Shown here: positions 1 through 42,945 of the stretch, piece by piece
How the letters are laid out: each line of letters starts with the position of its first letter
Numbering within the stretch: position 1 is the first letter of the stretch
Source of the DNA: Candidatus Desantisbacteria bacterium
Lineage (GTDB): Bacteria > UBA9089 > CG2-30-40-21
Length of the DNA stretch: 42,945 nucleotides
Direction: 5' to 3'
Assembly (NCBI GenBank): GCA_043806395.1
Contig: JAZDHC010000039.1
Location: forward strand, 1 to 42,945
Program-made: the position numbers and the translations under genes
The notes under the pieces: generated by a model
What the model saw: the letters and a program-made list of their open reading frames with translations, nothing else
The model's database searches: none
Told to the model about the DNA's origin: nothing

Positions 1-265
1 GCAGAATTGGGATTTGAAATCAACAAGAAAGTTGAAGGGGGTTGAAATTTCTGGCTCACAAATATGGAGTCTGTCATAAATTCTTCGTTACCGCTTGGGG
101 CGAAAGAGGCCACAGTGGAGTGGGCTCTCTGTTCTTAAGTCTCTGCACCCCCCGCTATTGAGGGCAAGGGGGTGGAATTCTGTACCACAATCACTTACAA
201 TGAATGCGATGAATAGTTGCAATTACAATTCTACTGTCTCGTCAACTCTTAATTGTCGGTAGGCA

Positions 266-385
266 GTAATTCTCATTATGAACCGCAGAGACGCAGAGTC
301 GCAGAGAATTTTATATGTTTCACTCAGCGTTTCTTCTCTGCGTCTCTGCGTCTCTGCGGTGAAAAAATATCAAAATGAGAATTAC
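266..385. repeat. ORF-less long hairpin, CGCAGAG-unit family
   Basis: Arms GTAATTCTCATT..CCGCAGAGACGCAGAGTCGCAGAGAA and TTCTCTGCGTCTCTGCGTCTCTGCGG..AATGAGAATTAC are reverse complements around a ~25-nt loop. It lies 16 nt 3' of the rpoC stop and may double as its terminator. Confidence 0.8.
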
Positions 386-400
386 TACCATTGCGTCAGT

Positions 401-3400
401 TTAAGGTTGTTGAGACACTACACTCTCTTCTTCAACTTCAATTTCAACTTCAATTTCAGGTTCAGTTCCATCTTCTTCTTCATCTTCCACAAAAATCTCA
501 TCATCCTCTGGTTGAACACCTGCCACTGCCACATCAATTCCCCCTTTGAAGGGGGTCAGGGGGATGTCCTCTATTACTTTGTCTCGTTTACACTCAAATT
601 CTACAATTTGATGTGTTTTTAATCCTGTACCAGCAGGAACAAGTCGTCCAATAACCACATTTTCCTTTAATCCACTCAAGTCATCAGACATCCCACAAAT
701 AGCTGCCTCAGTCAGTACCCTTGTTGTTTCCTGGAATGATGCAGCTGAGATAAAGCTATCTGTACCCAAAGAGGCTTTAGTTATACCAAGGAGTATTGGT
801 CGGGATTTAGCTGGTTGACCACCCCTTGCGATTGTAGCAATATTTTTATCTGCGAAAACAAATTTGTCTACTTGTTCACCAAGAAGAAAATCTGTATCAC
901 CATAGTCAAGCACTTCTACCTTGCGAAGCATTTGTCTGATGATAACCTCAATATGTTTATCATTTATATCCACACCCTGAAGCCTGTATACCTCTTGAAC
1001 CTCATTAACCAAATACTCCTGAAGGGCTCTATCCCCTTTAATCCGCAAGATATCATGCGGCTCGATGACACCATCTGTTAATGAATCACCAGCCCGAACA
1101 ATGTCCCCATCATGTACCTTCAGATGCTTACCCAAAGAAATATCATAATCTTTCACATCCCCAGTGGCATCATTAACAATACTAATGGTTCTCTTTCCTT
1201 CGCCTATTTCCTTAAATTTAACCATACCAGCGATTTCTGCCACAATAGCCACATTTTTTGGCTTTCTTGCCTCAAAAAGTTCTGCTACCCTTGGTAGTCC
1301 TCCGGTAATATCCTTTGTTTTTATCAATTCTTGCGGGAACTTAGCCAGAATTTCACCTGCTGAGATTTTAGCCCCGTCATTTACTGCCAATCGTGCTCCA
1401 TTAGGAATAATATAATTGGCAACAGGTACTCCTTCTGCATTTATTACCATTAGTGTCGGTTGAAGTTGTGCTTCCCTGTCTTCCATGATTTCCTTTCGAT
1501 AAAGACCAGTATTAGCATCAAATACTTCACAAAGTGTCCTGTCCGGGACAATCTCCTTGTACCGTATTGTTCCTGAAGTCTCTGACAGAATCAACTCATT
1601 ATACGGATCAAACTCAGCAACCACTGTATTTTTTGGAATAATAGTCCCTATCTTTGGAAATATATGTGTTCCAGTTTTCACTGAAATAGATCTTTCACGG
1701 GCAACAATATAAATCTTTTCATCCCCAATTATCCTGACAATCCCTGATGTAGCTGCAAGCAATGGCTTTGTTTCTTCAGTTTTATCCAGCACGGCAGCAA
1801 TCTTATCTCCAATATTTACCCATACCCCATCAAACACAACCGGAACAAAACCCTCATCAAGATCATATTCCGCCATTATCTTCCTTACAGTCAACTCCCC
1901 CTGCCTATAAGCAACTGAGGAACCATCCTCCAATTGAATAAGCCGTTTTGGCAGATCAACCAACTCTACAGCATAAGAGAACCTGACCTCTCTTTCCTCA
2001 ACCAGACGATAAGCTGTACCACCAATATGGAATGTTCTCATAGTAAGCTGAGTACCTGGCTCTCCAATACTTTGAGCAGCAATAATCCCCACAGCCTCTC
2101 CCATATCAATCAATTTGCCTGTAGCAAGGTTTCGTCCATAACACTTGGCACATACACCCTTTCTTGCCTCACAGGTAAGAACCGTTCTTATCTGTATCCT
2201 TTCAATCTCTGCCTCTTCAATAGACGGAATTGCTGACTCATCAATTTCCTCATTTGCCCTAACAATAACTTCTCCGGTCATAGGATTAATTACATCCTCA
2301 AGCGTTACCCTTCCTAAGACTCTCTCGCCCAACGATTCAATGACCTCATCCCCTTCCATTAATGCCTCAATAGCCACCCCATTCATTGTGCCACAATCAT
2401 TCATGGTAATAATCACATCTTGCGACACATCAACCAACCGACGAGTCAGGTATCCAGCATCAGCTGTTTTTAAGGCAGTATCTGCTAATCCCTTTCTTGC
2501 CCCATGGGTTGAGATAAAATACTCTAATATGGTTAATCCTTCCCGGAAATTGGATGTGATAGGAAGCTCGATTATTTCTCCTGAAGGCTTGGCCATCAAT
2601 CCTCTCATGCCAGCCAGCTGCCTTACCTGTTGTTTACTTCCACGGGCACCGGAATCAATCATCATATAAACAGGATTAAACCCATCCTGATCCCGACGCA
2701 ATTTCTCAAACATGATATTAGAAATCTCTTCACCAGCAGTTGTCCAGAGATCAATTATTTTATTGTATCTCTCTTCATCTGTAATTACACCTAATTGATA
2801 TTGCTCGATTATTTCTTCAACTATCTTTTTGTTTTTTGAAACAATCATTTCCTTTTCATCAGGCACCAGAATATCCGTCATTCCAATAGATACCCCGTAT
2901 TTGGTTGCATACTCAAATCCAGCATCCTTGATTGCATCCAATGCCTTAACCGTCCGATGAATACCATATTTCCGATAGACCTCAGCTATTATATTACTCA
3001 AGAGCTTTTTATCTATCTTTTCATTAACAAAATCCATATCTTCTGGCAGAATTTTATTAAAGACGATCCTTCCAACCGTGGTTTTTATCTTTTGCCCCTT
3101 GATTCTAACCAGAACTATGGCATTTAACTTGATATATCCCTGGTCATAAGCCATAAAAGCCTCATCAGGACATGCAAAGAATTTACCCTCATCCTCTATT
3201 CCTTCCTTTGTCAGGCAATAAATACCAAGCACAATATCCTGAGTTGGGGTAACAATAGGTTTACCATTTGCTGGAGAAAGCAGATTATAGGCAGCCAACA
3301 TCAATACCCTGCATTCAATCTGTGACTCTATTGAAAGTGGTATATGGACAGCCATCTGATCACCATCAAAGTCAGCATTAAATGCTGAGCAGACCAATGG

Positions 3401-4798
3401 ATGTATCTTGAGGGCATCACCTTCAACTAAGACAGGCTCAAATGACTGAATACCTGCCCGATGAAGTGTTGGGGCACGATTTAACATGATGGGATGACCA
3501 GCAATAACCTTTTCTAAGATGTCCCATACCTCAACCCTTTCCTTTTCAACCATTCTTTTAGCATTTTTGATATTATGGGCAAAGCCATTTGCTACTAATT
3601 GCCTCATAATAAATGGCTTAAATAATTCTAACGCCATCTTTTTCGGCAATCCGCACTGATGAAGATTCAAGGTAGGATCAACCACAATCACAGACCGTCC
3701 AGAATAATCTACTCGTTTACCAAGAAGATTTTGTCTAAATCTTCCCTGTTTACCCTTAAGCATATCAGACAAAGACTTTAATGGCCTATTCCCTGATCCT
3801 CTTACCGGTCTGCCCCGTCGGCCATTATCAAAGAGGGCATCCACTGCCTCCTGAAGCATTCTTTTTTCGTTACGAATAATGATCTCTGGCGCCCTTAGCT
3901 CCATTAATCGCTCTAATCTATTATTTCTATTAATTACCCTGCGGTACAAATCATTTAAGTCTGATGTTGCAAACCGTCCACCATCTAATTGGACCATTGG
4001 CCTGAGTTCTGGTGGAATAATCGGGATAACATCTAAAACCATATACTCTGGCTTATTTTCTGAATGACAAAACGCCTCCATAATCTCCAGCCGCTTGACA
4101 ATTCGTTTGCGTTTCTGCATGGAGGTTTCATCTCTCATCCCCTTTCTCAACTCTTTGGCGGATGCGTCTACATCAATCCTCTTTAATAATTCCTTGATAG
4201 CCTCAGCACCCATACCTACCTTAAATTTATCTCCATACTTTTCACGGTAACCTCGATATTCATCCTCAGTAAGCACATCTCGTTCTGCCAGAGGGGTATT
4301 GCCTGGATCCATAACAATATAACCCTCAAAATAAAGAACTAATTCTAAGTTCTTTACAGTAACATCTAACAATAGTGCCATTTGAGATGGAACCCTCTTA
4401 AAATACCATATATGTGAAACAGGACAGACCAATTCAATATGTCCCATCCGATGTCTCCGCACCTCAGAGCGGGTAACCTCTACCCCACATCTATCACAAA
4501 TTACACCCTTATATCGAATACTCTTATACTTGCCGCAAAAACATTCCCAGTCCTTGGTCGGTCCAAATATCTTCTCACAAAAAAGCCCATCCCTTTCTGG
4601 TCTAAAGGTTCTATAATTGATTGTTTCCGGCTTCTTTACCTTGCCATGTGACCATGACTTGATATTGTCAGGGGATGCCAACCCAATGGCTATAGAAGAA
4701 AAATTCATCATTCCTTCGCTGCTTTTTTGTTCAAACAAAGAGTCAAAGGTAACCTTTTGTTTTTTTTCAGGTATATTAAATGATTCAACTGGTTCCAA
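401..4798 (-). CDS. rpoC: DNA-directed RNA polymerase subunit beta'
   Basis: 1465-aa ORF with the NADFDGDQM catalytic loop, N-terminal Cys-rich zinc motif, trigger-loop MRTFHIGG and a large SI3-like insertion. TTG start at 4798 with AGGAGG 7 nt upstream. Follows rpoB. Confidence 0.98.
537..566 (+). repeat. CCCCC/GGGGG hairpin repeat copy embedded in the rpoC 3' coding region
   Basis: ATTCCCCCTTTGAAGGGGGTCAGGGGGATG closely matches the intergenic copies at 29853-29884 and 42871-42900 in the same orientation. Translated as ..PLTPFKGGI.. in the beta' tail. Confidence 0.7.
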
Positions 4799-4822
4799 TC
4801 TCGTGCCTCCTAATAATTGTAA

Positions 4823-4874
4823 GCATTCAGCTATCAGTTTTCAGCTGACAGTTTCCTGACTGACTGCTGATTGC
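4823..4874. repeat. Short low-complexity hairpin in the rpoB-rpoC spacer
   Basis: GCATTCAGC ... GCTGATTGC imperfect inverted repeat enclosing TCAGCTGA-type units. Related CATTCAGC/CAGTTGACAG words recur at 8432-8590. Confidence 0.45.
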
Positions 4875-4879
4875 TTCCC

Positions 4880-7800
4880 TTATATCATATCTGCCAAATC
4901 ATGCATCTCTCTATCTCGCAATATTTTATCTGTTTCCTGTGAGCGTCTTGTTTCTATCATGTTACTTATTTCTAACACCCTATTCTTCTCATCCAATATC
5001 TTCACATCCAGACACAACCCTTGAAGCTCATGAACAAGTACATTGAATGATTCGGGAACACCAGGATTAGATGCATTTTCACCCTTAACAATTGACTCAT
5101 ATATCTTTGCCCGACCCATAATATCGTCTGATTTAACTGTCAGAAACTCCTGCAGGACATGGGAAGCACCATAAGCCTCAAGTGCCCATACCTCCATTTC
5201 ACCAAGCCGTTGTCCACCAAATTGAGCCTTTCCTCCAAGCGGCTGTTGGGTAACCAATGAATATGGACCGATAGAACGGGCATGAATCTTATCTTCTACC
5301 AAATGAGCTAATTTAAGGATATAAATATATCCAACCGTCACCTTTTGCTCAAATCTTTCCCCTGTTTTTCCATCATAAAGTGGCATCTTCCCATCTGCAG
5401 GAAGTCCAGCCCTGACCAATTCTTGTGCAATCTCAGCCTCAGTAGCCCCATCAAACACAGGACATGCATATTTTACCCCCAACTTATTAGCTGCCCAACC
5501 AAGGTGTGTTTCTAATACCTGTCCAATATTCATTCGTGACGGCACAGAAAGGGAGTTTAATATCATATCAACCGGTGTACCATCCTCCATGTACGGCATC
5601 TCTGCCTCTGGAACAATCCTGGCTATAACACCCTTGTTTCCATGTCTTCCTGCCATTTTATCCCCAACAGTAATCTTCCGTTTATTTGCCACATAAACCT
5701 TTACCAATTCATCCACGCCAGCCGGCAAATCATCGCCACTTTTTGCTGAAAAATACTTAACATCAATAACAATCCCTTCATTTCCATAAGGCATCCGTAG
5801 TGATGAATCCCTAACCTCTCGAATCTTTTCGCCAAAGATAGAATGAAGCAATTTATACTCAGGGGTAAGCTCTGTTTCTCCCTTTGGTGTAATCTTTCCT
5901 ACTAAGATATCACCGGACTTAACAAAAGCACCAATCCTGATAATACCATCCTTATCAAGGTCTTTCATCGCCTCATCCCCAAGGTTAGGAATGTCACGGG
6001 TAATTGTCTCAGGTCCAAGCTGGGTATCCCTTGCCTCAACCTCAAACCTTTCAATGTGAATAGAGGTGAAAACATCATCCCTGATAAGTCTTTCAGAGAG
6101 AATGATAGCATCCTCAAAGTTATAACCATTCCATGGCATAAACGCCACCAGAACATCCTTACCCAAGGCAAGTTCTCCACCCTGCGTACCGGTTCCCTCA
6201 CTGAGCGGCTGCCCTTTTGTAACCCTATCCCCTTTCTTGACAATGGATCTTTGATGAAGGCATGTAGCTTGATTAGATCGCTTAAACTTTGTCAGATTAT
6301 AATGATACTCCTTGCCATCATCACCTGACAGGATAATCTTTGTAGCTACAGCACGGCTGATTACCCCATCAACATCAGCAAAGGCAACTATTCCTGAATC
6401 TCGAGCTACATAATACTCCATCCCGGTACCTACCAATGGTGATTGGGTATAAAGAAGTGGAACCGCCTGTCGTTGCATATTTGAACCCATCAGTGCCCGA
6501 TTAGCATCATCATGCTCTAAGAATGGAATCATTGCCGTTGAAACACTGATTATCTGCTTTAGTGCTGCCCCGGCATAATTAACCTGAGCAGGTGGAACAA
6601 GGGGAAAATCATCCTTGAATCGAGATGGGACTACCTCACCCAGCAGTTTTCCATTTTCATCTGTAGGAAGACCTGCCTGAGCAATAATACATTTTGTTTC
6701 TTTATCTGCTGAAAGATATTCTAATTCATTGGTTATCACACCATCAACCACCTTGCGGTAAGGGGTTTCAATAAATCCATACTTATTTATTTTACCATAA
6801 ATAGCCATAGATACAATCAATCCAATGTTTGGACCTTCTGGTGTTTCAATTGGACATATTCTTCCAAAATGGGAATAATGCACATCACGAACCTCAAACC
6901 CAGCCCGTTCCTTAGATAACCCACCCTGTCCAAGGGCAGAAAGCCTGCGTTTATGGGTTAATTCAGCTAGTGGATTGGTTTGATCCATGAATTGTGAAAG
7001 TTGGTTTGAGCCAAAGAACTCATTTATAGATGCAGTAACAGGCTTTATATTCATAACCGACTGAGGGGTCATGGTCTCAATATCCTGTATGGTCATTCTT
7101 TCCTTAATGCTTTTCTCTAATCTGGAAAACCCAATGCGAAGCTGATCCTGCAATAATTCACCTACAGGTCGAACGCGTCTATTCCCAAGATGATCAATAT
7201 CATCAATCTCTCCCTCTTTTAACACAATCTTTATGAGGTATTTAAGGGCTTCAATAATATCCTCATGGGTCAATATCCATTGATCTAAAGGAATATTCAG
7301 GTTTAACTTTTGATTTATCTTGTATCTTCCTATTTCAGACAAGTCATATCTTTCCGGGTCAAACAGCAACTTTTCAAAAGCCTGCTTGGCATTATCCTGG
7401 GTTGGCGGCTCACCTGGCCGAAGCACTGCATACAACCTGAGTAAGGCATCATCTGTTGACACACTGTTATCTTTTTCCATGGTATTTAAGAGGATTGTTG
7501 CCTCTATAGACAGAGCCTTAACCTCAACTACCCCTGCCTCCTGTAATTGCTCAATAACAGCCCTGGTTATCCTTGTCCCAATGGGAAAAACAGTGGATCC
7601 AAATTTTAGCTGCTCTACTAATCTCATTTCAAGTAATTTTTCATCTACAGGCAAGGCTTTTATATCAGGATAGAATAATTTGATGATCTCATCTGTTGTT
7701 GAGTATCCCATAGCTTTAAGTAAAATTGTAGCAGGTAATTTTCTCTTCCGTCCCAATCGGACATTAATAACATTATTAGAATCAATTTCAAACTCTACCC

Positions 7801-8311
7801 ATGCCCCACGATAGGGAATAAGTCGGCATGAATATAACTTTTCTTGAGAATCATAGGAAAATAGTATACCAGGGGATCTATGCAACTGGCTGACAATAAC
7901 CCTTTCTGCCCCATTGATGATAAAGGTACCCCTTTTTGTCATCAATGGCATATCCCGCATAAAAACCTCTTGCTCCCGTATCTCACCAGACTGACGATTT
8001 ACCAGACGCAATTTTACCCTTAACGGCACACCATAGGTTACATCCCTATCCCGGCATTCTTCTTCTGTATATTTTGCTTCTCCAAGTGTATAGCTGATAA
8101 ACTCTAAAACTACACGATTATTAAAATCAGCAATAGGAAATGTTTCTGAAAACACCTGCTGTAGTCCTTGCGACTTGCGTTTATTTGAATCAACATGTTG
8201 CTGCAAAAACCATTCATAAGAATCTTCCTGAATGGCAATAAGTGGGGGGATATCAACCACCTCTTTATACTTAGCAAAAGATAAACGAGGGGTTTTCAAC
8301 ATTTCCTCCAT
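4880..8311 (-). CDS. rpoB: DNA-directed RNA polymerase subunit beta
   Basis: Beta-subunit motifs (e.g. [22 protein letters not shown]). Preferred start is ATG at 8311 ([12 protein letters not shown]..) with GGAGG 9 nt upstream. The track start at 8431 adds 40 aa read through REP-like repeats. Confidence 0.96.
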
Positions 8312-8332
8312 ATAATTCTGCCTCCATTTGTC

Positions 8333-8420
8333 TGTAGGAGCAATCCTGCCAGAGGTGCTACCTCCTTGCGATTGCCCTTCTGTTTCTGTAGGGGCAATCC
8401 CTTGCGGTTGCCCTTCTGTA
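8333..8420. repeat. Two tandem REP-like units (GTAGGGGCAATCCCTTGCGGTTGCCC type)
   Basis: TGTAGGAGCAATCC..TTGCGATTGCCCTTCTGT followed by TGTAGGGGCAATCCCTTGCGGTTGCCCTTCTGT. Same GTAGGGNC..GNCCC family as 13291-13382, 19619-19679 and 41201-41239. Confidence 0.7.
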
Positions 8421-8593
8421 TTTGTAAGCATTCAATTAACAGCATTCAGCCAAAACCAGAAAACGAGCCTGCCTGTCCCGTCTTGGACAGTAGAGTAGGA
8501 TAGATACGCACAGACAGTCGTTTATAACAAAACTTGCGTCTTACTTTTCCTTGCCTTAGCTGACAACTGTCAACTGAATGTTTTCGCTGACAA

Positions 8594-8626
8594 TTTCAGG
8601 GCATAAGAATACCTCATGCCCTGAAA
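8594..8626 (-). terminator. Stem-loop in the rplL-rpoB spacer (candidate attenuator)
   Basis: TTTCAGGGCAT / ATGCCCTGAAA 11-bp stem with an 11-nt loop, 43 nt after the rplL stop. The U-tract on the minus strand is weak, so at most a partial terminator. Confidence 0.35.
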
Positions 8627-8668
8627 ATTTTCCAAATTTTGTATGATTTAATTGGTGATTAAGTACAA

Positions 8669-9061
8669 TTACTTAATCTCTACAGTAGCCCCAACCTCTT
8701 CCAACTTTTTCTTTATCTCGGCAGCCTCTTCCTTTGTTATCCCCTTCTTAATCTCTGAGGGAGCACCATCTACCAGATCCTTAGCCTCTTTTAAGCCAAG
8801 GCTGGTAATAGTACGGATTTCTTTAATCACCTGTATCTTGTTTGAACCAAATGAAACAAGAATAACATCAAACTCTGTCTTCTCTTCTTCTTCCTGAGCC
8901 GGAGCAGCTGCACCAGCAGCCATTGGCATCATCCCCATACCCATAGGCATAGCAGCTGAAACACCAAACTTTTCTTCCAATGATTTTACCAATTCAGACA
9001 ATTCCAGAACATTCAAACCAGAGATAGCCTCTATTATCTCTTCTTTTGTTGCAATAGCCAT
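8669..9061 (-). CDS. rplL: 50S ribosomal protein L7/L12
   Basis: 130 aa with the Ala/Met/Pro-rich hinge and conserved C-terminal domain (..[36 protein letters not shown]). Position between rplJ and rpoB. Confidence 0.97.
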
Positions 9062-9106
9062 CTTCCAAACACCTCCATTTACTACAATTCTATATCAGGA
9101 CATATA

Positions 9107-9637
9107 TTATCCTTTTTTTTCTTCAATAGCCTTTAACACACAAACCAAATCTCTCATAGGTGCAGCCAGTACCCTTACCAATCCAGAAAGAGGAGACTGG
9201 ATAACGCCAACCACCTGAGCAAGAAGAACATCTTTGGAAGGCAGTTTAATAATTTCTTTCACATCACTGCTTGTCAATACCGTACCATCTTCAAGCATTC
9301 CTGCCTTGATCTCAAGCTTTTTTGCCTCTTTCATAAAGGCTAATAAGATATTAATAGGGGCTACCAAATCCTTATAACCAATAACCATGGCTGTTGGACC
9401 TGTTAGAAAATCCTTAATAGGAGAGGAATCATTCTCTGTTGTGGCTCTTAATATTTGATTATTCTTGTAAATTAGATACTCTGCCCCGCATTCTCTTAAT
9501 TTTTTTCGCAAGGCAGTGATTTCAAAAACTGTTATTCCTCGATAATCAGTAAGGATAATCACTTTACTATCTTGTATCTTCTTTCGTAATAATTCAACTT
9601 TTTCTGCTTTTTGTTGTTGTGCTATTCGCATTCTCAT
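9107..9637 (-). CDS. rplJ: 50S ribosomal protein L10
   Basis: 176 aa, L10-like N-terminus (..KAEKVELLRKKIQDSKVIILTDYRGITV). AGGAG lies 3 nt before ATG 9637 and 9 nt before the in-frame ATG at 9631, so the start may be 9631. Confidence 0.9.
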   Translation of the reverse strand: MRMRIAQQQKAEKVELLRKKIQDSKVIILTDYRGITVFEITALRKKLRECGAEYLIYKNNQILRATTENDSSPIKDFLTGPTAMVIGYKDLVAPINILLAFMKEAKKLEIKAGMLEDGTVLTSSDVKEIIKLPSKDVLLAQVVGVIQSPLSGLVRVLAAPMRDLVCVLKAIEEKKG

Positions 9638-9646
9638 TTACTCCTA

Positions 9647-10354
9647 TTATTCTTCCACTATCTTCTTAGCTACTCTTGCATCAATTTTTATGCCTGGCCC
9701 CATAGTGGTTGAAATATCTATACCACGGACATATTGCCCCTTAACTGTTTGTGGTTTTGCCTTAAGGATAGCCATAAAGAAAGCCTTAAAGTTGTCATGA
9801 AGTTTATCCATAGCAAAGGAAACCTTTCCAATGGATGAATGAACTATACCAAAGCTATCACACCTGAATTCTACCTTTCCATTTCTTACTTCATTGACAG
9901 CCTTTGCTATATCCATGGTTACAGTACCTGATTTAGGATTTGGCATTAATCCACGGGGTCCAAGAACCTTGCCTAATTGTCCAACATCCTTCATCATATC
10001 AGGGGTAGCAATAGAAACATCAAAATCTAAAAAGCCTTCCTTTATCTTATCAATCAAATCCTTTTCCCCAACGATGTCAGCCCCTGCCTGTTCTGCTTCA
10101 AGAGCCTTTTCACCCTTAGCAAAAACAGCAATCCTTATCTTTTTTCCAGTACCATGCGGAAGCACCACCGTACTTCGCACCTGTTGGTCCGCATGCTTTG
10201 GATTTACCCCAAGCTTTATGGATACATCAACACTCTCATCAAACTTTACAAATGATGTTGCCTTTGCCAATTCAAGTGCTTCATCAACCTCATACGACTT
10301 GGTTTTATCAATCAAACCCATTGCTTGACCAAATTTCTTACTTATCTTAGACAT
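9647..10354 (-). CDS. rplA: 50S ribosomal protein L1
   Basis: L1-like sequence (..[30 protein letters not shown]..). Preferred ATG at 10354 (MSKISKKF..) with GAAGGTG 6 nt upstream. The track GTG at 10363 is part of that SD. Confidence 0.93.
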
Positions 10355-10390
10355 AACATTCACCTTCTTTTAGGAACATATAAAAGGCAA

Positions 10391-10463
10391 TTAGACTGTA
10401 GACTGTCAGGCTGTAGGTAAAGACGAATAACCTATAGCCTATAGCCTATAGCCTATAGCCTAA
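10391..10463. repeat. Hairpin with heptamer-unit arms (GCTGTAG / CCTATAG x4) between rplK and rplA
   Basis: TTAGACTGTAGACTGTCAGGCTGTAGG .. loop .. CCTATAGCCTATAGCCTATAGCCTATAGCCTAA. The arms are imperfect reverse complements, and the right arm is a 4-unit tandem heptamer. Confidence 0.75.
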
Positions 10464-10464
10464 A

Positions 10465-10896
10465 TCAATACACCACATCAATCCCCATGCTTCTGGCAGT
10501 ACCTATAATTTGTCTTGTAGCTGCTTCAACATCATTTGCATTAAGATCTGGCATTTTTGTTTTTGCTATTTCTCGAACCTTATCAATTGCTATCTTAGCC
10601 ACTTTTTGCTTATTTGGCACACTAGAACCCTTTGCCACACCAACTGCTTTAGCCAGTAGAACAGCAGCAGGCGGAGTTTTGAGAATAAAGGTATATGATC
10701 TATCATCATATACCGTAATCACTACCGGCAGAATCAACCCTTCCTGATTTGCTGTTTTAGCATTAAAAGCCTTGCAGAACTCCATGATATTGACCCCTGC
10801 CTGTCCTAAAGCAGGACCAACAGGTGGAGCCGGATTTGCTCTGGCACCAGGGATTTGCAATTTTATTATCTTTTTAATATTCTTTTTCTTTGCCAT
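10465..10896 (-). CDS. rplK: 50S ribosomal protein L11
   Basis: 143 aa, ..[36 protein letters not shown].. is the canonical L11 N-terminal domain. Confidence 0.97.
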
Positions 10897-10913
10897 TTTC
10901 CCATCCTTTAGAA

Positions 10914-11438
10914 TTACACCTTTTCTACTTGATAAAATTCAACCTCAACAGGGGTAGCCCTACCAAGGATATTCATCATTATCCGCAATTTTGCATGTTT
11001 TGCGTCTATCTCACCCACTGTCCCAATAAAGTCCTTAAATGGACCATCAATTATCCTGACTGGCTCATCTTTCTGGAATTGTATACGAGGTTTGAGCCTT
11101 GGAGCACCAGCAGAAATCTGTTTCAAGATAGCATCTACCTCTGCCTGAGCCAAGGGGTAAGGTTTGTTTTTGTCACCCACAAACCCAAAAATTCCTGGTG
11201 TATGCTTAATCACATACCATGTATCATCTGACATCTCCATCTCTATCAGTATATAACCAGGAAAAAATTTCTTGGCTACAGTTTTCTTTTTCCCACCCTT
11301 TACCTCTGTAACTTCTATGGTAGGAATAACTATCTGAGAGACCTTGTCAGATAAATTCATAGCTTCAAGCCTATTTTCCAGATTAAGCTTTACCTTATTT
11401 TCATATCCTGAATATGTATGAATTACATACCATTCCAT
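10914..11438 (-). CDS. nusG: Transcription termination/antitermination factor NusG
   Basis: [16 protein letters not shown].. NGN domain and a KOW motif (..[15 protein letters not shown]..). Preferred ATG at 11438; the track TTG at 11453 adds 5 aa and overlaps secE. Confidence 0.93.
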
Positions 11439-11442
11439 ATTT

Positions 11443-11664
11443 TTATCTTCCAATTACAAAATTTAATAAAGCAATAAAAACCCAGTCAACGAGTCCAATA
11501 TAGGTAGTAATTATTGCTACACAAACGATTACTACCCCTGTTGCTCCCAGAATAACCTTTTTTGTAGGCCAAGAAACTTTGCCATTTTTAGGAGAAACTT
11601 CGACCCAAACTTCTCTTAAAAATTTTTTGGCTTTATTATGAATTTCTATTATTTGCTGTTTCAT
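11443..11664 (-). CDS. secE: Preprotein translocase subunit SecE
   Basis: 73 aa with a basic N-terminus plus a single C-terminal TM helix. Canonical position directly upstream of nusG. Confidence 0.85.
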   Translation of the reverse strand: MKQQIIEIHNKAKKFLREVWVEVSPKNGKVSWPTKKVILGATGVVIVCVAIITTYIGLVDWVFIALLNFVIGR

Positions 11665-11716
11665 CTTTTTCCTACGCTTCCAGAGACTTTATACACTAAC
11701 ACCTTAGACTATCGGA

Positions 11717-11850
11717 CACCTCTAAAAACTCACTGAAGCCACGCTGGCGATGTTGCAAAGCTGCTCAAAATGCTCATTTACCACATGTAAACTGCGCTTT
11801 TTCGCATCTTTGCGCCTTGCCATCATCACTTGATTGAGCTTTTAGAGGTG
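11717..11850. repeat. 134-bp imperfect palindrome between tRNA-Trp and secE
   Basis: Perfect 11-bp termini CACCTCTAAAA / TTTTAGAGGTG, with arms of ~65 nt roughly 70% complementary by eye. No ORF. Confidence 0.7.
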
Positions 11851-11905
11851 CCCTATCCTGAGTATATCAAGGAAGAAACTGAAGGCGAACAAATTACATA
11901 ATTAC

Positions 11906-11981
11906 TGGCAGGCCCGACAGGACTCGAACCTGCAACCCTCGGTTTTGGAGACCGATGCTCTACCAATTGAGCCACAGGCCT
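11906..11981 (-). tRNA. trnW: tRNA-Trp (anticodon CCA), CCA end encoded
   Basis: Reverse complement AGGCCTGTGGCTCAATTGGTAGAGCATCGGTCTCCAAAACCGAGGGTTGCAGGTTCGAGTCCTGTCGGGCCTGCCA folds by hand into a cloverleaf. It has a 7-bp acceptor, GCTC/GAGC D stem, TCGGT/ACCGA anticodon stem, CUCCAAA loop and TTCGAGT T-loop. Confidence 0.95.
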
Positions 11982-12132
11982 ACTTTGTTTCTTTATGAAC
12001 AGTATGTGCCTGACAAAATGGACAGTACTTCTTTAATTCCATTTTTGCAGTCTGTTTCTTTTTATTTCTTGTTGTATTATAATTTCGTCTCTTACAGTCT
12101 GAACATGCAAGAATAACCATTTCTCTTGACAA
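11980..12132 (-). CDS. rpmG: 50S ribosomal protein L33 (not in the ORF track, below the length cut-off)
   Basis: Hand translation: (M)[49 protein letters not shown], with CxxC..CxxC L33 zinc-ribbon spacing. TTG at 12132 has GAGGG 6 nt upstream; the alternative ATG is at 12120. Stop TAG at 11980-11982. Confidence 0.88.
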
Positions 12133-12155
12133 TTTTATCCCTCACTTAAATATTA

Positions 12156-12293
12156 CTACTTAGGTATATAGACTGTAGGTGTTTAGGTTGTAGGGTAAAG
12201 AAACAGAAACAGAAACACGGAATTATTAATGCAACACATCTGAAAAACTAACAGCCTACAGCCTAATTGTCTACAGCCTAACTACCTGAGTAG
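12156..12293. repeat. Long hairpin, CTGTAGG/CCTACAG-unit family, in the rpmG leader
   Basis: CTACTTAGGTATATAGACTGTAGGTGTTTAGGTTGTAGGGTAAAGAAACAGAAACAGAAACACGGAATTATT .. AACAGCCTACAGCCTAATTGTCTACAGCCTAACTACCTGAGTAG. Same family and loop core as 13816-13935 and the partial copy at 22345-22400. Confidence 0.8.
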
Positions 12294-12307
12294 TTACGAA
12301 AGATCAT

Positions 12308-12336
12308 AGTATATCATGAAATTCATACGATGTCAA
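12308..12336 (-). promoter_or_regulatory. Sigma-70-type promoter upstream of rpmG / tRNA-Trp / secE
   Basis: Minus strand reads TTGACA - 17 nt - TATACT. Confidence 0.55.
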
Positions 12337-12376
12337 GATATATTTTGCAACCCTTCAGCATTTTATATCAAATGCA

Positions 12377-13099
12377 CTACATCTCTGTTAATCTAATCTT
12401 TCCCCAAACACCCATCTTATCATCTTTAATAATCACAACACCCAAAACACCATCAATTTCTTGTACACGACTTAATCCTTCAGGGATATCTGCATGTGTT
12501 TGAATAATATTGCCTATTTTTGTGGCTACAGCATCAGCCAATGGGGTAGATTCAGATACGACTACACAGGCATCAGCCTTTCCAAAACTGATAGAATGAC
12601 CAACCGTACCTGAGGATGTACAAACACCCCATCTGCCTGGTTCAAGTAAAATCGCCATCCTTCCAGAAAGCACGGATGAACCAGCTAATATCCCAATCTT
12701 TCTTGATATGCTTGTATTCAGAAAGATATCCCCACCATTTTCAACAATGATGTCCTCAGAAAAGGCTAATAAATCCATTCCTACAGCATCAGCAACAACC
12801 CCGGCTACAGCAGCCATGGGACCAACCCCTGCCATTGCTGAGGCATCACTCATTTGACGAATAATCAATGGTGCTTTCCCTGAAACCAGATATGGAGAAA
12901 AGGTATGACCAAATTCAGGACACTGTTGGATATATCTTTTAATGGTTAAATAATGCCTTTTCAGAGAATCATATGCCTGTTTTTCAAGCATGGTTCTGGC
13001 TGAAATAAAAAGATCACTCTCAAAATAAACTACCCTGAAACTAATTAATGAGGTGTCTTTTCTTAAAAAATCCTGACGGTACTTCCTCTCCTCATACAC
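12377..13099 (-). CDS. UPF0280 family protein (ApbE-like fold)
   Basis: 240 aa. The motifs ..ASAMAGVGPMAAVAGVVADAVG.., ..IVENGGDIF.. and ..TSSGTVGHSISFGKADA.. fit my recollection of the UPF0280 family. Not verified by search. Confidence 0.6.
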   Translation of the reverse strand: MYEERKYRQDFLRKDTSLISFRVVYFESDLFISARTMLEKQAYDSLKRHYLTIKRYIQQCPEFGHTFSPYLVSGKAPLIIRQMSDASAMAGVGPMAAVAGVVADAVGMDLLAFSEDIIVENGGDIFLNTSISRKIGILAGSSVLSGRMAILLEPGRWGVCTSSGTVGHSISFGKADACVVVSESTPLADAVATKIGNIIQTHADIPEGLSRVQEIDGVLGVVIIKDDKMGVWGKIRLTEM

Positions 13100-13170
13100 T
13101 TACATTTCACCGGTATTATATTTGATGAAAAAAATAACCTCATTTTCCGTAAGAAAAGAAGTCGATATTA

Positions 13171-13199
13171 ATCATATCATACTATCTTGCTTTTGTCAA
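13171..13199 (-). promoter_or_regulatory. Sigma-70-type promoter for the UPF0280 gene
   Basis: Minus strand reads TTGACA - 17 nt - TATGAT, about 70 nt upstream of the start codon. Confidence 0.5.
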
Positions 13200-13290
13200 G
13201 CATTTTTTTACAAAAACTTCTGAATCCGTCGACAGGCTGTTACGGAATAGGAATTTGGCATGAAATACATACAATATGTTGTTCGTATTC

Positions 13291-13382
13291 TGTAGGGACA
13301 TCCCCTTGTGGGTGTCCGGTTACTTCAACCTTTTGCAACCATTCGTTGCATTTTACGGATAGGGACAAGCCCTGTCCCTACG
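13291..13382. repeat. Pair of REP-like units in inverted orientation
   Basis: TGTAGGGACATCCCCTTGTGGGTGTCC ... TAGGGACAAGCCCTGTCCCTAC with a small TGCAAC/GTTGCA hairpin between them. Confidence 0.7.
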
Positions 13383-13527
13383 ACAATAATAAATCATTGA
13401 TATGAATGTCAATAGGTAGTAACTTGGGTTAACTACTTAGGTTGCGTTATGTTACGCAACCTAAAGCTTACAGCTATCAAGTAAACACCAGATAACTGAG
13501 GCATTATCTAACATTCTTTGCTCTTCT

Positions 13528-13573
13528 CCCTACAGTCTAAATGCCTACAGCCTATCTACCTGATCAGTTACGA
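13528..13573. repeat. Solo right arm of the CTGTAGG/CCTACAG hairpin family
   Basis: CCCTACAGTCTAAATGCCTACAGCCTATCTACCTGATCAGTTACGA matches the right arms at 12250-12299 and 13905-13941, but no left arm is present. Confidence 0.5.
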
Positions 13574-13788
13574 TTATATCATAAATAATTCAAAAGTCAG
13601 CAGAAAATTCAATTTTACCACATTTTATTCTTGGAGAGTGTTACAATGTTGTGGTTTTTTAGGCATAAGAGGCAGCTCAGAATTATCATATACACATAAC
13701 ACAAACCAATAATATTACACTTGCTACTGGCTAACAAGCATGTAATCAATTGATGACTGGCTGATTACATCTTGAGGGTAAATTCTAT

Positions 13789-13817
13789 TTGACTTTAATT
13801 GTAAATTATGTTAAACT
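13789..13817 (+). promoter_or_regulatory. Sigma-70-type promoter for the CDF transporter / mqnA unit
   Basis: TTGACT - 17 nt - TAAACT. The -10 abuts or overlaps the first bases of the hairpin repeat at 13816. Confidence 0.5.
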
Positions 13818-13935
13818 ACTCAGGTGTTTAGACTGAAGGCTGTTAAACTGTAGGGTAAAGAAGCAGAAACAGGAGAATTATTGATGTAGTTCGCGTCTTT
13901 CAAACTAACAGCCTTCAGCCTAAACACCTGAGTAG
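13816..13935. repeat. Long hairpin, CTGTAGG/CCTACAG-unit family, in the CDF gene leader
   Basis: CTACTCAGGTGTTTAGACTGAAGGCTGTTAAACTGTAGGGTAAAGAAGCAGAAACAGGAGAATTATT .. AACAGCCTTCAGCCTAAACACCTGAGTAG. The 11-bp termini are perfect inverted repeats. Confidence 0.8.
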
Positions 13936-13970
13936 TTACGATATAATATCCTCCTGGAGGGCTAAAAGCG

Positions 13971-14930
13971 ATGTCTGAGCAAAAGCAAAAGACTACAGTC
14001 ATTATCTTTTCTGTGGTTTCTAACAGCATTCTGGTGATATTGAAACTATTGGTTGGTTGGCTAACCGGATCCATCTCTATTCTTTCCGAATCCGTTCATT
14101 CAGGAATCGATTTGCTGGCTGCTCTAATTGCTTTTTTTGCAGTGAGAAATTCTGGGAAACCTGCGGATGAAAAACATCCATTCGGACACGATAAGATTGA
14201 AAATATTTCAGGGTTTGTAGAAGCTATGCTTATCTTCATGGCAGCAGGATGGATTATTTATGAAGCCGTTAAAAAATTAATCAATCCTGCACCATTGGAG
14301 GCATTGGTCTGGGGTATGGCAGTGATGCTGTTCTCATCGGTGATAAATATCATTGTTTCGAAACGGCTCTTTAAGATTGGTCGTAAAACCGAGTCCATGG
14401 CGATTCAGGCAGATGCCTGTCATTTGCAGATGGATGTCTGGACTTCCATAGGGGTAATGACTGGGTTAGGACTCATCTGGGTAAGTGAGACTCTTTGGAA
14501 AGGTATGCATTTTCATTGGATTGACCCAATAGCTGCAATCGTAGTCGCTGTATTAATTATTAAGGCTGCCTATGACTTGACCCATCAATCAATTCATGAT
14601 CTGTTAGACAGCAGCCTGACAGCTGATGAGATCGAACACATTCGTATCAATATCATGGCGTATTGCCCCCAGATCCATGGTTTTCATCGACTCCGCACAC
14701 GAAAAGCAGGGAAGAATCGTTTTATAGAATTTCACTTGAAGGTAAAAAGCGATATGACGGTTGAGAAATCCCACCACTTAACAACTATAATTACTGAAAA
14801 AATTCAAGAACAAATACCATGTGCAAATGTCAATATTCACATTGAACCATGCAGACAGGAATATTGTAGTGATATCTGCATAAAAGGCTGCTTACTGACC
14901 CCGGAAAAGCGGGATAAAAAACATCTTTAG
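13971..14930 (+). CDS. Cation diffusion facilitator (CDF) family metal efflux transporter
   Basis: 319 aa with six predicted TM segments, HSGIDLL (TM2) and HLQMDVW (TM5) metal-site motifs and a C-terminal cytoplasmic domain. Confidence 0.85.
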   Translation: MSEQKQKTTVIIFSVVSNSILVILKLLVGWLTGSISILSESVHSGIDLLAALIAFFAVRNSGKPADEKHPFGHDKIENISGFVEAMLIFMAAGWIIYEAVKKLINPAPLEALVWGMAVMLFSSVINIIVSKRLFKIGRKTESMAIQADACHLQMDVWTSIGVMTGLGLIWVSETLWKGMHFHWIDPIAAIVVAVLIIKAAYDLTHQSIHDLLDSSLTADEIEHIRINIMAYCPQIHGFHRLRTRKAGKNRFIEFHLKVKSDMTVEKSHHLTTIITEKIQEQIPCANVNIHIEPCRQEYCSDICIKGCLLTPEKRDKKHL

Positions 14931-14954
14931 AAAACTCCTTCATAGAGAGGTACA

Positions 14955-15755
14955 ATGTCAACACGGCTTGGTTATTTAAGTTTTATCAATTGTCTGCCAG
15001 TGTATTATGGGATATTAGAGGGAAAAGTAAACATTGATGCACAGATAATCCCTGGGTTTCCAAACCAGTTAAATGCCTGGCTTGCTGCCGGAAATCTGGA
15101 CATAAGTCCTATTTCCTCTATTGAATATGCCCGGCACCATGATGAATATCTGCTGTTATCGGACATCTGCTTAAACTCTGAGGGTCCGGTCAAAAGTGTT
15201 ATTCTGGTAAGCAAATTTCCCATAGAAATGTTGGAAGGTAAATCTATTGCCCTGCCAACAACCAGTGCCACATCCCAAGTATTACTCAAGATACTTTTGT
15301 CCCATCTGAATGTTACCTATAAGGTGAAAGAACCATTCATTACTTCCATGCTTTCTGATTCAGATGCTGCCCTTTTGATTGGTGATGATGCCTTGCGAAT
15401 TGAGAAAACAAATGATTTATTTTTGTATGATCTGGCAGAATTATGGCAGAAACAAACAGGCTTTCCAGTTGTCTTTGCTGTGTGGGCAGTTAGAAAAGAT
15501 TATGCCAATCAATATCCTGAAAAAATTAGTGATATTGCTAATTCATTAAGAAAATCCTTAGATTATGGGCTATTTAATATTGATAAGATTATCGATGGGG
15601 TGTTGCCAGGGTTTCCAGGGGTAGACCTTCGGGATTATTTCAGTCTTTTGAGGTATGAATTTAATGCAAGGGCAAGGGAAGGGTTATTAGTATATTATGA
15701 TCATGCCTTCAGGATGGGGTTGTGTGAAAGGTGTGAGGAATTGGTATTTGCATAG
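14955..15755 (+). CDS. mqnA: Chorismate dehydratase MqnA-like protein (futalosine menaquinone pathway)
   Basis: 266 aa. The N-terminus ..LGYLSFINCLPVYYG.. and overall MqnA/MqnD-like pattern, with length typical of the family. Family call from memory. Confidence 0.65.
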   Translation: MSTRLGYLSFINCLPVYYGILEGKVNIDAQIIPGFPNQLNAWLAAGNLDISPISSIEYARHHDEYLLLSDICLNSEGPVKSVILVSKFPIEMLEGKSIALPTTSATSQVLLKILLSHLNVTYKVKEPFITSMLSDSDAALLIGDDALRIEKTNDLFLYDLAELWQKQTGFPVVFAVWAVRKDYANQYPEKISDIANSLRKSLDYGLFNIDKIIDGVLPGFPGVDLRDYFSLLRYEFNARAREGLLVYYDHAFRMGLCERCEELVFA

Positions 15756-15796
15756 GTTATCAGGGAAAGATTTGCCATGTGACAGAAATTCCACCC

Positions 15797-15820
15797 CTTA
15801 CCCCCGCCAGCGGGGGTAAG
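15797..15820. terminator. GC-rich stem-loop between convergent mqnA and the TPR gene
   Basis: CTTACCCCC-GCCAGC-GGGGGTAAG. On the minus strand it is followed by GGGGTGGAATTTCTGT. A related motif occurs at 146-190. Confidence 0.45.
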
Positions 15821-15849
15821 GAATCACCTGCTGGCGTAAAATAGTACAT

Positions 15850-17805
15850 TTATTTCGTAAGTTTCTTTATCCTTGCCTCTGCCTTTTTAGCATACTGATT
15901 TTCTGCAAAGTCCTTTAGAACTAATTGATAGATCTCAATTGCTTTATTTGAGTTATTTAGATTATCTTCCTGCAATTGCCCAGCACGATACAGTATTTCA
16001 GCTGCGTGAGAATCCTTTGGATATTTCTGATAAAGCTGAAAATAGCTATCTGCAGCCTGTTCATAATCACTTATCTTCTCATAGCATTCTCCTATGGTAA
16101 TAAGGGCTGATGGGGACAGGGGACTTTGAGGATATTCCTTAACTATCCTGTTGTATACAGAAATAACCTGCTCATATCGCTTAAGTTGTTCAAATATCTT
16201 GCCCAGTTCAAATAGTGCTGCAGGGGACTGTTCACTCTTGGAATATGCAGCAACTATTGTTTCATAGGCTTTAATGGCTTTATCATTATCCTTTAATTTA
16301 TCAGCCCAAATTCTGGCACTTTCTAATAGATATTTTGGGGCATTGGCATCATCTGGAAACCTTGCAACACCATCTTGATAAAAAGAAGCTGCATTAGGAT
16401 AATCTTTAACTATATCAAATATCCTTCCAATCTCAAAATATACCTGAGCAATTTGAGGTATATTTGGATATAAATAGATAACCTTTATATAGGCAGCTAT
16501 TGCCAGATACTCTTGTTGTTTCACCTTAAGAAGATTTTGAGCCTTTGTCTGATATGCATCAAAAGCCATTGGGGAATATGAATAACACCTCAAAAACTCA
16601 TCAAGCTCATGGTCAAGACAAGAATAGAGGGATGCATCTATAACAGGAAAAAGTTGTTTGATATAATTAAGCCACCTTTCTTCCTTTTTCTCACCCCCAA
16701 CTGAAATAGCTAATATTTTTTGAGAAAATTCCTTATCAATCTTTTTTAACTTTTCCAGATCCCTGATTCGACCTTTTCCTTTAGAGACAAAGGAACCATC
16801 AGGCCAGATACAAATCAATTTGGCATATGCAATTGCAGCCTCGTCAAACCTTTTTTCTTCTTCATATAATTGACCCACAAGATATTGAATCTCATCACTT
16901 TTTTCTAATTCCAGACAATTTGTGACATACATCGAAAGTTCCATGAGACAATAGGTACTTATCCCTTTTAATTTCATAGAATTGAGCCTTTTTACATAAT
17001 CTATATATTTTTGATTCTGCTCCTTTTTAATCTCTTCTGGCACGATCCCCTGTTTTAACTGGTTTAATTTCATCATTAATTGATTATTAAGAACAACCAT
17101 TTCTTCCTTTTTCTTATTTGTTTCTTGAATTGATTGCTCTAATGAATTCTTTTCCTTATCCAATTTTTCCTTCAAGGCAGTTGCTTGTGCCTCATCTGCC
17201 TTATATTTTTCAAGAACAACAGTTGTTTCCTTCATCTGATTTTCAAGTGTGGTTAACTGTCCCTTGACATTAGTTATGGTATTTTCTCTCTCTTTTAGGC
17301 TTGTCTTCAGGCTATCTATCTCGGCTTGTAATTTTACCTGCTGAGATTGTAAATCCTTTTGCCCAGTTGCAGATTGATCCTTTTCTTTGCTAAGCCCTTC
17401 TTTAAGGCTAACAATTTCAGCACTTTTATCCTTTAAGCCTTGAATCTTTTCTTTTAATTGTGTCTGCATATTTATGCCTTCATCCATTGCATCCTGAAGT
17501 TGTTTCTTAATTCCATCTATTTCTTTTTTTGCATTCTGCTGAATTTTAGCCTTTTCGTCCTCTTTTTGGTTAATACTTGTTGTTAATTGCTTAATATTCT
17601 CGGCATTTTTATCCCGTTCTACTACACAAGCATTATATTCCTTTGATAAAACATCCTTCTGGTCACTTATTTTTTTTAGCTTAACCTGAGATAGATTAAG
17701 CTCTGCCTGCAACTCATCAATACTCTTTTCATCCTCTGCCCCTGCCCATGAAGATGAAAACATACCAAAAAACATAACTAATACCAATAACCTGATCTTA
17801 ATCAT
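15850..17805 (-). CDS. Secreted coiled-coil + TPR repeat protein (YbgF/CpoB-like C-terminal half)
   Basis: Preferred ATG at 17805 (MIKIRLLVLVMFFGMFSSSWAGA.. signal peptide) with AGGAGG 7 nt upstream. ~250 aa of heptad-like K/E/Q-rich sequence, then TPR-like repeats. The track TTG at 17877 lies inside the predicted promoter. Confidence 0.75.
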   Translation of the reverse strand: MIKIRLLVLVMFFGMFSSSWAGAEDEKSIDELQAELNLSQVKLKKISDQKDVLSKEYNACVVERDKNAENIKQLTTSINQKEDEKAKIQQNAKKEIDGIKKQLQDAMDEGINMQTQLKEKIQGLKDKSAEIVSLKEGLSKEKDQSATGQKDLQSQQVKLQAEIDSLKTSLKERENTITNVKGQLTTLENQMKETTVVLEKYKADEAQATALKEKLDKEKNSLEQSIQETNKKKEEMVVLNNQLMMKLNQLKQGIVPEEIKKEQNQKYIDYVKRLNSMKLKGISTYCLMELSMYVTNCLELEKSDEIQYLVGQLYEEEKRFDEAAIAYAKLICIWPDGSFVSKGKGRIRDLEKLKKIDKEFSQKILAISVGGEKKEERWLNYIKQLFPVIDASLYSCLDHELDEFLRCYSYSPMAFDAYQTKAQNLLKVKQQEYLAIAAYIKVIYLYPNIPQIAQVYFEIGRIFDIVKDYPNAASFYQDGVARFPDDANAPKYLLESARIWADKLKDNDKAIKAYETIVAAYSKSEQSPAALFELGKIFEQLKRYEQVISVYNRIVKEYPQSPLSPSALITIGECYEKISDYEQAADSYFQLYQKYPKDSHAAEILYRAGQLQEDNLNNSNKAIEIYQLVLKDFAENQYAKKAEARIKKLTK

Positions 17806-17848
17806 AACTGTGCCTCCTAAAAATATGAAATATTCTCTCTCAATGATT

Positions 17849-17877
17849 ATTGTATCATAATCATTGAAAATTGTCAA
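17849..17877 (-). promoter_or_regulatory. Sigma-70-type promoter for the coiled-coil/TPR gene, overlapped by a 10-bp perfect inverted repeat
   Basis: Minus strand reads TTGACA - 17 nt - TACAAT. CAATGATTAT-N6-ATAATCATTG (17841-17866) overlaps the -10. Confidence 0.5.
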
Positions 17878-17907
17878 CGATTTGTTTTGAATATGTCGGA
17901 AATTTTC

Positions 17908-19278
17908 TCATAATCCCATAGGATTATGCTTGTGAATAAACACTGGTTTTATGGTCTTTTTAACCATATCCATGGTATTGGTTACTCGTAATTTTTCAAA
18001 AATAATATCAAACTGTTCCTCAAATTTATTGCCAATACCTGCCCTTACCACTGCATGTAAATCCCACATCTTTTGCTTAAATGGTCCAAACCCTTTTTTT
18101 CTTACCTTATAAATAAACTGTTCTTCGCTTTGTCCCTCTTTTCTTTCCTCTTCAAAATTTTTATTAAGATATTCATAAATCTCATCCTTTAACCCGATTG
18201 GCAGCATTTCATAAATAATATTTTGAAACTGGGTTGCCAGATGTACCTCGGCAGTATTAGTATCAGGGAATTTATGGAAGGTATCAATTGGCAGGGTTGA
18301 TGCCCCGTGCTGGACTGCTCCTGCCAGCCCAAACTCCTCTATGGCTATGTGAGAAAGGCGGCTCAGGGTATCGAAGTCCAGCCTTACCTGTGCCAGCGTT
18401 CCGTCTGACAATGGAATGCCGCCATGAACTGTTCCTGTCTGGATACTTATCTTGCTTATTCCAGCCAACCCGCTTTCCAATTCCCCTTGCAGCCCTTTCA
18501 TGTATTCCCTTAATTCTACTTCAGTGCTGTTTGTTCCACCGATTTCTCCTATTTCTCCACCTATGGAGATGGTTATTCCTATAGGCTCTATCCCTCGAAT
18601 ATAGGAAAGAATTTCTGCTGTCAATCTGATATTATTCTCTTGTTGCTCTAAAACCGCCTGCTTATCCATGTCAACCATGGTGGACGCATCAATATCGATA
18701 TTGTAAAATCCAGCATCAACAGATTTTTTAATCAGTTGCTTAAGGGCTGATAACTCTTTTTGAGGGTCTTTTTTATACTTCTCCTGAGGGATCTGGAAGT
18801 GATCCCCTTGCAGAAATATTGGTCCCTGATACCCCTCTCGAATAGCAGCAGCAATGATTACTGTAGCGTATTCAGACGGAGATTGCAGGGTGTACTCTAT
18901 CTCTGAAGAGGCAATCTCAATGATAAATGCACCCGTATGATTCCGTTTTGCTGAACGGATTAATGCCCTGGCAACATCATAGGTCAAACCACGGATATTA
19001 ATTGCAGGAATGGTTTTATGTGGTATTTCTCCTTTGCCCTTTGCTTTGTACAGCTCGGAAATAGAGGCAGCATATACCCCAAGCTCAATCCCTGTCTCCC
19101 ATATAATCCATTCACACGCATTTTTGACATCCTGATCGTCATTAAAGACAGCACTATAGACTAAGGCATCGATTAATCTTTCCTGAAAGGTTATCCCTTC
19201 CAACATATCAACCCCATCTTTTCTAATCTTTACCCGACCAGACAATGCATTTTTTAGTTCTTGAACACTTTGATACAT
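17908..19278 (-). CDS. Class II ketose-bisphosphate aldolase family protein (fructose/tagatose-bisphosphate aldolase-like)
   Basis: Preferred ATG at 19278 (MYQSVQELKN..) with GAGGTG upstream, 456 aa. The ..IIEIASSEIEYT.. and ..FLQGDHFQ.. patterns resemble class II aldolase / GatZ-type proteins. The track start at 19383 reads through a GTCATTCC repeat (..SRLRGNDN..). Confidence 0.6.
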   Translation of the reverse strand: MYQSVQELKNALSGRVKIRKDGVDMLEGITFQERLIDALVYSAVFNDDQDVKNACEWIIWETGIELGVYAASISELYKAKGKGEIPHKTIPAINIRGLTYDVARALIRSAKRNHTGAFIIEIASSEIEYTLQSPSEYATVIIAAAIREGYQGPIFLQGDHFQIPQEKYKKDPQKELSALKQLIKKSVDAGFYNIDIDASTMVDMDKQAVLEQQENNIRLTAEILSYIRGIEPIGITISIGGEIGEIGGTNSTEVELREYMKGLQGELESGLAGISKISIQTGTVHGGIPLSDGTLAQVRLDFDTLSRLSHIAIEEFGLAGAVQHGASTLPIDTFHKFPDTNTAEVHLATQFQNIIYEMLPIGLKDEIYEYLNKNFEEERKEGQSEEQFIYKVRKKGFGPFKQKMWDLHAVVRAGIGNKFEEQFDIIFEKLRVTNTMDMVKKTIKPVFIHKHNPMGL

Positions 19279-19335
19279 AATTATCACCTCATATTTTTTC
19301 GACCTGTGCAAGCGGAACACCAGAACACAGAGGTT

Positions 19336-19470
19336 GTCATTCCCGCGAAGGCGGGAATCCAGGGTTATCCCAAATCGTTGCACAAAATACGCTGTATTCC
19401 CTTTCTGTTTCTGGAGATCTTCTGGATTCCCACTGGAGTTTACCCTCGTGAAAACGGGGGTGGGAATGAC
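19336..19470. repeat. Inverted pair of GTCATTCCCGCGAAGGCGGGAATCCAG-type units
   Basis: GTCATTCCCGCGAAGGCGGGAATCCAG (19336-19363) and CTGGATTCCC..GGGTGGGAATGAC (19422-19470). Same family as 29650-29787. Confidence 0.75.
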
Positions 19471-19515
19471 AGCATTCGTGCTTGGTGAATTCCGATTGCA
19501 CAGGTGGTATTTTTT

Positions 19516-19590
19516 GCCACGAATTATACAAATTATACGAATAATAAAATCTTCCCCCTCCCTATTCGTGCTATTCGTGTAATTCGTGGC
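19516..19590. repeat. Hairpin with 9-nt unit arms (ATTCGTGNN)
   Basis: GCCACGAATTATACAAATTATACGAATA .. loop .. TATTCGTGCTATTCGTGTAATTCGTGGC. Confidence 0.75.
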
Positions 19591-19618
19591 TAAAATTCTC
19601 CTCTTCTTTCATTTTATT

Positions 19619-19679
19619 GTAGGGGCAGACCTATGTGTCTGCCCTCAAATACAGGGCGAACACATAGGTTCGCCCCTAC
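19619..19679. repeat. Inverted pair of REP-like units overlapping the larC stop codon
   Basis: GTAGGGGCAGACCTATGTGTCTGCCC .. GGGCGAACACATAGGTTCGCCCCTAC. The TAG of the second unit (minus strand) is the larC stop. Confidence 0.8.
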
Positions 19680-20821
19680 GATACCCTGATACATTCCCAA
19701 TACACTTCTTGTAAGGGTACATCTTGTTCTATAGCAATTCTGCGACATTCTTCATATTCAGGCATAACCCTTTTTTTGTCTTCAATGGTTGCTTCCTTTG
19801 CCGTTAATATGCCGTACCTTGTATTTAACTCTACTGATTGGCGAGGAAGTTTTTTTCGTGGCATTCGTTGTATTCGGATACCAATGGTGGTTGTTTGAGA
19901 GAAGATAAAGGAGATTAATCTGTCTACGGTTTCCTCCAGAGTAAGTACACTTAGGAGTATTCCCATCCTGTTTTTTTTCCCATGAATTGGGGTCAGGTAA
20001 ACATCTAAGGCTCCTTGCTTCATTATCCCTTCCATCAAATAATCGTATATCTCCGGGTTCATATCATCAATATTAGTGGAAAGCAGGGTAACAACATCCT
20101 CCTCATAAATATCTGTTGTCTCACCTATAAAAACGCGTAATATATTGGGAATGTTTGTCTCATGGCTTCCTGCCCCATAGCCGATCTTTTTCACTCTCAT
20201 TTTCGGCATGCAATCAACACCCGTTCCAAGGGTAGTAATAATAGCTGCACCCGTAGGGGTGGTTAATTCCTTATCTGCTCCAGGCGAAGAATATACAGGA
20301 AAGCCCTTTATCAATTCAGCGGTTGCTGGTGCTGGAACAGAGAGTATGCCATGTTCACAACAAACCTTTCCGCCACCCAGATTTAATGGGGATGAATAAA
20401 TCTTGTCTATTCCAAGATAATGCAGAGACAGGACACTGCCCACCACATCAACCAAAGTATCCTTATCCCCTAACTCATGAAAATGCACCTCGTGGGAATG
20501 GATACCATGGGCAAATGCCTCTGCCTGAACCAATCGGTCTATTATCTGGCAGGAGGTTGTTTTTATCCCTTCATCTAAGCTGCTCTTATTAATGATAGAA
20601 AACATTTCTGTCGGAGAAAGTCTTTTTGTATCCACAAGAACATGAGCACATAACCCCTTGAGTCCAGACATGGTAACACTTGTGGTTTCAAGAGAAAACT
20701 CTATCTCCATACTGGACAACTCTTGGGTTAACCATTTAATATCTACCCCGGCATCAAGCAATGCCCCCAAAATCATATCACCGCTTATACCGGCAAAACA
20801 ATCAAAATAAGCTATTTTCAA
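19676..20821 (-). CDS. larC: Nickel-pincer cofactor biosynthesis protein LarC (DUF111 nickel insertion protein)
   Basis: Preferred TTG at 20821 ((M)KIAYFDCFAGISGDMILGALLDAG.., the canonical LarC N-terminus) with GGAG 7 nt upstream, 381 aa. The track start at 20998 reads through the hairpin repeat (..LCLCVSAV..). Confidence 0.85.
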   Translation of the reverse strand: MKIAYFDCFAGISGDMILGALLDAGVDIKWLTQELSSMEIEFSLETTSVTMSGLKGLCAHVLVDTKRLSPTEMFSIINKSSLDEGIKTTSCQIIDRLVQAEAFAHGIHSHEVHFHELGDKDTLVDVVGSVLSLHYLGIDKIYSSPLNLGGGKVCCEHGILSVPAPATAELIKGFPVYSSPGADKELTTPTGAAIITTLGTGVDCMPKMRVKKIGYGAGSHETNIPNILRVFIGETTDIYEEDVVTLLSTNIDDMNPEIYDYLMEGIMKQGALDVYLTPIHGKKNRMGILLSVLTLEETVDRLISFIFSQTTTIGIRIQRMPRKKLPRQSVELNTRYGILTAKEATIEDKKRVMPEYEECRRIAIEQDVPLQEVYWECIRVS

Positions 20822-20842
20822 TTGTCTTCTCCTTTTGTAATT

Positions 20843-20990
20843 ATTCACCGCAGAGACACAGAGGCACAGAGAGGGAAATATGGGATGTGTCCCTGCATTT
20901 CCCCTGCATTTCCCTTGCATTTCCCTATCTGTGAAATCTGTGAAATCTGTGTAATCTGTGGATATATTCTTCTCTGTGCCTCTGTGGTAA
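20843..20990. repeat. ORF-less hairpin, CGCAGAG-unit family, with internal 11-nt and 9-nt tandem units
   Basis: ATTCACCGCAGAGACACAGAGGCACAGAGAG .. CCTGCATTTCC x3 .. ATCTGTGAA x3 .. TTCTCTGTGCCTCTGTGGTAAA. Confidence 0.8.
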
Positions 20991-20994
20991 ATTT

Positions 20995-21507
20995 TCACCC
21001 TTGAAGCCTTTTGACAAACTTACTGCTGATATTTTCCCGAATCTTCAATACCCTCACATGAGAAATACCCAATCTCTTGCCAATATCTCTCAGGGTATAC
21101 CCTTGAGTAAACAATTCAATCACATCTTTTTCCCTTCGAGTCAATTCCTTAGCCTTCATCTGTTGAATAAAAAGGGCATCATCTACCCGGACATCAAAGG
21201 ATGCGGCGTGGTCAGGGATAATATCCCCTATGGTAGTGCCGCTTTCGCCAAATGGTTCATCAAGGCTGATGAGATTTACCTTTTCTGTATATCGACGGAG
21301 ATAGTTTTTTAGATGGAAATAACAACTTCCTCGAATATAACCATCATTCTTATCCTCAAATTCCCCTTGTTTCCACCTTTCCCAGAGGTGATAAAGCATT
21401 TCCTGATAAAGATCATCCTGCCCAATAGCCCGGGATGGAATAACCACCTTGTTGGATAGCCGCTTAAGATATGGTGAAAATCTTTTGACTAATTCGCCAA
21501 ACTCCAT
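20995..21507 (-). CDS. Sigma-70 family (ECF-like) RNA polymerase sigma factor
   Basis: Region-2-like ..QDDLYQEMLYHLWERW.. and region-4 HTH ..YTLRDIGKRLGISHVRVLKIRENI.. Preferred ATG at 21507, because the predicted promoter lies downstream of the track TTG at 21576. Confidence 0.7.
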   Translation of the reverse strand: MEFGELVKRFSPYLKRLSNKVVIPSRAIGQDDLYQEMLYHLWERWKQGEFEDKNDGYIRGSCYFHLKNYLRRYTEKVNLISLDEPFGESGTTIGDIIPDHAASFDVRVDDALFIQQMKAKELTRREKDVIELFTQGYTLRDIGKRLGISHVRVLKIRENISSKFVKRLQG

Positions 21508-21554
21508 TTTTTGATTATGCCCATCCTTTAGGGGGGGAAATATGTACCCATAAG

Positions 21555-21583
21555 AATATATCAGAAATTTGTACAAATGTCAA
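21555..21583 (-). promoter_or_regulatory. Sigma-70-type promoter for the sigma factor - larC unit
   Basis: Minus strand reads TTGACA - 17 nt - TATATT. Confidence 0.5.
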
Positions 21584-21601
21584 CAAGATTTTAGAAAATA
21601 C

Positions 21602-21630
21602 TTGCTTTTTAATACAAGATATGCTACTAT
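21602..21630 (+). promoter_or_regulatory. Sigma-70-type promoter for the HD-domain gene
   Basis: TTGCTT - 17 nt - TACTAT, divergent from the sigma-factor promoter. Confidence 0.4.
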
Positions 21631-21668
21631 GTAATTATTCAAATGCTTGCAAACAGGAGAAAAAAATA

Positions 21669-22343
21669 ATGCAAAAACTACAAGGTACGATTGAAGATAT
21701 TAAAAAACATCCCTTAACAAATGCTTACATAAAAGGATCAGATGAAAATCTTGATGTTCTTGGTTATACAGAGCATGGGATACGACATGCTACTATTGTT
21801 TCTCAAAATGCTGCTAAGATTATATCCAAATTGTGGTATGATTCAAGGCTTGTGGAGTTAGCAGAGATAGCTGGATACTTGCATGATATTGGAAATGTGG
21901 TTAATCGAAAGGGGCATAGTGTTTCAGGTGCCTTGCTTGCTGTGGAAATTCTCAAAGGTTTGAGATTTCCTGAAAATGAGATAGCCGCCATTATTCGGGC
22001 AATAGGCAACCATGATGAGGAAGAGGGTGGGGAGCCTGTAAGCAATCTTGCAGCAGCAGTTATTCTGGCAGATAAGGCTGATATTCATAGAAGTCGGGTC
22101 AGAAATTCCAATATGATTACCTTTGATATCCATGATCGGGTCAACTATGCTGCTACCTATTCCTCTGTTGATGCCGATGCTGACTCAAAGATAATCTTCT
22201 TGAATCTAACCATTGATACCCAGGTCTCTCAGATAATGGAGTATTTTGAAATATTCTTATCCAGAATGATGATTTGCCGCAAGGCAGCTGTGTTTTTGAA
22301 TTGTAAGTTTGAGATTTTAGTCAATGATATCAGGTTGTTGTAA
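21669..22343 (+). CDS. HD-domain phosphohydrolase
   Basis: H..HD..D pattern (..HGIRHATIV.., ..GYLHDIGN.., ..IGNHDEEEG.., ..LADKAD..). Preferred ATG at 21669 with AGGAGA 9 nt upstream. Confidence 0.7.
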   Translation: MQKLQGTIEDIKKHPLTNAYIKGSDENLDVLGYTEHGIRHATIVSQNAAKIISKLWYDSRLVELAEIAGYLHDIGNVVNRKGHSVSGALLAVEILKGLRFPENEIAAIIRAIGNHDEEEGGEPVSNLAAAVILADKADIHRSRVRNSNMITFDIHDRVNYAATYSSVDADADSKIIFLNLTIDTQVSQIMEYFEIFLSRMMICRKAAVFLNCKFEILVNDIRLL

Positions 22344-22401
22344 CTATTCAGGTAGATAGGCTGTAGGGTAATGAAGCAGAAACACGGAATTGAGGTGCCC
22401 T

Positions 22402-23007
22402 TTACACTGTTACCCCAAGCACAATCATGAGTACAATCAATATTCCAGTGATAATTATAGAGGGTGAGCCAAAAACAAGGAGGGTCTTAAAGGTTGAGAT
22501 GCGGTGAACCTCACGGATAGATATGAATTGAAGTTCTATTACCCATATAAGGATAATGAGCTTAAACCCGAGATAGACAAAAAAGCTCAAGTCCCCGCAG
22601 GCTTGAGAAATCAATGCCATGGGAACGGTTAACATGCTTGGGCTAAGACTAAGCCCCAGAGCAGTTAACAGGACTGATGCCTTGCCTTGTCCATGAAGCC
22701 ATTCAGCAACAAGATGAAATATTGCCCCGGAGATAAACCATATTACTGCAATCCCAATCACACTTAATGCCAACCAAAAAGGGAGGAATGACTTGATGAT
22801 TGAATGGGAATTTGCTCCAATTAAGATAAAGTCAGAAATAGCAATGCTTACCCCTGAAAAGATGATAACTAAGGTGACATAAAAACTTGCCTCTGTACTT
22901 GATAGTCTTTGCATACACCTGACTGGATTGGTAAATAATTGATAAATTATTTCCAATCCTTGCATTCCCATCTCTTCTTCTGCTTTGCCCATTTCCACAT
23001 CATTCAT
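22402..23007 (-). CDS. Yip1-like multi-pass membrane protein
   Basis: 201 aa with an acidic N-terminus followed by ~5 hydrophobic helices. Starts 3 nt after the sppA stop, so it is likely co-transcribed. Family assignment is tentative. Confidence 0.45.
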   Translation of the reverse strand: MNDVEMGKAEEEMGMQGLEIIYQLFTNPVRCMQRLSSTEASFYVTLVIIFSGVSIAISDFILIGANSHSIIKSFLPFWLALSVIGIAVIWFISGAIFHLVAEWLHGQGKASVLLTALGLSLSPSMLTVPMALISQACGDLSFFVYLGFKLIILIWVIELQFISIREVHRISTFKTLLVFGSPSIIITGILIVLMIVLGVTV

Positions 23008-23010
23008 ATT

Positions 23011-23955
23011 TTAAGGTCTCCACTGATATTCAAGGCAGGGTGATTTCAGGAATGAAGAGCCTTTGAAAAGGGCAGTTGGGTTAGAACCTTCTACTAAAGT
23101 TTTGAGCCATTGCAAAGGCTCTTCTTCTTCTATAATTACTGGTTCACCCTTAATCCCTGCTAATTTAGCAGTTATGGCTATAGTTTGCTGATAGTCTCCA
23201 ATCTCATCTATTAATCCAGCTTTTTTCGCCTGGCGACCAGTAAATATTCTACCATCAGCCAATTCTCTTAATCTATCCTCCGGCATATTTTGTCTTCCCA
23301 TTTTTACTGCTTGATAAAATTGCTGATAGGCATCATCAATGACCCCTTGAAGCAACATTCTTTCTTCTTCTGTCATTGGTCTTGACATGGAGCCAATATC
23401 CTTATGTTGACCACTTTTTATTACCCGAAAGTTTACCCCAACCTTTTCCAGAAGCCCTGATATCTCTGGCAGATGCATGATCACACCAATTGAACCAACC
23501 AGACTCCCTTCATCAGCTACTATCTTGTCTGCACTACTGGCAATATAATATCCCCCGGAGGCACAAATATCACCAATAGAGACAACTACCTTTTTGTGCT
23601 GTTTTTTTAATTCCTTTATCTGATTATAAATCTCCTGAGTAGCAGCTACTGTTCCACCAGGGCTGTTTATTCGCAAGATTACAGCCTTGACCAATGGATC
23701 GCGACTTAATGCTGCTAATTTTTTTACAATTCCATCTGCATCCTTAGCCGATGCTCCCCATGCATTCCCTGCTTGACTTTGAAATGAAATCTCCCCATAT
23801 ATTCGTACTACTGCAATCTTTTTTTGTGAGACAATGGCTGAAACAATCCCATTTTGTTTTTTTGTGCCATGAGAAAATACCATACATATTCCAATAATAA
23901 TGGCTACAAGGCAAAAAATAAGTATCCCGCCACCAATCAAGTTTTCTTTTTTCAT
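23011..23955 (-). CDS. sppA: Signal peptide peptidase SppA, 36K type (S49 family)
   Basis: ..RINSPGGTVAAT.., ..GDICASGGYYIAS.. and ..GSIGV.. motifs. Preferred ATG at 23955 (MKKENLIGGGILIF.. TM anchor) with GGAGGAG 7 nt upstream. Confidence 0.88.
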   Translation of the reverse strand: MKKENLIGGGILIFCLVAIIIGICMVFSHGTKKQNGIVSAIVSQKKIAVVRIYGEISFQSQAGNAWGASAKDADGIVKKLAALSRDPLVKAVILRINSPGGTVAATQEIYNQIKELKKQHKKVVVSIGDICASGGYYIASSADKIVADEGSLVGSIGVIMHLPEISGLLEKVGVNFRVIKSGQHKDIGSMSRPMTEEERMLLQGVIDDAYQQFYQAVKMGRQNMPEDRLRELADGRIFTGRQAKKAGLIDEIGDYQQTIAITAKLAGIKGEPVIIEEEEPLQWLKTLVEGSNPTALFKGSSFLKSPCLEYQWRP

Positions 23956-23966
23956 TATCAGTCTCC

Positions 23967-24280
<314 letters not shown>

Positions 24281-24287
24281 CTCCCGT

Positions 24288-24316
24288 AGTATATCATCAA
24301 TAAGCAGGGATGTCAA
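24288..24316 (-). promoter_or_regulatory. Sigma-70-type promoter directly upstream of the heptamer array and sppA
   Basis: Minus strand reads TTGACA - 17 nt - TATACT. The predicted start site falls at the first array unit (~24281). Confidence 0.55.
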
Positions 24317-24407
24317 TAAAAAAATGATAATAGGGCAGAGGACAGGGGTTGTTAATATATAATTGTGTGCCTTTGTGTCCTTAATGATTAATAATGGAAA
24401 ATAAACC

Positions 24408-24436
24408 TTGCTTTTTTTCAAAAAAAGGTGTATATT
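24408..24436 (+). promoter_or_regulatory. Sigma-70-type promoter for the TonB-dependent receptor gene
   Basis: TTGCTT - 17 nt - TATATT, about 110 nt upstream of the start codon. Confidence 0.45.
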
Positions 24437-24552
24437 ATTAATAAAGCATATCAATATCCATTCAGCAATAACGGCGAATTTATCCCTACTGCAAGATTTC
24501 TCACAGTAGTTTGAAATGACAGTTATCACTCTATTCTCAGGAGGTTCTAAGC

Positions 24553-26571
24553 ATGAAACAGCCATTGATTAAATTATTTTTTATTTCTTCCCTGATTCTT
24601 TATTCCCAGCCTGTCTTTTCTCAAGAGCCGTTGGAATTATTGCTCTTTAATGAGGATGAGTTGGTGGTGACTGCGGCAAAACGCGAGCAGAAGATTATTG
24701 AAGCACCCTGTGCCATTAAGGTTGTAACCAGAGGAGAGATTGAAGCATGGGGATATAGAAATCTTGAAGAGCTTCTCAGGGCACAGCATGAGGTTGATAT
24801 TGCCAATAATGGGGTTTTTACCATTGTCAGTCTGCGAGGCTGCGGCGGTACATCTGGAAGTGAAAGGGTATTGTTTTTATTGGATGGGAGACCATTGAAT
24901 GCTGTGATTCTTGGGAGTGTGGAGCCAAGGATGGTTGGGCTGGATAATGTTGAACGAATAGAGATCTTACAGGGACCAGGTTCAGCCATGTATGGTGCCA
25001 ATGCCTTTGGCGGGGTGATTAACATCATCACCCGCTCTGCAGATAAAAATGTTTTCGAGGTTACATCCTTGATGGGGATAAATAAAATGCTGGATACTAC
25101 CAAGTCTCAGGCAAAAGAAACCTTTGGCAATTCAAGATATTGTCAAGTATGCTATGGGAACAAAATAGAAGATAAGATGTCATTATTCTTAACTGCAAGT
25201 CAGATGGATGCAGATGGTGCTAAGGTTAATGCTGATATGAAAAATGATGTCATTACAACAAAAATTATGGTTCCAATCAAGGATTCTTCAAACCTTACAT
25301 TTTGTACAGGCATGTCTAAGGGGGAGTTAGTGCTTGCTGAATATATTGTGGATGATGGACAAAAGGTTGGAAGAGTCAGCATAAAGAATCAGTATGCAGA
25401 TGTGCTGTATAATGGTGTACTTAACCCAGTTTCTGATCTATCCATTCGGGCTTATAGCGGAATTACAAATATAAATTTCCAACTACCTACTATTCGTATA
25501 AAAACAATAGAATCTGCAACTATTACAATTATTCAAAAGATGGAATATCCATGCTATCCTGAATCAGTAAATGGTCTTGAGGTCCAACACAACTGGTTAA
25601 TAAATGAGCAAAACTTTTTTATCTGTGGACTTGACCTTTGCCGAGAGGTTGGGGAATTGCCAAGATATACCAGTAGTACTGTTACTACTGGTATAGCAAC
25701 AATAATTGTATACGATGACAGTATCAGCAGAAGGCATACCAGTAATAGAAGTGCCCTATATATTCAGGATGAGTTTAAGCCAGACAAGCAATTAACACTG
25801 ACCATGGGGGCACGGTATGATCAACACAGCATTTATGGCTCAATGGTAAGCCCAAGGTTGGGCATAGTTTATAATCTTAAAAATCATCCCACGGTTTTTA
25901 AGGCTTCTGTAGGCAAGGCATTCCGTCCGCCTGACTTTTCCGAGCTTTATAGTCAACAATATTTTCTTAGTGTTCTGGTTCAGCAACAACCAGATAATCC
26001 ATTAACACCAGAAGAGATAACCTCATACGAGGCAGCAATTTTTCATCAATTAAATGAAAAGACCATGGGCAGGATAGCCGTATTCAAGAACAAGATGAAA
26101 AATCTTATTGATTTTCCTTTCACTGAATTTGTAGGCTCAACAGCTATCAAGAGAGAGTATAAAAATCAGACATCATCTGAAACAAAGGGTGTAGAGGTAG
26201 GGCTGGAAAAGAGCTTGACGAATAATCTTTTTGCATCACTCTGTTATACACGATTGGATACCCCTGGCAAAGATACGGATATTCCTTATATCCCCAAAAG
26301 CAAGATTAGCTTGAAGCTGGATTATAATCCTGCTGATGGTCTGGCAATGGGCTTGAATGGAACAAGGGTGGGAGAAAGGCGTTCAATGGCACCCCCTGCT
26401 GTCCTGCCAATTTATTTTGTACTGAATTCTTATCTTAGATGGAATATGAGTGATACTGTATCTCTGTCTGTGATTGGACAAAACCTGCTCGATGAGGAAT
26501 ATGAAGAAGGTCCATATCCCATGACTACACGAAGGCAGACGGTGCAGGTAAGGGTGAGGTATGAAATGTGA
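24553..26571 (+). CDS. TonB-dependent outer-membrane receptor
   Basis: Signal peptide, a TonB-box-like ..ELVVTA.., plug-domain motifs (..IEILQGPGSAMYGANAFGGVINIIT..) and a long beta-barrel region. AGGAGG RBS. Confidence 0.85.
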   Translation: MKQPLIKLFFISSLILYSQPVFSQEPLELLLFNEDELVVTAAKREQKIIEAPCAIKVVTRGEIEAWGYRNLEELLRAQHEVDIANNGVFTIVSLRGCGGTSGSERVLFLLDGRPLNAVILGSVEPRMVGLDNVERIEILQGPGSAMYGANAFGGVINIITRSADKNVFEVTSLMGINKMLDTTKSQAKETFGNSRYCQVCYGNKIEDKMSLFLTASQMDADGAKVNADMKNDVITTKIMVPIKDSSNLTFCTGMSKGELVLAEYIVDDGQKVGRVSIKNQYADVLYNGVLNPVSDLSIRAYSGITNINFQLPTIRIKTIESATITIIQKMEYPCYPESVNGLEVQHNWLINEQNFFICGLDLCREVGELPRYTSSTVTTGIATIIVYDDSISRRHTSNRSALYIQDEFKPDKQLTLTMGARYDQHSIYGSMVSPRLGIVYNLKNHPTVFKASVGKAFRPPDFSELYSQQYFLSVLVQQQPDNPLTPEEITSYEAAIFHQLNEKTMGRIAVFKNKMKNLIDFPFTEFVGSTAIKREYKNQTSSETKGVEVGLEKSLTNNLFASLCYTRLDTPGKDTDIPYIPKSKISLKLDYNPADGLAMGLNGTRVGERRSMAPPAVLPIYFVLNSYLRWNMSDTVSLSVIGQNLLDEEYEEGPYPMTTRRQTVQVRVRYEM

Positions 26572-26578
26572 TAATTAT

Positions 26579-26680
26579 CAATTCAGCAATTCAGCAATTG
26601 ACAATTCAGCAATTGACAATTGATAATTACTGAATTACTGAATTGCAGAATTGATGAATTACGGGATTGATGAATTACGG
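26579..26680. repeat. Low-complexity hairpin built from AATTNNNN 7-8 nt units
   Basis: AATTCAGC AATTCAGC AATTGAC AATTCAGC AATTGAC AATTGAT | AATTACTG AATTACTG AATTGCAG AATTGATG AATTACGGG ATTGATG AATTACGG. The halves are imperfect reverse complements. Confidence 0.7.
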
Positions 26681-26690
26681 AGGATAGAAC

Positions 26691-27590
26691 ATGAAATTAC
26701 ATTTATGGCTAACATGTATGCTGATAAGTCTGTGTTGTCTGACAACTAATGTCTGTGCATCAGAGCCTCGGATAGCTATTGTTATCTCTCGGCAGATACA
26801 GCCTTATATGGCCGTTGTCCGGGAGATTAAGGCAGGAGTAAACGCTGTCTTTTACGAATACAACCTGAATGGGGACAAGAGGAATATTCAGAAAATCATC
26901 GCAGAGATTTTGTCCAAAAATCCTGATATTATTGTGGCTATTGGGACAGAAGCTGCTGATGGCTGTTGCGGTAAGACCGAGGGTATACCAACAATCTTCA
27001 GCATGGTGTTGAATCCCTATATTCTCAAGCTCAATATGAGCGGGGTGGCTCTGGATATCTCAGCCAAAGCCCAGATATTGACATTACGAAAGATATTGCC
27101 AAAGGCTAAAAAGATAGGGGTTATCTATAATCCCGCAGTCTCTGCCTCTTTAATCGCTCAAGCCCAAAAAGAAAACATCTCCATTGTTGCCTCTCCTGTG
27201 AAATCTGAATCGCAGATTGCACCTGCCTTAAAGAATATGCTTGATCAGGGCAGAATAGATGCCTTCTGGCTTATTCCTGACCCAATGGTTGCCAATCAAT
27301 CAATTGCCCGGTATATCTTAGAGACAACCCTGAAGGCTAATGTTCCGGTTTTTGCCCCATCCCCGGCATTTGTGAAGAATGGTGCGTTATTCTCGGTTTC
27401 AGCTTGTTATGACCGGATTGGCAAGCAGACGGTCAAACTTATTGGGCAAATATTGACTAATGGTAATACTCGAATATTTATAGAAGAGCCGGAAGATCCG
27501 ATTTTAACGATTAATCTTAAGACGGCTGAATTGCTGAATATTGTTATTCCGGATCAGGTGAAGAATTTAGCTGATGAAACGATTGAATAA
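26691..27590 (+). CDS. ABC-transporter-type periplasmic substrate-binding protein (ABC_sub_bind-like)
   Basis: 299 aa with a signal peptide and a two-lobe PBP-like pattern (..KKIGVIYNP.., ..DAFWLIPDP..). Sits directly upstream of a histidine kinase. GGAGGA RBS. Confidence 0.6.
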   Translation: MKLHLWLTCMLISLCCLTTNVCASEPRIAIVISRQIQPYMAVVREIKAGVNAVFYEYNLNGDKRNIQKIIAEILSKNPDIIVAIGTEAADGCCGKTEGIPTIFSMVLNPYILKLNMSGVALDISAKAQILTLRKILPKAKKIGVIYNPAVSASLIAQAQKENISIVASPVKSESQIAPALKNMLDQGRIDAFWLIPDPMVANQSIARYILETTLKANVPVFAPSPAFVKNGALFSVSACYDRIGKQTVKLIGQILTNGNTRIFIEEPEDPILTINLKTAELLNIVIPDQVKNLADETIE

Positions 27591-27595
27591 AAGAT

Positions 27596-28045
27596 ATTCA
27601 CCGCAGAGACGCAGAGGCACAGAGAATATATGGGAATAAATCAGATAACAGAGAAAATTATTGGCGCAGCAATTGAAATACATAGGACATTGTGTCCAGG
27701 TTTATTAGAATCTGCTTACGAAGAATGCTTATGTTATGAGCTATCTATGGCAGGTCTACATTTCAGAAGACAAGTTGAATTGCCTGTGATATATAAGGGC
27801 ATTAAATTAGATTGTGGCTATCGAATGGATATTCTTATTGAAGAAAAAGTTGTGGCAGAATTAAAAACAGTGGAAAAATTACTACCAATTCATGAGGCTC
27901 AACTTTTAACCTACCTAAAAATGATGGATAAAAGGATAGGCTTGTTGATTAATTTTAATGTTTCTGTTCTCAAGGATGGAATTAAACGCATAGCACATAA
28001 CTTTTGAATTTTCTCTCTCTGTGTCTCTGCGTCTCTGCGGTGAAT
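27596..28045 (+). mobile_element. 450-bp cassette: GxxExxY gene flanked by ~30-bp terminal inverted repeats of the CGCAGAG hairpin family
   Basis: Left ATTCACCGCAGAGACGCAGAGGCACAGAGA (27596-27625) versus the reverse complement of the right end ATTCACCGCAGAGACGCAGAGACACAGAGA (28045-28016) gives 29/30 identity by hand. Confidence 0.65.
27630..28007 (+). CDS. GxxExxY family protein (PD-(D/E)xK nuclease-like, PDDEXK_3)
   Basis: 125 aa, ..[25 protein letters not shown].. (GLLESAY = GxxExxY) and ..[13 protein letters not shown].. (D..ExK). No recognisable SD. Confidence 0.8.
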
Positions 28046-28066
28046 ATTTACTTTATGAGGTGTATC

Positions 28067-29698
28067 ATGCTCATACGACCTACTCTTGGATTTAAGCTTA
28101 TCCTCTCTGTCAGCCTTTTGGTAATCAGCCTTGCTGTAATTTTAGGCAGTTTTTTTGTTTGTGAACAGAAAGCACTTATTGAAAGCGAGCTTCGTAATCG
28201 TGGGTTATCACTATCTGAAAATCTGGCTTATAATAGCGAGTATGGGCTGCTTTTTGAGAATAAGGAGATGCTGGATAAACTTATTCAGGGCGCAATTAAA
28301 AATGATGATATAGCCTTTGTAGCTATTTGTGATCAAAATAGCAAGATTATTGCCTCTTCTGCTAATTCGACATTGTGGGTAGATTTCCTCAAGGGTGTCA
28401 GGACAACTCATAGTACCATCAATCAATATTCTTACAAGGGCAAGAATGTGTATGATATTATTGCCCCTATCTCTACTGTCAGGGGGATAAACAAGGGTGA
28501 AGGGTTAATCTTTGATAGCCAGATTAGTCAAACAAGGCAAGAAAATATTGGGTTTGCCCGAGTAGGGGTATTGCTTGAGAACAAGGAAAAAACTGTAAAA
28601 AACATACAAATGATTGCCTTTTTTATTTCTCTCCTTGTTATTATAGGTGGAATAATCTGGACTGTATTGTTAACCAGAAGAATCACCCAGCCAATAAAGC
28701 AATTGGTAAGGGTGACTGCAAGGGTAGCTGAAGGGGATTTATGTCGTTTCGCAAATGGGAAGATACGGCATGATGAGATTGGAGATCTTATCGCTGCCTT
28801 TAATGCGATGACCGAAAAATTATCTGAATCAGCTGAACAGATAGAGGCATATACGAAAAACCTTGAACAAATGGTTGAAGAGCGGACGAAAGAACTAAAA
28901 GATGCAAATGAAAAACTTAAAAAACTCGATGAGTTAAAAAGCAACTTTCTTTCGGTTGCAGCACATGAACTAAGGACACCACTGACATCTATTCGGGCAT
29001 TTAGTGAGTTATTGCTTGATGATCCTGATGGGGATATAAATACCAGAAGTGACTTCTTAAAGATTATGAAAGAAGAAACCGAAAGGTTGACTCGGATGAT
29101 TAATGATATACTTGATCTTTCTAAGATAGAGGCAGGGAAAGCAACATGGCATATGCAGGATATTTCTATGGTAGAGGTTGTTAAATCCGCTGTCGATAAA
29201 ATAAAGGGGTATATTGTTCAACAAGGTGTACTCCTGAGCGTAGATGTTCCGGCATACATTTCAATTGTTACTGCTGATTATGATAAATTGATTCAGGTAA
29301 TGGTTAATCTCCTGAACAATGCCCTCAAGTTTGTTGGGGATAATGGAAGAATAGGGGTTAAGATTTACGAAACAACAGAGCCGCAAAACCATGAGGTTAT
29401 TACCGCTATCTCTGATACTGGTCATGGCATCCCGCCAGAAAAACTTGGCAGTGTCTTTGAAAGATTCTGTCAGATAGAAAATATCCCCACAGAGGTAAAA
29501 GGCACCGGGCTTGGCTTGACTATCTGTAAGGAGATTGTTGAACGCCTTGGTGGCAGGATATGGGTGGAAAGTGAGATTGGTAAGGGGACAACATTTTTCT
29601 TTAGTTTGCCGGTGAAGGGAACAAATATTTCGGAGGAATATTCCGCTCTTCGCAGGAATGATGCCGGAGAACCTGGATTCCTGCCTTCGCAGGAATGA
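28067..29698 (+). CDS. Sensor histidine kinase (TM - extracytoplasmic domain - TM - HAMP - HisKA - HATPase_c)
   Basis: H-box ..AAHELRTPLTSI.., N-box ..NLLNNALKF.., G-boxes ..DTGHGI.. and ..GTGLGL... Preferred ATG at 28067 with GAGGTG upstream. The track start at 28004 reads through the cassette's right repeat, and the last ~20 codons are encoded by GGAATGAC-family repeats. Confidence 0.9.
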   Translation: MLIRPTLGFKLILSVSLLVISLAVILGSFFVCEQKALIESELRNRGLSLSENLAYNSEYGLLFENKEMLDKLIQGAIKNDDIAFVAICDQNSKIIASSANSTLWVDFLKGVRTTHSTINQYSYKGKNVYDIIAPISTVRGINKGEGLIFDSQISQTRQENIGFARVGVLLENKEKTVKNIQMIAFFISLLVIIGGIIWTVLLTRRITQPIKQLVRVTARVAEGDLCRFANGKIRHDEIGDLIAAFNAMTEKLSESAEQIEAYTKNLEQMVEERTKELKDANEKLKKLDELKSNFLSVAAHELRTPLTSIRAFSELLLDDPDGDINTRSDFLKIMKEETERLTRMINDILDLSKIEAGKATWHMQDISMVEVVKSAVDKIKGYIVQQGVLLSVDVPAYISIVTADYDKLIQVMVNLLNNALKFVGDNGRIGVKIYETTEPQNHEVITAISDTGHGIPPEKLGSVFERFCQIENIPTEVKGTGLGLTICKEIVERLGGRIWVESEIGKGTTFFFSLPVKGTNISEEYSALRRNDAGEPGFLPSQE

Positions 29699-29787
29699 CA
29701 CTTGTTTCGCAGGAATGACATTTGAGGAATCCAGAGGGAACAAAGAATTGCAATGGAATGTCATTCCTGCGAAGGCAGGAATCCAGA
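29650..29787. repeat. Cluster of GGAATGAC / GTCATTCC units
   Basis: CGCAGGAATGAT..CTGGATTCCTGCCTTCGCAGGAATGAC..CGCAGGAATGAC .. GTCATTCCTGCGAAGGCAGGAATCCAG. Overlaps the histidine kinase 3' end. Confidence 0.75.
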
Positions 29788-29852
29788 CTTGAGTTTGGGC
29801 ATGGTTCAAATCAGGGCAACAAATTGAGCAAGCAAGTATCTATGTTTCCCTA

Positions 29853-29884
29853 ATTCCCCCTTAAAAAAGGGGGTTAGGGGGTTG
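29853..29884 (+). repeat. CCCCC/GGGGG hairpin repeat
   Basis: ATTCCCCCTTAAAAAAGGGGGTTAGGGGGTTG. Near-identical copy at 42871-42900 and a coding copy at 537-566. Confidence 0.8.
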
Positions 29885-29950
29885 TTCTTCTCTGTATCAT
29901 CTGTGACCCTGTGCGGTGAACAATTTTGAATCCATGCTTGAGTTCGCCCA

Positions 29951-32900
29951 CTAAAAATCATACCCCAAACTAAAATGTGTTACCGACCCTGATGGTGAAT
30001 TTATAAAATCCGTGCCCCGGGCATAATCTATCCTTATGGGAAAAACCCATAGGTTTGACCTTATCCCCCAACCAAATGCACCCCTTATCGGGTTTTCAGC
30101 GTCAGCCTTACGGAATACTGGTGGTTGTCCTTCGCGCCATGCAGCACCAACATCAAAAAATACAAGGGAACGAATGTTTCTAATAGATACTGGTAGGGCA
30201 AATTGAATGGTATCAATCAATGGGAAACGAAACTCAAATGAACCCTTGGCAAATGCCTTTCCCATTATTTCTGTCCCTCCCCTGAATTCATCAACAAAAT
30301 ATTGTTTTACCCTTCCATTTTCATCTGTAACAATTATTCCCCCATTGCCGAGGATAAATGTGGTTTGGTCCCGTCCGGTTGAGGTTTTACCGCTAAGTTG
30401 AAATGCCATGGCAGACCTGTTGCCAGCCTTGATATACTTTCGCAGGTCTATCTCAAGATTAGTAAAATCAAGATCATTATTTGAAAGATGGATTGTATTG
30501 CTAACCCCTATCCTTGCCCTTGAACCACCAATGGGTCCGTCCCACGACCAGACAGTTGTATCATGAATAAGATCAGCTGAGACAAGATTTATATTCTCCC
30601 TTTTGGTTGATGGGGCAGGCAAAATACAGTCAGTTACAACCCTTTTGGATGTAAGCCCAAACTCTACTCGACGAAATATATCCAATGGATAGGAAATATT
30701 ACCAGAGATACCAGAATTCTTTTCCTTAAATTCCTCACCGATGAATCTATAGGAATTAGACCAATCAGATATATCTACCTCACAGGAGGCTCTTTTGCCA
30801 AGATAAAGATAGGCAAGGATGAAATTGGCGTCCCCGGCAAGAGAGGATGATGCATCACCCCTCCAGATAATTCGATGGTTACCAAGCACATCGCTCATAG
30901 CCAACTCTCCTACCCCTGCAAATCCATTAGCAGAGCTGTACAACATATCCATTCTTCTCCAGTCAAAGGTAATCCTTGTTTTGTATGGGATTATGTTCCC
31001 ATCTCGGACAGGGACGAGCCCTGTCCCGACAGTAGAGGTACTACCCATTTTCCCCTGCATTTCTGGCTGAATCCAGACGATTGCCAAGGGCTTTTCATGA
31101 AAATAAACAGCATTTCCCCCATTTTCATAGGACGAAAAACTCAGCTTATCGCCCATATATCCACCATTAAATGCCCCGCCAAAGTAATCTGTCACTTGAG
31201 CTATCTCACCTGTTTGGGAGTTGGGAGTTGGGAGTTGAGAGTTGAGAGTTGGGAGTTGAGAGTTGGGAGTTGGGAGTTGAGAGTTGGGAGTTGAGGGTTG
31301 GGAGTTGGGAGTTGGGAGTTGAGAGTTGGGAGTTGAGGGTTGGGAGTTGTGAGTTTTTTTCTCCTGTCCACTACTAACTGCCAACTGCCGACTGTCAACT
31401 GACCCCTGCCGACTGTCCTTTACCGCCCAAATGTTGTATGTCTTATTAAGCAGACACGAGCAATAAACAATATCACCTTCCGGTGACCAGAATGGATCTA
31501 TTTTTGGCAGATCAGGCAATGCAAGTCTTTTAACCTCCATAGTATCCATATTCAACACACAAAGATCCGTTGTCGTTCCCGACTCACGGATAAATGCTAC
31601 TTTATTCTGGGCAGGTGAATAGGCAGGCTGTCTATCCATTCCATGGGTAATCTTTTCCAGCTTTTTTGTGGGGATATTAAAGCTATAGATATTGCTTTCC
31701 CCATTTTTAAGTCCTGAGAGGAGGATGTTGTCGCTATCCTGAGCAAAGCACAAAGAGGAGATATTATCCAAATCTACCTTTATTTTCTTTAATAATTTAT
31801 TATCAAATACATCAAAGAGGAAAATAACATCCCTGTTCTTATATTTAGCAATAAAGGCAATCCTTGAACCATCCCTTGAATAGGCAGGTCCTGCCTCAAA
31901 ACTGAGGTCTTCAAATTTTACCCCCCGCATCCCTTCTGTAATATATTTAACCACCGTTCCATCTGATGTTTTCATTAAGGCTATGCAGGGGATGCCATCC
32001 TTAATAATAGTAACTGCCACAAGATCTCCGCCGGGTGAAAATGATGGGGCAGCAAGGATTACCTGATCTTTGAAAATCTGCTGGCTGTCATCAGCAGCAA
32101 GCCTTCTTTTGGCTACCTCAGGGTAATATGCTTTACGGAGTGATTTTATCCATCCTGTTTCTAATTGTCTAATATCAACGCCCAGTGCTTGTTTGATAGT
32201 CCCTTCCAACCCTGCACTTTTTTTGAATTTTCTCAAAAGGATGGATACCTTTTCCTCTCCATAGGTTTGGGCAATATATCGCAGTAGGGAATGGCTTTCC
32301 TGATAGGCAAGAAATACATTACCAGTCATTCCGAAATCTGTTAAATTTTCTAATGGGTCAATACGATTTTCCACAACCGCATCCACCAGCATCATATGCC
32401 CCATGGGGTCAAATACCCCTGTTTCAAATTCAGCCAACCCCTCCATAAACCACATGGGCGGGATAGCAGAGGCAGAAAGCATGGATTGTAAGCCCTCAGC
32501 ATAAAGAACATCATAGGTAAAGACATGGACAAGCTCATGGGTAATAACCTTTTTGAATCGTAAATAGCTGCCGTCAAAAGGGATAACCATACGGGACTTT
32601 ATAACCTCAGAAAACCCTCCGACTCCTGGGTCAATCAATTCTGTGATAATATTTGTCTGCCGAAAGTCATAATGGGATTTGAAGATAATAAATGGAATGG
32701 GGCTTGAGACCTGATGCCTCAAGCTCTGGCTGATTTTAGCATAAGCCTCTTCAGCCATAGATGCCGCAACCCTGGCTAAATTTTCTGTCTTCTGGTCATG
32801 ATACACCTCAAAATGTTCTGTTTTTAATATCTTCCAGTCAACTTTGTTGTATCTGACCTTATTTTTCCCAAACTCATTCTGAGCTGATACGGAGGAGGTA

Positions 32901-32953
32901 AGGAAGAGAATAATGGATAATATGGTGATAAAATGTTTCATTAAAATACTCAT
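29951..32953 (-). CDS. Outer-membrane protein: HExxH (peptidase MA-like) domain + TolB-like beta-propeller repeats + repeat-encoded linker + Omp85-type C-terminal beta-barrel
   Basis: Signal peptide MSILMKHFITILSIILFLTSSVSA, ..ITHELVHVF.. zinc motif, PD40/TolB-like repeats (..YSPAQNKVAFI.., ..WSPEGDIVY..), and a C-terminus ..HFSLGYDF typical of OM beta-barrels. Confidence 0.7.
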   Translation of the reverse strand: MSILMKHFITILSIILFLTSSVSAQNEFGKNKVRYNKVDWKILKTEHFEVYHDQKTENLARVAASMAEEAYAKISQSLRHQVSSPIPFIIFKSHYDFRQTNIITELIDPGVGGFSEVIKSRMVIPFDGSYLRFKKVITHELVHVFTYDVLYAEGLQSMLSASAIPPMWFMEGLAEFETGVFDPMGHMMLVDAVVENRIDPLENLTDFGMTGNVFLAYQESHSLLRYIAQTYGEEKVSILLRKFKKSAGLEGTIKQALGVDIRQLETGWIKSLRKAYYPEVAKRRLAADDSQQIFKDQVILAAPSFSPGGDLVAVTIIKDGIPCIALMKTSDGTVVKYITEGMRGVKFEDLSFEAGPAYSRDGSRIAFIAKYKNRDVIFLFDVFDNKLLKKIKVDLDNISSLCFAQDSDNILLSGLKNGESNIYSFNIPTKKLEKITHGMDRQPAYSPAQNKVAFIRESGTTTDLCVLNMDTMEVKRLALPDLPKIDPFWSPEGDIVYCSCLLNKTYNIWAVKDSRQGSVDSRQLAVSSGQEKKTHNSQPSTPNSQLPTPNSQPSTPNSQLPTPNSQLPTLNSQLPTPNSQTGEIAQVTDYFGGAFNGGYMGDKLSFSSYENGGNAVYFHEKPLAIVWIQPEMQGKMGSTSTVGTGLVPVRDGNIIPYKTRITFDWRRMDMLYSSANGFAGVGELAMSDVLGNHRIIWRGDASSSLAGDANFILAYLYLGKRASCEVDISDWSNSYRFIGEEFKEKNSGISGNISYPLDIFRRVEFGLTSKRVVTDCILPAPSTKRENINLVSADLIHDTTVWSWDGPIGGSRARIGVSNTIHLSNNDLDFTNLEIDLRKYIKAGNRSAMAFQLSGKTSTGRDQTTFILGNGGIIVTDENGRVKQYFVDEFRGGTEIMGKAFAKGSFEFRFPLIDTIQFALPVSIRNIRSLVFFDVGAAWREGQPPVFRKADAENPIRGAFGWGIRSNLWVFPIRIDYARGTDFINSPSGSVTHFSLGYDF
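31213..31352. repeat. In-frame heptanucleotide array (GTTGRGA, the reverse complement of TCYCAAC), ~20 units, inside the 1000-aa gene
   Basis: 19 contiguous units at 31220-31352 plus one degenerate unit, translated as ..NSQPSTPNSQLPTPNSQ... Six further 7-nt units (RACTGNC) follow at ~31377-31418. Confidence 0.9.
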
Positions 32954-33028
32954 GCGATGACACTCAATTTGGGCGACATCGGTTGTAATATTGTGTGATG
33001 TAGGGATATGTCCCCAAATTGGGTATTC

Positions 33029-33604
33029 CTACGAAAATATTGCACTTAAATCTATCTCTAAATCTGTGAAGATATCCACTCTTATCGTATCTTCCTTCTT
33101 ATATTCCTCAGGCTTACCATATTTATCGTTTTCAAGCTTAAATACAACTACCTCTTTTGTTTCCGGATCAAATATCCAATACTGTTTCACCTTATGTTTT
33201 TCATATAAGTGATATTTGGTTAGCATGTCCTTTTTTGCTGTATAGGGAGATAAGATTTCCACTACTATATCAGGAGCACCCTTACATCCTTTATCATCAA
33301 GTTTGTTTTCATCACAAACAACGACAATATCTGGCTGAACCACGGTTTCTATCTCTTCATCAGACTCATCAGCTTCAGGTAATCGAACATCAAATGGGGC
33401 AACATACACCTTACAGGATTTGTTTTTTAAGTAATTATGAAACTGAGTGGATAGCTCCACTACAATCTCTTGATGCCTTCTTAATGGAGCAGGACTCATA
33501 TCATAAGCTACCCCATCTATCAATTCCCACCGCTCCTCATTTGGCCAGTTTAAATAATCTCCATAAGTGAATTTTTCTTCTTCTTTTCTTACCGCAAGAC
33601 CCAT
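33029..33604 (-). CDS. Uma2 family (DUF820) PD-(D/E)xK endonuclease
   Basis: 191 aa, ..RHQEIVVEL.., ..VQPDIVVVC.. and ..APDIVVEILSPYTAKKD.. match the family's catalytic pattern. AGGAGG 9 nt upstream. Confidence 0.8.
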   Translation of the reverse strand: MGLAVRKEEEKFTYGDYLNWPNEERWELIDGVAYDMSPAPLRRHQEIVVELSTQFHNYLKNKSCKVYVAPFDVRLPEADESDEEIETVVQPDIVVVCDENKLDDKGCKGAPDIVVEILSPYTAKKDMLTKYHLYEKHKVKQYWIFDPETKEVVVFKLENDKYGKPEEYKKEDTIRVDIFTDLEIDLSAIFS

Positions 33605-33638
33605 AAATAATACCTCCTGATGTGCCTGATTTCATCCC

Positions 33639-34682
33639 CTACATCCCACCAAATGCCGAATCTAATTTTCTTGGATTCACCTTGAAGGTAATGGTATATG
33701 TAGCATATTCAGATCCAGCTTTTTTGGCAATAGCAACGGTTAGTGTGCCAGCTATCTGCTTGACACTACTTAGGTCAGTAGTCGGACTATTAGCAGCATC
33801 ATAATAACTCAAAGAAAAATCAGAAATGTTCGTTCCAATGATTGTTTTAGTAGTATCGTTTGCATCGTTTACTCTGCGAGTAATGGTACTGGTACCAAAT
33901 TCATAGCTGATGACATCACCTGCAATATACTCATCTGGATTTTTCTCATCCCCAGTGTCTAAAAGATCTCCATCCCCATTATTATCTCCAAGTATAGATT
34001 GCAAGCGATTATCTATGCCTGGATTAATAAGTATTGATCCAATAGCTGAAGAAGATGTTCTAATATCATTTGATCCAGTCCTTACCACAGTTGAGATTGT
34101 GCCATCTGGTCCACAGATAATACGACCATAAAGTATATCATCTGTACCGGCTACTTCCACAATCTGTCCTGGATCTGTCTCCCTGGGATACAAATTATCT
34201 CCTGGCGTAGAGCGAAATTTTCCATCCTCTCCATGAATAATAAAAATACTTCTTACCCCTGTCGTTCCTATCTGAATATCTGAGATGGACTCACCTGAAT
34301 ACCATATGGAAGATGGAGCAGAATCACAGGCACCATCTCCCCCATCCTGAATGTACGCCTCTGTAGCAAATCTAATCTTATTTGAGGCAAGCGTTGGTGT
34401 TCCGCCAGGATTAGCAGGAAGAAGGATGCACATGTCCTGAAGTTCATTAAGTATTCCCTGCCATGTTACAGATTCCGTTCCTTTTTTTACCTTCAGGTGG
34501 GGGTCACCGGAGAGCAAATCTCTTGCACTTTGTTGTGCCTGCATATGGACATCACTTGAGAGCCACAATTTTGTAGCACCAATAAAGACAGAACCCATTA
34601 CCATGATTATAATACCTACTATCCCCATGGCAATAAGTATTTCTAAAAGAGTGAATCCTTTTTGATGTCGTTGCAGATTCAT
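33639..34682 (-). CDS. Large pseudopilin-like protein with type IV prepilin leader
   Basis: Preferred ATG at 34682: MNLQRHQKG|FTLLEILIAMGIVGIII (G-1, F+1, E+5) with GAGGT upstream. The C-terminal region has Asp/Gly-rich Ca-binding-like stretches (..DNNGDGDLLDTGDE..). Confidence 0.75.
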   Translation of the reverse strand: MNLQRHQKGFTLLEILIAMGIVGIIIMVMGSVFIGATKLWLSSDVHMQAQQSARDLLSGDPHLKVKKGTESVTWQGILNELQDMCILLPANPGGTPTLASNKIRFATEAYIQDGGDGACDSAPSSIWYSGESISDIQIGTTGVRSIFIIHGEDGKFRSTPGDNLYPRETDPGQIVEVAGTDDILYGRIICGPDGTISTVVRTGSNDIRTSSSAIGSILINPGIDNRLQSILGDNNGDGDLLDTGDEKNPDEYIAGDVISYEFGTSTITRRVNDANDTTKTIIGTNISDFSLSYYDAANSPTTDLSSVKQIAGTLTVAIAKKAGSEYATYTITFKVNPRKLDSAFGGM

Positions 34683-34778
34683 ATTTACCTCATCTTTGGT
34701 GATCGGTAATAGTGGCATAATGTCATAGGATAAGTACTTCCTACCTTATTACCCTATGACCTTATGACCTTTCCCCTC

Positions 34779-35762
34779 TCACGGTCTATCGGCAATAAAA
34801 ACACTCAATTCCCGCTTAAGGGGTGTAGTGCCCCATTCCATTTTAACAGTTGCCTTCAGATAATTATAATCAAGGGTATCAGAAAATGTTCCTTCAAATG
34901 TTGGCGGGTCATTACCATGTCCGATCTCTTTTATTTTTGTTATTGTTACTGTTCGGGTTGCTCCACCATTTATTGGGGTAGTTCCATTCCAACCATAGGG
35001 TGGCATATTTATCAGTTCTGAGTCTGTCCCTACCATAAGATTATCATAGGGCATACTCCTTATCTCTTCTAATTTTTTCTGACACAGTGTTATTGCCATC
35101 GTTGTTTCCCTTGTGTGAGGCTGGACAAGAGAGGATTGCTGAAATGCCTTTAAGATACATAAGATACTTATAGCAACTATTGCTGTAGCCACCAATATCT
35201 CTACTAAAGTTATCCCCTTTGAGGCAGTATGCCTATTTGTTGCTTTCTTATTTATTTTATTTATGGAATAGAAATAAAATAGCAAAGAGCCAATAGAAAG
35301 AAAGAGAAAAAGTCCTATAATTAACCAATCTTTCCATCCGGTTTTTTTAATCTCTATTTGTTCCTTAATACTTGATATTTCCCCTTTCTCTTGATTATTT
35401 GCAACTGATGTTTTTTGTTCTGGAGTAACTATGCCTGATACTCCAGGAACAGTCTGATTCTGTGTGTCTGAAGACACTCCTGCAGAAATATTTTTGTTAT
35501 CTAATGGTATTTTTGAAGAAATTTCCCTGTTTGTTTCCCCTATCATTCCTTCTGTCGTAACATTTCGTACCTCTTTTTTCATGTGTTTTGCTTTTTCTTT
35601 GTAATATTGTTCTTTAATTATCCTTTCCTTATCCTCTTGTTCTTCTTGAATCAATTTATCTATATCTTCAGGGGTAGCATTTTCTGGAATCCATCTGGCA
35701 TCAACAGATAATCCGGTAAAAAAGAGTGATAAAAATACAGCTACAAATATAATCTGCTTCAT
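34779..35762 (-). CDS. Fusion protein: signal peptide + K/E-rich extracytoplasmic region + TM + internal prepilin leader/pseudopilin module
   Basis: The N-terminus MKQIIFVAVFLSLFFTGLSVDA is a signal peptide, with a TM at residues ~146-166. Then ..NKINKKATNRHTASKG|ITLVEILVATAIVAISIL (G183|I184, E+5). No ATG/GTG/TTG lies between the TM and the pilin motif. Confidence 0.7.
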   Translation of the reverse strand: MKQIIFVAVFLSLFFTGLSVDARWIPENATPEDIDKLIQEEQEDKERIIKEQYYKEKAKHMKKEVRNVTTEGMIGETNREISSKIPLDNKNISAGVSSDTQNQTVPGVSGIVTPEQKTSVANNQEKGEISSIKEQIEIKKTGWKDWLIIGLFLFLSIGSLLFYFYSINKINKKATNRHTASKGITLVEILVATAIVAISILCILKAFQQSSLVQPHTRETTMAITLCQKKLEEIRSMPYDNLMVGTDSELINMPPYGWNGTTPINGGATRTVTITKIKEIGHGNDPPTFEGTFSDTLDYNYLKATVKMEWGTTPLKRELSVFIADRP

Positions 35763-35767
35763 TTTTT

Positions 35768-37720
35768 CTAACGAACCTCCTTCCAGCTAATTACCTTTTG
35801 CAATTTCCCCAATGTCTCACTCCCCGCTACTATAGAAACTGAGCCTGGTGGGAAGAGATAGATTGGAAAATTTGGATTCTGCCGGTAGTTACTATGGTAT
35901 CGAGTATCCTGTTTTAGGTCTAATATTCCACCGTAGCAAATTGCCTCATCCTTGCTGATAAGGGAGCCGTGAAAATTGGGTGAATTAGCTACCCTTCCAG
36001 CAAGAAAATGCTGGGTATAGTAAACACCATCTATGGTACTAATCGTATTTGTAGCTGTTTGGCTATACTGGGTAATCGTCCCTATTCCTGTCGGATCCCA
36101 TAATGGACCAGTAGCAGTCCCTGGTTTTCTGAGTCCCTCAAAGAAGGTTGTTAATGTGCCAGATGAACGAAAAATACTTCCGGTAACAGTTACATCCGTC
36201 CATGTATAGGTACCATCGAAAGATTTATCTCCATCAAGGTCCTCTGTAGTTGGCTCAAAGACGCCATTTCCTTCTGTTGGATCTGTCCAAGTACCATTCG
36301 GTGTACCATCATTTATATGGACATTTGTATTTGGTATGCCATCTGCCCCAACATCCTCACTTCCCATGCCCTTTCTCTTAGGATTATCAAAAAGCCATTC
36401 ATCTGCTATCCAGTTACTTGATGAATAATTTCCATAAACCAACCCACCCTTTGCAGACACTGATAAAAGAGTCTTTGTGGAATTATTTCCAACCCAAGTA
36501 TCCATTATTGAGGTACCTGATTTACTGGGCAAGCCATCATCATTATTTGTTATGTTAAAGATACTATTGGCTGGATTTTTATAGTCAGTACCGGCAGATT
36601 GCTGCCATAGAGGATAGGTGCCCCAATTCGGTCCATTGACATATTGGATGTTTCCGGCAATGTATGCATTTCTACCCACATAGATTGATCCATACCGCGG
36701 ATGTTCTATATCACTCCCTGTAACACTAACAGAACCTTTTATTATCAGATTACCCTCAATGACCACACTATTCGTAATCTCAATAGGGGCATTCTTTGTG
36801 CCAATCAGGATCAGGCTTGTACTGCTCCCCTCGCCACTGCTGCCATCAAATACCCCATCACTTGTAAATGTCCGACTACCTATTCTAATCGTACCTGCGG
36901 GATGGTCATATTGATCGGTATCCGGGTTCCATCCCCGTGCAATTTCTTTATAATAGATCATATCTTGCAGGTTTGGGATATTTTCTTTTGGTAGATTTGA
37001 TCTTTTGTATGGTTCATTGTTATAGGCAGGGGGACCAGATCGTAATCCAGCCAGTCCATTTGGAGAGCGACCATTGTAATCTACTTCAAGCTGTGACTCT
37101 ACACTTCCATCAATAGTGAGAACACCAGTCCCTTGAATCTCAAAATTGCCGTTTGATTTCATACTGCCCCGACAGAATGCTACACCGTTACCATAATGCC
37201 ACCAACCCCAGTTGTTAATAAAATATGCGTAATCAAATACCCTTGGCATTTCCTCTATTGCAGTCCTGTTTACCTTAACAATGATCTCAATCTTCTTTGT
37301 AGAGATGGGGATTACTTTTCCCCCCTCTTCACGGCCGAGCATACCAGTGGCAATAATCTTTAGATTGGCGTAATATCCAGTAGCGTCTTCGCCACTAAAT
37401 ATGGTTTCAGGGTAGGAAACACGCATATATTGACCCGTACCTATCGGAATAAAGTTGGTATCCCCACCAAAATTAGTATTCCATGTAGCTGTACCTATAG
37501 CTGACAAATCTTCAGATTGGAGTTTCCAGAGAGCCCGCTCTGCTGCAGATTCAGCCACAGATAATGCTTCTATGCGACGAGTGTAGGAATTACCATGCTT
37601 CAACTCAGTTTGACTGGCAATAAAGAATAGACTTCCACCCATTACCAGAATAAGAAGAAGAAATAAGGTAAGTGCTAAAGCCATACCTTTTTGTCCTGAA
37701 AGAGGCTTTGTTGTATACAT
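35768..37720 (-). CDS. PilX-N-like large minor-pilin/pseudopilin-associated protein
   Basis: Preferred ATG at 37720: MYTTKPLSGQKGMALALTLFLLLILVMGG.. (PilX N-terminal type). A GGGGTGG SD lies upstream, and the predicted promoter lies downstream of the track TTG at 37753. Confidence 0.65.
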   Translation of the reverse strand: MYTTKPLSGQKGMALALTLFLLLILVMGGSLFFIASQTELKHGNSYTRRIEALSVAESAAERALWKLQSEDLSAIGTATWNTNFGGDTNFIPIGTGQYMRVSYPETIFSGEDATGYYANLKIIATGMLGREEGGKVIPISTKKIEIIVKVNRTAIEEMPRVFDYAYFINNWGWWHYGNGVAFCRGSMKSNGNFEIQGTGVLTIDGSVESQLEVDYNGRSPNGLAGLRSGPPAYNNEPYKRSNLPKENIPNLQDMIYYKEIARGWNPDTDQYDHPAGTIRIGSRTFTSDGVFDGSSGEGSSTSLILIGTKNAPIEITNSVVIEGNLIIKGSVSVTGSDIEHPRYGSIYVGRNAYIAGNIQYVNGPNWGTYPLWQQSAGTDYKNPANSIFNITNNDDGLPSKSGTSIMDTWVGNNSTKTLLSVSAKGGLVYGNYSSSNWIADEWLFDNPKRKGMGSEDVGADGIPNTNVHINDGTPNGTWTDPTEGNGVFEPTTEDLDGDKSFDGTYTWTDVTVTGSIFRSSGTLTTFFEGLRKPGTATGPLWDPTGIGTITQYSQTATNTISTIDGVYYTQHFLAGRVANSPNFHGSLISKDEAICYGGILDLKQDTRYHSNYRQNPNFPIYLFPPGSVSIVAGSETLGKLQKVISWKEVR

Positions 37721-37741
37721 TTTGACCACCCCCATAATCAA

Positions 37742-37770
37742 ATAATAACACAAATTCTCTCGTATGTCAA
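37742..37770 (-). promoter_or_regulatory. Sigma-70-type promoter for the pseudopilin gene set
   Basis: Minus strand reads TTGACA - 17 nt - TATTAT. The start codon at 37720 lies ~15 nt after the predicted start site. Confidence 0.5.
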
Positions 37771-37778
37771 GAATTATC

Positions 37779-37807
37779 TTGACAAAAGGCAGGATTTGGG
37801 GTAAAAT
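37779..37807 (+). promoter_or_regulatory. Sigma-70-type promoter for hslU
   Basis: TTGACA - 17 nt - TAAAAT. Its -35 and the divergent -35 form the palindrome TGTCAAGA-ATTA-TCTTGACA (37765-37784). Confidence 0.55.
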
Positions 37808-37832
37808 TGTTGGGAAAGGTAGGCGAACAAGG

Positions 37833-37939
37833 AAGGCTGTAGGCTGTAGGTTAGGAAAGGGAAGGATATGGGATAAATAATCTGTCTTCTGCCTTTCTCC
37901 TTCCTACCTACAGCCTATAGCCTAATAGCCTACAGCCTT
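37833..37939. repeat. Long hairpin (GCTGTAG / CCTACAG units, GGAAGGGAAGGATATGGGATAA loop family) in the hslU leader
   Basis: AAGGCTGTAGGCTGTAGGTTAGGAAAGGGAAGGATATGGGATAAATAATCTGTCTTCTGCCTTTCTCCTTCCTACCTACAGCCTATAGCCTAATAGCCTACAGCCTT. Confidence 0.8.
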
Positions 37940-37965
37940 AATTAAAACCCCGAGGTGAAAGATAA

Positions 37966-39330
37966 ATGCAAGATTTAACCCCCAGAGAGATTGTCAGTGA
38001 ACTTGACAAATACATTATTGGTCAGGATAAAGCCAAAAAGGCAGTAGCTATTGCCTTAAGAAACCGTATCCGAAGACAAAGGTTAGCAGAAGAGTTGAGG
38101 GAAGAGGTTTCTCCGAAAAATATTATCATGATTGGTCCCACGGGTGTGGGTAAAACAGAGATTGCGCGAAGGCTTTCTAATTTAGCCAATGTCCCATTTC
38201 TCAAGATAGAGGCAACAAAATTTACAGAAGTAGGTTATGTTGGTCGGGATGTGGAGTCAATGGTGCGGGACCTTACCACTATGACGGTAAATTTAGTTAA
38301 GCAGGATGCTATGAAAAAGATAGAGAAAGAGGCTCTGGACATGGTTGAGGAAAAAATCTTAGATATTCTCTTGCCTTTACCAAAGACAAAGAAGAAGAAA
38401 AAATCTGATACAGAAGAAGTGGATATTGCTGCACAGGAAGTGGAAAAGATTCAAAATAGTCGTGAAAAACTACGGAAAAAACTACAGCAAGGTAATTTGG
38501 AAAATAGAATGATAGAGATAGATACTAAGGATACCTCTATGCCTATGTTTGAGATATTTGCTGGAAGTGGAATGGAAGGGCTTGATATGGGGCTGTCTGA
38601 TGCCTTAAGCACGATGCTGCCGCAAAAGGTTAAGAAAAGAAAGGTGACTGTTGTAGAGGCTCGTAGAATCCTGATCAATGAGGAATCACAAAAATTAATT
38701 GATATGGAAGATATCCTTAAGGATGCCATTAACCGCATAGAAAACCAGGGGATTATCTTTTTGGATGAATTGGATAAGGTGGTCAGTACAGGATCCCGAA
38801 CAGGTGGACCAGATGTTTCCCGTGAGGGTGTTCAACGGGATTTATTGCCTATTGTTGAGGGAACTACTGTTACTACCCGTTATGGGCCGGTCAGAACAAA
38901 TCATATCCTCTTTATTGCTGCTGGAACATTTCATGATGCAAAACCAGCAGACATGATCCCGGAATTACAGGGAAGGTTTCCTATCAGGGTAGAACTCTCT
39001 TCATTGGTAAGGGAGGATTTTATCCAGATATTGACCGAGCCACGAAATGCTATTATTAAACAATATGTGGCTTTGCTTGGAACTGAGGGGGTTGAGCTAC
39101 AGTTTAAGGAAGATGCTATACATGAGATTGCTTCCCTTGCCGCTACTGTTAACGAAAATACTGAAGATATTGGAGCAAGAAGACTTCATACTATTATGGA
39201 AAAGGTGGTTGAGAATATCTCCTTTGAAACCCCACCCCGCACAGGAACGGTTATTATTGATGCTGAATATGTGCGGTCTATGTTAAATGAGATTATTAAG
39301 GATAAGGATTTGAGCAGGTATATATTGTGA
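37966..39330 (+). CDS. hslU: ATP-dependent protease ATPase subunit HslU
   Basis: 454 aa, [34 protein letters not shown].., Walker A GPTGVGKT and the I-domain insertion. GAGGTG RBS. Confidence 0.96.
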
Positions 39331-39338
39331 GGGGGAAA

Positions 39339-39657
39339 GGCTTTTAGTCTGAAGGCTGAAGGTAGGAAGGGAAGGATATGGGATAATATGGTTCTATCAC
39401 GATTTGTGTGGGTAAATAAGAGATAGGTTTATCGCTTTCATTCCACACCAGAGTATGTCATCTGGAGGTATTTCTACTTCCATGTGCGGGGGTTAAATGT
39501 ATACTTTGGAGTAGTTAAAGCGATAAACCTTCTTCAATACATATTAAGAATGTTCTGTAAGGTTGATAAAGAACCAACTTTATCTTACCCACACAAATCG
39601 TAATAGAGCCGATAATATTTCCTGCCTTTTTCCCTCATACCTTCAGCCTAAAAGCCT
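39339..39657. repeat. Hairpin of the same family as 37833-37939, interrupted in its loop by a MITE
   Basis: GGCTTTTAGTCTGAAGGCTGAAGGTAGGAAGGGAAGGATATGGGATAATAT [insert] GATAATATTTCCTGCCTTTTTCCCTCATACCTTCAGCCTAAAAGCC. Confidence 0.8.
39390..39610. mobile_element. 221-bp MITE-like element with ~26-bp terminal inverted repeats and an 8-bp target-site duplication
   Basis: Left end GGTTCTATCACGATTTGTGTGGGTAA versus the reverse complement of the right end GGCTCTATTACGATTTGTGTGGGTAA (24/26). Flanked by GATAATAT at 39382-39389 and 39611-39618. Internal second inverted repeat GGTTTATCGCTTT / AAAGCGATAAACC. No ORF. Confidence 0.8.
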
Positions 39658-39659
39658 AA

Positions 39660-41177
39660 CTACCTGCCTCTCACCATAAACCGTTTAATCAATGATGAAG
39701 TAATCTGTCCGGACACAGCCATCACAATCCCCTTTTGCAGCCAGCAAATACCCTGGGTTATTTTGACCAACAGGAGTAATGGTTCAGGATGCAGCCGTAA
39801 AAACCTTCTGTGGGATAGGAAAGACACCATTTGCCTTGGAATCAATGGTGTGCCGCTTAAGTACAATAAGGCAATCCATGCTGTATCCCATTTATCCCTC
39901 TTATACTCAAGAGTAACTCGAAATTGCGACAAAACCCTTTGCCTTTTGTCTTCAATATCATTTTGCGTGATCAGCCCCTGTTTCAATGCCATTTCTGTCA
40001 GCCCTGTCTTTGGGAAATATATCAGGGAATAAAGGGATAGCTTAAATGGCTTGGGGATATGGAGTAAAAGATTCAGGGTTTCATTTTTATCATCCTGTGT
40101 TTCAAATGGATTATCAAGGATGAGATCAAGGGCAAAGAAAATCTTGTGTTTGCGTAAGATTGTTGCTGCTTCTATTATCTGCTTGTTTGTTTCCGGCCGT
40201 TTGAAGATATGTCGCCTTACTCTTTCGCAACCGCTCTGGATACCTATGCCAATCAGGCTAACCCCTGCATCCTTTAACATTCCCAGAACATCATCATTAA
40301 CAGCTAAGGGGTGTAGGTAACAGCTAAAGGGAAGATTCAGCCCTTTTTCCTTATATTGTCGGCAAAACTCACTTATCCACTTTTTGTTTACCCCAAACAC
40401 CTCATCGAAAAAGGTGATCATCTTCAATCCCTTAAGGCTTGCCTTAGCCTGAACTAATTCATTGATTACATGCTCCACACTTCTTTGTCTGATATAATTT
40501 CCATGATTCTTGTACATCTCCTTAAACAGGCTGTTGGAGCAATAGGTGCAGCTATATGGACATCCTCGTGTCCCCTGTATAAAATAATCCCAACAATCCA
40601 GATGAATGGGATCACCCTCATAAAGTTTATCCTTGTTGATGTAATACTTGTTGGCATTGGTATAGTCCGGCAGCGGAAGGCTGCTTAAGTCCTGAATCAA
40701 TGGCCTGAGCGGATTTCTGGTAATTGTGCCTGCAATATTAAACCACAAATTCTTGATGGTTAAGGGATTGCCATTATTGGACAAGGCTTCAAGCAATTCC
40801 AGCAGCGAATATTCACCCTCACCAAGACATAGCATGTCTGCATGTTGGATACATTCCTCCGGGTCTACGGTTGGATGCACACCACCCCAGAGCACAGGGA
40901 TATTCAGTGTTTCTTTTATTGCCTTAGTTATCACCTTAGCAGTCTCAAGATAGGCGGAACAGCTGACACTTATCCCCACAATCTCTGTCCGAGACTGCTT
41001 GAGCACATTAATTAATTGCTCCAGTTCCTTTTTCGTTGGGGCAGTGGCATTATTAAAATAGCTGTGCTTAAAGAAGATGAGATTGGGGCATGCACCCTTT
41101 GACTTGAGGAAGCTATGAAGATACCGAACGCCGAAGTTTTTTATGTGATATAGGGAGATCAGGCTGAAGTTAATCAT
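39660..41177 (-). CDS. B12-binding-domain radical SAM protein (class B)
   Basis: 505 aa with an N-terminal cobalamin-binding-like domain (..IVGISVSCSAY..VLWGGVHPT..) and the radical SAM cluster motif CPYSCTYC. Confidence 0.8.
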   Translation of the reverse strand: MINFSLISLYHIKNFGVRYLHSFLKSKGACPNLIFFKHSYFNNATAPTKKELEQLINVLKQSRTEIVGISVSCSAYLETAKVITKAIKETLNIPVLWGGVHPTVDPEECIQHADMLCLGEGEYSLLELLEALSNNGNPLTIKNLWFNIAGTITRNPLRPLIQDLSSLPLPDYTNANKYYINKDKLYEGDPIHLDCWDYFIQGTRGCPYSCTYCSNSLFKEMYKNHGNYIRQRSVEHVINELVQAKASLKGLKMITFFDEVFGVNKKWISEFCRQYKEKGLNLPFSCYLHPLAVNDDVLGMLKDAGVSLIGIGIQSGCERVRRHIFKRPETNKQIIEAATILRKHKIFFALDLILDNPFETQDDKNETLNLLLHIPKPFKLSLYSLIYFPKTGLTEMALKQGLITQNDIEDKRQRVLSQFRVTLEYKRDKWDTAWIALLYLSGTPLIPRQMVSFLSHRRFLRLHPEPLLLLVKITQGICWLQKGIVMAVSGQITSSLIKRFMVRGR

Positions 41178-41270
41178 TTTCCTTCTCCATAGGTTGAATA
41201 CATGTAGGGGCAGACCTATGTGTCTGCCCTGTATTGAAATTAATCACTTCCCCTCCCCATAGGTTGAATA
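41170..41270. repeat. REP-like unit (41201-41239) flanked by a 31-bp direct duplication (41170-41200 and 41240-41270)
   Basis: The copies TTAATCATTTTCCTTCTCCATAGGTTGAATA and TTAATCACTTCCCCTCCCCATAGGTTGAATA differ by 4 T/C transitions. The insert is CATGTAGGGGCAGACCTATGTGTCTGCCCTGTATTGAAA. Confidence 0.85.
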
Positions 41271-42731
41271 TCCCTGAAGTGGCAGGCTTTTGCTATCTAC
41301 ATTTATTGTGGAATATATCATTTGTCTTTGGGCTGGCTCAGGGACAATTAAATCCCATGGGTCTTTTATTTCACCCTTCATCTGTCCAAACAAATCCCAG
41401 ACAAGCCACTGGAGCAGGATATTAGCCTGCTGACATCGAATGGTATCAAGGTTATTGATGTTTCCGTGTTGTACCCAGGCATCGTATGGGCAGCCACCGC
41501 CACAGATGGCTATTGCCGGACATCTTGAGCATTCATCTCGGTTTATGGGTGAAATGCCCTTCCACTCGTTATATCCTTCAAGAGATAAATCAAATGAATC
41601 CAATGGGTAATAATAATGCCCTGTGCCGAGAAATGCCTCGCAGAATCCAATGCTTCTGTCCGGGGCAACCAGAAATTTTCCACCACAGGAGGGGCAGTCT
41701 TTTAATCGTATCTGCTGCTCAACAAATGGCCTTATTCGCCTGAAAAGGTGCTCGGCATAAACACCCTTTTCCCGAATAAACTTGAAGGTGTCAATCATCT
41801 CCTGCGTCAATAACTCTACATCCACCATGGCTGGATTTCCGCCATTTTCATGAAGGTGAAGGGTGCTGAATCCAAGGTCAACAGGCTCAAATCTGTTTAT
41901 CAGATACTCAACTACAGATTTCAATCCCGGAATATTGTGTCTGCCAAGAACCATAGAAATACCAAGTCGACATCCAGCATCCTTGCAAATATCATACCCT
42001 CTGGCTGTATCCTCAAAACTTCCCTTGCCATCAATATAACACCGCATTTGATTATGTACCTCAGCTGGCCCATCCATGGAGACGATAACAAATACATCAT
42101 TCTCTGCTAAAAATGCAGCCATATCAGGGGTAATATTTGTAGCATTGGTAAACATGGTAATGCGGCAAGCATTGTCAACCTTGCGGATATAAGATATGGC
42201 ATGTTTTACAACATCAGGGCTAAGAAGTGGTTCACCACCATAAAACATGATTTCCCTCTGGCAGGAGGAGGTAGCACCTCTGGCAATTGAGCTGTGTTCC
42301 AGAAATTTGTTTATGCCTGCCTCGGCTGTTTCCAAAGACATGTGATGATTGCCGTAAGCTGCCCAGGTGTCAATAATATGACAATACTTGCACCGGAGAT
42401 TGCACACACTGGTTGGCACAAGGTAGAGAAATCGCGGGTCTGAGCACTGTGCCTGTTGTTGCAGATTGGATACAAGATGGGATTCTTCCCTGTTGCCGAT
42501 GTATCTCAGGAATTTATGTTCCAAAAGCGTTTCAATGTATTTGATGGCATGGTCATCTGTCTTGCCCAAGTGTCTGGCTGCCTGTTCAATGGTCTGTGGA
42601 AACCGCAGGTTTTCAAACAACTCTGCCAATAAATGGCTGCCGTAGATGTTGGTGACGAAAAGCGAGTGGTACAAACATACCCCCCCAGAAGATTTGAAAA
42701 TATGGACAAATGGTGATTTTTCGATTAACAT
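41244..42731 (-). CDS. Radical SAM / SPASM-domain protein with N-terminal RRE-like (PqqD-like) region
   Basis: CNLRCKYC radical SAM motif and a C-terminal CxxCxxxxxCxxxC (CSRCPAIAICGGGC) with additional Cys (CPSCGG..FC). Preferred ATG at 42731 with GAGGT 6 nt upstream. Confidence 0.8.
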   Translation of the reverse strand: MLIEKSPFVHIFKSSGGVCLYHSLFVTNIYGSHLLAELFENLRFPQTIEQAARHLGKTDDHAIKYIETLLEHKFLRYIGNREESHLVSNLQQQAQCSDPRFLYLVPTSVCNLRCKYCHIIDTWAAYGNHHMSLETAEAGINKFLEHSSIARGATSSCQREIMFYGGEPLLSPDVVKHAISYIRKVDNACRITMFTNATNITPDMAAFLAENDVFVIVSMDGPAEVHNQMRCYIDGKGSFEDTARGYDICKDAGCRLGISMVLGRHNIPGLKSVVEYLINRFEPVDLGFSTLHLHENGGNPAMVDVELLTQEMIDTFKFIREKGVYAEHLFRRIRPFVEQQIRLKDCPSCGGKFLVAPDRSIGFCEAFLGTGHYYYPLDSFDLSLEGYNEWKGISPINRDECSRCPAIAICGGGCPYDAWVQHGNINNLDTIRCQQANILLQWLVWDLFGQMKGEIKDPWDLIVPEPAQRQMIYSTINVDSKSLPLQGYSTYGEGK

Positions 42732-42783
42732 ATTATTACCTCGTAATTGGTAGCTACTCACCAAAGAAACAGACTAAGATTAT

Positions 42784-42810
42784 CCGCAGATTACGCAGAT
42801 TACGCAGATT
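42784..42810. repeat. Tandem 9-mer (ACGCAGATT x3)
   Basis: CCGCAGATT ACGCAGATT ACGCAGATT, probably one arm of a hairpin-family element. The partner arm was not identified inside the window. Confidence 0.6.
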
Positions 42811-42870
42811 AAGATTTTTTGGGACGGTTCACCTTTGTTTGAAAGCTTGCGGTTAGTTGAGAGTGCAATA

Positions 42871-42900
42871 TTCCCCCTTAGAAAAGGGGGTTAGGGGGTT
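42871..42900 (+). repeat. CCCCC/GGGGG hairpin repeat
   Basis: TTCCCCCTTAGAAAAGGGGGTTAGGGGGTT, near-identical to 29853-29884. Confidence 0.8.
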
Positions 42901-42945
42901 GTATTCTGTAGATGATGTCTCCTTGCCCGAAAGGAATCATATGAA

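Follow-up and report, generated by a model that had tools for sequence, protein, structure and literature searches.

The window, by which we mean the whole stretch of DNA analysed here (42,945 nt, contig C39 of a 2.73-Mb, 330-contig assembly with 40% GC), carries a nusG-rplKAJL-rpoBC cluster and pilin-like genes, with hairpins in many of the spacers. A cyanobacterial origin of the window was rejected on the basis of this gene order, an unsplit 1465-aa rpoC and an RplA that is 97% identical to that of Candidatus Desantisbacteria CG2_30_40_21. The sites were checked by TRF, an inverted-repeat finder and RNA folding, and comprise the following elements, with strand where one was assigned.

231-421: copy of the dispersed element MITE-A, ~190 nt; TIR TGTCTCRWCAAC, 4-bp duplication CTAC.
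282-360: core of this MITE-A copy, hairpin CGCAGAGN x3 / NCTCTGCG x3; -50 kcal/mol, z -9.9.
4821-4876: rpoB-rpoC spacer hairpin, TCAGCNN/GCTGANN, ~2 units per arm; TRF row 4826-4854.
10391-10463, minus strand: flagged hairpin in the rplK-rplA spacer (10364-10464); -32 kcal/mol, z -4.1.
About 12152-12298: element with GTAACTACTYAGGT inverted ends and subterminal AGGCTGT-type heptamers; z -5.6.
13814-13937: second element, AACTACTCAGGTG at the ends, arms of GGCTGWA heptamers; -60 kcal/mol, z -9.1.
19511-19595: CRC-type hairpin, three 9-nt CACGAATNN units per arm, outer end GCCAC; z -7.0.
About 20843-20992: CRC-type nested hairpin with TTCACCGCAGAGACACAGAGGCACAGAGA arms; z -5.6.
26577-26680: AT-rich hairpin of CAATTSAN 8-mers, 79% complementary; z -6.3.
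27594-28047, plus strand: full cassette, arms ATATTCAC-CGCAGAGN x3, 97% complementary, enclosing an ORF.
34718-34770, minus strand: short hairpin between pilin-like genes, GGTCATA(R) units, unequal arms; z -5.5.
37834-37938, plus strand: heptamer hairpin AGGCTGT/ACAGCCT in the 5' leader of gene 37966-39330; -54 kcal/mol, z -6.1.
39338-39657: GGCTGAA heptamer hairpin, loop split by a separate ~220-nt dispersed repeat (39389-39610).
42781-42811: lone 5' arm ATC-CGCAGATTA x3, the remainder displaced by another dispersed element.

The first-pass annotation had listed ten sites in the window as hairpins whose arms are themselves built from short tandem units, and nine of them fold strongly (-20 to -60 kcal/mol, z -4.1 to -9.9), with none of 200 shuffles matching the native fold. 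The tenth, at 42784-42810, is a single arm that does not fold as a hairpin in the window (z -0.8); the contig ends 135 nt beyond it, at 42945, and complete CGCAGATTA hairpins are present at other loci of the genome. The annotation was also borne out in placing hairpins within operons, namely in the rplK-rplA spacer, between rpoB and rpoC, and between the pilin-like genes. On the sense strand, the flagged rplK-rplA hairpin consists of a 5' arm of AGGCTAT x4 and a 3' arm of TACAGCC/GACAGTC-type units. The inverted-repeat finder showed the arms at 13814-13937 to be 32 nt long and 97% complementary, and the outer ends of the 12156-12298 element recur at 13814-13940 as well as in the congener G005. 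Several hairpins contain further repeats. The loop of the 20843-20992 hairpin holds the arrays CCCTGCATTTC x3 and ATCTGTGAA x4 together with a REP-like motif, GGGAAATATGGGATGTGTCCC, and the ~220-nt repeat that splits the loop of the GGCTGAA hairpin has at least 12 copies in the genome at 97-99% identity. A search of Rfam matched no family to any hairpin, the sole match in the window being a tRNA.

Other repeats also occur in the window. A GTAG-tagged palindrome pair, TGTAGGGGCAGACCTATGTGTCTGCCCT / AGGGCGAACACATAGGTTCGCCCCTACG, at 19615-19683 adjoins a unit-built hairpin and forms a classical REPIN-like doublet with unique-sequence arms; its word is also translated in a Y1-like ORF of contig C203. 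At 29640-29786 lies an inverted repeat, CTGGATTCCTGCCTTCGCAGGAATGACA / TGTCATTCCTGCGAAGGCAGGAATCCAG, that is perfect over 28 nt and comes with a tandem 20-nt unit. It overlaps ORF 28004-29698 at the 3' end of the latter, and neither of its arms is built from units. Heptamer arrays of CTCCCAA/TTGGGAG occupy 23966-24285 and 31214-31401 (46 and 20 units), the latter lying inside a 1000-aa ORF and being followed by an inverted AACTGCC array. The motif CCCCCTTAGAAAAGGGGGTTAGGGGGTT (AGGGGGTT x2 after a small hairpin) occurs at 29868-29883 and 42885-42900, is the commonest array of the genome (217 arrays) and is also nested in the loops of CGCAGATT hairpins; it is often found ~60 nt inside a contig end and so probably forms the terminus of a further dispersed element. 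The genome additionally encodes five RAYT-like Y1_Tnp (PF01797) genes (C93:630-1592, C253:688-1644, C20:1-612, C294:5378-6049 and C203:11402-12256), each flanked by its own REP-like hairpin with stuttered end duplications, for instance CCAATTCTG x5 beside the C93 gene. The C203 Y1 ORF contains in-frame REP copies (VGADLCVCP repeats), and TnpB (PF07282) is absent from the genome.

The unit-built design proved to be abundant throughout the genome. We counted 2161 non-overlapping arrays of period 6-12 in the 2.73-Mb sequence compared to 459 in a Markov shuffle. Pairs of the same unit no more than 300 nt apart were overwhelmingly inverted (186 inverted, 15 direct), and the shuffled genome contained neither kind. 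When partners were sought more tolerantly, an inverted one lay within 160 nt of 51% of intergenic arrays and a direct one within this distance of 2%, against 0.2% in shuffles. Forty-one unit types were represented, many of them at a single locus. The proposal that one design is realized in many unit sequences is confirmed. Among 195 pairs within 600 nt, 72 were copies of MITE-A, 23 were copies of a second element and 78 had unique loops. The hairpins are mainly intergenic, with 5 of 72 representatives falling inside gene calls, which for these genome-wide counts were crude (ORFs of at least 100 aa). Within co-directional spacers they begin a median of 15 nt past the stop codon and end ~28 nt before the next start. 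A T-run follows the 3' arm in only 2 of 49 hairpins, which led us to reject the interpretation of these elements as intrinsic terminators. Flanking genes were arranged in tandem in 49 cases, convergently in 4 and divergently in 4, roughly like the background of spacers (1453/143/138) by counts alone. The same design was found in every sampled family of the phylum and also in unrelated MAGs labelled Nitrospirota, Bacillota and Desulfovibrio.

Comparison of the arms revealed two builds. In build 1, each arm consists of three 8-9-nt CRC+purine units with conserved outer ends, as in TTCAC-CGCAGAGN x3 ... GTGAA, TATC-CGCAGATTN x3 ... GATA and GCCAC-CACGAANN x3. Build 2 has arms of 2-35 heptamers, including AGGCTGT, GGTCATA, CAGTTGA and GGTAATC. 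Consistent with this division, about three units per arm were found in 79% of period-9, 50% of period-8 and 19% of period-7 arms, the latter ranging from 2.1 to 34.6 units. Arms are specific to their family and conserved. CGCAGAG-type arms always have three units with TTCAC/GTGAA ends and enclose unrelated loops at no fewer than 13 loci; more generally, build-1 loops are mutually unrelated and vary from 22 to 390 nt. No fewer than 30 loci of the related genome G003 carry the 30-nt CGCAGAG arm at 100% identity, G005 has 111 matches to it, and build-1 arms of 24-30 nt are identical across genera.

The two arms of a hairpin also follow a fixed order. The purine-rich arm is the 5' one in 33 of 39 unit families (p 1e-5), and the orientation CGCAGAG...CTCTGCG outnumbers its reverse by 82 to 0. 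Since an inverted repeat reads alike on both strands, this polarity is a real structural rule. Two causes that we considered were rejected as sufficient and account for only part of it. Stop codons in three frames showed a weak trend (24 of 87 5' arms, 10 of 87 3' arms), with build 1 lacking stops altogether; a Shine-Dalgarno (SD) sequence is located in the arm of some cassettes, while many have a separate SD in the loop. One idea is that the polarity avoids a C-rich, unpaired first arm that might serve as a Rho loading site. Some genes of the GxxExxY family described below have the upstream arm in its pyrimidine form.

Full-length elements carry a gene between their arms, and the type of gene follows the build. 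The window cassette at 27594-28047 encodes a 125-aa GxxExxY / PDDEXK_3 protein (27630-28007; PF13366 match, 149 bits), and both full-length PF13366 matches of the genome that stand alone rather than within larger proteins are located in build-1 loops (27630-28007 and C302:9120-9464). Two of the three PF05635 four-helix-bundle genes of this genome lie inside heptamer-arm hairpins, where a stem of complementary ends encloses the ORF (C21:11754-12074 and C7:4761-5072); phylum-wide, such a stem encloses 16-18 of 26-27 PF05635 genes. PF05635 is homologous to Avd, an accessory protein of diversity-generating retroelements (DGRs; PMC10053308). In a survey of 25 Desantisbacteria genomes, single genomes contained up to 44 GxxExxY and 17 four-helix-bundle copies. 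The arm period was 8-10 for all 20 armed GxxExxY genes and 7 for 13 of 17 armed four-helix-bundle genes, an association that was significant on clearly periodic arms (Fisher p 2e-4), with the qualification that related genomes are not independent samples. The cargo ORF starts ~15 nt after the 5' arm and stops 2 to 8.5 nt before the 3' arm; clear arms are missing at about a third of the genes of both kinds. Our literature search found no paper connecting GxxExxY or four-helix-bundle genes with tandem-unit arms.

Some four-helix-bundle genes have neighbours of a different kind. On contig C118, the sequence GTTCCCTGTGTGGGAGCGTGGATTGAAAC at ~3570-3600, upstream of the four-helix-bundle gene 3698-4009, resembles a CRISPR repeat. 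A four-helix-bundle gene adjoins cas4 on an Anabaena 90 plasmid and another lies between cas6 and cas4 on a Pseudanabaena plasmid.

We additionally compared orthologous sites among relatives and found that the same spacer can be empty or differently filled. The site of the window cassette occurs in four states: in G004 the spacer is just 11 nt long, indicating that the site is empty; in this genome it is filled with the GxxExxY cassette, in G001 with a gene-less heptamer hairpin, and in G002 with a four-helix-bundle gene in AATTAAA heptamer arms. A second such site is the 5' leader of gene 37966, where G001 and G003 have no insert and four genomes (this one, G002, G004 and G005) have differing ones. 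A conserved promoter, TTGACA-17-GGTAAAAT, is located at 37770-37800 of the window and at the corresponding place in L082-L086, and the 37834-37938 hairpin lies between this promoter and the ribosome-binding site (RBS). Since all of the variable inserts fall between the -10 box and the RBS, they are part of the transcribed leader of gene 37966-39330. Three relatives (L002, L003 and L005) have different unit-built hairpins in the rplK-rplA spacer, a short hairpin is present there in L004, and those of L001 are non-tandem; L002 and L003 share the same unit in different numbers. At the four-state site, the unit-armed cassettes showed no clear target-site duplication at their borders; a possible GCAATTT duplication was seen in one case, in G005. 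None of the inserts was found in helix 25 or 45 of 23S rRNA, the examined cases lying between protein genes or in 5' leaders.

Shortened copies of the cassettes have multiplied. G005 contains at least 15 short elements that consist of the 5' arm, the 3' end of the ORF and the 3' arm of GxxExxY cassettes and have two recurrent internal-deletion breakpoints in common, which is the signature of amplified non-autonomous derivatives. The genome holds at least 70 MITE-A copies that are nearly identical, and many of these sit at the ends of contigs. An alignment of 17 full copies confirmed the TIR and revealed a matching 4-bp duplication (CTAC/GTAG/CTAT) at 13 of 15 sites. Elements are also nested within one another, two MITE-A copies having inserted into AGGCTGTAG arrays.

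From these sequence comparisons, we consider it probable, though well short of certain, that the hairpins represent selfish elements, namely small insertion cassettes together with miniature derivatives of these, in two builds, rather than low-complexity DNA grown in place. A full build-1 cassette would carry a gene for a GxxExxY nuclease of the PD-(D/E)xK type, and a full build-2 cassette a gene for an Avd-like four-helix-bundle protein of the family encoded by 23S rRNA intervening sequences. Gene-less hairpins would be deletion derivatives that have kept the arms and with them the ability to multiply. Cassettes would land in the short spacer right after a stop codon, in 5' leaders and inside one another, and each heptamer arm may then expand or contract on its own by replication slippage. 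Each copy of the repeated word could serve as a recognition unit for a protein, perhaps the one encoded by the cargo gene. Within operons the hairpin would be transcribed and probably processed by RNase III, like an rRNA intervening sequence. No transposase or other mobility mechanism was identified for the unit-armed cassettes, and the full-length partners encode GxxExxY nucleases or four-helix-bundle proteins rather than known transposases.

A different explanation, and to our mind an unlikely one, is that the hairpins are intercistronic mRNA structures selected by the host as stabilisers, RNase III sites or insulators of translational coupling, for which unit arms are merely an easy way to make a long stem. 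This would account for their occurrence in essential operons, a median of 15 nt past the stop codon and ~28 nt ahead of the next start, for the lack of T-runs that sets them apart from terminators, and for arms that are conserved around loops that cannot be aligned between relatives. It would also fit the rplK-rplA spacer, in which every relative has some hairpin of differing sequence, and which could reflect a host need for a hairpin at this position. However, sense-strand G.U mismatches were not in excess over A.C mismatches (74 vs 57, p 0.16), and orthologous sites may be empty. Selfish spread is what the bursts of near-identical copies and of deletion derivatives point to, and the cargo genes are unconnected with the flanking operons.

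The first-pass annotation had itself suggested that the arms arise by slippage within a hairpin with compensatory copying, and here the two halves of the proposal came apart: gains and losses of units in a single arm were observed, but the arms do not co-vary element by element. In the alignment of 17 full MITE-A copies, one copy carries four units in its 3' arm and another just two in its 5' arm, in each case with the number in the opposite arm unaltered. Neither the point changes nor the unit indels of one arm are mirrored in the other. When arms were ranked by gapped comparison, an arm matched its own partner slightly better than the partners of other elements (percentile 0.38, chance 0.5, p 0.001); this advantage was absent from AGGCTNT, the largest heptamer family (percentile 0.51), and ungapped comparison within and between elements gave 0.76 and 0.75 (p 0.44). 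A unit-shuffling test was discarded because shuffled partial end units break the period and inflate z. The two arms are only moderately correlated in unit number (rho 0.47), and in many hairpins they differ widely, as in 17 vs 35 or 10 vs 31 units. Mismatches of the G.U and A.C types likewise showed no strand bias. A simpler account fits these results: if the two arms repeat a single word, slippage in each arm independently would leave them complementary, and no copying from arm to arm would be needed.

These results bear on the possibility that each hairpin was generated locally, by replication slippage in a pre-existing hairpin that was copied to the other arm by template switching (quasipalindrome correction). 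The long tail of single-locus types among the 41 unit families, the differing unit number of the shared unit in the rplK-rplA spacer, the single-arm indels of MITE-A and the correlated unit counts all speak for such a process. Against it, element-specific matching is weak overall and missing from the largest heptamer family, changes are uncompensated and arms are grossly unequal. Build 1 is moreover fixed at three units with identical arms across genera, sites are empty or filled with no intermediates, and deletion derivatives have been amplified. We therefore regard local generation as improbable, and insertion cassettes with family-specific, conserved arms fit the data better than the generation of arms at each site.

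Spread of REP/REPIN-type elements by RAYT-like Y1 transposases, with the unit arms as reiterated REP tags, is very improbable: the idea arises from GTAG within AGGCTGTAGG and CGTC within CTCTGCGTC, tags that define REP super-families (PMC3733652), and draws on the five PF01797 genes, on the stuttered partial tandem duplications of the Y1 genes' own hairpins and on a REP-like motif beside the C294 Y1 gene that recurs in window hairpin loops, yet AGGCTGT-type and CGCAGAG-type arms are absent from the flanks of all five Y1 genes, the tags are found within paired units rather than at a fixed unpaired end, and the cargo genes are not Y1 transposases.

Returning to the cassette interpretation, its value is that repeat arms and cargo genes become one unit, so that two descriptive puzzles are turned into a single testable element. 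This one-unit view follows from the build that is specific to each cargo, from the empty and filled orthologous sites and from the amplified deletion derivatives. Tandem repeats of 7 nt are the commonest long simple repeats of prokaryotic genomes, and the STRRs of cyanobacteria have served strain typing since 1990. To our knowledge, the origin and function of STRRs are still without explanation, as are the small GxxExxY and four-helix-bundle proteins. A broader and decidedly more tentative proposal is that the dispersed 7-9-nt tandem repeats of bacteria, STRRs and look-alikes included, might be the arms of two related kinds of selfish cassette, with each repeat of the word bound by the protein that the cassette encodes. 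The GxxExxY nuclease would then use three 8-9-nt CRC words and an oligomeric Avd-like protein runs of heptamers, the nuclease or an associated activity would move the cassette, and gene-carrying 23S rRNA intervening sequences would represent a special landing site. The elements also have practical consequences, as they break short-read assemblies (many contigs of this MAG end in them), inflate ORF calls and occupy ribosomal-protein and RNA-polymerase operons.

Among known systems, REP/REPIN elements with RAYT (PMC3116915, PMC3733652) resemble the hairpins described here in being short, abundant intergenic palindromes that are often found in operons. In REPs the arms are of unique sequence and bear a single GTAG or CGTC tag, which by definition is terminal and unpaired (PMC3733652), whereas here both motifs sit inside repeated, paired units; unit-built arms are absent beside the Y1 genes, whose flanks carry other hairpins, and an association of these arms with RAYT was accordingly rejected. 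The foldback transposons of Drosophila (FB, and Galileo with tandem repeats in long TIRs; PMC4168063) likewise have inverted tandem-repeat arms and a variable middle that sometimes contains a gene, but they are eukaryotic, have arms of hundreds to thousands of bp and depend on a known P-superfamily transposase, and thus offer an analogy only.

MITEs share with our elements the TIRs, the many near-identical ORF-less copies (here at least 70 of MITE-A and at least 15 GxxExxY derivatives in G005), the deletions with shared breakpoints and the nested insertions, and in MITE-A the combination of TIR and 4-bp duplication is classical. The unit-armed cassettes differ from MITEs in that their full-length gene is not a known transposase, their borders show no clear duplication and their arms are internally periodic. 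The 23S rRNA intervening sequences of Leptospira and Coxiella (S23p/PF05635) have in common with the cassettes a stem formed from the ends of the insert, a PF05635 gene in the loop, and empty and filled sites among relatives. They reside in rRNA helices, whereas the inserts described here lie between protein genes and in 5' leaders, have stems that are arrays of short words and include a second cargo, GxxExxY, with its own arm build.

A close parallel is provided by the STRRs, and it qualifies the earlier view that the design is unusual compared to classical REP/BIME or MITE families: the unit-built arms are real, but hairpin-forming STRR arrays are known in cyanobacteria, where heptamer arrays of this kind are "not unusual in filamentous cyanobacteria" (PMC2670836). 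Like the arrays described there, including the hairpins of the hupS-hupL and hoxW regions, those of the present genome consist of tandem 7-nt units in several families at many intergenic sites, as reflected in 398 period-7 TRF rows, 36 independent period-7 hairpins with 2-35 units per arm, and 41 unit families of which few representative hairpins fall in gene calls. Build 1, with its three 8-9-nt units, lies outside the heptamer definition, and the published STRR description used for this comparison (PMC2670836) makes no link to cargo genes or to insertion behaviour. Eight four-helix-bundle genes of cyanobacterial plasmids were sampled, and 6 of them are enclosed by inverted tandem-unit arms, a layout seen in Nostoc, Tolypothrix, Leptolyngbya and Anabaena. 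The other two, on plasmids of Pseudanabaena galeata (L176) and Oscillatoria nigro-viridis (L171), lie in direct arrays; such arrays around a four-helix-bundle gene can take the form of AAAAGCT x14 upstream and AAAAGCC x10 downstream. Since the design around four-helix-bundle genes is shared with cyanobacterial plasmids, the hairpins of this genome represent the STRR-hairpin class outside the cyanobacteria. What our analysis adds is a second build with cargo specificity, a site in four states, amplified deletion derivatives, negative tests of compensatory copying and the polarity rule that places the purine-rich arm at the 5' side.

Follow-up and report, generated by a model that had tools for sequence, protein, structure and literature searches.

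MITEs and a heptamer array in short 5' leaders: a promoter-repeat-ribosome-binding-site layout in Candidatus Desantisbacteria as a probable by-product of repeat accumulation

ISDge4 of Deinococcus geothermalis, a member of the ISBst12 group, terminates in GTGACTACTCAGCA and GTAACTGCTCAGCA and is accompanied by a direct repeat of 8 bp (PMC12898284). The Correia elements of Neisseria (CREE/NEMIS) are abundant hairpin-forming MITEs that often lie between a promoter and its gene, as one does after the mtrCDE promoter; they are co-transcribed, so that the mRNA contains long stems (PMC10969869, PMC2649163). ERIC/IRU and RUP/BOX/SPRITE are likewise small, dispersed, palindromic repeats of transcribed intergenic DNA whose presence varies among relatives. 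Repeats of seven nucleotides are found as the STRR of cyanobacteria and as G-rich heptamers in Xanthomonas and Nostoc.

Here we examined a window of 42,945 nucleotides, namely contig C39 (JAZDHC010000039.1) of a 2.73-Mb, 330-contig metagenome-assembled genome of Candidatus Desantisbacteria with 40% GC. A preliminary description had picked out by hand four loci (rpmG, a CDF gene, sppA and hslU), each with a promoter followed by a long repeat and a ribosome-binding site. We recovered all of these sites at the same positions, and each repeat does end shortly before the Shine-Dalgarno sequence (SD), with a gap of 12-20 nt at all four loci. The gene identities hold as well, with Pfam matches to L33, Cation_efflux, Peptidase_S49 and an HslU-type AAA protein. 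The promoters had been called near-consensus, which is true of rpmG, sppA and hslU (11/12 each); the CDF site reaches 9/12 only. A scan of the four loci revealed no further promoter-like site between repeat and start codon. Genes (ORF-based, 2326 genome-wide) and promoters are simple predictions throughout, and the repeats below are classed by their sequence.

12308..12336, minus strand: promoter of the rpmG operon, TTGACA-17(TG)-TATACT, 11/12 and TG-extended
12152..12297: ISBst12-type MITE of 146 bp in the rpmG leader, its hairpin body made of GGCTGTAGG heptamers
12130..12145, minus strand: rpmG SD (GAGGGA) and TTG start; CDS 11980-12132, Pfam Ribosomal_L33 7e-23
13789..13817, plus strand: weak promoter-like site before the CDF gene, TTGACT-17(TG)-TAAACT, 9/12 and TG-extended
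13812..13939: ISBst12-type MITE of 128 bp with TIRs TAAACTACTCAG / CTGAGTAGTTAC, upstream of the CDF gene
13953..13973, plus strand: CDF SD (GGAGGG) and ATG (13971); CDS 13971-14930, Pfam Cation_efflux 1.8e-52 and ZT_dimer
24288..24316, minus strand: sppA promoter, TTGACA-17(TG)-TATACT, 11/12
About 23967..24280, minus strand: array of ~45 heptamers in the sppA leader, reading TGGGAGT/TGAGAGT on the mRNA strand
23953..23970, minus strand: sppA SD (GGAGGAG) and ATG; CDS 23011-23955, Pfam Peptidase_S49 2e-50
37779..37807, plus strand: hslU promoter, TTGACA-17-TAAAAT, 11/12
37831..37939: hairpin of ~110 nt with GGCTGTAGG-heptamer arms, in the hslU leader
37951..37968, plus strand: hslU SD (GAGGTG) and ATG (37966); HslU-type AAA Pfam match

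The four repeats fall into three classes, MITEs at rpmG and CDF, a hairpin without termini at hslU and a heptamer microsatellite at sppA. Thus, no single element is shared by the four loci. The rpmG and CDF hairpins are bounded by the 12-bp motif GTAACTACTCAG, inverted at both ends. Exact copies of this motif number 145 genome-wide, against 0.13 expected from shuffled 12-mers; at one mismatch or less there are 251, against 8 for shuffled 12-mers, and 21 of the 251 lie in called genes. Conservation breaks off abruptly where the TIR begins, at its first G, and the outer 16 nt are AT-rich only. We found 78 inverted TIR pairs of up to 450 bp in the genome, 112-300 bp long with a mode near 203 bp, and perfect 8-bp target duplications flank 22 of 58 clean pairs. 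At least six body families, unrelated to each other, share this one terminus, and most are built of tandem units of 7-9 nt that form hairpin arms. Within the window, the paired termini (GTAACTACTCAG / CTGAGTAGTTAC) are present at 12152-12297, 13429-13571 and 13812-13939 and absent from the sppA array and the hslU hairpin, at whose ends no GTAACTACTCAG terminus is recognisable. The rpmG MITE has an exact TIR on the promoter side (12286-12297) and a degenerate one on the gene side (12152-12163, ATTACTACTTAG), and both the rpmG and the CDF copies have lost their target duplications. These elements have TIRs and a target duplication of fixed length, are small, non-coding and multi-copy as MITEs of the ISBst12 group are, and occur at orthologous sites that are empty in some genomes and filled in others. 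The TIR pairs and 8-bp duplications identify the rpmG and CDF hairpins as true MITEs, belonging to the IS66 family and within it to the ISBst12 group. In practice, the 12-bp GTAACTACTCAG offers a simple annotation signature for the repeat load of these genomes.

The termini found here, GTAACTACTCAG(C/G)N, are near-identical to those of ISDge4, beginning with GTAA and accompanied by the same 8-bp direct repeat (PMC12898284). Furthermore, a congener carries a 1737-bp element (G002:C86, 485-2221) that has the same TIRs and one ORF of 522 aa, which matches DDE_Tnp_IS66 (PF03050, 1.5e-40) and DUF6444; zf-IS66 stays below threshold, at 24.8 bits against a cut-off of 27.3. This is the layout of the ISBst12 group, the IS66-family members with one ORF, and the MITEs are mobilised in trans by such a single-ORF transposase of the IS66 type. 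The congener's element, inserted within a methyltransferase-like ORF, lacks a clean target duplication and is richer in GC (52.5%) than its flanks (37%); the insertion sequence may be a recent import. When we looked for an autonomous copy in the source genome, TIR pairs 0.45-3 kb apart had no target duplication, and the sole IS66-like match, on C132, is a truncated remnant without a TIR and with 40% identity. The elements differ from described ISBst12-group MITEs in that their source genome holds no intact assembled transposase, in that one terminus heads many unrelated bodies of the heptamer type, and in their very high, phylum-wide copy number. Exact copies of GTAACTACTCAG number 140-205 in each of four genomes, two from the same genus and two from another family, and 30-45 in two further genomes of the phylum; six genomes outside the phylum have none.

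In their abundance, their hairpins and their frequent place between promoter and gene, the elements resemble Correia elements, and the closest parallel to their position in leaders is the Correia copy that follows the mtrCDE promoter. However, Correia elements have their own promoters, an IHF site, a TA target duplication and proven RNase III cleavage, whereas the elements described here, known from sequence and predicted folds, have an 8-bp duplication and are depleted of promoters. Strong promoters occur at 0.36 per kb in the repeats and at 1.08 per kb in unique spacer DNA, and the profile upstream of the TIRs likewise gives no sign of element-borne sigma-70 promoters of the Correia kind. 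ERIC/IRU and RUP/BOX/SPRITE differ in their termini and mobilising enzymes, those families not being derived from IS66. The heptanucleotide repeats named above find a counterpart in the sppA array and in the hairpin arms built of 7-nt units; the array, which lacks termini and target duplication, is grouped with the MITEs by position only. We conclude that the elements represent a familiar kind of event, MITEs of the ISBst12/IS66 type, and no new regulatory design. What is unusual is the load and spread of the repeats, with one 12-bp terminus, many heptamer-built bodies and a third of the intergenic DNA.

We examined whether the promoters or the repeats are older by comparing the loci among congeners. 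The rpmG promoter is kept in all six genomes of the genus, and in four congeners (G001, G002, G003 and G005) the leader is empty, with ~30 nt from the promoter and then the SD. The source genome (G000) and its sister G004 (G004:C111) each have a MITE that begins exactly 10 nt past the rpmG -10, and the two bodies are unrelated. The G004 copy keeps its 8-bp target duplication, GATTTTCT; in the source genome this copy is gone, together with the last 3 nt of the TIR. Replacement of the body and an insertion hot spot both fit the shared nucleotide.

Likewise, the hslU promoter is kept in six of six congeners, while its leader is empty in G001 and G003, contains a TIR-MITE with target duplication in G005 and a half MITE in G002, and in G004 (G004:C115) holds the inner small hairpin alone. 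The sequences upstream of hslU in two genomes of the GTDB scan are those of G002 and G003 and do not count as independent evidence. The inner hairpin (AGGAAAGGGAAGG...CCTTTCTCCTTCCT) is common to the source genome and G004, and GGCTGTAGG heptamers have been added symmetrically on both arms in the source genome only. The hslU hairpin may be a decayed relative of the MITEs or a composite drawn from the same repeat pool.

The sppA promoter is kept in all four congeners that have the gene, and the array is restricted to the source genome; leaders without it measure 35-55 nt in G004, G001 and G002. Having neither TIR nor target duplication, the array is a microsatellite and probably grew by slippage. 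Each of its heptamers carries, on the mRNA strand (UGGGAGU/UGAGAGU), an SD-like GGAG or GAGAG, so that the sppA leader would show ~45 SD-like sites before the real SD.

Filled and empty versions of one site were also seen at two leaders outside the window, which brings to four (rpmG, hslU, C7 and C22) those with such a pattern across the six congeners. On G000:C7 a recent MITE insertion has the duplication GAAATTTC, and the site is empty in G004, G001 and G003. On G000:C22 (11065-11111) a solo terminus, GTAACTACTCAGCA, separates a perfect promoter from the SD; G004 (G004:C191) keeps this terminus though the DNA upstream is wholly different, and the same leader holds a small MITE in G001 and is empty in G002 and G003. 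The conservation of the promoters and the empty leaders of some congeners show that rpmG, hslU and sppA have ancestral promoters of the sigma-70 type, once ~30-55 nt before the start codon, and that the repeats were inserted later.

The CDF locus has a different history. Its promoter-like site is not conserved in the congeners compared (G004 and G005). In G005 the CDF gene has its own promoter, TTGACT-17-TATAAT, without a MITE, and in G004 (G004:C238) an HD-domain gene lies 30 nt upstream of it. In the source genome the HD-domain and CDF genes are 8 kb apart, the CDF gene adjoining the MITE at 13812-13939 and the HD-domain gene the half MITE at 22340-22391. This split of a pair that is adjacent in G004 points to a rearrangement that separated the two genes, each breakpoint being marked by a MITE copy. 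The TAA stop of the HD-domain gene falls within the TIR's GTAAC. At the CDF gene, the -10 TAAACT overlaps the TIR of the MITE, being its mutated end, and the TTGACT 17 nt upstream comes from flanking DNA; the 9/12 site is at best a junction promoter.

That the elements form mRNA leaders of 100-330 nt, as had been proposed, is therefore well supported where the promoter is ancestral (rpmG, hslU and sppA), support from which the CDF locus is excluded. rpmG is the first gene of an rpmG-tRNA-Trp-secE-nusG cluster in which we found no other promoter, so transcription very probably passes through the MITE. A scan of the leaders found no terminator-like sites. RNA folding predicts long stems of -49.3 (rpmG), -47.4 (CDF) and -64.2 kcal/mol (hslU), with z-scores of -4.05, -3.08 and -5.8, respectively, and in each case the SD lies outside the main stem. 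Such elements would be read through and tolerated, and housekeeping operons of this uncultured phylum would be expressed via hairpin leaders of 110-320 nt. We also considered a known cis-regulatory leader RNA (riboswitch, ribosomal-protein leader or T-box) and rejected it, since a scan of the whole window at Rfam gathering thresholds returned tRNA-Trp only and the leaders match no curated RNA family.

We suspect, with good though not complete confidence, that the promoter-repeat-ribosome-binding-site layout arose as a by-product when mobile repeats and repeats prone to slippage built up in short, older 5' leaders, and that it is not a designed module. MITEs would insert in AT-rich intergenic DNA with an 8-bp duplication, and copies striking a promoter, an SD or a gene would be lost. 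A surviving insert would have to fall in the few tens of nucleotides between promoter and SD; sparing both, it would begin ~0-25 nt from the start site and end just before the SD. Insertions in leaders would be tolerated as self-contained hairpins that leave the SD free and have no terminator-like U-tract, and a tolerated, terminator-free insert would be transcribed by default as a long structured leader. The sppA array would have reached the same position by slippage. An effect on RNA stability or processing, if any, would be a side-effect and not the cause of the layout. This account puts a phylum-wide MITE superfamily of the ISBst12/IS66 type and a microsatellite, set in short ancestral leaders of essential genes, in place of a speculative promoter-repeat-ribosome-binding-site module.

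The four loci were hand-picked, and the same window holds copies in other contexts, including one more between convergent genes (39338-39657).

13429..13571: MITE of 143 bp (TTAACTACTTAG / CTGATCAGTTAC), on the upstream side of the gene 12377-13099 and of its strong promoter (13199..13171, minus strand)
22340..22391: half MITE (GTAACTATTCAGGT...), between convergent genes, at the rearrangement breakpoint
10385..10464: heptamer hairpin, within the rplK-rplA junction

Genome-wide, repeats make up 35% of intergenic base pairs, with 723 multi-copy blocks in 1609 gene-gene spacers, and half of the upstream regions of at least 40 nt contain a repeat block. Tandem spacers have 4.2 blocks per kb of unique DNA, divergent ones 2.5 and convergent ones 4.5; these per-class densities led us to reject an association with promoter-bearing spacers. 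Counting strong promoters (at least 11/12, outside repeat blocks), the order promoter-element-gene occurs 48 times, against 49.1 expected from uniform insertion into the pre-insertion spacer, and element-promoter-gene 87 times. Recent insertions, those with perfect duplications, occur in every intergenic context, including gaps of 7-30 nt between operon genes. In genomes so saturated with repeats, geometry alone can produce recurring layouts, and readers of similar loci should be warned accordingly.

The strongest competitor, which we nevertheless regard as unlikely, is that the ISBst12-type transposase prefers the AT-rich or melted initiation zone (about -10 to +20), making the layout a matter of target choice. 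Inward strong promoters (at least 10/12) lie within 30 nt of 12 of 123 TIR ends, against 5.1 +/- 2.3 expected at AT-matched unique intergenic positions (P about 0.01), and with promoters of at least 11/12 the same test gives 8 against 2.6 +/- 1.6. MITE ends are thus modestly, 2.4-3 fold, enriched just after strong -10 boxes, a figure that speaks for target choice and against the by-product reading. Consecutive 10-nt bins before the TIR contain 12, 6 and 0 inward promoters, which puts 18 within 0-19 nt, against a flat ~2 per bin for outward-facing ones. Across 25 genomes of the phylum, an exact TTGACA-N16-18-TANNNT is followed by an exact TIR after gaps of 0-14, 15-29 and 30-44 nt in 16, 6 and 2 cases, declining with distance; the 0-14 nt cases come from five genomes of three families. 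One target duplication, GATATAAT (C314), is the -10 box itself. The rpmG site of G000 and G004, struck at the same nucleotide and filled by two unrelated bodies in sister genomes, likewise counts for target choice and against a mere by-product, and the different inserts that several congeners hold in the hslU and C22 leaders could mark a hot spot.

Against target choice, the duplications range from -8 to +32 relative to the -10, which leaves no fixed docking distance, and 16 of 22 recent insertions lie away from promoters, only ~6 of the 22 being at or just behind one. Convergent spacers are equally dense in repeats, and the frequency of the promoter-element-gene order equals the uniform expectation. 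Furthermore, survivorship in compact spacers would yield the same enrichment. In spacers free of repeats, a median of 43 nt separates the -10 from the start, and leader geometry predicts shares of ~0.47, 0.34 and 0.20 for the successive distance classes; the observed skew toward the shortest distances, with its lean to the first 10 nt, departs from this only marginally (p 0.04-0.16), and geometry alone fits only marginally. Short-leader geometry explains most of the promoter-proximal enrichment. Docking at a fixed distance was considered and rejected, given the variable positions of the duplications and the absence of a peak of outward-facing promoters at any distance up to 130 nt from the TIR.

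On the preference for sites downstream of promoters raised in the preliminary description, the TIR-end excess lends weak support, and the uniform order counts, the convergent density and leader geometry weigh against it. What stands is a modest, testable bias of the elements toward transcription start regions. In a stronger form, which we hold slightly less likely still, the transposase would home to active sigma-70 initiation zones (about -10 to +20), and MITEs would repeatedly become the 5'-terminal hairpins of housekeeping mRNAs. If so, the rpmG, hslU and C22 leaders would have been struck repeatedly in sister species, and MITE traffic would be a systematic source of structured leaders across Desantisbacteria.

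Improbable by comparison is the recruitment of the elements as leader structures, in which the hairpins would be kept as 5'-terminal stem-loops or RNase III sites that tune mRNA stability or translation. The predicted stems are long and stable, would begin 0-5 nt past the presumed 5' end and would not occlude the SD; expression of these housekeeping genes has to proceed through the element, and there is a precedent in the Correia element downstream of the mtrCDE promoter, which is cleaved by RNase III (PMC10969869, PMC2649163). However, the inserts are lineage-specific and interchangeable, with empty sites in 2-4 congeners and different bodies in sisters, the same elements also lie at 3' ends and operon junctions, and there is no sequence conservation beyond the TIR. 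Recruitment is disfavoured, since congeners vary both in whether they have an insert and in its sequence.

Least credible of all is that the element supplies all or part of the downstream gene's promoter: the CDF -10, made from a mutated TIR end with the flanking TTGACT and a TG extension, at a gene that needed a new promoter once rearrangement had removed the HD-domain context still seen in G004, is what speaks for it, and this site is 9/12 only, the TIRs have no conserved -35/-10 at a set distance, repeats contain a third as many strong promoters per kb as unique spacer DNA, and three of the four promoters are older than the elements. The earlier idea that elements carry the promoter thus survives only in the TIR-derived -10 of CDF, the other three promoters being present in element-free congeners. 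We also compared the promoters abutting TIRs for shared ancestry and rejected it; their spacers are unrelated and only the consensus hexamers are common to them.

Two minor observations concern other repeats. Multi-copy sequences with strong promoters occur on G000 C6, C66, C129, C135, C177 and other contigs; these promoter-bearing repeats, including TTGACAGGCTATGGATGAAAGGGTATAAT (4-5 copies) and TTCACAATTTATGCCCTCGCTGAGTATAAT (4 copies), are unrelated to the TIR elements. In the window, CGCAGAG hairpins at 20835-20990 and 27588-28053 end in degenerate forms of the GTAACTACTCAG terminus, GTAATTATTCACC and GGTGAATATTTAC, that resemble the genome's GTAACTACTCACCACAGAG MITE families, and this resemblance suggests that one of the two, a cassette with a small nuclease gene, may be an ISBst12-type MITE with a passenger gene.

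Follow-up and report, generated by a model that had tools for sequence, protein, structure and literature searches.

Genes for the small GxxExxY protein and the paired arms of tandem CRCRGAG heptamers that enclose them form a real unit, which spans phyla and is not due to chance. The element is a DNA-level insertion, gained or lost at orthologous operon junctions, and resembles the gene-bearing intervening sequences (IVSs) of 23S rRNA, of which it would be an undescribed relative. It is described here from a stretch of 42,945 nt, hereafter the window, that forms one contig in the MAG of a Candidatus Desantisbacteria bacterium, and from homologous loci in other genomes. To our knowledge, GxxExxY (PF13366) and S23p (PF05635) are both large families of small proteins without assigned function. 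With its link to the arms, the GxxExxY annotation becomes a system open to testing, in which the protein, the nucleic-acid motif and both empty and occupied sites are defined. No description of the unit or of its arm sequences was found in the searchable literature, although the curators of TIGR04256/TIGR02436 may have noted related context.

The window cassette, its protein and its ORF-less copies

The cassette and its surroundings in the window comprise the following features, all on the plus strand.

26691–27590, plus strand: upstream host gene, ABC-type substrate-binding protein (SBP), PF04392; its stop codon (27588–27590) lies 3 nt 5′ of the left arm
27587–28055, plus strand: whole predicted transcript stem-loop, with a closing stem of ~38 bp and a loop filled by the ORF
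27594–27625, plus strand: left arm, with ATATTCAC outermost and then the tandem 8-mers CGCAGAGA CGCAGAGG CACAGAGA; 4 nt separate the arm end from the ATG
27630–28007, plus strand: GxxExxY/PDDEXK_3 gene, 125 aa
28016–28047, plus strand: right arm, TCTCTGTG TCTCTGCG TCTCTGCG and then GTGAATAT; reverse complement of the left arm at 31/32 positions
28067–29698, plus strand: downstream host gene, sCache/HAMP histidine kinase, from the gene call in sister contig L001

The two arms (27594–27625 / 28016–28047) constitute an inverted repeat of 32 nt that is 97% complementary (31/32), with 390 nt between them, and follow the formula TTCACC-(CRCRGAG-N)3 ... GGTGAA. A first-pass annotation, made from the window alone, had described 30-nt repeats (29/30) around the 125-aa ORF; the bracketing stands and the length is revised to 32 nt. 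Its placement of the cassette between the SBP stop at 27590 and the kinase start at 28067 is confirmed. The cassette fills the spacer from the SBP stop to the Shine–Dalgarno sequence and ATG of the kinase, the right arm ending 19 nt 5′ of this ATG and 9 nt 5′ of the GAGGTG Shine–Dalgarno; its removal would leave ~22 nt, instead of the ~27 nt first estimated. The ORF had also been described as having neither a Shine–Dalgarno sequence nor a promoter of its own. The second part of this statement holds, since no sigma-70-like site is found in the left arm and no promoter-like site just 5′ of it, and the first part does not, given a weak purine-rich AGAGAA located 4 nt 5′ of the ATG. As RNA, the cassette folds with a minimum free energy of −141.1 kcal/mol (z = −7.0), and none of 100 shuffled sequences folds as well. 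An Rfam search of the window returned a single tRNA and no rRNA, and the element is flanked by two protein-coding genes.

The product of the ORF matches TIGR04256 GxxExxY (E = 7.7e-46, 155.2 bits for a cut-off of 35) and PF13366 PDDEXK_3 (E = 5e-44, 149.8 bits for a cut-off of 22, residues 4–121 of 125). Residues G24, E27 and Y30, together with the catalytic residues D67, E77 and K79, show no variation among 25 homologues and are intact in the window protein, in which the nearly invariant G22 is replaced by Cys. The AlphaFold model (pLDDT 92) is confidently predicted to be a minimal PD-(D/E)XK domain, whose distant relatives probably include Cas4 and lambda-exonuclease-like proteins. Among solved structures, the closest folds belong to Cas4 SSO0001, lambda-exonuclease-like proteins and CinB, PD-(D/E)XK matches found only at E >= 0.01, and matches this weak do not allow the substrate to be inferred. 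Sequence searches found no solved relatives. PADLOC returned weak similarity to Cas4 only and a PHROGs search with the protein gave no match, so that membership in a known defence or phage family is unsupported; no functional paper on GxxExxY or PDDEXK_3 was found in the searched literature.

In the window, the two-unit motif CRCAGAGNCRCAGAG is present in 11 copies, for 0.01 expected from shuffles and 0.30 expected for the exact motif in a separate estimate. The same arms had been reported to form ORF-less hairpins at two other window sites, and both were recovered.

262–389, no strand assigned: ORF-less copy 1, directly 3′ of the rpoC stop codon (rpoC 401–4798, minus strand); its left end is ATGAACC
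20849–20986, no strand assigned: ORF-less copy 2, between the stop codon of a LuxR-type gene (20995) and the Shine–Dalgarno/start of LarC (~20836/20821), both genes on the minus strand

These two hairpins are the same element minus the GxxExxY cargo. The arms of copy 1 (282–308 / 334–360) are 27 nt long and 96% complementary around a 25-nt loop, and are nested in an outer 20-nt inverted repeat (262–281 / 370–389). Those of copy 2 extend over 20849–20881 / 20962–20986, with the reported pair at 20857–20881 / 20962–20986 (25 nt, 88%), and enclose a loop made of tandem repeats of other units. More generally, long hairpins with tandem 7–8-mer arms of some family occupy nearly every intergenic spacer of the window. 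Apart from the window cassette itself, a six-frame HMM search of 37 hairpin interiors detected no GxxExxY remnants, and the loops of the ORF-less copies are unrelated to one another; without such remnants in their loops, the ORF-less copies are not recognisable deletion derivatives. A second cargo candidate in the window, a 454-aa ORF at 37966–39330, was rejected as an ordinary AAA ATPase gene located between two separate hairpins.

Linkage of gene and arms across phyla

The association was evaluated on a homologue set of 80 loci from species-representative genomes, 79 of them evaluable. Close homologues, 60–86% identical, are found in many phyla. Their hosts, from at least 12 phyla, belong to Planctomycetota, Acidobacteriota, Alpha-, Beta- and Gammaproteobacteria, Desulfobacterota, Bacteroidota, Cyanobacteriota, Chloroflexota, Verrucomicrobiota, Elusimicrobiota and Methanophagales. 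A second Desantisbacteria MAG (L001) carries an identical cassette at the same locus. The same arms also occur at unrelated loci. In an unclassified bacterium they enclose a homologue whose neighbours are an ETF-like gene and a hypothetical gene; in a deltaproteobacterium the homologue lies between radC and hsdM. At unrelated loci the arms lie within a few nucleotides of the start and stop of the gene.

An ungapped inverted repeat with a score of at least 15 spans the gene at 42/79 loci, versus 0/223 control positions at the same loci. When an arm is defined as at least two tandem C-R-N-N-R-A-G units, the left arm is present at 65/79 loci, the right arm at 50/79, both arms at 44/79 and neither at 8/79, and left-only loci outnumber right-only loci by 21 to 6. 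The corresponding frequencies in random-window controls are 14/623 (2.2%) and 7/623 (1.1%), to be compared with 65/79 for the left arm and 44/79 for both arms. The first-pass proposal that GxxExxY ORFs might consistently be flanked by these repeats is thereby supported, for this GxxExxY subfamily, well beyond the window.

The arms vary in sequence in ways that tend to track host groups. In addition to CGCAGAG and CACAGAG, Acidobacteriota have CACGGAG, some Alphaproteobacteria have CAGTGAG/CGGTGAG and some Bacteroidota have CACGAAG; the cassette ends, TTCACC... and ...GGTGAA, are conserved. PF05635 genes in three fetched loci (L096, L202 and L149) are also enclosed by inverted repeats of tandem units, which belong to other arm families. 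Since these IVP cassettes use other arms, the CRCRGAG family goes with the GxxExxY family. Two GxxExxY genes within a few kb of each other were encountered in 7/169 fetched loci.

The arms are found around other cargo as well. A metagenome scan for arms spaced ~400 nt apart yielded 123 loci, 78 of which contain a GxxExxY gene and eight a conserved ORF-free sequence of ~330 nt, the remainder being nested or tandem ORF-less hairpins. The ~330-nt sequence has a covarying fold, in which 44/90 pairs are backed by compensatory changes, and Rfam gave no match at gathering thresholds, with meaningless hairpin matches only at E <= 1. In viral contigs, the same arms surround a Phage_gp49_66 gene and a Tad2-like gene, and most copies are short ORF-less hairpins. 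A scan of all loci for repeat-bracketed ORFs was very noisy owing to antisense ORFs in GC-rich DNA, and hand-checked cases only were used. CRCRGAG arms thus enclose unrelated cargo too, and most of their copies have no ORF and loops of unrelated sequence, which indicates that the arms are not strictly dependent on the nuclease in cis. No rRNA or other known RNA was found near cassettes with large ORF-free flanks; at one such locus (L131), the ORF-free flanks turned out to be an artefact of crude ORF picking in GC-rich DNA.

With orientation judged from the nearest long ORFs, both neighbours lie on the strand of the cassette gene at 44 loci versus both on the opposite strand at five (binomial p ~1e-8), and spacers to the neighbours are typically 40–75 nt, approximately the length of an arm. 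Co-orientation and short spacers together place the elements within transcription units, so that they depend on read-through or must tolerate it. The GGTGA of the right end is often situated 6–13 nt 5′ of the next ATG and looks similar to the 3′ portion of an extended Shine–Dalgarno sequence.

Insertion states, site turnover and constraint on the arms

Flank-to-flank comparison of all fetched loci identified one orthologous junction, from the trpD stop to the trpC start in three related Betaproteobacteria, at which three states coexist within flanks of 70–83% nucleotide identity.

L085, trpD–trpC junction: empty, TAG-cccgc-ATG
L083, trpD–trpC junction: ORF-less hairpin, ATGAACCACAGAGACACAGAGGACGCAGAG, a loop of ~45 nt, CTCTGTGTTTCTGTGGTGAG
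L203, trpD–trpC junction: full ORF-bearing cassette with the same arm family

Empty sites, which the first-pass annotation had proposed to look for, therefore exist at this junction (L085); at the orthologous Desantisbacteria loci they do not. There, at conserved TonB-receptor/SBP/kinase loci (SBP 72–79% identical), the SBP–kinase spacer is never empty and holds four different hairpins in four lineages.

Window and L001, SBP–kinase spacer: GxxExxY cassette
L162, SBP–kinase spacer: ORF-less hairpin of the AGGCTGAAGG family
L163/L164, SBP–kinase spacer: hairpin with AT-rich arms and a 120-aa PF05635 23S_rRNA_IVP gene (E = 3.6e-23)
L166, SBP–kinase spacer: small unrelated hairpin

The adjacent TonB-receptor–SBP spacer shows the same turnover. 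At the LuxR–larC junction of a closer relative (L291, LarC 83% identical), a hairpin is kept whose family and right border are unchanged; CACGGAG, however, replaces CACAGAG in all units of both arms, and the loop is completely different. Within an orthologous Terriglobia set, the units of L135 have likewise all changed together. Taken together with the spacer comparisons, these two cases indicate that arms are kept and homogenised, that loops are hypervariable and that arm families are replaced over longer divergence.

Borders were inspected for the target duplication that might mark the edges of copies. None of 48 cassettes has a direct repeat of at least 3 nt at its borders, and the shorter ones (0 nt in 28 cassettes, 1 nt in 12 and 2 nt in eight) correspond to chance expectation, which argues against a classical transposase mechanism. 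The earlier suggestion of an autonomous/non-autonomous pair, made of the nuclease gene and the ORF-less hairpins, consequently survives in part: the ORF–arm link is general and ORF-less and ORF-bearing forms share a site, but a classical MITE/transposon pair does not agree with the absence of target duplications and of gene remnants. Some cassettes are vertically inherited, with flanking proteins 65–94% identical and GxxExxY identity in the same range, and fixed-site inheritance of this kind is observed in Terriglobia, Bryobacteraceae and Gammaproteobacteria. An identity similar to that of the flanks points to purifying selection on the ORF and to long residence at the site, and such persistence at some sites argues against frequent movement.

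The arms themselves are under constraint. At 63 loci, third codon positions have a mean identity of 34% to the window gene, which corresponds to saturation, whereas arm units at the same loci are 84% identical to CGCAGAG. Units are separated by one or two bases, for the most part purines, that often do not match as complements between the arms. Saturated codon positions and non-pairing inter-unit bases, set against this level of arm identity, imply that the heptamer sequence is conserved and not its pairing alone, which points to sequence-specific recognition by some factor. Mismatches within arms show no significant G–U bias on the ORF strand (43 versus 38), as determined by a clean mismatch count, a duplexfold version of the asymmetry test being too noisy; without this bias, RNA-level selection on pairing is not demonstrated.

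Gene callers often translate the arms as terminal extensions, and many database gene calls carry an N-terminal 'NRRDAETQR' and a C-terminal 'SASPRLCGE' or 'SASLRLCGE' that are translated arms. In one cassette subtype an ATG (ATGAACC...) is found at the outer edge of the arm, which in this subtype seems to be coding. The arm is apparently translated as an extension of the N terminus in many cassettes, and a mid-stem RNase III cut would destroy such an mRNA. In an orthologous Bryobacteraceae set, the right arm is missing and the stop codon abuts the next ATG. The 21 left-only loci indicate that the ORF can persist without a hairpin, and the purine-rich left arm, with its GGAG/AGAG units, may also serve translation of the ORF.

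Possible mechanism, rival readings and known systems

The reading that we favour, with moderate confidence, is that of an IVS-like mobile hairpin cassette residing in mRNA operons, its stem being cut by RNase III and its nuclease acting on the arms. The window cassette is one copy of a widespread palindromic DNA-level insertion with the ends TTCACC-(CRCRGAG-N)2-4 and (N-CTCYGYG)2-4-GGTGAA. Placed between an operon stop codon and the next ribosome-binding site and devoid of a promoter, it would be transcribed by operon read-through. The 32–38-bp stem of the transcript would presumably be cut by RNase III, as in ORF-bearing 23S IVSs, and this cut would free the cargo RNA and allow insertions in operons to be tolerated. 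The nuclease, for its part, would recognise the arm heptamers and act in cis and in trans, leading to homing-like spread or maintenance in which the element would land in cognate hairpins and their loops. CRCRGAG hairpins may cut operon transcripts and, if the reading is true, a minimal 125-aa nuclease able to read a repeated heptamer would interest tool developers.

A wider reading, possible but rather doubtful as a whole, has GxxExxY nucleases and CRCRGAG arms form a class of hairpin cassettes that propagate themselves throughout bacteria and in part of the archaea. The nuclease would recognise the tandem heptamers of cognate hairpins, whose loops would receive the gene and other cargo, and excision from the transcript by RNase III would make operon insertions harmless. 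PF05635 (S23p) cassettes would work in the same way, and 23S IVSs would represent the rRNA-resident tip of the class. If true, this would explain what IVS ORFs are for.

In a purely RNA-level explanation, which we regard as unlikely, the arms would be a generic stem between cistrons, an RNase III site serving processing or stability, and GxxExxY would be passive cargo with a function unrelated to the arms, for example as a defence, toxin or repair nuclease. The tandem-arm hairpins of nearly every window spacer, the same arms around a covarying structured RNA and phage genes, the strong co-orientation with the operon, the precedent of 23S IVSs and the weak Cas4 similarity all suit this explanation. 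A constraint on structure only, however, would neither keep heptamer identity at its observed level across phyla when synonymous sites are saturated, nor tie one arm family to GxxExxY when IVP genes use other arms; it also sits badly with the absence of G–U asymmetry and with the empty-site polymorphism, which implies that a given junction can do without the hairpin. Alternatively, and with distinctly lower probability, the element could be a domesticated system of the REP/RAYT type, in which hairpins beneficial to the host through mRNA stability or genome structure owe their generation and upkeep to a GxxExxY enzyme that resides in the genome and is inherited vertically. The gene is indeed flanked by inverted repeat copies, with many ORF-less intergenic copies elsewhere, and the fixed-site inheritance in the three host groups named above and the concerted change of arm units (L135 and L291) fit such a system too. 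Against it stand the protein, which is a PD-(D/E)XK and not a Y1/HUH enzyme, the single arm, which is not itself palindromic, and the two-gene loci (7/169) together with the sharing of proteins 60–86% identical across phyla, which indicate horizontal spread and not a single domesticated copy.

As for the simplest possibility, an ordinary small gene caught between two independent copies of an abundant repeat, it could invoke the very dense repeats of the genome and the AAA ATPase gene at 37966–39330, also bracketed by the arms of two separate hairpins. This possibility is refuted: the ORF–arm unit recurs in at least 12 phyla at loci unrelated to one another, and none of the 223 controls reaches the inverted-repeat score.

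For the favoured reading of a mobile hairpin cassette, the closest design match is the ORF-bearing 23S IVS known from Coxiella burnetii, Leptospira, Xanthomonas and Brucella. The IVS of C. burnetii 23S rRNA has 428 nt and a 28-bp terminal stem, with 3–4 tandem GACAGAT heptamers between a weak purine-rich Shine–Dalgarno sequence and the ORF start (PMC4990558). Its ORF encodes S23p, a four-helix bundle of ~14 kDa, and its stem is cut in the middle by RNase III (PMC4990558). The origin and mobility of ORF-bearing 23S rRNA IVSs have been debated since the early 1990s, and an old proposal held that the IVS ORF encodes a mobility function (PMC4990558). IVS and cassette are alike in length (~430–450 nt), in their terminal inverted repeats with a stem of ~28–38 bp and in their 5′ tandem heptamer or octamer units, ACAGA being common to GACAGAT in Coxiella and CACAGAG in the cassette. 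Both have a loop ORF of ~120–125 aa preceded by a weak purine-rich Shine–Dalgarno sequence only, and both are part of a host transcript and have no promoter of their own. The IVS analogy, already drawn in the first-pass annotation, gains support from the hairpin with a PF05635 gene in the same SBP–kinase spacer of sister Desantisbacteria, which matches the design of the Coxiella IVS. The two differ in that the cassette lies at an mRNA operon junction and not in helix 9, 25 or 45 of 23S rRNA, in that its cargo is a PD-(D/E)XK protein (PF13366) and not a four-helix-bundle S23p, and in that RNase III excision is known for IVSs and supposed for the cassette. We know of no conserved, phylum-spanning arm sequence described for IVSs. 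Membership of the cassette in the IVS family itself was rejected on its location, outside rRNA, and on its cargo family, PF13366 and not PF05635.

Genes of REP-associated tyrosine transposases are flanked by REPs. These REP/RAYT systems ('REPtrons') resemble the cassette in having an enzyme gene between inverted copies of a short repeat whose gene-less copies are dispersed through intergenic regions, and in the homogenisation of the repeat family within a genome. In contrast to their HUH/Y1 enzyme, the cassette encodes a PD-(D/E)XK protein according to Pfam and NCBIfam; REPs are self-palindromic, whereas the arms of the cassette are tandem 8-mers that pair across the gene; and the cassette gene spreads horizontally and can be multi-copy. 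The enzyme class, which is not Y1/HUH (IS200/IS605-like), led to rejection of REP/RAYT membership. MITEs with an autonomous parent share with the cassette their terminal inverted repeats, their many short copies without a gene and the variable occupancy of orthologous sites. The cassette differs from them by the lack of a target-site duplication and of a DDE transposase, and its ORF-less copies are not internal deletions, their loops being mutually unrelated; MITE membership was rejected on target duplication and on deletion-derivative origin.

A last repeat family to consider is that of the STRRs, short tandem heptamers (TAACTGA) of cyanobacteria and Beggiatoaceae (PMC4679880). They have in common with the cassette tandem units of 7–8 nt, a strictly intergenic location beside start codons and a patchy distribution across phyla, but they are mostly direct arrays with neither partner arm nor cargo, whereas cassette arrays are inverted pairs around a gene or loop. 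Homing endonuclease genes, whether free-standing or borne by introns, are finally similar in having a small nuclease gene as sole cargo and a polymorphic orthologous site within intact host genes. I-Ssp6803I is an example of a PD-(D/E)XK homing enzyme. The cassette differs in having no self-splicing intron or intein and, since its insertion sites are unrelated in sequence, any 'homing site' would have to be a cognate hairpin. By analogy with these systems, the mode of action of the element would be nearest to that of an IVS joined to a selfish gene of the homing type.

Hairpins and repeats across the window

Nearly all of the window's intergenic spacers contain a long hairpin, with arms made of tandem 7-8-mers that belong to families other than CRCRGAG, the arm family of the GxxExxY cassette. 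Examples of arm families from these other spacers are TAGRCTGT/AGGCTGAAGG, CAATTSAG, CACGAATTA, GGGGCAGACCTATGTGTCTGCCC and CTGGATTCCTGCCTTCGCAGGAATGACA, and several of the non-CRCRGAG families give rise to the odd peptides of spurious ORF calls.

Window hairpins with arms of other tandem 7-8-mer families
4799-4879
10364-10464
13814-13937
19511-19595
19615-19683
26572-26690
29673-29786
32954-33028
37834-37931
41178-41243

The intergenic stretch 39331-39659 (329 nt) folds, at an MFE of -135 kcal/mol, into a single nested hairpin of very great length, with outer arms of AGGCT type and an inner 26-nt inverted repeat (39390-39415/39585-39610); it matched no Rfam family and may be another cargo-bearing hairpin. 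In the 1000-aa ORF 29951-32953 (-), which encodes a large periplasmic-type protein, intragenic 21-nt tandem DNA repeats account for a series of near-perfect copies of the heptapeptide 'PTPNSQL/PSTPNSQ' (region 30875-31294). Two non-coding stretches of unusual length, 11454-12376 (923 nt) and 13100-13970 (871 nt), lie on either side of an ORF of 240 aa that matched nothing in Pfam. Within the first are a minus-strand tRNA (11909-11981) and, at 11711-11856, an imperfect inverted repeat of 38 nt.

Variation in loops, arms and the GxxExxY protein

The loop (20882-20961) of the ORF-less CRCRGAG copy 20849-20986 is built of other tandem units, namely three copies of CCCTGCATTTC and three of ATCTGTGAA, which suggests that repeat units or elements nest inside hairpin loops. 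The loop of the orthologous hairpin in a relative (L291) is completely different. Two Terriglobia genomes have, at the cassette's right junction, a further hairpin with arms of the same family, complete but ORF-less, after the GxxExxY stop; this arm-ORF-arm-loop-arm order shows that arm duplication beside a cassette can occur.

Extra ORF-less hairpin at the right junction
L123:3350-3480
L161

Residue 22 (27693-27695) of the window GxxExxY protein and of its 99%-identical sister copy is Cys, at a position occupied by Gly in at least 90% of 25 aligned homologues (LGPGLLES motif); the catalytic residues of the window protein are intact.

Non-coding and protein-coding cargo

CRCRGAG arms also enclose a conserved GC-rich sequence of ~330 nt devoid of a conserved ORF (eight loci, alignment A2). 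It matched no family in Rfam 15, and RNAalifold on the same alignment found compensatory double changes at 44 of its 90 pairs; we regard it as a candidate new structured RNA.

Loci of the ~330-nt cargo
L208:3240-3600
L273:2465-2812
L242:4663-5012
L219:3157-3518
L259:7412-7764(-)
L248:766-1128(-)
L281:4159-4503(-)
L280:476-816(-)

In two other Desantisbacteria MAGs, the spacer between the substrate-binding-protein and histidine-kinase genes carries a PF05635 gene (23S rRNA IVS protein/S23p, 120 aa), enclosed by a hairpin whose arms are AT-rich tandem units (AAATTAAAAATTATGAATTAAAAATTAAAAATGAG).

PF05635-bearing hairpins
L163:4898-5356
L164:3463-3921

A Phage_gp49_66 gene and a gene of Tad2-like type (Thoeris anti-defence) lie between CGCAGAG-type arms in viral contigs, so that the hairpin family extends beyond cellular operons and beyond GxxExxY cargo.

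Viral-contig loci with CGCAGAG-type arms
L168:9468-9881
L169
L170
L055:372-653

Follow-up and report, generated by a model that had tools for sequence, protein, structure and literature searches.

Within the 42,945-nt stretch of Candidatus Desantisbacteria DNA analysed here (the window), a dispersed heptamer microsatellite is translated in frame inside the gene for a predicted outer-membrane protein, at a hairpin turn that orthologues fill with a few residues or with unrelated, repeat-derived sequence (Table 1). We judge it probable that this is an in-frame repeat insertion which the protein tolerates, a heptamer microsatellite that expanded or was inserted in a permissive turn of the beta-propeller. 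The dispersed (AACTCYC)n repeat, together with a second degenerate array, would have entered or expanded in frame within the turn; its frame-independent heptapeptide would form a disordered loop and leave the fold undisturbed; selection would hold the length of the array in frame, and its units would turn over by slippage or by in-register gene conversion from other arrays. That the insert is neutral or tolerated, and how it turns over, is what we infer; its potential for phase variation would be latent and is unproven.

Table 1. Features of the host gene, its repeat insert and the related array in the window.
Feature	Coordinates	Strand	Evidence or detail
Host gene, 1000 aa	29951..32953	-	ORF list and translation
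Host protein domains	signal peptide; Peptidase_MA_2; TolB/PD40-like beta-propeller, ~aa 300-619; short linker; Omp85-type barrel, ~aa 653-1000		
Whole lineage-specific insert, 216 nt = 72 codons, aa 512-583	31205..31420	-	loop-length count, pLDDT, DNA comparison of orthologous loci
Main heptamer array, ~20 units	31213..31355	-	TRF, unit parse, pattern against shuffles
Second heptamer array, degenerate, ~6-8 units (GRCAGTY-type on the coding strand, RACTGNC on the + strand)	31362..31420	-	TRF, pattern search
REP-like palindrome GGACAGGG-ACGAG-CCCTGTCC, 8-bp stem, 5-nt loop	31006..31026	.	fold -9 kcal/mol, z = -3.2
Single GAAATGCAGGG-type unit	31049..31063	.	15/15 nt match to 20898-20912, E = 0.006
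Sister heptamer array, 45.7 units, 320 nt	23966..24285	-	TRF; 5' leader of S49 peptidase gene (23011-23955, -)

The host protein combines a metallopeptidase, a propeller and an Omp85 barrel, an architecture that is, as far as its predicted domains tell, unlike BamA. Both Pfam assignments, Peptidase_MA_2 (6.4e-16) and Omp85 (3e-11), exceed the curated cut-offs, with PF01103 scoring 43.8 bits for the C-terminal barrel where the cut-off is 24. NCBIfam profiles gave partial matches to TolB and BamA, with equivalog scores far under the cut-offs (36.6 bits against 297 for TIGR03303, the BamA equivalog), and no POTRA family was reported in the Pfam and NCBIfam profile searches. The AlphaFold2 model (pTM 0.82) retrieved BamA/TamA barrels in Foldseek (E ~1e-9), and its propeller matched TolB. 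The protein resembles the Omp85 superfamily (BamA/TamA) and TolB in its barrel and propeller, but it differs from BamA proper in the absence of a detected POTRA domain and in falling short of the equivalog cut-off, and from the superfamily in its N-terminal MA-type metallopeptidase and propeller. Homologues number 861 at E<=1e-10, the nearest being named Candidatus Desantisbacteria, and the catalytic HExxH (HELVH at aa 139-143, within the Peptidase_MA_2 domain) and other invariant residues of the family are intact. Translation may instead begin at an ATG lying 12 nt further on (MKHF...), the start given for P0001. An exact look-up of the window protein gave no match; its 996-aa form is P0121, which comes from this very contig.

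The main array is built of the units AACTCCC, AACTCTC and AACCCTC on the coding strand (GTTGRGA on the + strand) and translates as an (NSQLPTP)n-like peptide. The first-pass annotation had counted about 20 GTTGRGA units in the gene and quoted their peptide, and both observations hold: the parse yields 20 units, 16/20 of them exact (the others being GTTGAGG twice, GTTGTGA and TTTGGGA), Tandem Repeats Finder (TRF) reports 20.3 copies of period 7 with 87% matches at 31214-31355, and the peptide is recovered by translation of the reading frame. The triple unit (TCYCAAC)x3 is matched 53 times in the window against none in 100 shuffles, and the matches are confined to two arrays, at 31214-31355 (-) and 23966-24285 (+); heptamer arrays in general are dispersed, TRF placing them at 10392-10462, 12251-12265, 23966-24285, 31214-31401 and 37834-37938. 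A run of seven A separates the main array from the second one, which is translated as KDSRQGSVDSRQLAVSSGQE. For this second array TRF finds 3.7 copies of period 7 at 31376-31401, and RACTGNC x3 is matched at 31376-31417, with 0 matches expected; the six RACTGNC units described earlier do lie inside the gene, but 5/6 fit the pattern and the remaining one reads CCCTGCC. No significant copy of this second family was found elsewhere in the window. Because 7 and 3 are coprime and the unit is stop-free in the sense frames, the same Pro/Thr/Ser/Asn/Gln-rich heptapeptide results in every frame: the three sense frames of the main array are all open, with one and the same cyclic peptide in each, and TGA occurs in the antisense frames. 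A heptamer of this kind would be a source of disordered Pro/Thr-rich loop whatever the frame in which it lands.

The array had been described as lying exactly between the propeller and the barrel, and this is where our analysis departs from that description. In the family alignment the insert site is the hairpin turn between NIWAV and IAQVT, a turn of exactly 6 residues in 56/70 homologues and of 72 aa here; it would sit in the last blade but one of the TolB-like propeller, linking strand three to strand four. The AlphaFold2 model assigns pLDDT <50 to aa 516-579, with ordered, confident strands on either side, and predicts four further beta-strands (aa 584-619) between the insert and the barrel. 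As modelled and aligned, then, the insert is an expanded beta-hairpin turn within the propeller, with one further blade C-terminal to it, and a predicted disordered loop; the actual propeller-to-barrel linker, at about aa 620-652, contains the palindrome instead. The insert is thus placed in a surface loop that suits the fold, by prediction rather than by a solved structure. If the BamA/TamA topology applies, this loop may be periplasmic, like the N-terminal domains.

The same turn has been filled in different ways in related genomes. Expanded turns occur only in the closest (Desantisbacteria-like) clade, with lengths of 8, 8, 17, 33, 50, 72, 72 and 87 aa, and 101 aa in a strain variant. Orthologues were examined for the array, as had been proposed, and it is absent: some have a turn of 6-8 aa, others inserts that derive from unrelated repeats, and none has a homologous non-repetitive linker of equal length. 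The sister-species inserts are unrelated in sequence and length and are made of dispersed repeats, namely heptamers, REP-like palindromes and a 42-nt tandem unit. Thus GTAGGGGCAGACCTGCGTGTCTGCCC, found in the inserts of L016, L017 and L141, matches intergenic copies in the window at 19618 and 41203 (E = 2e-5); the 42-nt unit is present in 2.2 copies in L016 and 3.2 in L017, a difference that stays in frame; GTCAGTT/GTCAGGG units like those of the second array occur in the inserts of L141 and L016; and a translated palindrome, VGADLRVC, is found in the orthologues P0004 and P0007. On these alignments the turn is a hot spot for filling by dispersed elements in sister species. One conserved propeller turn would have been filled independently by heptamer SSRs, REP-like palindromes and a 42-nt tandem unit, each leaving fold and reading frame intact, a natural example of proteins remodelled by repeat-rich genomes.

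The origin of the insert from a repeat family is apparent from a second, larger array in the window, upstream of an S49 peptidase gene. It had been noted that the heptamer in the gene is the reverse complement of the unit in this leader, and this is confirmed by the two arrays, which are 93% complementary over 142 nt and opposite in orientation relative to transcription. The sister array is preceded by a promoter-like TTGACA-17-TG-TATACT (24316-24288, -; 11/12 matches). The sister species has the same promoter and a leader of ~40 nt without an array, its S49 protein being 90% identical. The suggestion that an intergenic-type element was domesticated as an inter-domain linker is thus partly upheld: the 45-unit leader array and the absence from orthologues agree with such an element, but it lies in a propeller loop and not between domains, and what the data show is no more than tolerance.

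The strain sample for the array comprises two full-length genomes of the species (the window and L001) and one truncated contig (L015). L001 is 98.9% identical to the window over 9.5 kb and has the same 20 units in frame between identical flanks. Twelve substitutions separate the two arrays over ~140 nt, confined to the variable unit positions, with near-identical flanks, and they alter freely the P/L/S alternation of the peptide. Compensated slippage between the strains was looked for and not detected, a unit alignment allowing indels bringing the two orders no closer (by edit distance) than shuffled ones; short-read assembly noise could explain part of this scrambling. The L001 contig ends in poly-G junk. 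Between L001 and the window, two intergenic arrays with only 2-4 units apiece have each changed by one unit, which points to a constraint on the length of the 20-unit array in the gene; that length appears, from this comparison, to be under purifying selection. The array is nonetheless still turning over, as unit order differs between the strains. L015, 99.97% identical to the window, stops six units into the array, and these are the same first six units, so that it is uninformative on unit number. Its product (P0122; Logan, SRR27925880) was discarded as a candidate truncated allele, its stop at aa 344 being due to a 1-nt gap far from the array. A scan of metagenome contigs gave no further strains, only three loci of a species at 81% identity.

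Two readings would make the array a switch. The first is a contingency locus, in which slipped-strand mispairing in the 20-unit tract toggles the full-length protein against a product of ~580 aa that has neither the final propeller blade nor the Omp85 barrel, a switch kept for its usefulness, for instance in escape from phages or predators; we regard this as unlikely. Its frame arithmetic, put forward in the first-pass annotation, is correct: the unit is not a multiple of 3, +/-1 or +/-2 units bring a stop 2-4 codons past the array (products of 577-588 aa), and +/-3 units stay in frame. The tract also evolves far faster than its flanks, short tandem arrays do alter their unit number between the two strains, the gene product belongs to the outer membrane, and the array shares its restriction to one lineage with many contingency tracts. 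The SSR tracts of known phase-variable loci are hypermutable, mutating 100-10,000 times faster than background (PMC11868660). Equal length with scrambled order would moreover be expected of a contingency locus sampled ON, and the 20 units far exceed the in-ORF arrays of this unit in other phyla (the largest has 11, in a rough survey of the matches listed), so that "merely tolerated" itself calls for explanation. Against a switch, neither a unit-number variant nor an out-of-frame allele is present in the two full-length consensus assemblies, in which an out-of-frame minority would be invisible. Impurity of a repeat tract lowers slippage, and this one is impure (142 nt, runs of identical units at most 3-4). 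It lies mid-gene, away from the 5' end, in a loop that is probably periplasmic if the topology is BamA/TamA-like, and in sister species the turn is occupied by elements other than SSRs and by a 42-nt repeat that stays in frame, none of them capable of frameshift switching. Of the phase-variable surface protein proposed earlier, the frameshift logic therefore survives, but no switching is seen and the surface location is itself in question. In an extended and rather unlikely version, both lineage-gained arrays would be hypermutable switches, the one in the gene toggling an Omp85-anchored protease and the leader array tuning the S49 peptidase by its length, its (GUUGGGA)n RNA being potentially G-quadruplex-capable and rich in Shine-Dalgarno-like GGAG. 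Were this true, SSR contingency with a rare 7-nt unit would reach free-living uncultivated bacteria, here a groundwater candidate phylum. The locus in any case offers a specific candidate on which phase variation beyond host-associated bacteria can be put to the test.

The remaining explanations fare less well. It is improbable that the Pro/Thr/Ser-rich disordered segment is an adaptive, domesticated loop, selected for some function, for example to tether flexibly, to be glycosylated or bound, or to cover the propeller face. Its equal length in two strains despite sequence turnover, the repeated enlargement of the same turn in the clade and a composition like that of typical flexible linkers would fit; close relatives, however, function with 6-8 aa at the site, the sister-species inserts have neither sequence nor length in common, the P/L/S alternation drifts freely, and the amino-acid sequence follows from a DNA repeat which is also found as non-coding sequence elsewhere. 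Tandem repeats are hard to assemble, the L015 Logan contig breaks in the array, unit order varies between assemblies and L001 carries terminal junk, yet an array, or an in-frame length, created by short-read assembly is very improbable given that two separate assemblies agree on the site, the flanks and the array length, that the first six units in a third contig are those of the window, and that the reading frame is intact across it in both full-length assemblies. Hardly to be expected at all is a recombinational switch, whereby the inverted arrays at 23966-24285 and 31214-31355 flip a 7-kb segment, splitting the gene and changing the target of the S49 promoter: the arrays are indeed inverted repeats of 142 nt and 93% complementarity, 6.9-7.1 kb apart, but the window and L001 are collinear through the array in the gene, the inverted configuration was not found in the available assemblies, and gene order is unchanged in the sister species, which has neither array. 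A tolerated in-frame insertion accordingly remains our preferred reading; if the insert is merely tolerated DNA, it is ordinary genome evolution, and chiefly a caution for the annotation of metagenome-assembled genomes.

Three known systems offer comparisons. Rickettsia palindromic elements (RPEs) are documented as repeats inserted in frame within genes, at sites that the protein fold can accommodate (PMC10969869). The host gene is similar in that dispersed repeats of non-coding type are translated in frame, at a fold-compatible site, and are absent from orthologues; as with RPEs, the families also occupy non-coding sites (heptamer at 23966-24285, palindrome at 13357-13377, GAAATGCAGGG array at 20891-20925), and the translated palindromes, in this gene and in P0004/P0007, are of the RPE/MITE/REP/ERIC-like type. 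RPEs, however, are palindromic elements of 100-150 bp from Rickettsia, whereas the main insert here consists of heptamers in tandem, a microsatellite in a free-living candidate phylum. It has no terminal inverted repeats and no target-site duplication, the 21-nt palindrome being the only hairpin-like element, and it probably grew by slippage and not by transposition. Among SSR contingency loci, tetra- and pentanucleotide tracts switch surface genes in Haemophilus and Neisseria, and 7-bp repeats lie in the hmw promoters of H. influenzae. The locus studied here shares with them a non-triplet repeat within the gene for an outer-membrane protein, an identical frameshift logic and, between promoter and start codon, a sister array; it differs in showing no unit-number polymorphism or OFF allele in two genomes, in its impure, mid-gene and probably periplasmic tract and in an organism that is not host-associated. 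Cyanobacterial STRRs are heptanucleotide tandem repeats, mostly intergenic, of heterocystous cyanobacteria, and long SSRs of 5-11 nt units were reportedly described in non-pathogens by Mrazek et al. in 2007. The window resembles these genomes in its scattered heptamer arrays, but it belongs to another phylum (nearest proteins Candidatus Desantisbacteria) and its array is translated in a conserved gene; the unit presumably differs from those of the cyanobacterial STRRs. In a scan of genome contigs for (TCYCAAC)x4, Nostoc, Rivularia and other cyanobacteria had long arrays among the matches listed, and Desantisbacteria were absent from the 80 loci listed, of at least 80. Among these matches 0/12 arrays of at least 12 units lay in a long ORF, in a crude survey that over-calls in high-GC genomes. 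When the 46-aa array peptide was searched against proteins, the matches were just seven very short ORFs of 47-81 aa, largely from cyanobacteria; P0001 itself was missed, so that the search says little.

Two smaller repeats lie in the same gene outside the insert. The REP-like palindrome reported earlier is indeed there; it folds as a hairpin, is translated as ..GTGLVPVRD.. in the propeller-to-barrel linker, where pLDDT is <50 for aa 632-645, and has an intergenic near-copy with 2 mismatches at 13357-13377. Close to it is a single unit of the kind that TRF finds in tandem at 20891-20925.

Both heptamer families noticed in the first-pass annotation are real and lie within a single ORF (29951-32953, minus strand; 1000-aa product), whose translation matches the peptide quoted there. 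TRF gives the main array a period of 7, 20.3 copies and 87% matches, and 16 of the 20 parsed units are exact GTTGRGA. The pattern (TCYCAAC)x3 is far above chance (0 matches in shuffled sequence): all 53 of its window matches lie within this array or, in opposite orientation, within the 45.7-unit array ahead of an S49-family peptidase gene; the three-unit RACTGNC pattern (0 expected) occurs in the window only in the second array and once at 8558-8578. The host protein comprises, from N- to C-terminus, a signal peptide, a Peptidase_MA_2 domain (HELVH intact), a TolB/PD40-type beta-propeller and an Omp85 barrel. An AlphaFold2 model based on 70 aligned sequences reached a confident pTM of 0.82, and Foldseek matched BamA/TamA barrels and TolB. 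The protein is distinct from BamA, as we detected no POTRA domain and its scores fall far under the equivalog cut-off. The family is large (861 matches at E<=1e-10, spread over several uncultivated phyla) and its closest members carry the name Candidatus Desantisbacteria.

The repeats do not sit exactly between propeller and barrel, as had been proposed. In the model, the insert comes after strands 495-502 and 505-512, and four more (584-586, 595-600, 603-610 and 613-619) separate it from the barrel, which starts near residue 653. In 56 of 70 aligned proteins, the segment from ...YNIWAV to IAQVTD... is exactly 6 residues long (NLETKQ, HLEEQR and similar). Given these flanking strands and this short segment, the insertion site is a hairpin turn within a propeller blade. 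The insert is predicted to be disordered (pLDDT <50 at residues 516-579); a second low-confidence stretch (632-645) falls in the true propeller-to-barrel linker. Because this linker also carries dispersed elements, including a palindrome with an intergenic near-copy at 13357-13377, the host gene has two permissive segments that took up intergenic-type repeats.

Repeats and associated features (window positions unless another contig or residues are named)
Feature	Position	Strand	Details
Lineage-specific insert	31205-31420 (aa 512-583)		72 codons; expands hairpin turn
Main heptamer array	31213-31355		~20 tandem units (TRF and unit parse); GTTGRGA on +, AACTCCC / AACTCTC / AACCCTC on coding strand
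A/T run			seven A/T, between main and second arrays
Second, degenerate heptamer array	31362-31420		RACTGNC on +; TRF, 3.7 copies at 31376-31401
Propeller-to-barrel linker	~aa 620-652		contains the palindrome of the first-pass annotation
21-nt palindrome	31006-31026		in linker; 8-bp stem, -9 kcal/mol, z = -3.2
Single GAAATGCAGGG unit	31049-31063		in linker region; belongs to tandem array at 20891-20925
45-unit array (45.7)	23966-24285		between near-consensus promoter and S49-family peptidase gene start
Promoter	24316-24288	-	TTGACA-17-TG-TATACT, 11/12 matches
S49-family peptidase gene	23011-23955	-	GGAG ahead of ATG
CCTTCAG heptamer array	~39346-39366		one-unit difference; L001 (second strain) 166-189
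AAGGTCAT 8-mer array	34743-34771		one-unit difference; L001 4760
REP-like palindrome family, TGTAGGGGCAGACCTATGTGTCTGCCCT	19618-19645, 41203-41230		variants 8387-8414, 13291-13318
MITE-like copies	270-363, 20835-20991, 27588-28050; L001 9590-9845

According to the alignment and the orthologous loci, the turn is enlarged only in the closest clade, where the loop measures 8 residues in P0005 and P0006, 13 in P0003, 17 in P0008, 33 in P0002 (the 81% identity species, Desantisbacteria CG2_30_40_21), 50 in P0007, 72 in the window and P0001, 87 in P0004 and 101 in its strain variant P0124. Apart from a few flanking codons these inserts are mutually non-homologous; at the DNA level they are mosaics of these genomes' dispersed repeats. 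The inserts of three sister-species loci (L016, L017 and L141) contain GTAGGGGCAGACCTGCGTGTCTGCCC, which is translated VGADLRVC and matches (E = 2e-5) the family of intergenic palindromes represented in the window at 19618 and 41203. A 42-nt tandem unit (2.2 copies in L016, 3.2 in L017, an in-frame strain difference of 14 aa) resembles the window 8-mer arrays (TCTCTGCG)3GGTGAA, and GTCAGTT/GTCAGGG-type heptamers are common to L141, L016 and the window's second array. As for the S49 leader, a CG2_30_40_21 species contig has the same promoter followed by ~40 nt without an array (L004 12320-12391). Since the sister species lacks the leader array and orthologues lack the ORF array, both were gained in the window lineage after its split from the closest sampled relatives.

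We consider it fairly probable, and the most likely reading, that the genome's own dispersed heptamer microsatellite expanded in frame within a permissive propeller hairpin, where it is tolerated; selection preserving the frame would then act on array length. Rickettsia palindromic elements are analogous in-frame insertions (PMC10969869). The array is free of stops in each of its three sense frames and, 7 and 3 being coprime, encodes the same cyclic heptapeptide in every one; all three antisense frames contain TGA, so that the array is tolerable in an ORF in any frame but in this orientation only. The alternative, a phase-variable surface protein, is mechanistically possible, as the frame arithmetic first put forward is right: gain or loss of 1 or 2 units leads to a stop 2-4 codons past the array (computed products of 577-588 aa, without the last blade and barrel) and 3 units stay in frame. 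We nevertheless regard it as unlikely: the tract is impure and mid-gene, the loop, from Omp85 topology, is probably periplasmic, the same turn in sister species is filled by elements incapable of frameshift switching, and the two available genomes lend it no support.

These two, the only full-length gene copies of the species in our comparison, are the window and L001 (GCA_043823455.1). They share 98.9% identity across 9.5 kb and gave no positive evidence of switching. The gap-free alignment of their ORFs has 60 mismatches, of which 12 are in the array, all at variable unit positions. Both arrays have 20 units, their variant order being no more alike than shuffled (Hamming distance 11/19; 41% of shuffles as good). 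In the time separating these strains small tandem arrays do vary in length, as two intergenic ones differ by one unit (2.4 vs 3.4 copies for CCTTCAG). The ORF array, far longer, has changed internally but stayed the same length, as expected under purifying selection for the reading frame; this fits a tolerated insertion, and also a contingency locus caught in its ON state. No further strains were found in a metagenome contig scan; L015 (Logan SRR27925880), which shares 99.97% identity with the window, breaks off after six units of the array. The window locus joins two known kinds, an intragenic repeat insertion and a candidate SSR locus.

Exact (TCYCAAC)x4 arrays (loci L022-L140) occur, among the matches listed, across many phyla, such as Bacteroidales, Verrucomicrobia, Planctomycetes and cyanobacteria. 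In a crude ORF survey (frame open for >=80 codons on both sides), 32 of 123 listed arrays, about a quarter, lay in open frames, nearly all in sense orientation and short (4-5 units, at most 11), and none of the 12 listed arrays of 12 or more units did, which makes a 20-unit translated array unusual. At L045 4143-4199 (a Phycisphaerales MAG), an 8-unit array lies where a 958-codon upstream frame meets a different 805-codon downstream one; either a frameshifted gene or high-GC noise would explain this.

Several further observations were made. (i) The 45-unit array, between the near-consensus promoter and the ribosome-binding site, forms the 5' leader transcribed ahead of the S49 peptidase gene; its RNA reads (GUUGGGA)n, G3N4 repeats that fit a G-quadruplex motif, and a Shine-Dalgarno-like GGAG recurs in it at 7-nt intervals. 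(ii) Between window and L001, 37 of the 60 mismatches fall in a 400-nt tract of the peptidase/propeller part (ORF nt 700-1100, window ~31850-32250), the rest being nearly identical, which looks like recombination from a more divergent strain. Two public contigs, L015 and L001, have quality problems: a 1-nt gap relative to the window at L015 ~2729 creates a stop at aa 344, and L001 9960-10004 is a terminal poly-G run, typically a sequencing artefact. (iii) A MITE-like family is flanked by inverted tandem 8-mers, TTCACC(GCAGAGAC)n ... (TCTCTGCG)nGGTGAA. The copy at 27588-28050 surrounds a 125-aa ORF between ABC substrate-binding and histidine kinase genes; the L001 copy directly follows the OMP gene stop and is missing from the window, so the family is polymorphic for presence between strains. 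(iv) A 9-mer array (GACAGGTCA x4.4, L005 3303-3342) is present in some CG2_30_40_21 contigs and not others (compared with L004 and L002); these strains encode an identical outer-membrane protein, and called lengths of the adjacent genes vary (ABC substrate-binding 259-317 aa, histidine kinase 515-541 aa). (v) The REP-like palindrome TGTAGGGGCAGACCTATGTGTCTGCCCT folds at -9 kcal/mol (z = -4.1); it is this element that two sister species (L016/L017; L141) carry in translated form within the orthologous gene. (vi) An inverted 27-28 nt copy of the L016 42-nt unit (89-93% identity) at L016 8719-8746 sits within a conserved P-type ATPase gene (7183-9909) of that sister species, possibly another case of repeat insertion inside a gene.

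Follow-up and report, generated by a model that had tools for sequence, protein, structure and literature searches.

A type IV minor pilin precursor fused to a membrane-anchored partner protein in Candidatus Desantisbacteria

The defining feature of type IV pilins is an N-terminal leader that is short, free and cytoplasmic, and both pilin-finding programs and the prepilin-peptidase model rest on this definition. The long leaders of type IVb pilins measure about 15–30 aa. Prepilin leaders are hydrophilic, cytoplasmic and variable in length, with long examples, termed 'much longer' or 'very long', among the type IVb pilins and the type IVa pilins of Streptococcus sanguinis; these long leaders are tolerated by prepilin peptidases, which cut at the cytoplasmic face (PMC10191384). 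In the window, which is the whole 42,945-nt stretch of Candidatus Desantisbacteria DNA that was analysed, we observed an arrangement that contradicts the textbook definition: an ORF encoding a type IV minor pilin precursor fused to a membrane partner, for which cleavage is predicted. No short hydrophilic leader begins this protein; the prepilin motif starts at residue 181, and ahead of it lie two hydrophobic segments and a region of 120 aa predicted to be extracytoplasmic. The leaders of long-leader prepilins are free, hydrophilic and wholly cytoplasmic, whereas the pre-sequence found here is 183 aa in length, would pass through the membrane twice and has a homologue that exists as an independent protein. 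It differs from the type IVb style of long leader in containing, within these 183 aa, a signal peptide and a membrane helix. The ordinary I-like pilin of the same genome has a 28-aa hydrophilic leader, counted from its first ATG.

Several described systems share part of this architecture. The PilV/GspI minor pilins, members of the tip-priming sets GspI-J-K and PilV-W-X, resemble the window protein in having Gly at −1, Glu at +5, a mature size of ~140 aa and the same cassette position, but their leaders are 5–30 aa, whereas the motif of the window protein is predicted to follow a signal peptide, then an extracytoplasmic domain and finally a membrane helix. Among published very long pre-sequences, the closest example is that of mitochondrial GspG (miT2SS; Naegleria, jakobids and malawimonads), whose N-terminal extension is long and non-homologous, reaching about 160 aa in NgGspG1, and for which peptides were detected only downstream of the processing site, which is conserved (PMC8134430, PMC10128026). 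Like the window protein, mitochondrial GspG has its long extension ahead of a processing site and Glu+5. It is, however, a eukaryotic major pseudopilin whose extension serves as an organelle-targeting sequence rather than being a membrane protein with a role of its own, and for which there is no prepilin peptidase, whereas the window protein is a minor pilin. Modular pilins such as PilB and PilC of S. sanguinis likewise combine a pilin and a second functional module in one polypeptide (PMC8179133, PMC9934059). Their extra module is C-terminal and is retained in the filament, whereas the partner in the window protein is N-terminal and lies across the cleavage site, so that processing would part it from the pilin. 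Finally, the locus is akin to Rosetta-stone fusions and polyproteins, in which adjacent coupled genes of one lineage correspond to one polypeptide in another, with a protease site at the seam.

The literature that we searched yielded no description of a bacterial prepilin with a membrane-protein pro-region; the initial annotation, too, had known of no such prepilin. Nor did we find in it polyprotein processing ascribed to a prepilin peptidase, a published case of this enzyme cutting a loop tethered at both ends, or any work on Desantisbacteria with pili. A leader made of a whole membrane protein would account for the annotation of such genes as hypothetical proteins only.

Layout of the fused reading frame

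The fused ORF (34779..35762, minus strand) starts with ATG and encodes 327 aa plus stop. Within the window the gene order is K-like, fused gene, J-like. The features of the locus, in the direction of transcription, are listed below by window position together with the basis for each.

35768..37753 (−): upstream 661-aa PilX/GspK-like gene; without a Pfam or NCBIfam family, syntenic in all relatives
35776..35784 (−): Shine-Dalgarno sequence GGAAGGAGG, 13 nt 5' of the ATG; read from the sequence
34779..35762 (−): fused ORF, partner membrane protein plus PilV/GspI-like prepilin; ORF call, identical assemblies, full-length orthologues
35697..35762 (−): predicted Sec-type signal peptide MKQIIFVAVFLSLFFTGLSVDA, aa 1–22; hydropathy and the −3/−1 pattern conserved in the homologue alignment (A1)
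35556..35696 (−): (R/K)WIPENATPEDV motif, then a K/E-rich helix, aa 23–69, predicted extracytoplasmic; alignment A1 and AF2
35340..35555 (−): S/T/Q/G-rich low-complexity linker, aa 70–141; in-frame indels in A1, pLDDT <50
35265..35339 (−): GWKDW motif and membrane helix (predicted outside to inside), aa 142–166; hydropathy and invariant residues
35214..35264 (−): predicted basic cytoplasmic loop INKINKKATNRHTASKG, aa 167–183; alignment, codon listing and charge count
35127..35213 (−): hydrophobic alpha1-N helix of the pilin, ITLVEILVATAIV, Glu at +5, aa 184–212; Pfam and NCBIfam matches, invariant residues
34782..35126 (−): pilin head, the remainder of alpha1 plus five beta strands, aa 213–327; AF2 and homology to the sister-family pilins
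33639..34718 (−): downstream 359-aa PilW/GspJ-like pilin gene; clears the Pfam N_methyl cut-off with 32.9 bits, syntenic in all relatives

The Shine-Dalgarno sequence falls within the upstream K-like gene, in its final codons (..WKEV..). Both neighbours possess ordinary leaders with QKG| at the end: the PilX/GspK-like protein reads ..SGQKG|MALALTLFLL.. and is without Glu+5, and the PilW/GspJ-like pilin starts with MNLQRHQKG|FTLLEILIA.

Kyte-Doolittle scans revealed three hydrophobic segments, at aa 1–22, 143–168 and 183–212. The loop at aa 167–183 contains 5 K/R and 0 D/E (net charge +5), and the 120-aa segment spanning aa 23–142 has 19 K/R against 22 D/E. Hydropathy and charge are thus consistent with an out / in / out topology, and the prepilin site would be placed at the cytoplasmic face because the basic loop sits between a helix running out-to-in and the in-to-out pilin helix. 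The putative signal peptide was called from hydropathy plus the −3/−1 rule (V-D-A|R); the probable SPase I site is VDA|RW, and this pattern is kept across the homologues in A1. A lipoprotein signal was rejected, as no Cys follows the signal peptide in that alignment. The motif (R/K)WIPENATPEDV is nearly invariant among the homologues. In the region of the membrane helix, D145, W146, I149, F152, L160 and Y163 are invariant, and around the prepilin site the same is true of S181, K182, G183, T185, L186, E188, I189, A192 and T193.

The prepilin motif of the window protein is ..TASKG|ITLVEILVATAIV.., so that the predicted cut, G183|I184, falls between nt 35214 and 35213. Gly at −1, a long hydrophobic stretch and Glu at +5 are all present (SKG|ITLVEILVATAIVAISILCIL), with G183 and E188 invariant in 13 sequences. 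Pfam N_methyl (PF07963) matched aa 181–200 (E 4e-4) with 20.3 bits against a cut-off of 21.2, and TIGR02532 scored 13.5 bits against a cut-off of 16.3; N_methyl was matched at E <= 0.001 by 8/13 family members, and NCBI has named four of the homologues as prepilin-type cleavage/methylation proteins. The best profile matches were to gspI, then to PilV and ComGE, all three under their cut-offs: NCBIfam gspI (TIGR01707) covered aa 183–238 (E 3.6e-7; 30.6 bits, cut-off 44.35) and PilV (TIGR02523) reached 20.4 bits (cut-off 52.2), with the gspI and PilV matches spanning just the first ~58 residues of the pilin part. From its size, its cassette position and these best matches, the C-terminal domain would best be called PilV/GspI-like; we use this label and not that of a member because the scores fall short of the equivalog cut-offs.

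The full-length AF2 model was weak (pLDDT 55), with a helix at aa 31–69 (block-mean pLDDT of 76–83 over aa 31–60) and a linker at aa 70–141 that was predicted to be disordered (pLDDT <50). A model of aa 168–327 gave a mean pLDDT of 74 and displayed one helix followed by five strands. Foldseek hits obtained with the full-length model were meaningless and linked it to no solved pilin; the pilin-only model found no match in the PDB at E <= 0.001, and a PDB profile search using A1 returned no match.

These data bear out the order of parts proposed by the initial annotation, namely a signal peptide (here supported by hydropathy and the conserved VDA|R pattern, and still a prediction), a charged and S/T-rich segment of ~120 aa followed by a TM helix (composition and hydropathy scan), and a prepilin cleavage motif with Glu at +5 leading into a pilin-like domain of ~144 aa, where SKG|ITLVEIL is intact and the N_methyl and gspI profiles match. 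Its view that the topology is self-consistent agrees with the hydropathy and charge described above.

Separate partner and pilin genes in a sister family

In a sister family of the same order, 6/6 genomes carry a cassette in which K-like, partner, pilin and J-like genes follow one another in that order. The partner is 175–211 aa and the pilin 136–142 aa, an example of the latter being MEKRKSEFG|VSLVELMIA. The K-like protein of this family is large and ends in ..SWKEV, and the PilW/GspJ-like pilin has ~360 aa. With K-like and J-like genes on either side, and with the cassette trailed by a gene for a T2SSF platform protein at three loci of the sister family (L009, L012 and L030), the setting is that of a minor-pilin cassette. 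The separate partner opens with a signal peptide and, at the mature N-terminus, a G-I-P-L-E..T-P-x-E motif; a K/E-rich helix then leads through a Pro/Glu/Lys-rich linker to a G-(I/L)-V-P-G-V motif, and the C-terminal end is made up of a membrane helix with a short tail that is basic. The partner has the architecture of a type-I membrane protein and is collinear with aa 1–173 of the window protein, sharing with it the N-terminal motif and the helix.

Alignment of the partner with the N-terminal half by hhalign gave a probability of 91% (E 1.1e-6) over 156 collinear columns. Because pairwise identity is 17–19% and the sequence is compositionally biased, synteny bears much of the weight for this homology. 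The pilin half of the window protein matched the stand-alone sister-family pilins (136–142 aa) at E values from 1.9e-10 to 5.1e-8. A profile built from fused and split partners found one match per genome in 12/201 genomes, all belonging to the two families; the 13 other genomes of the phylum gave no match, nor did 176 from other phyla. Pfam searches of the N-terminal half and of the split partner proteins returned sub-threshold noise only and no known family.

Both halves of the window protein are therefore found in relatives as separate, adjacent, homologous and collinear genes, which is the pattern of a Rosetta-stone fusion. The ORF is thus a lineage-specific fusion of two adjacent genes of the minor-pilin cassette. 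Since the sister family splits partner and pilin, and since its partner is collinear with aa 1–173, the seam of this fusion lies at the prepilin-peptidase site. In 6/6 sister-family genomes the partner and pilin genes overlap by 20 nt, the pilin being in the +1 frame; as the overlapping genes are in different frames, a single 1-nt indel at this point would suffice to fuse them. The tail and leader of the split genes would together give 17 residues, the same number as in the window loop, and loop INKINKKATNRHTASKG represents the C-terminal tail of the partner plus the former pilin leader, with the invariant S-K-G at its end. The split form is most simply taken as ancestral, and the fusion as derived in this genus-level lineage, because stand-alone pilins are the universal state.

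The origin of the ORF from split partner and pilin genes is a new finding that goes beyond the initial annotation. The latter had anticipated that cleavage would release a mature pseudopilin and a membrane-anchored extracytoplasmic fragment; the two products predicted from a cut at G183|I184 match the two proteins that the relatives encode separately, which strengthens that suggestion.

Probable cleavage of the precursor and its alternatives

The genome encodes one bifunctional PilD of 263 aa, which combines an N-terminal domain of methylase type (A24_N_bact, 118.7 bits) with the peptidase domain (Peptidase_A24, 57.5 bits), as well as many PilB/GspE-type ATPases and two secretins. In the mechanism that we propose, the Sec system would export the N-terminal part of the fused protein, and the anchor helix and the pilin helix would form a hairpin with the 17-residue basic loop between them in the cytoplasm. 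PilD would most likely cut after Gly183 and methylate Ile184. This one cut would yield the two ancestral proteins in a 1:1 ratio and adjacent to each other in the membrane: an anchored partner of about aa 23–183, and a mature minor pilin that would join its K-like and J-like neighbours in priming a type IV filament. We consider it probable that the fused precursor is cut by PilD into two products, because Gly-1, Glu+5 and the residues around them are invariant and because one bifunctional PilD is encoded. Given that the fusion seam coincides with the prepilin-peptidase site, one cut would regenerate the two separate proteins of the relatives. Our data show the fusion with its origin and conservation, an intact motif and a gene for PilD; signal-peptide cleavage, topology, the PilD cut and an interaction of partner with pilin are inferred.

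A second reading, which strikes us as unlikely, accepts the fusion as real but leaves it uncleaved, the pilin remaining tethered as a hairpin and serving as a fixed part of the membrane, for example one on which the K-like and J-like pilins dock or nucleate, and not as part of the filament. A second membrane helix in the place of the leader could indeed hinder the access of PilD, reviews describe free hydrophilic leaders only, and a second, ordinary pair of K-like and I-like genes on another contig of the genome could provide a normal tip subunit. However, Gly-1, Glu+5 and five neighbouring residues stay invariant over about 38–77% identity while the loop changes, its length ranging from 17 to 31 aa among the homologues and its sequence being otherwise variable. 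Retention of a charged Glu within an uncut membrane helix would be without evident reason, and the sister family encodes the two parts separately.

If cleavage by PilD does take place, the N-terminal 183 residues might be a disposable or regulatory pro-region, delaying pilin release for instance, with no later function. The rates of evolution bear on this proposal. For the linker at aa 70–141, dN/dS is about 0.3–1.4, in keeping with a linker or spacer that appears to evolve nearly neutrally, and a middle portion of 70 residues that is both disordered and nearly neutral would suit a disposable sequence. The N-terminal motif and the membrane helix, in contrast, have dN/dS <1, although the estimates are noisy on such short segments; these values show the motif and the anchor to be apparently not neutral. 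Sequence conservation is strong in the N-terminal motif as well as in the GWKDW/anchor region. The partner is, moreover, kept as a separate single-copy gene in 6/6 sister-family genomes. We regard a pro-region devoid of later function as quite improbable.

Returning to cleavage into two working products, a reasonable guess, though only a guess, is that the partner is a periplasmic stalk or tether anchored beside the pilin. Because the two are fused, they may be expected to act together, probably via their membrane helices. Tentatively, and at a likelihood that we would place somewhat short of even, prepilin peptidase may serve here as a polyprotein-splitting enzyme that releases a mature tip pilin along with an order-specific accessory protein that would pair with the PilV/GspI-like pilin through its membrane helix. 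The accessory protein would then be a K/E-rich stalk in the periplasm, held by an anchor at its C-terminus and of a kind not recognised before. GxGD-type aspartyl proteases, e.g. presenilin, cut loops between membrane helices, which we mention as an analogy only. If the proposal is true, the substrate range of prepilin peptidase would be widened to loops tethered at both ends, and Rosetta-stone logic would point to an accessory protein as the probable helper of the PilV/GspI-like subunit at filament priming.

Internal starts and integrity of the reading frame

Translation starting internally, just upstream of the pilin motif, could also yield two proteins from the one ORF. In the window ORF, the final ATG/GTG/TTG upstream of the motif is a TTG at codon 160, within the membrane helix; codons 161–183 contain none, and the next ones are at codons 190 and 191, beyond Glu+5. 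This codon listing agrees with the initial annotation, which had reported no such codon between the TM and the pilin motif. The closest orthologue (L002) has no ATG/GTG/TTG between its GWKDW motif and the cleavage site. Two orthologues (L005 and L006) do have an ATG 22 codons upstream of the cut site and others a TTG or ATG inside the membrane helix, but these occasional candidates differ in position each time and none has a purine-rich Shine-Dalgarno within 20 nt upstream. Internal initiation is on this evidence highly improbable; with no usable internal start, the pilin of this genus could therefore be produced only within the long protein.

The idea of two overlapping genes brought into a single frame by a frameshift error of assembly or sequencing, or by a recent pseudogene-like accident, is effectively refuted, for although the sister-family genes differ by just a +1 frame offset in their 20-nt overlap, the gene is identical in three independent assemblies, six species and divergent metagenomic clusters are single-frame with in-frame indels only, and dN/dS (noisy) is <1 for the membrane helix and the N-terminal motif. 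On contigs that were independently assembled from two public runs (Logan), the 984-nt gene is present with 100% identity and the flanks are 99.93–99.96% identical, and the ORF is single-frame in all three assemblies. A full-length, stop-free match was present in 5/5 other species of the genus at 52–72% identity, each a single ORF of about 320–360 aa with the same neighbours on both sides. Length differences among the homologues in A1 are in-frame indels located in the low-complexity part and the loop. Orthologues with the same fusion, for which the initial annotation had advised a search, thus occur throughout the sampled genus and in 13 metagenomic protein clusters that retain the whole architecture at 38–77% identity, the protein database giving 13 clusters at 44–72% identity, several of them labelled Candidatus Desantisbacteria; orthologues that are always two separate proteins, the outcome it had named as contrary, were not what we saw, as two genes occur only in the sister family. 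An architecture conserved over 13 protein clusters and six genomes is therefore more than chance.

Neither half of the protein, N-terminal or pilin, matched anything beyond the same family in word-index searches. An exhaustive search of 1.84 billion representatives did not find the fused architecture outside this family (6 representatives, all within it), and the remaining matches were ordinary short pilins. A few hits with a hydrophilic N-terminal extension of 35–70 aa and no membrane helix were excluded as most likely miscalled starts. Among the representatives recovered, P0014 (325 aa, 38% identity) is still fused; its motif reads KQKG|ATLVEL, and it passes the Pfam N_methyl cut-off with 23.2 bits over aa 176–196.

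Surroundings of the cassette

The cassette of K-like, partner, I-like pilin and J-like genes is followed by a T2SSF (PilC/GspF) platform gene at three sister-family loci (L009, L012 and L030). In the genus of the window, by contrast, this link to T2SSF has been lost, and the cassette instead sits next to hslU and an Omp85-type gene. The features referred to here are as follows:

Window, 33029-33604, minus strand: Uma2-family (PF05685) endonuclease gene, with the J-like pilin gene on one side and the gene for the 1000-aa peptidase/Omp85 protein on the other
L030 (genome G006, contig C256), 11049-16164: K-like, partner, I-like and J-like cassette with the T2SSF gene
L030 (G006), 16733-17104: gene for a 23S rRNA intervening-sequence protein (PF05635), just upstream of the cassette

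Locus L002 of G004, the closest relative, has no gene between the J-like gene and the Omp85-type gene that follows it, which makes the Uma2 gene in the window look like a recent insertion.

The K-like protein and its C-terminus

The K-like protein of the window (35768-37753, minus strand; 661 aa) contains repetitive G-x-I/V-rich stretches, a sequence pattern suggestive of a β-solenoid. Searches of Pfam and NCBIfam gave no match to it at E ≤ 0.1, and its orthologues in the sister family are at least 629 aa long. The C-terminus is conserved as ..SWKEV.., or as ..YKEVF in the paralogue, both at window positions 35768-35790 and at the equivalent gene ends in loci L002-L012 and L028. Here, TGGAAGGAGGT encodes the conserved K-like C-terminus and doubles as the Shine-Dalgarno sequence of the next gene; there may be mutual constraint between the C-terminal motif and the ribosome-binding site.

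A second gene pair and short PilV-like pilins

Besides the cassette of the window, the same genome has another pair of cassette genes, of the ordinary kind, at positions 193-2025 of contig C229 (locus L028), a contig which ends shortly past the pair:

L028, within 193-2025: K-like protein, 448 aa
L028, within 193-2025: I-like pilin, 161 aa, directly after the K-like gene

No partner gene lies between the two. Counting from the first listed ATG of its ORF, this I-like pilin has a hydrophilic leader of 28 aa (..RHRLEKG/VTLIEIL).

Homologue searches also returned a set of short PilV-like pilins (P0021, P0039, P0050, P0071, P0076 and P0088) from lineages other than this one, apparently with high GC content. 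As called, these carry hydrophilic N-terminal extensions of 35-70 aa devoid of a membrane helix, which are probably the product of miscalled starts.
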